A stretch of 21,099 bases of DNA, taken from positions 1 to 21,099 of the forward strand of contig JAGGYF010000043.1 of the NCBI GenBank assembly GCA_021162685.1, given 5' to 3'. The position numbers were made by a program, and so were the translations under genes. Every line of letters starts with the position of its first letter. Position 1 is the first letter of the stretch. Shown here one piece after another: positions 1 to 21,099 of this stretch. The stretch comes from Candidatus Iainarchaeum sp. (GTDB taxonomy: Archaea; B1Sed10-29; WALL01). The notes beneath the pieces were generated by a model. It had not been told where the DNA came from. It did no database searches and worked only from the letters and a program-made list of their open reading frames with translations.

Positions 1-1268
1 CCATTCCAGAGTTGACCCTCTCTCAACATTTCCTCCATTGTTGTAATTATCTTTTCAATGCGAGGGATGCCTCTTGGGATCCTCAACCTTTTTAAAATAT
101 CCTCCGCAATCTCATTTGCTTTTTCGGGTGTCAACCTATGTTTTTCAGATATATGTTGTGCAAGCATATCTTGTGCAATTTCAGCTCCATGCTTTTCAAG
201 TAGTTCTTTTGCTATTGATTCCAATGTGGGAATATCTATCGGCTTTATACCTATATACTTTGGATGAATTCCTGATTCAAGAAGAAATGTAACTTGTTCA
301 TTACTAAGTTCTTCTGTTTTTACCCATACCTTGTTTCTATTAAAGAGAGGCAATTTCCTAAATACTGTTAGCAAAATATCGCCTGGAAGTTTATGGATAT
401 TGTTTGCAATTGCTATTAGTTCACCCCTGCTTAGTACTTCAAGTAGTTCTGGGTTCTCTCTCAAATTTTTTATTATATCCCCTAACTTTCTTCTTGCTGC
501 AGGAAGAATCTCTTCAGCAGAGACGCCCCTTTTCAAAAGAAACTCGATTTGATCTGCTGTAAGTTTCCTTGGGTCAAGAAAGACCTTTCTTTCTTTTAGA
601 AGCGCCTTGTTACTAAATAGTAATAAGAGAACATCATCAGGAATTTTATGAGCGTTATTTGCAAGTGTTATCAATTCATTTCTTTTTAGTGTTTCAAGCT
701 TTTTTGGATTTTCCAATACGATCTTTACTATTTCATCTAAACCTCTTTTTTCTGGCTTTTTCTCAGCTTTCTGAAATGCTTCCTCAATAGTCTTTTCAAT
801 TTTAGATCTATTCGCACCAACAATTTGTTTTACATTCCACTTAGCATTCTCTTTTGCATCTAAATAACTTTGGAATGCATCTTCATATCTGTAAAATTCT
901 CTTTCAACAATTGAATGGACATTCTCTTCTTTGCATATCTTATAGATGTTATCTACGTGCTCTCTGTTGTGCAGTTCATTAAATGCATTTTCTTCATGTA
1001 TTGAGATCTCCTGTTCTCTGTGAGGTAATGTTTGCTTTACTTTTGTAATATATCTATTCAATGCAATCCTGAGTTGTCCTTTCTGGCGCAAAACATTTCC
1101 ATCTTGCTCTGCAAGTTCCTCCATAAACCTCGAAATGGCCCTTTGTTTAAACTCGTGTTTTGGTAAGTCAGATGGAATGGTTTTGATAACTTCTTGCAAT
1201 ATTTTCTCATGTTCCTTGCCAAATCCCGGAGCTTTCTGAATCCTTGGCTTTTTTCGTTTTTTACGCAT
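1..1268 (-). CDS. Hypothetical protein, partial (runs off the left edge; 422 aa visible), with an internal 85-aa-period duplication
   Basis: Not in the ORF track. Manual translation gives a stop-free minus frame from ATG 1268 (MRKKTKKPRIQKAPGFGKEHEKIL...) to the window edge (...EEMLREGQLWN). TATA-like TTTTAAA at 1298-1292 is about 24 nt upstream. An alternative in-frame ATG lies at 1289. The short + strand ORFs here are antisense shadows. Confidence 0.9.
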   Translation of the reverse strand, partial: MRKKRKKPRIQKAPGFGKEHEKILQEVIKTIPSDLPKHEFKQRAISRFMEELAEQDGNVLRQKGQLRIALNRYITKVKQTLPHREQEISIHEENAFNELHNREHVDNIYKICKEENVHSIVEREFYRYEDAFQSYLDAKENAKWNVKQIVGANRSKIEKTIEEAFQKAEKKPEKRGLDEIVKIVLENPKKLETLKRNELITLANNAHKIPDDVLLLLFSNKALLKERKVFLDPRKLTADQIEFLLKRGVSAEEILPAARRKLGDIIKNLRENPELLEVLSRGELIAIANNIHKLPGDILLTVFRKLPLFNRNKVWVKTEELSNEQVTFLLESGIHPKYIGIKPIDIPTLESIAKELLEKHGAEIAQDMLAQHISEKHRLTPEKANEIAEDILKRLRIPRGIPRIEKIITTMEEMLREGQLWN

Positions 1269-1287
1269 GTTTTTGCATAATGTTTGC

Positions 1288-1302
1288 ATTCTTTAAAAGA
1301 AT
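1288..1302 (-). promoter_or_regulatory. Putative TATA box within a 7-bp inverted repeat (ATTCTTT-A-AAAGAAT) upstream of the 1268 start
   Basis: Inverted repeat read directly. Spacing to the ATG fits a leaderless archaeal promoter. Confidence 0.45.
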
Positions 1303-1366
1303 TTGTATGGAAGAAGTTCAATCTCACGAAAACGCTTGAAAATAGAGGGTTATTTAATTTTAATGT

Positions 1367-4300
1367 CTAGACACTTCTCTCAATTATCTTGCCATTCATT
1401 CCATCTATGTACAGATGCCTTGGCCCATGCTTTGAAACCAGCCAAACGTGGTATACTGGCCTGTATACCAGAGAGATATTCCTTATCCGTATCTCCCCGA
1501 ATATCTTTGGGATATCTGCAATATTCTCTTTTGGTATCTTTGGGGCAATTGCCCTTGTGCTGTTTGTTTCCTCCACTACAAAGTGTGTTTCAAGCATCGT
1601 GTATTTTGGTTTTGTGACATCATCCTTCTCAGGCAAGCTGAGTTTCTGTTTTATGGAGTATATTGTTGTTCTCCCATCCTTCTCTGATTGAAGGATGCCC
1701 ATCTCAACAAGGTCTTCTGCATTTGTCCGTGCAGTGGTCTCTGTTATATTACAGTAACCAGCAAGTCCTTTTGCACTGGCCTTCTTCCCTCTTTTTAAAA
1801 CAATTACTATCCTCCTTTTGTTTGGTGAAAGTTTTGAGAGCAGGCCAGCACCTTTTGTACTCTCTAAACCATCTTTGCCTACACTTAATATCTCTCCTGT
1901 AATACCATCCACATAACACGTGCTTCTTCTAAATCCTCTTTTCTCGTAGCGGTCATATTCAACCTTGTATATCGGATGCAACTCCAGTTCAATGTTCTTT
2001 ATGAATTCCTCATCTCCGATGAGCCATAGGAACTTCTTTTTTCTATGTTTTCTTGCGATTTTTTCTGCGGTTCTCTCGCTTATGTTTGGCTTGAATGCAA
2101 GTATTGTTTCCCCAGGCTTAAATTCTTCTTTTATCTCCTTTTGCTCCTCTGGTTCTTCTTCCTGCTTTGCTCTGATGTATTCGTTTTTAATTTCATATCT
2201 TTCGTCTTCAATAATTCCGTTGATTATCTCTTCTGTTTTTATCTTCACTTTGTATCTCTTCTTTATGGTTTCAGTTAACTGATTTATCTTTCTTTTTGAC
2301 ACCCTGCCCTTCTCCTCAATCTCTTTGATAATCATCTTTATGAGCATACGTTTTACTTGTTCTGGTTTTATGGCCTCTTCAAACTCAACTGCCTTCGCTT
2401 CTCTGCCTTCGTGCTGGCTGAATCTTGGCCTTATCTTCATTGCAAACACTCGTGATGTTTCATCACTTCTGTCGCCAACTAAACATGTTCCTATGGGCAG
2501 TGTCTTTATGAATCGCTTTGAGTATTCTTTTGGAATTTCAGCAGGCATCCTCTTGAATACTGCTTTCAGGTCATCATCAAACACAAGTTTATGGCAGATA
2601 AGAATGTCTAGCTGGGAGAGTATTCTGGTATCTATAGCAGATGGTTGCTGTGTTGCAAACACGAGGGAACAGCCAGGCCTTCTTCCCTGTTTTACGTATT
2701 CTATTAGTGCATCTGAGGCAGCTGTTTTTTTGGAGCCAGAGGGTATCAGCGTATGTGCCTCATCAATAAACAGCCATGTTGGAGGGATTTCTGTCTCCAG
2801 TAAATCATCCATATTCGCTGCAAAACGTTTCATCGCAGTTTTTCTTGTTGACAATTTTCTCGCATTTAGAATTTTCCTTGCCAATATACCTATAACCAAA
2901 CTTGTCACTTTTTCATCCAAAAAAGAAACATCTATGACTGACACTTCGCCTTCCTTACATAGTTCAACTAAAGGGGTTCCTTCTTCTGTAAAAATGCCCC
3001 ATGATTTTGCTGCTTCAAATCTTGAAACCAATGCCCTTCGTGATTCTACCTTAAATCCTTTTGCGCTACTTGTAAGTTCTTTATCATTGTTCAAGCAATT
3101 TATAATATCATCAATGCCATATTCTGGATTGCCATCCACCTTTTTTCCATCTTTTGTCACATATCCTCTCATTACTTTCTCAACTGTCTTCTCCAACAAA
3201 AGACCTGTTGGTGAAAATCTATCAATATCAAATGTGAGACACCAATCCTCAACAGTGAGGTCTGCTGGTCTCAAAGCGTAAACCTTGTCAAATGTTCCTT
3301 TTGGTAATTTGTCTCTGACACCATACGGCACGAAGACATTTACCTTATCAACGCCTTTCGGGGTTAACCCCATACGTATGAGTTCGTCAAGTTCTTTCTC
3401 ATCTTGATTTGGATATTTCATTGACCAGTATATCCCTATTGGGTCAATGATAACTGATGCGACATTTGGATTTTTTGTGTTCAGTTCTTCAATCATTACC
3501 CCTAAGTCATAGGAATTATGAGATACAATCCCTCCATTGGTGCCCGCGATGAAGTTGTGCGTGTCCTGCACTGTTATATCATAAACATAGCCTTTGTAGG
3601 GAATACTCTCAACTTCAACAATTTCATCCCAATATACATCACTGTTCACTAAGTTTTCCAGCAAGCCCATTTTCTCCTTCAATTTCTTATCTTCAAGTAG
3701 GTCCTTCGTTTCCGAGAGGATGATGTTTCTTATTTGTTGTAGTCTATTCTTGTCGCCGATCACTTTCCTTAATTCCTTTAGGGAAGCTATATCCCCTCTT
3801 TTGTACAGTTTTTGGATGAGGTTGTATTGGGCGCGGAATTTTCCAACAAAGACACCCAACGCCTTTCTGCTTGGGTAGTACTTCCCATCCTCATAGGCTT
3901 TTTGAGCTGACTTATGTGAAATGTCTTTTTGCCTTAAACCTAGCCTGTTTCTTACGAACTTAAGCGTTGCACCTATGCAAGGTATGGTATCATAATTGGG
4001 GTTTGATTTTTTCCCAAGATGAGTATCAAGTATATCTTGTTTCCTTGTAGCCATGAATCCAATGTGCTCTTTAAACTTTCTGAGGTTTTCTGTCCCATAG
4101 ATTGTAACATCGTAGTATTTTCTCCTTGTTCTATCATGCCTCATTTTTTCCTTGACTGTTGAAAAGATACCAAATCTTAGGAGCAAATAGGCAAGTCCAT
4201 TTGCGATGGATGGGCTTGCAGTGGATATCTGAATCTCTGGTGCAGTCTTGCTTACATATCCTTCACAATCTATAAATACCCTAAGAAATTCTGCGACAAT

Positions 4301-5491
4301 CTCGTTTGGAGCAGTTAAAATAAACTGAGGAACGACCTTCTCACGGGATTTCCTCCCTGTTTTGTACCCTATCTCATCTAGGAATAATTTAAGGCCCCAA
4401 GAATCAACATACTTACTCATGTTATTGTCCTTTGCATCAAGTCCAAATAGCTCATTGGTTAAAGCAGCGAAATCTTCTTTCTTTTCAACCTCCTTATTTG
4501 TGAACATCAGCCTGTAGCACTTTTTGTTATTTTTCAGAACTTCGGTCCCCTCTGCTAATACATATGCTATGAATCTCGCAAACTCTTTACTAACTTGTGG
4601 TGTTTTGATTGGCAGAGACCTTGAGGTGAATCTGACAAACGCTGAGCTGAGTTCCTGAACGTGTTGCCTGCCTTTTTCGGTTAGGGTGGCTGTTAACGGG
4701 CTGTTTCTTTTCAGAGTGATTAATCCGTCTTCTTCAAGAGCATGAGCTATATCCCAACTATGTGAACTGTCTAATGCTACACTTACCTGCTTTGGACCAT
4801 TGATTAACGAGTGGAGGAATTTCTCCTTTAACTGTGAGTGGGCATTTGAAAAACTTTGTTCGCATTCTAAGCTAAAATTAAAAGATGTGCCTTTTGGGTT
4901 TATCCTCAATTCTCTTGGTATTGCAATGTATGCTCCTTTTGAAATCTTTCCTGCTTTGACCCATTTAGGTTCTTCATCAATTACCAATAAGGGGTGCTCT
5001 TTTGTGACTGTAACTTCCCTGCCACTCCTTGTTCTCAACTTTACTAAATTTTCACTCACTTTTTTCCGGTAAACGTGTGAAATCCTAGAGAACTTTTGTT
5101 TCAAATCATTTCCTAGACTGATAACTCTGACATTTTTTGTTACTTGTATAAGCTCTTCGTTCTTATCCTTTTTCAATACTCTACCATCTGATAGCTCATC
5201 AAATATCTCCTTTATTGTCTTCAGACTTCCATCCGCCATTAAAACATTTTCTGTTGGGAGCAGGCATTTCCCAGAACCTCTTGCTCCTGATATAAATATA
5301 ACATGAGGAGCAATAGCATCCAAGTAAACAAGTTTTCCGTAACCATCCTCTTCAACAAGTCTCCCAAGGAGCAATGCACCGTTTCTTCCATACTTCTCAT
5401 GTGTTGCCTTGGTCCTCCCTATAAAAATTGCTTGGCCAGAGCTATCCGTTAGTGCTTTTAGGGTGTCGTTTACTCTGGGACTAAATGTCAT
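1367..5491 (-). CDS. HerA/FtsK-superfamily P-loop ATPase (DUF87-type), intein-containing; 1374-aa precursor, about 790 aa after splicing; C-terminal wHTH and two PepSY-like units
   Basis: Walker A GARGSGK/S split by the intein, IIDPIGIY strand, Walker B LFIDEAH, QGRRPG arginine motif and ATQQPS. Start moved from 5662 to ATG 5491 (MTFSPRV), which removes the overlap with the divergent gene and puts a TATA about 23 nt upstream. Confidence 0.9.
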   Translation of the reverse strand: MTFSPRVNDTLKALTDSSGQAIFIGRTKATHEKYGRNGALLLGRLVEEDGYGKLVYLDAIAPHVIFISGARGSGKCLLPTENVLMADGSLKTIKEIFDELSDGRVLKKDKNEELIQVTKNVRVISLGNDLKQKFSRISHVYRKKVSENLVKLRTRSGREVTVTKEHPLLVIDEEPKWVKAGKISKGAYIAIPRELRINPKGTSFNFSLECEQSFSNAHSQLKEKFLHSLINGPKQVSVALDSSHSWDIAHALEEDGLITLKRNSPLTATLTEKGRQHVQELSSAFVRFTSRSLPIKTPQVSKEFARFIAYVLAEGTEVLKNNKKCYRLMFTNKEVEKKEDFAALTNELFGLDAKDNNMSKYVDSWGLKLFLDEIGYKTGRKSREKVVPQFILTAPNEIVAEFLRVFIDCEGYVSKTAPEIQISTASPSIANGLAYLLLRFGIFSTVKEKMRHDRTRRKYYDVTIYGTENLRKFKEHIGFMATRKQDILDTHLGKKSNPNYDTIPCIGATLKFVRNRLGLRQKDISHKSAQKAYEDGKYYPSRKALGVFVGKFRAQYNLIQKLYKRGDIASLKELRKVIGDKNRLQQIRNIILSETKDLLEDKKLKEKMGLLENLVNSDVYWDEIVEVESIPYKGYVYDITVQDTHNFIAGTNGGIVSHNSYDLGVMIEELNTKNPNVASVIIDPIGIYWSMKYPNQDEKELDELIRMGLTPKGVDKVNVFVPYGVRDKLPKGTFDKVYALRPADLTVEDWCLTFDIDRFSPTGLLLEKTVEKVMRGYVTKDGKKVDGNPEYGIDDIINCLNNDKELTSSAKGFKVESRRALVSRFEAAKSWGIFTEEGTPLVELCKEGEVSVIDVSFLDEKVTSLVIGILARKILNARKLSTRKTAMKRFAANMDDLLETEIPPTWLFIDEAHTLIPSGSKKTAASDALIEYVKQGRRPGCSLVFATQQPSAIDTRILSQLDILICHKLVFDDDLKAVFKRMPAEIPKEYSKRFIKTLPIGTCLVGDRSDETSRVFAMKIRPRFSQHEGREAKAVEFEEAIKPEQVKRMLIKMIIKEIEEKGRVSKRKINQLTETIKKRYKVKIKTEEIINGIIEDERYEIKNEYIRAKQEEEPEEQKEIKEEFKPGETILAFKPNISERTAEKIARKHRKKKFLWLIGDEEFIKNIELELHPIYKVEYDRYEKRGFRRSTCYVDGITGEILSVGKDGLESTKGAGLLSKLSPNKRRIVIVLKRGKKASAKGLAGYCNITETTARTNAEDLVEMGILQSEKDGRTTIYSIKQKLSLPEKDDVTKPKYTMLETHFVVEETNSTRAIAPKIPKENIADIPKIFGEIRIRNISLVYRPVYHVWLVSKHGPRHLYIDGMNGKIIERSV
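3515..5266 (-). mobile_element. Intein (584 aa) with LAGLIDADG homing endonuclease
   Basis: N-terminal splice junction GSGK|CLLPTENV, block B VTVTKEHPL, block F VYDITVQDTHNF, C-terminal IVSHN|S with +1 Ser. Dodecapeptide motifs FIAYVLAEG and FLRVFIDCEG. Removing it restores Walker A GARGSGKS. Confidence 0.97.
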
Positions 5492-5525
5492 GCCTTTTTT
5501 AATGCAGAATGCGTATAAATATGTG
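5492..5525. promoter_or_regulatory. 34-bp divergent promoter region with a central pseudo-palindrome ATGCA-GAA-TGCGT (5502-5514)
   Basis: TTTTTTAA (5495-5502) is about 24 nt before ATG 5526 on +. TATTTATA (5521-5514) is about 23 nt before ATG 5491 on -. Confidence 0.6.
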
Positions 5526-6989
5526 ATGGCCAGGCGGGGCATAACCACACAACGTTTTAGGATTATCGGAGAACTTCTGCAGCATATTCCAGATATAAGA
5601 AATGGCTCAATCCACATGGTTTTTTCTGATATCGCAGGGCGATTTGGTGTAAGTGAAGACACTGTAAAGAACGTGTTTATGGATATGCTATGGGCAGCAA
5701 ACCCTAAGCATAAATTTTTCAGGGAGAAAAAACCGCGGTCAAGAAATGCAAAGGATGCCCTACCTGTGTATTTTGAACGAGGCGTAGATAAGAAAGAGTT
5801 TGAGGAAGCGTGTAATACCTACTTAGATAACCAGATGAAAAAGACATTTACAGAGGAGAGATTAAAACGCATCAATGCGCTAGTTGACTTCATCTCAAAA
5901 AGGCCAGATAATATACGATATGATGCCCTACATCAGTTTGTGGAGAGATATAATAAAGGGAAGCCAAAGAGAGAATGGGTCACATACGAAACACTCAAAA
6001 ACGACCTATACGGCTTAGCATATGCAACAATTGATCTTCCAGATGGTAGCAAAACAACAAAGAGAGATGTTGCTCCAGCCCATAGAAGTGATTTTGAAAA
6101 GGTAAGAAATGCAATTGAGAGGGGCCTTGTAGATTTTGAAAAGGCAAGGTATGCAAGCCAATTATTTCTTGAACATGCACCAGAAAATGATGTTGAGAGG
6201 ATGCTTCGTGTTTACAAAACAGATGATCCAGACATAGAAAGAATGGCTCAACGATTCGTTAAGTATTTGAGTTGGATGAGGGAATTAAGAGAGCAGCATT
6301 GGAATGCCCATCCTGCACGAGCGTATTCAATGGTTTGGATTTTAGCAGGGAATAAGATACATAACGAAATACCCGAAATAATTGATAGAGTATATGGGCT
6401 GCACAGGCTTGCCAAAGATATAGCTAAAGGTAAGATATCTGTGGAAGATGCAATACAGCATGAAGCGCTATCAAAATATGCTAGAGGTATCACTAAACCA
6501 GAACAATTATTGAAAAGGATAGAGAAGGAGTATGGGATAAGACATAACATGAGAGAAAAAGAGCTTAAAGAGATTGTTGACAAGGCGTATAAACAACTGT
6601 GGGAGGAAAATTTCTTGAAAGTCCAAGCGCTTTTCCATTACGAACAGGCGAGGATAAAACTCGGAAATCTTATAAAGGACCATAAAGAGACAATGCCAGA
6701 TGGAGTAAGGGAATATTATGAGAGCCTATATAAGACAATAAGGAGATGGAACGACCCTGCGAAAAGCCTTAGGAATGTTCCCTCTATTCCAAAAGAACAT
6801 TGGAAACGACTTTACAAGGATACAGTCAAGAATTATGGAAGGCGCATAGAACAGATAACGTTCCATGATGATGATATGCTCAACGATTTCCATAAGCGCA
6901 TCCTGATCATAGGGAGACATCTAAACACAGCAGATAGAATCTACGCAGAGCATATGCGCGTAAGGGAAAAGAATAAATTTAGGTGGTAA
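5526..6989 (+). CDS. Hypothetical helical protein (487 aa) with an N-terminal HTH-like motif
   Basis: Long ORF with natural composition. FSDIAGRFGVSEDTVKNVF resembles a helix-turn-helix. Start moved from 5409 to ATG 5526 (MARRGITT) to avoid overlapping the HerA-like gene. Confidence 0.8.
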   Translation: MARRGITTQRFRIIGELLQHIPDIRNGSIHMVFSDIAGRFGVSEDTVKNVFMDMLWAANPKHKFFREKKPRSRNAKDALPVYFERGVDKKEFEEACNTYLDNQMKKTFTEERLKRINALVDFISKRPDNIRYDALHQFVERYNKGKPKREWVTYETLKNDLYGLAYATIDLPDGSKTTKRDVAPAHRSDFEKVRNAIERGLVDFEKARYASQLFLEHAPENDVERMLRVYKTDDPDIERMAQRFVKYLSWMRELREQHWNAHPARAYSMVWILAGNKIHNEIPEIIDRVYGLHRLAKDIAKGKISVEDAIQHEALSKYARGITKPEQLLKRIEKEYGIRHNMREKELKEIVDKAYKQLWEENFLKVQALFHYEQARIKLGNLIKDHKETMPDGVREYYESLYKTIRRWNDPAKSLRNVPSIPKEHWKRLYKDTVKNYGRRIEQITFHDDDMLNDFHKRILIIGRHLNTADRIYAEHMRVREKNKFRW

Positions 6990-6990
6990 C

Positions 6991-7632
6991 ATGCCTCTTA
7001 GGAGAGTATCTGAAGAGGGATTAAAACTCATGCGAAAGTTCCATGATAGAATGACACATAGCAGAATAAGGCCAACGGATATTGATCATGGAAACATTCA
7101 TCTATTGAGTGGTGAGGAGAGGGAGAAAAAGGCAAAGGAGATCATAGAGGAGTATAATCTGCCAAACATGAGTTCAGAACAGTTAGCAAATGCTGTGAAA
7201 AATCTTATTGAGAGAAAAATGCCAGTTATAAAATTTAACATTGTTCTGGAGGCAATGGACCACATGGATTTTGATGAGTTATACCGCTCTTTCATTGGTG
7301 AGGAACCTCCAGAGCAGACAGAGGAGGAAGGAGAGATTTCAAACGTTGTATTGAGAAGGACACTTCTGAAAATGCTAGAAACACAGGGCGATGAATGGCT
7401 ATCTGAATTGGAACATGAGAAAGCAGCACATGATACATTGAAGGCTGTTGGCGTTGATCTTCCTGAGCCGCGGATAGAACCACCGCACGTTGGAGTAATA
7501 AACTTCAGGATGCTCAATGAGTGGGCAGAAAAGGCAATTGAGGAGGATGAGATTCTAAAAAAGATGGGCGTCCCTGAGCTTTCCTTTATCGCTGAGTGGA
7601 TGAGAAGGATAAAAAAGCAAAAGAAAGAATGA
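6991..7632 (+). CDS. Hypothetical protein (213 aa), probably co-transcribed with the upstream gene
   Basis: Starts 1 nt after the upstream stop, preceded by SD-like AGGTGG. Charged, helical composition; no family recognised. Confidence 0.8.
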   Translation: MPLRRVSEEGLKLMRKFHDRMTHSRIRPTDIDHGNIHLLSGEEREKKAKEIIEEYNLPNMSSEQLANAVKNLIERKMPVIKFNIVLEAMDHMDFDELYRSFIGEEPPEQTEEEGEISNVVLRRTLLKMLETQGDEWLSELEHEKAAHDTLKAVGVDLPEPRIEPPHVGVINFRMLNEWAEKAIEEDEILKKMGVPELSFIAEWMRRIKKQKKE

Positions 7633-8286
7633 TTATTCGGGCATTTCCATGAACCATGGACACTCTGATACCCCTCTTTTTATTGAATAGATATATAATG
7701 TTGGAAGGGTTGGCATGAGAAACTGCATTTCAGGTGGAGAATATGTAAAGAATACAGCATCGCTATATCTTTTTTCTAAGGTTTTCTTTTCACTAATCCT
7801 TACCTTTAAATATCGCTCAGCTGCTTTTTCTGCGCGTATCCTCGCGTGCTTCTTTGCCATTGGAATGAATTTTGATACTAATGTATCATCAATCTTTATG
7901 TTATAGCTACTTTCATATATGTCAGAAAGCCTTGTAATTTTAAATCCATAATGTGATACAATGGGAAGCAGACTAAAATAGTACCTATTACTTTCAAATT
8001 TTGTGCGCCCGTTTATTACAATCGAATGTTTGTCGCAAAAGATTATCTCAACATTTGTTGGTATTTCTTTTGTCATTCTATAGATATTATCAAGAGCCAA
8101 CACATCACTATAATCTGCCATTCCTGTTTTGCTTTCTTTGTGGCCTCCCCACATCCCCACAAGCTTTAGAGGATTACCGAGCATTATTGATTCTCTTATG
8201 CGTTGTTTTAGAGTTTCTGGTAGGAAGGGCCATGCTCTTCTGAACTCCCTTTTCGTAAGCATTTTGTATATGTGTTTTTCATCCAT
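7633..8286 (-). CDS. Small DIT1/PvcA (isocyanide synthase)-like protein, divergent
   Basis: Motif order resembles PvcA-type enzymes: I..G.P.x.V followed by a Lys (IMLGNPLKLVGMWGGHK vs PAFPxK), G..D..D..AL, IIFCD..., Y...L....., I..LSD, and a C-terminal PW (CPWF vs PWH). Recognised by eye only; the CDS is secure but the family call is tentative. Confidence 0.5.
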   Translation of the reverse strand: MDEKHIYKMLTKREFRRAWPFLPETLKQRIRESIMLGNPLKLVGMWGGHKESKTGMADYSDVLALDNIYRMTKEIPTNVEIIFCDKHSIVINGRTKFESNRYYFSLLPIVSHYGFKITRLSDIYESSYNIKIDDTLVSKFIPMAKKHARIRAEKAAERYLKVRISEKKTLEKRYSDAVFFTYSPPEMQFLMPTLPTLYIYSIKRGVSECPWFMEMPE

Positions 8287-8291
8287 TTTTG

Positions 8292-8335
8292 AGGAGAGCC
8301 CAGGCTAACGAAAAAGGGAAATTATGGGCTCTCCT
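8292..8335 (-). promoter_or_regulatory. GC-rich 11-bp perfect inverted repeat (hairpin) ending 5 nt upstream of the 8286 start codon
   Basis: AGGAGAGCCCA (8292-8302) and TGGGCTCTCCT (8325-8335), with a 22-nt loop. Confidence 0.7.
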
Positions 8336-8368
8336 TCCCACCCAGCGTTTATCTATGCCTAGTAAAGG

Positions 8369-8376
8369 TTTTTATA
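8369..8376. promoter_or_regulatory. Putative TATA box TTTTTATA, possibly bidirectional
   Basis: 25 nt upstream of ATG 8402 on +. Reads TATAAAAA on -, positioned to start a transcript just upstream of the hairpin. Confidence 0.55.
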
Positions 8377-8401
8377 GCTGGATAATAAAAGATATGATAG
8401 T

Positions 8402-9307
8402 ATGCATACTAGTATATCAAAATGGCTCGGTATAACAGAACAACAATTAGAGATCATAAAAGCTGTGCAAAAACTGCAGTTAAACAATGAGAAAACAACC
8501 CCAAAAAGGATAGAAGAACAATACAAAAAGACAACTGGAAAGCACATACAAAAACCGAATCTATTTAACCAGTTAAGAACGCTTGTTGAGAAAGGGATAC
8601 TTTCTAGAACAGATAGTGCGGAGTATATCATTTCATATAATAACATAAAGTATGAAATACTGAAAACAAAGCAAATACTTTCTGATGAGATAAAGGAGAT
8701 AGAAAAAGCAAACTTGGATATAGAGTCATTCATGAGGAAGATATCTAGTACACCATTGAGACCCATACTTAGATATTATAATGAGAGCGAGTTTTATGAT
8801 GAACTAGCAAAGCTTATTCAGTCAGCAGACGCATTCTATTGTACAACAAAGTTTCCTGCTGTGACATTTGCTAGTATTATCAACGAGGGAGGATGGGATT
8901 ACTACAAGGTGTTATACAAGAGAGCAATTATTGATAAAGACCTTGAAGTTTTTTATTTAACAGACTTTACTGTCAAAAATCTTCTACATTTCGTCAAGAT
9001 GCTTAGAAAGAAAGATGCAGCAAGACCTATAGTAACTAGGCTCTCCAATGTGTTAAAGGAATGTCCAAATATACATATAAATTATGTTCCTAATATGTAT
9101 GGCATGGACATTGCAATGCCAGAGCAGGGCTTTCCAAAAACATTTTTTGTTATGATAAGGGATTCAGATATGTATACTACAGGGGGCCTCTACATAGATT
9201 CTCCAGAGATAGCAACTGATGTGAAAGGACTTTTCCTAAGGAACTTTGAGAAGGGGAAACCAGTAACCTCAAGGGTTTTGAGCAGTGTAATGGGGCTGAT
9301 TGGTTAG
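8402..9307 (+). CDS. TrmB-like transcriptional regulator (N-terminal wHTH, linker helix, C-terminal effector-binding domain)
   Basis: LGITEQQLEII...NLFNQLRTLVEKGILSR wHTH, a coiled-coil linker, then ELAKLIQSA..FYC and GLYIDSPEIA..VKGLF..NFEKG, typical of the TrmB C-terminal PLD-like fold. Confidence 0.75.
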   Translation: MHTSISKWLGITEQQLEIIKAVQKLQLNNEKTTPKRIEEQYKKTTGKHIQKPNLFNQLRTLVEKGILSRTDSAEYIISYNNIKYEILKTKQILSDEIKEIEKANLDIESFMRKISSTPLRPILRYYNESEFYDELAKLIQSADAFYCTTKFPAVTFASIINEGGWDYYKVLYKRAIIDKDLEVFYLTDFTVKNLLHFVKMLRKKDAARPIVTRLSNVLKECPNIHINYVPNMYGMDIAMPEQGFPKTFFVMIRDSDMYTTGGLYIDSPEIATDVKGLFLRNFEKGKPVTSRVLSSVMGLIG

Positions 9308-9330
9308 AAATATAATCACAAAAGAAATCC

Positions 9331-9380
9331 TTTTAAATATCAATGATTTAAAAACTAAGAGGCCTTGTTCTCTTGGTTTT
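9331..9380 (+). promoter_or_regulatory. TATA box within an inverted repeat, followed by a hairpin, upstream of ileS
   Basis: TTTTAAAT-N7-ATTTAAAA (9331-9353), then AAAACTAAGAG-N8-CTCTTGGTTTT (9351-9380; 11 pairs including one U-G). Confidence 0.45.
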
Positions 9381-9391
9381 AGGGTGCTTCT

Positions 9392-12178
9392 ATGGACGAG
9401 CAAGAGGTCATAAACTATTGGAATGAGCACAACATACCAAAGAAGGTTTTGGACATCAATAAAGGGAAAAAGAAATTCTATTTTTTGGATGGTCCTCCTT
9501 ATGCAACTGGAAACATACATATGGGTACTGCTTTGAATAAGATTCTCAAGGATTACTATCTTAGATATTTTAGGATGAGGGGATATGACGTTTGGTGTCA
9601 GCCGGGTTATGATTGTCATGGTCTGCCAATAGAGAATAAGGTGGAGAAGAAATTAGGCATACGTGGAAAGGAAGAGATTGAGCAGAAGGTAGGTGTGAAG
9701 GCATTTATTGAGGAATGCAAACACTTCGCAACACAGTATATAGATGTTATGAGTCAACAGTTCAATGATCTCGGCGTGTGGATGCACTGGGATAATCCTT
9801 ACTTAACTCTCCACAAAAGTTACATGGAAGGAGCATGGTATACATTCAAAAAAACATTTGAGAAAGGGCTGCTATACAAGGGAAAGTATCCAGTCCACGT
9901 TTGTCCAAGATGCGAAACAGTTGTAGCATACAACGAGATAGAGTATGAGACAAGAGAGGACACTGCAGTATATGTTAAGTTTAAGTTAAAGGGCAAAGAC
10001 AACGACTATCTGCTCATATGGACAACTACTCCTTGGACATTACCCGCAAATACTGGTGTCATGGTTCATCCAAAATATGAATACGCAAAAGTAGAAACAA
10101 TGGCAGGAAACCTTTGGATTGCTAAGGAGTTGGTTCCAACAGTTATGGAAAAACTTGAGATGGGCTACAAAATTTTAGAAGTTGTTAAGGGCAAGGACAT
10201 GGAAGGATGGGAATACGAACATCCAATGGATATCCCATTGCAGAAAGGCATACAAGGAAGGGTTGTTCTCTCAGATAGATTTGTAAACCTAGAAGACGGA
10301 ACGGGATTAGTACATTGTGCTCCTGGGCATGGAATGGAGGACTATCTAGTAGGAAAAGAGAACGGGCTGGCACAATTAAGTCCACTGGGATTAGATGGTA
10401 GATTTGATGATAGCGTTGGAAAGTATGCAGGCATGTTTGCAAAGGATGCTGATGATGTTATTATTGAGGATTTGAGAAAGGAAGGATATCTGCTAAAAGC
10501 AGAGCGTTTTTCTCACGAATATCCGATGTGTTGGAGATGCAATTCTCCCCTGCTTTTCATTTCTGTGCCGCAGTGGTTCTTCAAGATTGATAAAGAGAAA
10601 TTAATAGAAGCGAACAAAAAGGCAAATTGGGTACCAAAATGGGCAGGTAAGCGATTTGAAAACTGGTTGGAGTCACTGAGTGATTGGCCCATAAGCAGAC
10701 AGCGCTATTGGGGTATACCTCTACCCATATGGGTATGTGATAAATGTGATAAGGTCAAGGTTGTGGGTTCAGCGAAGGAACTTGGTGTAGACCTTGATGA
10801 TTTACATAAGCCGGGCATTGATGAAGTAACACTACAATGCGAATGTGGAGGCACGATGAGAAGAGTACCAGATGTACTAGATGTTTGGTTTGATTCAGGT
10901 GTGGCTCCGTGGGCATCCCTTGGCTACCCTAACCAAAAGGAACCATTTGAATCCATGTGGCCAGTGGATTTTGTTCTAGAAGGGCCAGACCAAACAAGGG
11001 GTTGGTGGAATTCATTGACGATCTGTGGAGTTATAACTTTTGATAGGGTGCCGTTTGAGAATGTATTGCAGCATGGATTGGTTCTGTCAGAGAAAGGAGT
11101 GAAGATGAGCAAGAGCAAAGGAAATGCCATTGAGCCAGAGGAAGTAATTGAGAAATATTCAAGGGACTTATTAAGATACCTCTTCTTGAGGTATGATCCG
11201 TCTTTGGATATAGACTTTTCCTGGGACAAAGCCAAGGAACTACAAAAGTTCTTCACAATCCTTGACAATGTATTTAACTTTTTCACATTGTACTGTAAGA
11301 AAAGCGAGAATTTTGAGAATATGAAACCAGAGGACATTTGGATTATCTCCAAGGTTAATTCGCTTCTAAAGCAAGTTGATGAATACAACAAAACATTCCA
11401 GGGATATAAATCCATCCAAGCCATAGAAAACTTTGTGATAAATGATCTGAGCAGATGGTATATAAAGCTGATAAGAAATAGAACGTGGCCAACATATGAG
11501 GGCAAGGACAAAGAGGCGGCATTTGCTACACTTTATTATGTTCTGAATAGAGTCGCACTCATGCTTGCACCAGCCCTTCCACACAAAACAGAAATGTATA
11601 ACCTAGGTGTTTTTGGATATGAGACAATCCATGCACAGATGCTACCCGAACCTGAAAAAATAGACGAAACAATTGAGAGACAGATGGATATCGTGAGGGA
11701 GATAGTTGAGGCAGTTAACAGTGCAAGGGCAGATGCGAAGATAAAACTTAGGTGGCCTGTAGAGAAACTTGTTGTTGTTACTGATAACGAAGAGGTGAGG
11801 AAAACCGTTGGAGAGTTGAGCGAGTTACTGATGAATGTATGTAATGTGAAGCACATATCCCTAAATGAAGAGTTTGAAGGCACTACCTCAGAATTCTCCT
11901 CTGGAAAAGTCATAATATCAAAGAAACCTATAATGGAAGAGGCATTAGCTTCAGATGTTATCAGACAAATACAAGCAATGAGGAAAAAGGCAGGATTAAA
12001 GGTCGGAGACGAGATAAAATTAATTATTTCTGGCCATGAACTTCTTGATAAGATAAAACCGCGCGTTGTTGATAAAGTAAATGCAAAAGAGTATATTGTT
12101 GGAGAAGTTTCAGGAGAGCAGACAGCAGAAATAGATTTCATGGGGAAGACCATAAAAATAGGATTTTCAAGGGTTTAG
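9392..12178 (+). CDS. ileS: Isoleucine--tRNA ligase (archaeal type)
   Basis: FLDGPPYATGNIHMGT (HIGH variant), PGYDCHGLP, editing-domain WTTTPWT and GTGLVHCAPGHG, DWPISRQRYWG, VLDVWFDSG, EGPDQTRGW, KMSKS, SRWYIKLIR. Confidence 0.99.
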   Translation: MDEQEVINYWNEHNIPKKVLDINKGKKKFYFLDGPPYATGNIHMGTALNKILKDYYLRYFRMRGYDVWCQPGYDCHGLPIENKVEKKLGIRGKEEIEQKVGVKAFIEECKHFATQYIDVMSQQFNDLGVWMHWDNPYLTLHKSYMEGAWYTFKKTFEKGLLYKGKYPVHVCPRCETVVAYNEIEYETREDTAVYVKFKLKGKDNDYLLIWTTTPWTLPANTGVMVHPKYEYAKVETMAGNLWIAKELVPTVMEKLEMGYKILEVVKGKDMEGWEYEHPMDIPLQKGIQGRVVLSDRFVNLEDGTGLVHCAPGHGMEDYLVGKENGLAQLSPLGLDGRFDDSVGKYAGMFAKDADDVIIEDLRKEGYLLKAERFSHEYPMCWRCNSPLLFISVPQWFFKIDKEKLIEANKKANWVPKWAGKRFENWLESLSDWPISRQRYWGIPLPIWVCDKCDKVKVVGSAKELGVDLDDLHKPGIDEVTLQCECGGTMRRVPDVLDVWFDSGVAPWASLGYPNQKEPFESMWPVDFVLEGPDQTRGWWNSLTICGVITFDRVPFENVLQHGLVLSEKGVKMSKSKGNAIEPEEVIEKYSRDLLRYLFLRYDPSLDIDFSWDKAKELQKFFTILDNVFNFFTLYCKKSENFENMKPEDIWIISKVNSLLKQVDEYNKTFQGYKSIQAIENFVINDLSRWYIKLIRNRTWPTYEGKDKEAAFATLYYVLNRVALMLAPALPHKTEMYNLGVFGYETIHAQMLPEPEKIDETIERQMDIVREIVEAVNSARADAKIKLRWPVEKLVVVTDNEEVRKTVGELSELLMNVCNVKHISLNEEFEGTTSEFSSGKVIISKKPIMEEALASDVIRQIQAMRKKAGLKVGDEIKLIISGHELLDKIKPRVVDKVNAKEYIVGEVSGEQTAEIDFMGKTIKIGFSRV

Positions 12179-12217
12179 CTTACAAAGTTTTATATATCTT
12201 TTTGCAAAAATACTACT

Positions 12218-13468
12218 ATGCCATTCAAAAAAATGCCAAAAGAAAGACTTGTCAATGCAGCAATGCACCCAAGTGCAACAAGAAAGTTCCTCAGGAAGTT
12301 CCATGAATACGGCAAGAAAAACGGCTGGTTTCCAGAACTACCAAAAGACATAAAAGAAGAAGAGCTTGGAAGATGGATGCGAAAAAACACAACTCTTTCT
12401 GACAAAGAACTCGTGGAGAAGATGAGGGAATGGGTACATGATTATACAAGTGTGAAGATAATATCCGAGGAGTTCCCTGAATTGAATAAAATCTGTGAGT
12501 TACTAACACAAATGTTAACAACACCTCCACGAAAAACCCTATCTGCATTCCTTCAAACGCATCACGCTGACTGCATGGCAATGTCAACTGCATTGGGAGA
12601 GATGGCAAGAGAGATGGGATTTGATGTTGAGTATCGTGTTGTTGATAGAGAAGGTATTGACACAACTAAACTAACAGAGGAGGAAAAGAGACGTATTGAA
12701 CGGCAAGGGGACAATCATGCATACGTTGTCATTAATGGGGAACAGCATGACCCCTCACTAAATTTTTCATACACAAATCATGAAGAAAAGCCACAGACAA
12801 GGGAAGAGCGTGCAGCAATGATATGGACAAATCACGGAGCCATTTTAAGTCTTATGGGAAAACATGAAAAGGCTTTGACCGCGCATGACATTGCATTAGA
12901 AATAAATCCAAACGATGCACTAGCATGGAACAACAAGGGCGTTACACTTCATGAAATTGGCAGATATGAAGAAGCCCTTGAATACTTCGACAAAGCATTA
13001 AAAATAGAGCCAAAATTTGCAAAAGCATTAATCGGCAAAGGTATTGTACTTTCTAAAATGGGTAGATATAAAAAGGCCATTAAACACTTCGACAAAGCCT
13101 TAAAAATAAATCCAAGATATGCAGAGGCATGGGCCAAAAAAGGAGCTACACTTTGTATGATGGGTAGATACAAAAAGGCCATTAAACACTTCGACAAAGC
13201 CTTAAAAATAAATCCAAACAACGCAGAAGCATGGTACAACAAAGGTATTGCACTTTCTAAAATGGGCAGACATGAAGAAGCCCTTAAAACCGTTGAAGAA
13301 GCACTCAAGAGGATTCCAGAGGGCCATCCTTTAAGAAACAATATTGAATATGCAAGAGACGAAATTAAGAAACGAACAAAGAGCTCACCAAAGATAGGAA
13401 AAGTCAAAAAGCAGAAAAAACGAGGTAGTTTTTTGAAGAGGCTCAGTAACTATTTTAATATGCGATAG
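12218..13468 (+). CDS. Transglutaminase-like (papain-fold) domain fused to five TPR motifs
   Basis: Putative triad ADC(M), NH(AYV) and HD(PS), followed by 34-aa TPR units (AWNNKG..L...GRYEEAL..FDKAL.I.P). TATA-like TTTTATATA at 12188-12196. Confidence 0.85.
   Translation: MPFKKMPKERLVNAAMHPSATRKFLRKFHEYGKKNGWFPELPKDIKEEELGRWMRKNTTLSDKELVEKMREWVHDYTSVKIISEEFPELNKICELLTQMLTTPPRKTLSAFLQTHHADCMAMSTALGEMAREMGFDVEYRVVDREGIDTTKLTEEEKRRIERQGDNHAYVVINGEQHDPSLNFSYTNHEEKPQTREERAAMIWTNHGAILSLMGKHEKALTAHDIALEINPNDALAWNNKGVTLHEIGRYEEALEYFDKALKIEPKFAKALIGKGIVLSKMGRYKKAIKHFDKALKINPRYAEAWAKKGATLCMMGRYKKAIKHFDKALKINPNNAEAWYNKGIALSKMGRHEEALKTVEEALKRIPEGHPLRNNIEYARDEIKKRTKSSPKIGKVKKQKKRGSFLKRLSNYFNMR
13036..13266 (+). 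repeat. Near-identical nucleotide repeats between TPR units (102-nt register)
   Basis: 13058-13115 vs 13160-13217: 57/58 identical. 13036-13062 vs 13240-13266: 26/27 identical. Confidence 0.9.
13453..13460 (+). promoter_or_regulatory. Putative TATA box for the C/D sRNA, inside the 3' end of the TPR gene
   Basis: TTTTAATA ends about 21 nt upstream of the sRNA terminal stem. Confidence 0.55.
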
Positions 13469-13481
13469 ACAATAACATATC

Positions 13482-13547
13482 GCGCGGATGAAGAGCCCTA
13501 TGAGTGATGAGCATTTGCGATGATTACAGACGGGCGGTCTGACGCGC
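13482..13547 (+). ncRNA. Archaeal box C/D 2'-O-methylation guide sRNA; predicted targets 16S rRNA C1402 and pre-tRNA-Met(CAU) C34
   Basis: Terminal stem GCGCG/CGCGC; box C AUGAAGA (13488-94); 12-nt guide; D' AUGA (13507-10); short stem-loop; C' AUGAUUA (13520-26); 12-nt guide; D CUGA (13539-42). Both K-turns have 3-nt GAU bulges. It fills the GC-rich gap between two convergent genes. Confidence 0.95.
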
Positions 13548-13548
13548 A

Positions 13549-15822
13549 CTATTTGGGTTTTCCAAGTCTTATGCGATGTTCTTTTCCGCCGTATTTTATT
13601 ACTATCCCCCTCTTTCCTGTGAGGACATCAATAATAATATTCCTATACATAACCACAATTATGATAACACCAATAGAAATGATGAGAACAAATAATAGAA
13701 AGACAATGAGGAAACCCATAACTATGCCTTCATAGTTAGGCCCTTTTGTTTCGTTCATCTGTTCAGTAATATTTACCTCCTCTACGGTTTCGTTTTCTAT
13801 GGTAATATTCTCCTCTTTTGTTTCGTTTGTTACATTTTCTACAACTTCCTCTTTTGGTTCCTCCTCATATGTTGCTAGGATAGGATCCTCAAATGAGACC
13901 TGTTCAACATTCTTATTGACCTCATAGCTTACTTCTTCAACCTCTCCTGGTTTTAGCTCCAATTTCCATACAACTACTGGATCAAGGGAGACAATTTTTG
14001 TAGGAAGAGGTGAGAACAGAACAGAAGGCTTTACACACCTCTGCTCGCACTGTTGTACATATGTACTATTATCAATCTTTTTAGAGCAGTCATCACAGCG
14101 TTTAGATTTAACAATTGCATCTACGATGCACTCATAGGAGTTATTACATGCCTCAATCATCTTGTCAAGTTCTGCCTCTGTGGTTAAGTTATAGATCTCA
14201 TCCAGATAAGGCGAAAGATTCTCTATTATCTCCTTACTTATATTCTCAGTGATCTCTACCCATACCTTCTTATCCTTCGTATTCTTCACAACCAAAGATA
14301 CTTTTGATCTGCCGCCATAGTCAATATACCTTCTGACACTTACCTTATCCTCTGGAAATGCAATAGAAGGAACACTTACACTGATGCTTTTGGAGATGCT
14401 CCCATAGTTTGTTTTGAATACAATCTTTAATGTGTAGTTCCCTGGCCGTATGTACCTTTTAGGCGTTACAATCACATGGAATGTTTCATTTTTGTATACC
14501 CCAACGTCCTTGTATTCAGAAGGAGTAACCATAAAGTGCTCATATGCTCCTTCTTCTTCAACATCTACCTTTCCTCTTACCACGATATCATTTGTGTTGT
14601 TTATCACCACAGTTATGTTTTCTGCTTCCTTTAATCCTATCTCAATAGACGTTTCATTTCCCACCGAGATAAAGTTTAATTTTTTTGTTACATTTGCAAT
14701 GGGTTGTACTGCCTCTTCTTTGTAATATTTTATGTTGCTCACATTCAGGTCTAGTTCCAATGTTTTGCTTAATCCGTATTTTCCGGAGACAGTTAGAACA
14801 ATTTTGTACAAACTTGTATTTGATGGTGCTTTAAACGAAAAATGATAATAACCATCACTTCTTATATCGTCCTCCTCTTCTATCAGGACCGTATCATCCT
14901 TTTTTACTTTCATTTTTACGAGCGGATATGTGTCATCATAAAACTGCCCAATTGTTTTTCCTGTATCATAAAAGACATAACCATCAAGATACATACTTGT
15001 GTTCCCTTTCACCTTTTTTATCTCCTCTATTGGCCGTTTGTATCCAAAATACTCTATAGCATATAAACTCGCGTTCATCTCTATGCTCCTTACAAAATAG
15101 ACATTATTTATTGTTGCGTTGAAATACCAATCTGGTGGGGACGTGCCTTCTACAAATATTGTGTATAATGTGGCATACGTCTGAGTTGAATAATTTTCTG
15201 TACAGTTTTCCTGCCCATCACAACTATCTAGTTTCACCTTTGCACATTTTGTTATATCTACCGTGGCACTTCCTCCTGTGTAATTCCCTTCTGCGCATGT
15301 TCCGTTGCTGTTATATATTTTATATGTACCATTGACAAAAGAAGATTCTTTGCCTCCCGACAATTTAGCTCTAATATTCAGTTTGATGCTTTCGTTATCT
15401 GTTGCAGGAGTAAATGTGAAATTTGCTTTTAATCCTATCATATCTGGTACTTTACACTTCACGTATGTGCTTGCAATTGTATCTCCCTCATGGTCTACTT
15501 CTGCATCAACCCAGGTGTATGCACCAAATGTTTGGTTTGAGAGCATCTTTGCAGTAACTGTTTTTGAAATAGAGGAGTTGGCAGTCAGATTAGTTAATTC
15601 AAAATAAACCCTCTTTTTTCCGTCTACTGTCATTACTGATGCATTTGTGTCAACTGAAAGCGTGAAATTTGCAGTTTCATTCCCAGTATTCTTCACAGTT
15701 ATTGTAAAGGATACAGAATCTCCTGGTAGCAGCAATTGTGTAGTGCTTGGACTCATAGAAACTGTTGCAGATGCTGCTAATACTGTGCTGACCAGCAAGA
15801 CAACATAGAGCAGGCGTTTCAT
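13549..15822 (-). CDS. Membrane-anchored cell-surface protein with Ig-like (CARDB/NEW3-like) domains, probably N-glycosylated
   Basis: Signal peptide MKRLLYVVLLVSTVLAASA; PGDSVSFTITVKNTGN and PGNYTLKIVF Ig-like strands; many N-x-S/T sequons; Glu-rich stalk; C-terminal TM helix and basic tail. Confidence 0.85.
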   Translation of the reverse strand: MKRLLYVVLLVSTVLAASATVSMSPSTTQLLLPGDSVSFTITVKNTGNETANFTLSVDTNASVMTVDGKKRVYFELTNLTANSSISKTVTAKMLSNQTFGAYTWVDAEVDHEGDTIASTYVKCKVPDMIGLKANFTFTPATDNESIKLNIRAKLSGGKESSFVNGTYKIYNSNGTCAEGNYTGGSATVDITKCAKVKLDSCDGQENCTENYSTQTYATLYTIFVEGTSPPDWYFNATINNVYFVRSIEMNASLYAIEYFGYKRPIEEIKKVKGNTSMYLDGYVFYDTGKTIGQFYDDTYPLVKMKVKKDDTVLIEEEDDIRSDGYYHFSFKAPSNTSLYKIVLTVSGKYGLSKTLELDLNVSNIKYYKEEAVQPIANVTKKLNFISVGNETSIEIGLKEAENITVVINNTNDIVVRGKVDVEEEGAYEHFMVTPSEYKDVGVYKNETFHVIVTPKRYIRPGNYTLKIVFKTNYGSISKSISVSVPSIAFPEDKVSVRRYIDYGGRSKVSLVVKNTKDKKVWVEITENISKEIIENLSPYLDEIYNLTTEAELDKMIEACNNSYECIVDAIVKSKRCDDCSKKIDNSTYVQQCEQRCVKPSVLFSPLPTKIVSLDPVVVWKLELKPGEVEEVSYEVNKNVEQVSFEDPILATYEEEPKEEVVENVTNETKEENITIENETVEEVNITEQMNETKGPNYEGIVMGFLIVFLLFVLIISIGVIIIVVMYRNIIIDVLTGKRGIVIKYGGKEHRIRLGKPK

Positions 15823-15832
15823 GGTTTTTTCT

Positions 15833-15852
15833 ACGCATAATGCATATTTAAA
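15833..15852 (-). promoter_or_regulatory. TATA (TTTAAAT on -) immediately followed by pseudo-palindrome ATGCA-TTA-TGCGT
   Basis: Palindrome at 15833-15845, 10 nt from ATG 15822. Same motif and spacing as at 5502-5514. Confidence 0.6.
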
Positions 15853-15860
15853 TGCTATTA

Positions 15861-18497
15861 TTATGCTAGGAAGTTTGCAGCAAATAGCGCAATAACCATA
15901 AGAATTACAGCATGCTTCAGCCCAGCCATAAAGTTGCCTTCTGTAAGCTCACCAATAGATATACCAGAAAAGAACGCCTGTATGAGGAATAGGTAGAACA
16001 TAATATCTGTAAATCTACTCCTAATATGCTCACGTGCAGCAGAGGTTACTGCTTGTGAAACACCAGGGATACTTATCCCAGATGAAGCATTCCCCATAAA
16101 GGGTGTTTGTGCCTTTGCTGCTTCAACAAATAGTGAGTTGTTCAATATTACAAGTACACCCAAGAAAACGATAAATATGATGTACCCGCTGATTATGTGT
16201 ATCTGTAGTTCGCTCATCCTCTTCTTTTTTAGGTTCCTTATGTGCCTGAAGTTAAAAGCAGTTGCTCCGAATATCTGTGATAGTCTTCCTCCCCCTGCCT
16301 TATATGCAGAGATTAAAACAGTGATAGCGCTTTTTATACTATCACTTTTTGTCTCCTCCCCTAACTTCTTGAATGCCTCAGGGAATGGAACGCCAAGTTC
16401 AATCCTATTGTTCAGCTTGTTGATAAGTTTGGAGAGCGGCCCATAATCTGAATTCTTTATTATCTTAAGTGCAGTTGGAAGAGGAAGTTGTGAACCCATG
16501 ATAGAATGTAAATCTGATAGGAAATCAGGGAATGCATCCTCATAGTGAATAACATTCTTATACTGTTTATAGTAATACACAAAACTCGGTATTATAAGTA
16601 TCAAGAAGGTTATGCCAAGCAATGTGTTTAACTGAAAGGGAGTTGGTTTTTCTGATGGTTGAACAAGGAATGGAACCGCTTTATTTCCTGCTTCATCCTC
16701 TAGATAGCCGAGGACAACTGCGTTCTCCAAGGTATCATTTGGTTGTATAGTATATATTCCCCTATACAAACCTGGTTTAACCTCTTCCATATCTGCTTTG
16801 ACAGAGTAGTTCGTGGTTGCGTTTATATCCCTCAGCTCAAACCACGCCTTGCATTCTGGCTCCCCTCTCATCCACACCTCTATAGTTTCCCCAATGAGTA
16901 ATGATTTCGTTGCATTATGCCATACATCCTCAATCGTTGGTGGGATTGTGTCAATGTAAAATGGGCTGCTTATAATTGGTTCTGCTATATTTCCTGCTTT
17001 GTCCACAAACTTTGCGAATATCCATGAAACAATAGACAGGTTTTCATTCTCTATCCTATACGTTCCCATGTATACTCCTGGCTCAACTTCTTCCATTACA
17101 ATGTTTTGGGATACATTTGATATATCAAATGTGGCAATGCCCTCTGGCTCGCTTCTAAAACTAACATTTACAGTAAAGTTCATACCAACTGCTGCCTTTA
17201 TGTTATGTTTGAATCCTACAATTGTTGGTACAATGGTATCCACTATCACTGGATTTTTAGCAGCAACGCTCCTGGCTAAATTCCCTGCCCTATCCTTGAA
17301 TATGCCTATTACTTCTGCACCCTCAGTATTCTCATCCGTGATTTTATATGTACCAACATAAAGTCCTGGCTCAACTTCTTCCATGTCATACGTATTCTCC
17401 AAAAACTTAAATTTCGCTGTGCCTCCCGGCTCTGCTTCAAGCGTTACTTCCAAAACATCCCCAGATTTAAGGGGGGAGATTGCATTGTGCGAGATAGAAA
17501 GTATAATAGGCGGCAATGAATCAAGTTCAATAGGTGTGAATATTCTTATACTCTGATTCCCGTCTTTTGTGAGAACAACCCTTACATCTGGTTTCTTCTC
17601 AATTCCATATACATCAAATGTATATTCTCCTTTGTATATGCCAGGCGCTGTTTCAGCCATCTTTGTGACTGGTGAGAAACCAATAACCTCAAATGTTGCA
17701 TTGCATCCCTTCTCACCGTGCAATCTGAATTCAACACTCTCACCAAAAGTCAACGGCTTTGTCACATTTGTTTCCAGTCCAAATATGCTTGGACCGGGTG
17801 TATCAATAGAAACATTCATTGTTCTTTCGATGTCGGCTTTGTTTCCAAGATAATCCTCTGTGTGTATAACAATATCCAGCTTTTTCCTATCATCCCCGTT
17901 CTTTACTGTATATTGTGCAATGTATACTCCTGGCTCAGTTTCTGTGCATGGAATTCCCTCTACAATTGTTTTGATGTCCAAAGACAATGTTGCGTTTTCT
18001 TCTGAACGAATAGTGAATGTTATAACCTCGCCAGCACCATACCTTTCCTTATCTGTACTTATTGCACTAATTTCAGGCGGTGAGACATCTATATGTATGC
18101 TCCTTCCGTTCAATCTCACAGTATTATTTAACTTCATAAGAATTGCTTCAACACTGATATTCATTGATTTATTTACTCTTTCAAATGCATAGTCCAATGC
18201 ATACTCTCCTTTTGATATCTCATTCATTGGTACGATTTCATCTATCTCTTTAAAATTAACAAACGCCAGCGCATTTTCAGTGCCTCTGAGTGTGAAATGA
18301 ACCACCGTCGTGTTGCTTATTGGCTCAACAGCAGTATGATTGAAGTAGGATATATTCACCTTTACAAGATAGGTCGGCTCAACACGTATATATCCTCCAC
18401 GTTCCATTGTTGTACTATAAAAATAGTATCCTACTGTGAAGGTAATCACTGCTAGAATCAATGATACAATCACTGTGTTTACCAATGTTTTCTCCAC
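15861..18497 (-). CDS. Type II secretion F-family (TadC/PilC-like) pilus platform protein with about six extracellular Ig-like repeats
   Basis: C-terminal T2SSF signature (FPDFLSDL...G..LP.AL....DYGPLS..I......IELG.PF.EAF...AYKAGG) and terminal IQAFFSG..IG.L.EG....GLKH helices. N-terminal TM followed by about 96-aa repeats with E..PG.Y.G.Y. The GTG start overlaps the upstream TAG by 1 nt. Confidence 0.92.
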   Translation of the reverse strand: MEKTLVNTVIVSLILAVITFTVGYYFYSTTMERGGYIRVEPTYLVKVNISYFNHTAVEPISNTTVVHFTLRGTENALAFVNFKEIDEIVPMNEISKGEYALDYAFERVNKSMNISVEAILMKLNNTVRLNGRSIHIDVSPPEISAISTDKERYGAGEVITFTIRSEENATLSLDIKTIVEGIPCTETEPGVYIAQYTVKNGDDRKKLDIVIHTEDYLGNKADIERTMNVSIDTPGPSIFGLETNVTKPLTFGESVEFRLHGEKGCNATFEVIGFSPVTKMAETAPGIYKGEYTFDVYGIEKKPDVRVVLTKDGNQSIRIFTPIELDSLPPIILSISHNAISPLKSGDVLEVTLEAEPGGTAKFKFLENTYDMEEVEPGLYVGTYKITDENTEGAEVIGIFKDRAGNLARSVAAKNPVIVDTIVPTIVGFKHNIKAAVGMNFTVNVSFRSEPEGIATFDISNVSQNIVMEEVEPGVYMGTYRIENENLSIVSWIFAKFVDKAGNIAEPIISSPFYIDTIPPTIEDVWHNATKSLLIGETIEVWMRGEPECKAWFELRDINATTNYSVKADMEEVKPGLYRGIYTIQPNDTLENAVVLGYLEDEAGNKAVPFLVQPSEKPTPFQLNTLLGITFLILIIPSFVYYYKQYKNVIHYEDAFPDFLSDLHSIMGSQLPLPTALKIIKNSDYGPLSKLINKLNNRIELGVPFPEAFKKLGEETKSDSIKSAITVLISAYKAGGGRLSQIFGATAFNFRHIRNLKKKRMSELQIHIISGYIIFIVFLGVLVILNNSLFVEAAKAQTPFMGNASSGISIPGVSQAVTSAAREHIRSRFTDIMFYLFLIQAFFSGISIGELTEGNFMAGLKHAVILMVIALFAANFLA
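16680..18330 (-). repeat. Array of about six ~95-100-aa beta-rich protein repeats (approximate bounds)
   Basis: Cores EISKGEY, ETEPGVY, ETAPGIY, EVEPGLY, EVEPGVY and EVKPGLY, with ID..PP.I linkers and D.AGN turns. An identical 21-mer at 17076-17096 and 17364-17384 is 288 nt (96 aa) apart. Confidence 0.9.
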
Positions 18498-19375
18498 TAT
18501 ATCACTTCTGGTTGTGTCATCTTTACAATAATGATGAACATGATGTTTATCAGGGGTATTCCAACAAATACGCCAGCAACAAACAATTGGAATGTAATTT
18601 CAGGCGATACAACGGCGCCGCCTATGAGGTCCCCTACTCCACTAGAACTGATAAAATCAATAATTGCAATGCCAGTGATGAACAGCAGTGGAGCAACAAG
18701 GGCAACTACTAGGTATATGCTACCAAGTGTGTCAGATACTCTTTCATACTCCTCTTGCTGTCTTTCGTAATGTGCCATCCTATCCTCTGCTTTCTCCTCA
18801 AAGAACCGTGTTATGTTTCCACCAGAGATGATCTCACTCTTCAGGCTTTTTAGTATCTCCCTGAATTGTTTTGATGGACATTTTTCAGATTCTCTTTCAA
18901 GCGCAGTCGGTAGGTCCATACCCAGTACATTACAATCTCTTGCTATCCTTCGTGCCTCTTTTGATATTTCCTCGTATTCTTCAAAGTCAGCAAGCATTGA
19001 GAATGCAGTAATCGGAGGAGCGCCAGAACCAAGGAGTGCTGCCATATAATTCAGTGCCAGTGGCAACTCAGCATCAATCTTCTTTTTTCTTGAATCCACT
19101 CTTTCCATAGGATAGATATACAAAAGGAAAAGGAGAAGTAGCGAGGCAAGCATTGCTCCCAAAAATTTTAGGAATATATCGGCTGTTGGCAAAATAACAA
19201 ATACTATAACAAACGCTATTGCAGTTGTCACAATCACTGCGCTAACATATTCATGGAATAGTAATGGGATGGATGCTTGCTCATATATCTTTTTATAACT
19301 AGCAAACTTGTCTTTCAACCTGTTGTAACCTATTAACTCACCACACTTTTCAATATACCATTCAAGTGGATTCAT
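18497..19375 (-). CDS. Type II secretion F-family (TadC/ArlJ-like) pilus platform protein
   Basis: YP..R..SR..KID.ELP.AL.YM..L.GSG, EISKEA.RI.RD..VLG.D...AL......PS..F, SGG motifs; four TM helices. ATG 19375 preferred over GTG 19381 because of the GGTGA SD-like sequence just upstream. Confidence 0.93.
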   Translation of the reverse strand: MNPLEWYIEKCGELIGYNRLKDKFASYKKIYEQASIPLLFHEYVSAVIVTTAIAFVIVFVILPTADIFLKFLGAMLASLLLLFLLYIYPMERVDSRKKKIDAELPLALNYMAALLGSGAPPITAFSMLADFEEYEEISKEARRIARDCNVLGMDLPTALERESEKCPSKQFREILKSLKSEIISGGNITRFFEEKAEDRMAHYERQQEEYERVSDTLGSIYLVVALVAPLLFITGIAIIDFISSSGVGDLIGGAVVSPEITFQLFVAGVFVGIPLINIMFIIIVKMTQPEVI

Positions 19376-19377
19376 TA

Positions 19378-20949
19378 TCACCCACTCTCGCTTTCCAAAA
19401 GTTTAAACGCCATATCTGGATTATTTTGATACATATGGATCCAAACAGGGAAATCACTAAATGTTATATTCTTTTTCAACATTTCTTCAAGGAACTCTGC
19501 TCTTCTGAACATTTCCTTTTCCCCCAGCGTTTTCTCGTCTTCATCTGTGACCTCTTTATACACAGCGCCTTTTTTGTGTTTGAGCATACCATACTCCTCT
19601 AATATCTTGCTTCCTCCAAGATATTCCAAAATATCCTCCTTTGGTTTCCACTTAAATATCTTCTTTGATTCTATATCCCTTCCAGATGGCATTATCTCAA
19701 TAATCTCCTTTGCCCTCCTTGCATTTTCTTTTATCTCTGGTGTTGATATCTGCAATACTAAAATATCTAATATCTTTATCAAGCTCTTTGGGAGATTTAT
19801 AGGAGGAGTTGAGAGCCTCTCTATCACAGCATCTAATGACTCTGCATGAATTGTTCCAAGGCCAGAGTGCCCAGATGCCATACCTTGAAACATCACTGTT
19901 GCCTCTTTTCCCCTCACCTCTCCTACAATAACGTAATCTGGTCTTTGTCTAAAAGATGCTTTTAGGAGGTCAAACATAGAAACTTCGCCGTACTTCTCTC
20001 CAGAACCTGTGCTAGCCAATCCACTTCTTGATATGCTCTGAATCCAGTTCTCATGTAGCAGATTAAGTTCTGCAGTATCCTCTATGCTCACGATTTTCAG
20101 GTTCTCAGGTATGAAAAGAGAGATGGCATTCAGCACAGTTGTTTTACCAGATGCTGTCCCTCCACATATCAGGATGTTTTTCCTGGTTTCAATTGCGATC
20201 CACAAATAAGCCAGCGCCAATGAATTAAATGTACCCAACTTTATCAGGTCCAATGGAGTGAATGGTATCTCCCTAAACTTCCTTATGTCAAATGTTGGTC
20301 CTCTAACAGTGACACCTGCCCCAAATGTTGCATTTACTCTTGCACCGTTTTTTAGGCTGCCATCCAATAGTGGCTCTCCATACGAAATAAACCTACCACA
20401 CTTTTGTGATAGTTTTATAACGAAATTTTCAAGTTCTTTCAGGTCTTTATAGACGATGTTTGTTTTTATGCTCCCAAAGTCCCTATGACTTATGTATATA
20501 GGTATGTTCAGCCCATCACATGATATATCCTCAATGTTTGGGTCATGCATCAATGGCTCTATCTTCTCCAAACCTAAGAAGTCCCTTTTCAGATAGTACA
20601 ATATGAGTTTCTCCTCTTCTGGGTCAAATTTGATTTTAAACCGCTTCTTAAACTCCTCAAATTTTTTGTTTATGTACTCCTCAAGATTGTCTTCAACAAG
20701 TTCAACGTCTGCATCCATCACTTCTATAATATACTTCTTTATCTTCTCTATCTCACCAATCTCCTTGTTCGTTATTTTTGGTTCAATGACCTTGTATATC
20801 AATGTTTTACCAACCCTCTCAATACGCGCTTTTGCATAACCTGGGATGAGCCAATACTCTCTGATAACCCCCTCTTTTGGCTTCTTCTCCACTGTTTTGA
20901 CCTTGCCCTTCGTCTTTCGCTCCTTCTTCCCTTTCTTTTTTGCCACCAT
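19378..20949 (-). CDS. Archaeal type IV pilus assembly ATPase (VirB11/TadA/ArlI family)
   Basis: DPNIEDISCDG, Walker A GGTASGKTT, Asp box SIEDTAEL, RQRPDYVIVGEVRG (Walker B), His box SGHSGLGTIHA. Confidence 0.97.
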   Translation of the reverse strand: MVAKKKGKKERKTKGKVKTVEKKPKEGVIREYWLIPGYAKARIERVGKTLIYKVIEPKITNKEIGEIEKIKKYIIEVMDADVELVEDNLEEYINKKFEEFKKRFKIKFDPEEEKLILYYLKRDFLGLEKIEPLMHDPNIEDISCDGLNIPIYISHRDFGSIKTNIVYKDLKELENFVIKLSQKCGRFISYGEPLLDGSLKNGARVNATFGAGVTVRGPTFDIRKFREIPFTPLDLIKLGTFNSLALAYLWIAIETRKNILICGGTASGKTTVLNAISLFIPENLKIVSIEDTAELNLLHENWIQSISRSGLASTGSGEKYGEVSMFDLLKASFRQRPDYVIVGEVRGKEATVMFQGMASGHSGLGTIHAESLDAVIERLSTPPINLPKSLIKILDILVLQISTPEIKENARRAKEIIEIMPSGRDIESKKIFKWKPKEDILEYLGGSKILEEYGMLKHKKGAVYKEVTDEDEKTLGEKEMFRRAEFLEEMLKKNITFSDFPVWIHMYQNNPDMAFKLLESESG

Positions 20950-20970
20950 ACAAATCCAATCATCTTATAG

Positions 20971-20987
20971 TATATAAAATATATATA
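20971..20987. promoter_or_regulatory. Shared bidirectional TATA region between the pilus ATPase operon and the prepilin
   Basis: TATATAAAATATATATA lies centrally in a 61-bp spacer, 21-23 nt from each ATG. Confidence 0.6.
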
Positions 20988-21010
20988 CGTGACTGGTTAA
21001 TATACAACAA

Positions 21011-21099
21011 ATGAAAGGCCAATCACCAATTGTAGAGTTTGCGTTGCTAGTTCTTATCACGTCTATAGTGGCAACAACGTTCTACCTCTTCTATTGGTC
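21011..21099 (+). CDS. Class III signal peptide protein (archaeal type IV pilin-like), partial
   Basis: Not in the ORF track. Translates MKG|QSPIVEFALLVLITSIVATTFYLFYW...: a basic leader, G|Q cleavage site and hydrophobic helix, divergent from the pilus operon. Confidence 0.85.
   Translation, partial: MKGQSPIVEFALLVLITSIVATTFYLFYW

What the first reader, a model, noticed from the sequence alone, without database searches (positions are those of the whole stretch)
13482..13547. Hidden dual-target box C/D guide RNA: 16S decoding-site C1402 plus tRNA-Met wobble C34
Seen: a complete C/D'/C'/D architecture with two 12-nt guides. The D guide GACGGGCGGU (13529-38) is the exact complement of the universal SSU sequence ACCGCCCGUC (E. 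coli 1398-1407), and the N+5 rule lands on C1402. The D' guide GCCCUAUGAGUG is complementary to CACUCAUA-GGGC, and N+5 lands on the C of the CAU anticodon. Known: Cm1402 is made by the protein RsmI in bacteria and by C/D snoRNAs (snR70/U43) in eukaryotes, while Cm34 of elongator tRNA-Met is RNA-guided in archaea (Haloferax sR-tMet, Pyrococcus sR49). Inference: one 66-nt RNA modifies both the ribosomal P-site region and a tRNA wobble base. I do not know this pairing in a single sRNA; it may be a fused guide in a streamlined genome.
Basis: partly seen in the sequence, partly recalled or inferred. Interest (0 to 1): 0.88.

Follow-up and report, generated by a model that had tools for sequence, protein, structure and literature searches.

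The report
Dual-target archaeal methylation guide RNA
This is a real, conserved small archaeal guide RNA that most likely directs sugar methylation of both the ribosome's decoding site and the anticodon of methionine tRNA; both jobs are already known kinds, so only their pairing in one RNA is new.

Summary
Window 13482-13547 (+) has a full box C/D layout: a 5-bp terminal stem, C, D', C' and D boxes, and two 12-nt spacers. A strict whole-genome scan finds 3 such layouts and none in the reversed control.

The D guide pairs 10 bp with this genome's own 16S. The fifth position falls on the C that aligns with E. coli C1402. The D' guide pairs 10 bp with the elongator pre-tRNA-Met across the exon-intron junction, and its fifth position falls on C34. 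That tRNA has two introns, and ARAGORN missed it.

Each 10-mer target is unique in the 1.11-Mb genome. Fibrillarin, Nop5 and L7Ae genes are present.

Six other genomes carry the same two-guide RNA, with compensatory changes in the terminal stem and a TATA-like box upstream.

Both guide types are known. The tRNA-Met guide matches Haloferax sR-tMet and the Pyrococcus sR49/sR41 type. The C1402-type guide occurs in 29 of 401 archaeal genomes sampled, and a review lists P. abyssi Cm1369 as the equivalent site. Only the pairing of the two guides is lineage-specific, and it is not a fusion.

I found no expression or methylation data.

One open lead: the D guide also matches a conserved block in the tRNA-Leu(CAA) intron.

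The parts
13454..13461 (+). TATA-box-like element TTTAATAT, centred about 25 nt upstream of the first stem base. It overlaps the last codons of the upstream TPR gene.
   Evidence: Read. A similar TTTAATA-like element lies 24-32 nt upstream of the stem in 7 of 7 homologues. Its role as a promoter is inferred.
13482..13486 (+). 5' strand of the terminal stem (GCGCG)
   Evidence: It pairs with 13543-47 in the MFE fold. 6 of 6 stem pairs show compensatory changes across 7 homologues: 90.5% of cells are paired against 53% in shuffles, with 0 of 500 shuffles as high.
13488..13494 (+). C box AUGAAGA (one departure from the recalled consensus RUGAUGA)
   Evidence: UGA is invariant in alignment A1.
13495..13506 (+). 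D' guide GCCCUAUGAGUG. Positions 2-11 pair with pre-tRNA-Met ACUCAUA|GGG. Position 5 (13502) lies opposite C34.
   Evidence: The target is at G000:C12:10806-10948 (locus L094). CCCUAUGAGU is invariant in 7 of 7 homologues. The same guide appears in the Rfam sR41 and sR-tMet consensus.
13507..13510 (+). D' box AUGA
   Evidence: UGA is invariant in A1.
13511..13519 (+). Loop between the D' and C' boxes (variable in length and sequence among homologues)
13520..13526 (+). C' box AUGAUUA
13527..13538 (+). D guide CAGACGGGCGGU. Positions 1-10 pair with 16S ACCGCCCGUC. Position 5 (13534) lies opposite the C that aligns with E. coli C1402.
   Evidence: The 16S target is on G000:C5, minus strand, near 34467 (locus L095). 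The E. coli rrs copy has the 10-mer starting at base 1398. The core GACGGGCG recurs in C/D sRNAs of 29 of 401 archaeal genomes.
13539..13542 (+). D box CUGA
13543..13547 (+). 3' strand of the terminal stem (CGCGC). The stop codon of the converging gene 13549-15822 (-) follows one base later.

Best explanation
The locus encodes a canonical archaeal box C/D sRNA of about 66 nt in a small DPANN-type archaeon; contigs of relatives are titled Candidatus Iainarchaeum or Nanobdellati. The RNA is probably transcribed from its own TATA-like promoter in the 80-nt gap between two converging genes. It would bind L7Ae at the C/D and C'/D' motifs and then recruit Nop5 and fibrillarin. The D' guide pairs with the intron-containing elongator pre-tRNA-Met across the 37/38 exon-intron junction, so fibrillarin would 2'-O-methylate wobble C34 before splicing. 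The D guide pairs with 16S nucleotides equivalent to E. coli 1398-1407, so C1402 at the P-site/decoding centre would be 2'-O-methylated. Shown here: the box architecture, unique 10-bp targets in the same genome, the core protein genes, conservation and stem covariation. Inferred: transcription, RNP assembly and both methylations.
For: Architecture; whole-genome scan 3 hits vs 0 in the control. Targets: the 16S 10-mer and the pre-tRNA-Met 10-mer are each unique in the genome apart from the sRNA's own antisense. The tRNA-Met gene has a junction ACUCAUA|GGG. The same junction occurs in tRNA-Met of G002, G004, G006 and G009, that is 5 of 5 genomes where the gene was located. Numbering: the E. coli 10-mer starts at rrs base 1398, so position 5 is C1402. 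Machinery: fibrillarin at 253 bits and Nop5 at 222 bits lie next to each other on C20, and L7Ae scores 107 bits. Conservation: the two-guide RNA is found in G002, G004, G005, G006, G009 and one MAG titled Thermoplasmata. These were the only 6 hits to a strict two-guide pattern across the 185,579-species collection. Both guide cores are invariant, and 6 of 6 stem pairs are compensatory. A TATA-like box is present in 7 of 7. The D-guide core with a C' box and a D box occurs in 29 of 401 archaeal genomes against 4 control hits. Most of these lie in clear C/D sRNAs with other D' guides. Literature passages: Cm34 of intron-containing pre-tRNA-Met is sRNA-guided and must precede splicing (PMC2584109). 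Table 2 of PMC11542601 lists P. abyssi 16S Cm1369 as the equivalent of E. coli Cm1402 and yeast Cm1639. Context: the only other clear stand-alone C/D sRNA in this genome (C16:25113-25167) matches 23S 12/12 at what I recall to be the P-loop. That fits a minimal guide set aimed at functional centres.
Against: There is no expression or modification evidence of any kind. No match reaches an Rfam gathering score. The best sub-threshold hits are sR41 at 21.2 bits against a threshold of 54, and sR-tMet at 15.4 against 50, so it is not a member of those curated families. Fold stability is unremarkable (z -1.74). Among the 7 two-guide homologues the D guide varies at positions 1-3, which pair with 16S in this genome. 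It is invariant at positions 11-12 (CA), which do not pair with 16S. In G006 and the Thermoplasmata-titled MAG the contiguous 16S pairing would be only 7 bp. In that comparison the 16S stretch itself was found only in G005 and G009, 2 of 5 relatives searched; for the others the universal sequence is assumed. A survey of seven archaea predicts no guide for this position and finds helix 44 sparsely targeted (PMC4644070 passages). The D guide also has an alternative complementary partner in the tRNA-Leu(CAA) intron.
Confidence: 0.72

Rival explanations
1. The sRNA is genuine, but its D guide has a second or even main partner: a conserved GCCCGUCU block inside the intron of pre-tRNA-Leu(CAA). The D' guide would pair imperfectly with the tRNA-Leu anticodon/intron junction ACUCAAG|GGG. 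The RNP would then clamp this precursor with both guides and methylate its C34, or chaperone its folding or splicing.
For: The 8-mer complement of the guide core occurs 3 times in the genome: 16S, the sRNA's own antisense and the tRNA-Leu(CAA) intron. GCCCGUCU is exact in the tRNA-Leu(CAA) introns of G000, G002, G004 and G005, while the flanks are unalignable. Contiguous Watson-Crick pairing with each genome's own D guide is 9, 11, 8 and 8 bp. Shuffle p-values are 0.0002, below 0.00005, 0.0006 and 0.003. In G002 the guide's variable positions 1-3 also pair. Introns of tRNA-Leu(CAA) in four genomes outside these families (G013, G014, G018, G024) give runs of only 3-5. 5 of the 6 tRNA-Leu(CAA) introns in genomes with the two-guide sRNA start with GGG, like the tRNA-Met intron, against 0 of those 4. 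I found no dedicated tRNA-Leu(CAA) C34 guide in G000. G001, G007, G008 and G010 instead carry the same D guide beside a tRNA-Leu(CAA) C34 guide, and G007's tRNA-Leu(CAA) has no intron. The invariant A at guide position 11 pairs with the intron but not with 16S.
Against: The four exact cases belong to one family and are not independent. In G006 and G009 the block is degenerate, with Watson-Crick runs of 4 and runs of 7-8 only if G-U pairs are allowed (p 0.03-0.08). GCCC can pair with the intron's own leading GGGU, which explains part of the conservation. The nucleotide at the fifth position would lie in the discarded intron. The D' pairing has an A-A mismatch two positions from C34. The D guide persists where there is no such intron (G007) or no such block (G013), and in 20 genomes outside the class. 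The tRNA-Leu(CAA) genes of G001, G008, G010 and G041 were not located.
Confidence: 0.2
2. Only the tRNA-Met guide is functional. The D guide would be a decaying or orphan guide in this lineage, and 16S C1402 would be left unmodified or modified by some other means.
For: Positions 1-3 of the D guide drift among homologues, and two of them have only 7 contiguous bp to 16S. H. volcanii 16S carries no modification at 1402 (PMC2584109 Table 4). Reviews say tRNA-targeting sRNAs often have one guide without a target (PMC7994747).
Against: In this genome the match is 10 contiguous bp and unique. The core GACGGGCG, which is exactly C1400-C1407, is kept across 12 of 31 class genomes and 20 more distant genomes, next to different D' guides. 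An orphan guide would not be kept in this way.
Confidence: 0.06
3. This is a chance resemblance, or a non-RNA element such as a GC-rich terminator hairpin between converging genes.
For: The element fills the whole gap between two converging ORFs. The fold z-score is weak.
Against: The reversed-genome control gives 0 hits. There are two unique 10-bp targets at known modification sites. The element is conserved with compensatory stem changes in unrelated genomic contexts.
Confidence: 0.02

Closest known systems
Haloferax sR-tMet (Rfam RF02163) and the Pyrococcus tRNA-Met guide (called sR49 in PMC2584109; Rfam sR41, RF01126, carries the same guide)
   Same: The guide sequence is practically identical (GAGCCCUAUGAGUG or ...GCG). 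The target is C34 of elongator tRNA-Met. The pairing runs across the exon-intron junction, so methylation must precede splicing (PMC2584109 passages).
   Different: Here the tRNA-Met guide is the D' guide. In the Thermococcales-like sR41 loci I inspected it is the D guide, with unrelated D' guides. CM scores are far below both gathering thresholds. The partner guide is the 16S C1402 type.
Archaeal and eukaryotic guides for the 16S/18S C1402-equivalent: P. abyssi Cm1369, yeast snR70 (Cm1639), plant AtU43, and human Cm1703 (guide U43 by recall)
   Same: They share the same universally conserved target stretch and the same nucleotide at the P-site/decoding centre (PMC11542601 Tables 1-2; PMC8307265 table).
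   Different: I could not see which Pyrococcus sRNA guides Cm1369. Homology to snR70/U43 beyond the guide was not tested. 14 of the 20 related archaeal loci outside the class were scanned, and none matches an Rfam C/D family.
Bacterial RsmI (protein-only Cm1402 methyltransferase)
   Same: Same nucleotide and same chemistry (PMC5053481 abstract in the search listing; PMC11542601).
   Different: RsmI is a stand-alone enzyme without a guide RNA and is unrelated in mechanism. I did not search this genome for an RsmI homologue.
tRNA-Leu(CAA)/C1402-type sRNAs of relatives G001, G007, G008 and G010
   Same: They have the same D guide core, the same box layout and 12-nt spacers. Their D' guide also places a wobble C34 at position 5.
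   Different: Their D' guide is complementary to tRNA-Leu(CAA) at the mature exon-exon sequence (shown for G007), not to tRNA-Met.

Membership tests
Archaeal box C/D methylation-guide sRNA | A C box (RUGAUGA) near the 5' end and a D box (CUGA) near the 3' end | tested here: met
   AUGAAGA at 13488-94 (one mismatch) and CUGA at 13539-42. The strict scan gave 3 hits vs 0 in the control. The consensus motifs are recalled.
Archaeal box C/D methylation-guide sRNA | Internal D' and C' boxes with guide spacers of about 12 nt | tested here: met
   AUGA at 13507-10 and AUGAUUA at 13520-26; both spacers are 12 nt. The 12-nt D spacer is kept in all 7 homologues.
Archaeal box C/D methylation-guide sRNA | A terminal helix that juxtaposes the C and D boxes | tested here: met
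   A 5-bp stem in the MFE fold. 6 of 6 pairs have compensatory changes, and 0 of 500 shuffles reach the observed pairing.
Archaeal box C/D methylation-guide sRNA | A guide complementary (9 bp or more) to rRNA or tRNA, with the target at the fifth position upstream of D or D' | tested here: met
   10 bp to 16S with position 5 opposite C1402. 10 bp to pre-tRNA-Met with position 5 opposite C34.
Archaeal box C/D methylation-guide sRNA | L7Ae, Nop5 and fibrillarin encoded in the genome | tested here: met
   PF01269 at 253.5 bits, PF01798 at 221.7 bits, PF01248 at 107.2 bits.
Archaeal box C/D methylation-guide sRNA | Accumulates as a discrete small RNA | not testable with these tools
   No RNA run holds the locus.
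Archaeal box C/D methylation-guide sRNA | 2'-O-methylation present at the predicted sites | not testable with these tools
   No modification data are available for this uncultured organism.
Rfam RF02163 (sR-tMet) | Covariance-model score at or above the gathering threshold (50 bits) | tested here: not met
   15.4 bits, E 3.2; only the guide segment aligns.
Rfam RF01126 (sR41) | Covariance-model score at or above the gathering threshold (54 bits) | tested here: not met
   21.2 bits, E 0.0037. The alignment covers only the model's second half, C' box to D box, placed on this RNA's C box to D' box.
Functional class: guide for Cm34 of intron-containing elongator pre-tRNA-Met | The duplex spans the 37/38 exon-intron junction with C34 at position 5 | tested here: met
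   G000:C12:10806-10948 reads CCAGA-CUCAUA|GGGAUGG. The junction is the same in G002, G004, G006 and G009.
Functional class: guide for the SSU rRNA C1402-equivalent | A duplex on the universally conserved 1398-1407 stretch with C1402 at position 5 | tested here: met

The most novel reading that the evidence does not exclude
In this lineage one C/D RNP may recognise a third substrate, the intron-containing pre-tRNA-Leu(CAA), using both guides at once. The tRNA-Met guide would pair, with one mismatch, with the anticodon/intron junction ACUCAAG|GGG. The '16S' guide would pair with a conserved 16S-like block (GCCCGUCU) 8-17 nt further into the intron. The intron would then have evolved as a docking site that lets a minimal guide set also methylate C34 of tRNA-Leu(CAA). 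This would be an intron-encoded target mimic that recruits a trans-acting guide RNP.
Probability: 0.2. Interest if true: 0.7.

Novelty: new member of a known kind. Interest (0 to 1): 0.4.

Why it matters
The finding gives an unannotated C/D sRNA family in DPANN-type archaea, a group with few described C/D sRNAs. My search for DPANN, box C D, sRNA and fibrillarin returned one unrelated paper.

It suggests that a very small genome keeps only a handful of guides, and that these are aimed at sites that other domains also methylate: 16S C1402, the 23S P-loop, and the wobble positions of tRNA-Met and tRNA-Trp. That fits the view that these are the most functionally important 2'-O-methylations.

It also shows guide modules being re-paired between related sRNAs. 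The C1402 guide sits beside a tRNA-Met guide, a tRNA-Leu guide or other guides.

If the tRNA-Leu intron link is real, it would be a new way of extending the substrate range of a guide RNP.

Tried and rejected
**Rfam.** At gathering thresholds there were no hits in the window. A repeat on locus L001 covered the same DNA and was a wasted call. L007 also gave no hit.

**tRNA-Met search.** ARAGORN with and without introns, and the RF00005 search, found only the initiator tRNA-Met. My own anticodon-arm scan did the same. A 12-mer search allowing up to 1 mismatch missed the elongator, because the two end positions of the guide do not pair. The elongator was found only by BLAST with relatives' tRNA-Met genes.

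**Expression.** The look-up of sequencing runs listed 5 DNA holders in 2 studies and no RNA holder. I therefore did not use read laying.

**Papers not held.** Clouet d'Orval 2001 (PMC92551) and the Haloferax sR-tMet paper (by a DOI I recalled) are not held. I could not see which second guide Pyrococcus sR49 carries, or which sRNA guides P. abyssi Cm1369. Additional file 5 of PMC2584109, which lists 18 tRNA-Met guide candidates, may already show this pairing.

**False lead 1.** G010:C34:3005-3048 looked like a tRNA-Leu(CAA) intron, but its context is not a tRNA. I dropped it.

**False lead 2.** In G041 the 9-mer GCCCGTCTG gave 23 hits against 21 control hits, which is chance level. One hit with 15 letters identical to 16S lies in a reading frame with a radical-SAM-like cysteine motif on the opposite strand. 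The tRNA-Leu(CAA) of G041 was not found.

**Other dead ends.**
- (pattern with trailing N) was uninformative.
- Looser C/D scans added 6 candidates. None has 10 nt or more of rRNA complementarity; one on C38 has 9.
- Folds of pre-tRNA-Leu from three relatives gave no common intramolecular partner for the intron block.
- I first misassigned two intronless tRNA-Leu(CAA) genes to G008 and G022. They belong to G011 and G021 (corrected in note).
- I did not search for an RsmI-like protein.

Full report
**What is there.**
Window 13482-13547 (+) reads: GCGCG-G, AUGAAGA, GCCCUAUGAGUG, AUGA, GCAUUUGCG, AUGAUUA, CAGACGGGCGGU, CUGA, CGCGC. This is a complete box C/D layout with two 12-nt spacers and a 5-bp terminal stem. 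The stem appears in the MFE fold, although overall stability is unremarkable (z -1.74).

The element fills the 80-nt gap between a TPR-repeat ORF (12218-13468, +) and a large ORF on the other strand (13549-15822, -). A TTTAATAT element lies at 13454-13461, about 25 nt upstream of the stem.

**Is it more than chance?**
- A strict scan for the same layout over the whole assembly (1.11 Mb, 45 contigs, 98.4% complete) gave 3 hits against 0 in the reversed-sequence control. Looser settings gave 8 vs 0, 16 vs 3, 8 vs 1 and 36 vs 8.
- Rfam gives nothing at gathering thresholds.
- With permissive thresholds, the best matches are Pyrococcus sR41 (21.2 bits, threshold 54) and Haloferax sR-tMet (15.4 bits, threshold 50). 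Both align only over the box-plus-guide segment GAGCCCUAUGAG.

**The D guide and 16S.**
The complement of guide positions 1-10 (ACCGCCCGTC) occurs exactly twice in the genome: on contig C5, minus strand, near 34467, and as the sRNA's own antisense. The C5 stretch aligns to annotated E. coli 16S genes.

In one such E. coli record the 16S feature starts at the usual first bases, and the 10-mer starts at base 1398. The guide's fifth position upstream of box D (13534) therefore faces C1402. Guide positions 11-12 (A, C) face A, A and do not pair.

**The D' guide and tRNA-Met.**
ARAGORN and the tRNA covariance model found only one CAU tRNA. I read it as the initiator, and it does not match the guide. 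Relatives pointed to the real target.

G006 and G009 have an elongator tRNA-Met whose anticodon loop CUCAUA is followed directly by an intron starting with GGGC. BLAST with these genes found the window genome's copy at C12:10806-10948. It has one intron in the D-arm and one at 37/38, reading CCAGA-CUCAUA|GGGAUGG.

Guide positions 2-11 pair continuously with ACUCAUA|GGG, and position 5 (13502) faces C34. The 10-mer is unique in the genome apart from the antisense. G002 and G004 have the same junction.

This is the situation described for Haloferax and Pyrococcus. There, part of the intron pairs with the sRNA, so Cm34 must be made before splicing (PMC2584109, passages).

**Machinery.**
Fibrillarin and Nop5 genes lie next to each other on C20, and an L7Ae gene lies on C15.

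**Conservation.**
A DNA search of 40 relatives and a strict two-guide pattern scan of the 185,579-species collection recovered the same two-guide RNA in six further genomes:
- G002, G004 and G005, in the same family as the window genome;
- G006 and G009, in a second family of the same order;
- one MAG titled 'uncultured Thermoplasmata archaeon'.

Other record titles name Candidatus Iainarchaeum and Nanobdellati.

In the 7-sequence alignment, CCCUAUGAGU (D' positions 2-11) and CAGACGGGC (D positions 4-12) are invariant, while the loop and stem differ. All six terminal-stem pairs show changes on both sides. 90.5% of cells are paired against 53% in shuffles, and 0 of 500 shuffles reach that level. 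Slid controls give 36-60%. A TTTAATA-like box lies 24-32 nt upstream in 7 of 7.

**How common are the two guide modules?**
Within the class (31 genomes), the D-guide core in a C/D context occurs in 12 genomes, with these D' guides:
- a tRNA-Met guide in 6: G000, G002, G004, G005, G006, G009;
- a guide complementary to tRNA-Leu(CAA) with C34 at position 5 in 4: G001, G007, G008, G010;
- other guides in 2: G013, G017.

G001 and G003 also have a tRNA-Met-guide sRNA with a different D guide.

In a sample of 401 archaeal genomes, the pattern 'C' box, two bases, GACGGGCG, R, one base, xxGA' matched in 29, against 4 control hits. Twenty of the 29 lie outside the class, in eight other families. By eye nearly all are C/D sRNAs with other D' guides. 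I scanned 14 of those loci against Rfam and none hits a C/D family.

The conserved core GACGGGCG is exactly the complement of C1400-C1407.

The sR41 model finds tRNA-Met-guide sRNAs in 40 of 151 genomes at E of 0.001 or better, with one above threshold. In the 12 loci I inspected, the tRNA-Met guide is the D guide and sits beside unrelated D' guides.

**What the literature says.**
- A review table lists P. abyssi 16S Cm1369 alongside E. coli Cm1402, yeast Cm1639 and human Cm1703 (PMC11542601, Table 2).
- Yeast Cm1639 is assigned to snR70 (PMC8307265, table).
- H. volcanii has nothing at 1402 (PMC2584109, Table 4).
- A seven-species survey predicts no guide there (PMC4644070, passages).

**Reading.**
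This is a genuine two-guide box C/D sRNA. Both of its jobs are known kinds. What is particular to this lineage is that the tRNA-Met C34 guide and the 16S C1402 guide share one RNA.

It is not a fusion. Archaeal C/D sRNAs normally carry two guides, and guide pairs are reshuffled between lineages (PMC7994747 abstract).

The genome seems to hold very few guides. The only other clear stand-alone one (C16:25113-25167) matches 23S 12/12. The tRNA-Trp intron carries C/D-like boxes.

**What does not fit neatly.**
Among the 7 homologues, D-guide positions 1-3 vary (GGU, GAA, AGA, GGG, GGA, GGG, AGG), although they pair with 16S here. Positions 11-12 (CA) never vary, although they do not pair with 16S.

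In G006 and the Thermoplasmata-titled MAG, 16S pairing would be 7 contiguous bp. For G002, G004 and G006 the 16S stretch is not in the assembly, and I assumed the universal sequence.

Outside the class, position 11 is not fixed. One other family keeps two non-pairing bases invariant in all 10 of its hits. Such invariance may therefore be inheritance rather than selection.

**A lead.**
The 8-mer CGCCCGTC occurs three times in the genome. The third copy lies in the intron of tRNA-Leu(CAA) at C17:9110-9222.

The tRNA-Leu(CAA) introns of G000, G002, G004 and G005 all contain GCCCGUCU amid unalignable flanks. Pairing with each genome's own D guide is 9, 11, 8 and 8 contiguous bp. Shuffle p-values are 0.0002, below 0.00005, 0.0006 and 0.003. 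These four genomes are kin, so the p-values overstate the case.

In G006 and G009 the block is degenerate: Watson-Crick runs of 4, or 7-8 with G-U pairs. Four other class genomes with tRNA-Leu(CAA) introns lack the block. G007, G011 and G021 have no intron.

Five of the six introns in genomes that carry the two-guide sRNA begin with GGG, as the tRNA-Met intron does. The D' guide would then pair with ACUCAAG|GGG, except for one A-A mismatch and G-U pairs. I found no dedicated tRNA-Leu(CAA) guide in G000.

Evidence against a role for this block:
- GCCC can pair with the intron's own GGGU.
- The nucleotide at the fifth position would be intronic.
- The D guide persists without such an intron in G007 and without the block in G013.

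I give this reading about 0.2.

**Limits.**
No RNA run holds the locus, so transcription is inferred. No modification data exist for this organism. Two key papers and all supplementary files could not be read. The pairing of the two guides may therefore already be tabulated somewhere I could not see.

Noticed in passing
L200 (G000:C16:25080-25200); sRNA at C16:25113-25167 (+): A second canonical C/D sRNA. Its D' guide matches 23S 12/12 at C5:31722 (-). By recall this is the P-loop, with position 5 on the G2251-equivalent. Its D guide has 9 contiguous nt to another 23S site.
   Followed up: partly
L096 (G000:C7:2690-2900): The tRNA-Trp(CCA) gene has an intron of about 60 nt with C-box-like AUGAUGA and a stretch complementary to GCUCCAG of its own anticodon loop. 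It looks like the known intron-encoded C/D guide of euryarchaeal pre-tRNA-Trp. Neither ARAGORN nor the tRNA model found this gene.
   Followed up: partly
L094 (G000:C12:10800-10950): The elongator tRNA-Met has two introns. The first, in the D-arm, contains UGAUGA. The gene is invisible to ARAGORN and to the Rfam tRNA model.
   Followed up: partly
L201 (G000:C30:9680-9990) and the start of G000:C7 (about 1-200): Two tRNA genes share a nearly identical insertion of about 70 nt in the D-loop region as well as a second intron. ARAGORN calls the C30 gene tRNA-Glu(CUC). This could be a repeated or mobile intron.
   Followed up: no
G000:C30:14774-14878: An intron-containing tRNA-Ile with anticodon UAU is present. 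No CAU-type tRNA-Ile2 was seen. AUA may therefore be read without agmatidine, as reported by recall for some small archaea.
   Followed up: no
L008, L084, L085, L086 (G010, G008, G007, G001): These relatives carry the same 16S C1402-type D guide beside a D' guide complementary to tRNA-Leu(CAA), with C34 at position 5. In G007 it matches the mature, intron-free sequence.
   Followed up: partly
L189 (G060:C1, near 1208981-1209033): A Thermococcales-like sR41 homologue has a D' guide (GUAUUGAGUG) that resembles a CAA-anticodon-loop guide. The wobble guides for tRNA-Met and tRNA-Leu may therefore share one sRNA there.
   Followed up: no
window 9392-12178 (+), 12218-13468 (+), 13549-15822 (-): The neighbours are a 928-aa isoleucyl-tRNA-synthetase-like ORF, a 416-aa TPR-repeat ORF ending 14 nt before the sRNA, and a 757-aa ORF rich in Asn-X-Ser/Thr with a C-terminal hydrophobic segment that looks like a surface protein. 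The names come from reading the translations and were not searched.
   Followed up: no
alignment A1, columns of D-guide positions 11-12: CA is invariant in all 7 two-guide homologues, although it pairs with neither 16S nor (at position 12) the tRNA-Leu intron. This is unexplained.
   Followed up: partly

What the first reader, a model, noticed from the sequence alone, without database searches (positions are those of the whole stretch)
15861..18497. Pilus platform protein (TadC-like) with a ~590-aa extracellular repeat array
Seen: TM1, about six ~96-aa beta-rich repeats with many N-glycosylation sequons, TM2, then a normal T2SSF domain and terminal helices. In the adjacent paralogue the TM1-TM2 loop is only a few residues. 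Known: GspF/PilC/TadC/ArlJ platforms normally have small external loops. Inference: the assembly platform itself carries an adhesin-like or S-layer-spanning stalk, which could anchor, sheath or guide the pilus, or contact a host cell. This is the best candidate here for an undescribed variant machine.
Basis: partly seen in the sequence, partly recalled or inferred. Interest (0 to 1): 0.8.

Follow-up and report, generated by a model that had tools for sequence, protein, structure and literature searches.

The report
Pilus platform protein with Ig-array ectodomain
One membrane "platform" subunit of a type IV pilus-like machine in a tiny DPANN archaeon carries six sugar-site-rich Ig-like domains on the outside of the cell; this built-in outer module is real and conserved in a small clade, but its role, probably tying or guiding the filament machine through the cell envelope, is untested.

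Summary
Window 15861-18497 (-) is one uninterrupted 878-aa gene: TM1, six Ig-like repeats of 94-103 aa (residues 35-619), TM2, one T2SSF domain (659-785), TM3, an outer loop and TM4.

- **Operon:** it is the third gene of ATPase, first-half platform, second-half platform with the array, then a 757-aa secreted glycoprotein. The same order occurs in a Ca. Iainarchaeum contig.
- **Not an artefact:** six 851-880-aa forms besides the window's own protein (five distinct orthologues plus a 99%-identical 874-aa entry) and one complete 3-repeat form (608 aa) rule out a chimeric assembly.
- **Outside the cell:** the array has 19 N-glycosylation sequons against 5.0±2.0 in shuffles, and the genome encodes AglB. 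One TM helix separates the array from the T2SSF domain, which is cytoplasmic in characterised platforms.
- **Geometry:** if TM1 is retained, the array is a closed loop anchored at both ends, not a free stalk.
- **Distribution:** the long form occurs in 3 of 31 genomes of its class, all in one family; a sister genus has a 287-aa short orthologue. Relatives in Nanohaloarchaea (~110 aa) and Marine Group II (~200-290 aa) carry unrelated inserts in the same loop. This scan earlier noted a similar case on other DNA (e1-4461479).

So this is the extreme case of a recurrent, apparently undescribed theme: a new variant of a known machine. Its function (envelope scaffold or collar versus adhesin) is inferred only.

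The parts
19378..20949 (-). Secretion ATPase of the machine (523 aa, T2SSE/VirB11-type, archaeal FlaI/PilB-like)
   Evidence: Pfam T2SSE 5.6e-33. The best NCBIfam match is the FlaI model at 366.5 bits, below its 550 cut-off. The gene overlaps the next gene by 4 bases.
20965..20987 (-). A/T-rich TATA-box-like stretch 16-38 nt upstream of the ATPase ATG; possible operon promoter (inference)
   Evidence: Read directly from the sequence. No archaeal promoter tool was available.
18497..19381 (-). First-half platform subunit (294 aa, single T2SSF, tight TM1-TM2 hairpin)
   Evidence: Pfam T2SSF 4e-14 at 110-235. It matches positions 7-213 of 555 of the ArlJ model and 27-253 of 484 of the UpsF model. 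It is a distant paralogue of the C part of the next gene (24% over 83 aa, E 3e-4).
15861..18497 (-). Second-half platform subunit with the six-repeat ectodomain (878 aa)
   Evidence: The C part matches ArlJ model positions 302-542 of 555.
18414..18497 (-). TM1 (residues 1-28), N-terminal helix; probably retained as the first arm of the platform's TM hairpin
   Evidence: Hydropathy and AF2 helix 2-31. It aligns with TM1 of short relatives. It is 44% identical among orthologues against 31.5% for the ectodomain.
18087..18395 (-). Ig-like repeat 1 (residues 35-137)
   Evidence: forms a position-specific clade across orthologues (98/86 support).
17802..18086 (-). Ig-like repeat 2 (138-232)
   Evidence: clade support 99/98.
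17520..17801 (-). Ig-like repeat 3 (233-326)
17238..17519 (-). Ig-like repeat 4 (327-420)
16950..17237 (-). Ig-like repeat 5 (421-516)
16641..16949 (-). Ig-like repeat 6 (517-619)
   Evidence: clade support 97/91. It is the most conserved repeat (39.7% identity).
16566..16637 (-). TM2 (residues 621-644)
16143..16523 (-). T2SSF domain (659-785), predicted cytoplasmic
   Evidence: A K/R cluster lies before TM3 (net +3.3 across six orthologues).
15864..16217 (-). TM3 (761-794), outer loop (795-853, low model confidence, sequon at 803) and TM4 (854-878)
13549..15822 (-). 757-aa secreted protein with a Sec-type signal and a C-terminal TM anchor; candidate S-layer-like surface glycoprotein, 38 nt downstream
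   Evidence: Translation. It has 35 sequons against 7.9 expected and ranks 2nd of 885 ORFs. A homologue follows the long platform gene in L013 (28% identity, E 5e-70). The family is present in 6 of 6 genomes of family f1, one ORF each.

Best explanation
Shown or strongly supported: the gene encodes the second-half subunit of a split, two-gene platform (TadB/TadC- or EpdJ/EpdK-like). The platform belongs to a type IV filament machine of a small-genome DPANN archaeon of the Iainarchaeum (Diapherotrites) lineage. In the hairpin between its first two TM helices, which is about 4 residues long in the neighbouring paralogue, it carries six Ig-like beta-sandwich domains. These domains are acidic and rich in N-glycosylation sequons, and they face outward. 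Inferred mechanism: with TM1 retained, the array is a closed loop anchored at both ends. It rises about three domains (roughly 10-12 nm) above the membrane at the periphery of the platform. If the platform is a trimer of heterodimers, as modelled for Tad, three such arches would ring the filament exit. I propose a fixed-length scaffold in the space between membrane and surface layer. It would couple the platform to the surface layer and keep the exit aligned. The candidate partner is the adjacent 757-aa glycoprotein. This role is played by separate proteins elsewhere: the ArlF/ArlG stator in archaella and the alignment complexes in bacteria.
For: Architecture and operon. Conservation: six 851-880-aa forms from separate contigs in NCBI, JGI and Logan sources, namely five distinct orthologues plus the 99%-identical 874-aa P0005. 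A complete 3-repeat form lies on a 31.8-kb contig. The same ATPase, half 1, half 2, glycoprotein order occurs in L013. Outside location: 19 sequons against 5.0±2.0 in shuffles, with 0 of 2000 shuffles as high. All six orthologue ectodomains hold 8-19 sequons against 0-3 in their C parts. AglB/STT3 is present in the genome. One TM helix lies between the array and the T2SSF domain. T2SSF is described as cytoplasmic and ATPase-contacting in PMC12019362 (passages). A K/R cluster lies on the T2SSF side of TM3. Scaffold rather than variable adhesin: the array length is held at 573-585 aa, and repeats group by position (R1, R2, R6 are supported clades) rather than by species. So the six-domain order predates the orthologue split and shows no concerted evolution. 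TM1 is more conserved than the array (44% against 31.5%) and aligns to TM1 of short forms. Peripheral placement is plausible: in the Tad model the N-terminal helix of one half sits at the lateral pilin-entry gap, outside the central shaft.
Against: The inter-domain geometry of the model is unreliable (pTM 0.36). Whether the two arms of the loop pack together, and whether the array binds the 757-aa protein, are both untested. That protein is adjacent in only 2 of 3 long-form loci seen; it is not adjacent in L014. It also exists in the genus with the short platform, so the two are not strictly coupled. The 3-repeat variant shows that length is not absolutely fixed. A sister genus manages with a 287-aa short orthologue, so the array is not essential to the machine type. 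No pilin gene lies on this contig, so the filament served is unknown.
Confidence: 0.4

Rival explanations
1. Adhesin or host-contact module: the array is displayed at the cell surface to bind a partner cell, a substrate or a glycan, with the platform acting as its membrane anchor beside the pilus.
For: The repeat type occurs mainly in giant surface proteins: 30 of the 37 repeat-bearing proteins among the 153 checked, up to 6117 aa with 26 repeats, some with T9SS or dockerin tails. The array evolves twice as fast as the membrane part (31.5% against 63.5% identity). T4P-like CpaF/TadC loci are proposed host-interaction candidates in other DPANN (PMC11291902, passages).
Against: A loop anchored at both ends reaches only about three domains outward. 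Repeat number and order are fixed among the six-repeat orthologues, unlike typical length-variable adhesins. There is no recognisable binding domain (lectin, vWA and the like) in Pfam. There is no faster-evolving 'tip': R1 and R5 vary most, R4 and R6 least.
Confidence: 0.25
2. Free rod: TM1 acts as a cleaved signal peptide or a detachable anchor, so the six domains form a linear stalk of about 20-25 nm held only by TM2.
For: The residues after the hydrophobic stretch (TVG|YY) could fit a small -3/-1 cleavage site (read). Tandem Ig arrays with short PPxI linkers are often rod-like. The best fold matches are six-Ig rods or ectodomains (PirB E 4e-20, titin I65-I70).
Against: The hydrophobic stretch is about 23 residues, long for a signal peptide. 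It is better conserved than the array. It is homologous to TM1 of the short forms, where it is part of the hairpin. No signal-peptide predictor was available.
Confidence: 0.2
3. Tolerated accretion: the TM1-TM2 loop is a permissive site, and the array is a glycan-bearing decoration (shield or spacer) with no specific role in filament assembly.
For: The same loop holds unrelated inserts of about 110 aa (6 Nanohaloarchaea-type loci) and about 180-290 aa (36 Marine Group II-type loci) among 80 related loci. The repeat profile does not match them. A sister genus has none.
Against: Position-specific conservation of all six repeats, and an intact reading frame, persist over divergence to about 31% identity. 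This argues for purifying selection on the whole array. The four conserved cysteines in the MGII loops likewise argue for folded, selected domains there.
Confidence: 0.12
4. Assembly or annotation artefact: a chimeric join of a surface-protein gene and a platform gene.
For: The genome is a metagenome-type draft of 45 contigs.
Against: The same architecture occurs in six further database proteins and in two other genomes of the family, with colinear alignment across the junction. There is no stop or frame change.
Confidence: 0.02

Closest known systems
Split two-gene platforms of Tad/Epd-type type IV filament machines (CpaG/CpaH or TadB/TadC in bacteria; EpdJ/EpdK of Methanococcus; 'system 1' of the 2026 archaeal T4F census, PMC13705601)
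   Same: There are two adjacent single-T2SSF genes next to one ATPase. The halves match the first and second halves of two-domain platforms. System 1 is said to have two platform genes and to occur in DPANN, where ATPase and platform are adjacent and pilins scattered (sections 7 and 11). That fits this contig, which has no class III signal candidates.
   Different: The second half carries a ~585-aa six-domain outer array in a hairpin that is a few residues long in ordinary members. No Epd-specific pilin was identified here. Assignment to system 1 is by gene organisation only.
ArlJ/FlaJ and UpsF (two-T2SSF archaeal platforms)
   Same: Homologous T2SSF core and TM helices.
   Different: Scores are far below the family cut-offs (52.7 against 550 bits for ArlJ; 17.8 against 400 for UpsF). 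The protein is split into two genes and carries an ectodomain.
ArlF/ArlG stator of the archaellum and bacterial alignment complexes (function only)
   Same: These are beta-sandwich proteins in the space outside the membrane that tie the machine to the envelope. The stator role of ArlFG is mentioned in PMC13705601 section 7; structural details are recalled, not seen.
   Different: They are separate proteins and not detectably related in sequence to these repeats. The parallel is an inference about how the array may work, not a claim of membership.
Bacterial Ig-like repeat families (Big_12/Big_13-type) of giant surface proteins
   Same: Beta-sandwich fold. phmmer links the array to proteins made of such repeats, for example P0030 with Big_12 x10 at E 3.3e-39 over 9 stretches. 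The end motif DxAGN is shared (alignment).
   Different: No repeat reaches any Pfam Ig family at E up to 5. The profile-profile comparison with P0030 is weak (E 0.051, probability 1%).
Loop inserts in relatives, and earlier scan note e1-4461479
   Same: The position is the same, between the two N-terminal TM helices of a single-T2SSF platform half. Inserts are about 110 aa in 6 Nanohaloarchaea-type loci and about 180-290 aa with four conserved Cys in Marine Group II-type loci. An Ig-like ~370-aa ectodomain was noted in another DPANN genome.
   Different: The inserts are unrelated in sequence and have no Pfam family. I did not check that genome.

Membership tests
T2SSF platform proteins (PF00482; GspF/PilC/TadC/ArlJ superfamily) | T2SSF domain above the curated cut-off | tested here: met
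   59.8 bits against 25.2, residues 659-785; the whole-genome scan gives the same place.
T2SSF platform proteins (PF00482; GspF/PilC/TadC/ArlJ superfamily) | Polytopic membrane protein with TM helices flanking the T2SSF bundle | tested here: met
   Four hydrophobic segments; long helices in the model.
T2SSF platform proteins (PF00482; GspF/PilC/TadC/ArlJ superfamily) | Gene adjacent to a T2SSE/VirB11-type ATPase | tested here: met
   ATPase at 19378-20949 in the same operon-like run with overlapping ends; the same in L013 and L108.
T2SSF platform proteins (PF00482; GspF/PilC/TadC/ArlJ superfamily) | Physical contact of the T2SSF domain with the ATPase; support of filament assembly | not testable with these tools
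Split two-gene platform (TadB/TadC, EpdJ/EpdK; archaeal T4F 'system 1') | Two adjacent genes, each with one T2SSF domain, corresponding to the two halves of a full platform | tested here: met
   the first gene matches model positions 7-213 of 555, and the C part of the second matches 302-542 of 555. There are five such pairs in this genome.
Split two-gene platform (TadB/TadC, EpdJ/EpdK; archaeal T4F 'system 1') | Prepilin (class III) peptidase and class III signal proteins in the genome | tested here: met
   Two Peptidase_A24 matches over the cut-off. Many candidates with K/R-G-Q/A-type N-termini lie on other contigs by a crude motif scan; none lies on this contig.
Split two-gene platform (TadB/TadC, EpdJ/EpdK; archaeal T4F 'system 1') | System-specific Epd pilin (arCOG06620) linked to the locus | not tested
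   No arCOG library was available, and the contig ends 150 bases upstream of the ATPase.
Archaellum platform ArlJ/FlaJ | Score above the NCBIfam equivalog cut-off; two T2SSF domains in one protein | tested here: not met
   52.7 bits against a cut-off of 550; single domain.
Ig-like (bacterial Big-type) repeat domains | Beta-sandwich fold of each repeat | tested here: met
   All-beta model with block pLDDT mostly 75-91. The top Foldseek hits are tandem Ig arrays (E 4e-20 downwards). TM-scores are low (0.11-0.21) because domain arrangement differs.
Ig-like (bacterial Big-type) repeat domains | Match to a curated Big_* Pfam model | tested here: not met
   0 of 6 repeats match an Ig family at E up to 5; hhalign against a Big_12 protein is weak.
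N-glycosylated archaeal surface proteins | Oligosaccharyltransferase present and sequons enriched in the exposed part | tested here: met
   STT3/AglB match at 82.1 bits against 24.5; sequon statistics.
N-glycosylated archaeal surface proteins | Glycans actually attached | not testable with these tools
   Needs glycoproteomics.

The most novel reading that the evidence does not exclude
Archaea that lack the bacterial alignment complex have repeatedly built the envelope-spanning part of the type IV filament machine into the platform itself, using the TM1-TM2 loop of one half. That means one domain in Nanohaloarchaea, two or three in Marine Group II, and three or six Ig domains in Iainarchaeia. 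In the six-Ig form, three arches per machine would form a glycosylated collar bound to the surface layer. Such a collar would act as a stator, holding the platform against the torque of the ATPase, or would turn with it. It would also be a natural, visible handle for testing rotary models of platform action in situ.
Probability: 0.2. Interest if true: 0.75.

Novelty: new variant of a known kind. Interest (0 to 1): 0.55.

Why it matters
The platform is the least understood core part of type IV filament machines. It is usually pictured as facing the cytoplasm, with only small outer loops. A conserved ~585-aa outer array inside one platform half has three consequences.

- **Where the hairpin sits:** the N-terminal hairpin must lie at a periphery that tolerates large modules.
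- **Envelope coupling:** DPANN and Marine Group II archaea may solve coupling to the envelope within the platform itself.
- **A natural label:** the array would let tomography locate, count and orient platform subunits. It could also test whether the platform rotates, as proposed for Tad (PMC12019362, passages).

The comparison between long-form genera and the short-form sister genus in one family is a ready-made natural experiment.

Tried and rejected
**Searches and comparisons that gave nothing**
- Self-BLAST of the protein returned only the self hit. Repeats were then defined by motif and alignment.
- Pfam on single repeats: no Ig family.
- hhalign of the repeat alignment against a Big_12 protein: weak.
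- PDB sequence searches with the repeat profile and with the C part: nothing meaningful.
- Atlas look-up of the MGII loop: no usable hit.
- Repeat profile against the loops of Nanohaloarchaea and MGII relatives: no match (best E 2.4).
- Metagenome contig scan: 80 loci, none matching the repeat region (earliest query residue matched 558); by match span and identity they resemble the MGII-type loci, but their ORFs were not analysed. No further six-repeat locus.
- Earlier-findings look-ups by place and by sequence: nothing.

- Structure prediction of the MGII form (alignment A3, 32 sequences): not accepted.
- VIA second look at the model: not accepted.

**Readings rejected**
- Chimeric assembly: rejected because of independent colinear orthologues.
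- Cytoplasmic repeats: rejected on sequons, AglB and TM count.
- Archaellum ArlJ: scores are far below the cut-off.
- Concerted-evolution repeat array: repeats group by position.

The alignment was made from window references instead.
Full report
**What is there.** The window is a whole 21,099-base contig (C6) of a 1.11-Mb, 45-contig genome rated 98% complete. Its closest relatives are labelled Candidatus Iainarchaeum or Diapherotrites, which are DPANN archaea.

On the minus strand, four genes run head to tail:
- a T2SSE-type ATPase (19378-20949);
- a 294-aa single-T2SSF protein (18497-19381);
- the 878-aa protein of the finding (15861-18497);
- after 38 nt, a 757-aa secreted protein with a C-terminal anchor (13549-15822).

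The first three overlap by 4 bases and 1 base. An A/T-rich TATA-like stretch lies 16-38 nt upstream of the ATPase start. Calling it a promoter is inference.

- **Domain and helices.** Pfam finds one T2SSF domain at residues 659-785 (59.8 bits against a cut-off of 25.2). Hydropathy gives four TM segments at 1-28, 621-644, 761-794 and 854-878.
- **Repeats.** Between TM1 and TM2 lie six repeats of 94-103 aa. They share PPxI ... ExxPGxYxGxY ... DxAGN and have 7 invariant columns.
- **Model.** An AlphaFold2 model built from a 7-sequence alignment has mean pLDDT 75.9 and pTM 0.36. Residues 35-619 are all-beta, with 10-residue block confidence mostly 75-91; the rest is helical.
- **Fold search.** The best Foldseek matches are tandem Ig arrays: the PirB/LILRB3 ectodomain (E 4e-20), titin I65-I70, CEA and contactin. 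TM-scores are only 0.11-0.21 because domain arrangement differs.
- **Neighbour.** In the neighbouring paralogue the two N-terminal helices are joined by about four residues. It shares 24% identity over 83 aa with the C part of the long protein (E 3e-4).

**It is a real gene.**
- A length-restricted search with the C part found six proteins of 851-880 aa with 59-100% identity in that part (P0005 and P0007-P0011). A seventh, of 785 aa, has a hydrophobic N-terminal region instead of the repeats.
- A full HMMER scan of 1.84 billion representatives gave 1846 hits at E up to 0.001. I checked 153 proteins (P0005-P0157): the 150 best listed there plus P0006, P0011 and P0012. Of these, 122 have the platform C part, 37 have the repeats and 7 have both.
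- Those 7 are six six-repeat forms and one 608-aa form with three repeats matching repeats 4-6.
- The six long forms looked up (P0007-P0011 and P0013) come from single contigs in NCBI, JGI/IMG and Logan sources. The three-repeat gene sits on a 31.8-kb contig, so it is complete.
- The alignment is colinear through the repeat/T2SSF junction.

**The array faces outward.**
- **Sequons in this protein.** The stretch 36-630 has 19 N-x-S/T sequons against 4.96±2.01 in composition-preserving shuffles; 0 of 2000 shuffles reach 19.
- **Genome-wide.** Among 885 ORFs of at least 150 aa, the protein ranks 5th for sequon excess and its downstream neighbour ranks 2nd.
- **Orthologues.** All six ectodomains hold 8-19 sequons against 0-3 in their C parts.
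- **Glycosylation enzyme.** The genome encodes an STT3/AglB oligosaccharyltransferase.
- **Membrane side.** One TM helix separates the array from the T2SSF domain, so the two lie on opposite sides. T2SSF is described as the cytoplasmic, ATPase-contacting six-helix bundle in the Tad study (PMC12019362, passages). A K/R cluster (net +3.3 over six orthologues) lies on the T2SSF side of TM3.
- **Charge.** The array is acidic, with pI 4.4-4.9.
- Actual glycosylation and topology remain untested.

**Geometry, a correction to 'stalk'.** TM1 aligns with the first helix of short relatives. It is better conserved than the array (44% against 31.5% identity). I therefore think it is retained (about 75%). 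The array is then a loop fixed at both ends, an arch or hairpin reaching about three domains outward, not a six-domain rod. No signal-peptide predictor was available. The test of arm-to-arm packing could not be run (tool unavailable).

**What the machine is.**
- NCBIfam aligns the 294-aa protein to the first half of ArlJ/UpsF models. It aligns the C part of the long protein to the second half. All scores are far below the equivalog cut-offs. So this is a split platform, not an archaellum.
- The genome has five such pairs, one 705-aa multi-TM form, and two A24 prepilin peptidases. It has many class III-signal-like ORFs on other contigs and none on this one (crude motif scan).
- This matches the 2026 census of archaeal type IV filaments. 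Its 'system 1' (Epd-like) has two platform genes and occurs in DPANN, where ATPase and platform are adjacent and pilins scattered (PMC13705601, sections 7 and 11 read in full; other passages).
- The Tad model of a trimer of CpaG-CpaH heterodimers has one N-terminal helix at the lateral pilin-entry gap. That suggests, by inference, that the insert leaves from the periphery and that three arrays surround the exit.

**Evolution.**
- The array diverges twice as fast as the membrane part (31.5% against 63.5% identity). Its length is nevertheless held at 573-585 aa.
- In a tree of 39 repeats, copies group by position, not by species. R1, R2 and R6 are supported clades, and all six labels need only 5 changes against 23.9 in shuffles. 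The six-fold order therefore predates the orthologue split.
- Across the 31 genomes of the class (the phylum search returned the same 31), 29 have a match to the protein. Matches that include the array occur only in G000, G022 and G023. That is 3 of 6 genomes of family f1 and 0 of 25 outside it.
- Genus g4 of the same family has a 287-aa short orthologue (44% identity) in the same ATPase, half 1, half 2 order.

**A recurrent theme.** Among the 80 best related loci from species-representative genomes, a hydropathy scan classed them as follows:
- 2 Ig-array forms;
- 6 Nanohaloarchaea-type forms (403-410 aa) with about 110 aa between TM1 and TM2;
- 36 Marine Group II-type forms (511-626 aa) with about 180-290 aa in the loop;
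- 17 forms with a tight hairpin;
- 18 with extra N-terminal TM helices;
- 1 cut by a contig end.

These inserts are not matched by the repeat profile and have no Pfam family. In 32 aligned MGII proteins the loop has a median of 196 aa and four cysteines, against none in the rest of the protein. The 80 loci are the best of 349 relatives and are dominated by marine genomes, so the proportions are not frequencies.

This scan also noted a ~370-aa Ig-like ectodomain in the first-half platform gene of another DPANN genome (e1-4461479). I did not check it.

**The repeat type.** No repeat reaches a Pfam Ig family. However, phmmer links the array to giant repeat proteins: 30 repeat-only proteins, up to 6117 aa with 26 repeats. 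Some carry T9SS, dockerin or FlgD_ig tails, and one is Big_12 x10. The profile-profile comparison with that protein is weak. I file the repeats as Big-like at fold level only.

**The neighbour.** The 757-aa protein has a Sec-type signal, 35 sequons against 7.9 expected, and a C-terminal TM anchor. A homologue follows the long platform gene in L013 (28% identity, E 5e-70) but not in L014. The family is found in 6 of 6 genomes of family f1, one ORF each, and in 13 of 31 genomes of the class with this query. It is a candidate S-layer-like glycoprotein (inference).

**Mechanism.**
- My best reading (0.4) is a fixed-length scaffold or collar in the space between membrane and surface layer, which ties and aligns the platform to the envelope.
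- Rivals are an adhesin or host-contact module (0.25), a free rod after TM1 cleavage (0.2, a rival on geometry only), a tolerated decoration (0.12) and an artefact (0.02).
- Evidence against my reading: a sister genus lacks the array, a 3-repeat form exists, the neighbour is not always adjacent, and there are no expression or binding data.

**Novelty.** Five full-text searches found no description of a platform protein with an Ig-like ectodomain. Neither did the passages and sections I read in PMC13705601, PMC4858521 (passages), PMC12019362 and PMC11291902 (passages). The census mentions only 'distinctive extra loops' at the termini of subsystem 4C platforms. The library lacks most subscription journals, and supplementary tables were closed; these may list such architectures. 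NCBI annotates one orthologue simply as 'type II secretion system F family protein'. Verdict: a new variant of a known kind, with interest 0.55.

Noticed in passing
window 1367-5662 (-): A 1431-aa HerA/DUF87-type ATPase interrupted by an intein with a LAGLIDADG homing endonuclease (intein about residues 133-717), with a C-terminal winged-helix-like tail.
   Followed up: partly
window 5409-9307: A run of ORFs (526, 213, 217, 301 and 135 aa) with no Pfam or NCBIfam family, lying between the intein-bearing ATPase and IleRS.
   Followed up: partly
window 12218-13468 (+): A 416-aa TPR protein, convergent with the surface-protein gene. Its best NCBIfam resemblance is the PilW-type TPR model, below cut-off (101.9 against 154 bits). 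A link to the pilus locus is unproven.
   Followed up: no
G000 contigs C38, C36 (two), C44, C6: Five split platform pairs in a 1.1-Mb genome, several beside sequon-rich surface proteins and class III signal candidates. This is a large investment in type IV filament machines.
   Followed up: partly
L038, L057, L060, L063, L064, L068, L070, L072, L077, L078, L080, L082, L087, L089, L090: Thermoplasmata-type relatives of 573-601 aa carry about 8-10 extra TM helices N-terminal to the single T2SSF half. One 856-aa representative (P0133) has about 13.
   Followed up: no
L013 10758-15120: Near the long-form operon of the Ca. Iainarchaeum contig lie a KaiC-family ATPase and a 1206-aa protein with weak, below-cut-off matches to a class III signal peptide (18.1 bits against 23.7) and an MG2 domain (26.7 bits against 32.8).
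   Followed up: no
L061, L075: Two loci with archaeal-type single-T2SSF platform genes sit in records labelled Deltaproteobacteria and Proteobacteria. These are likely binning errors or transfers.
   Followed up: no
window 3-1289 (-): A 429-aa ORF running off the contig end, with only a weak N-acetylmuramidase-like match (E 0.0012, below cut-off).
   Followed up: no
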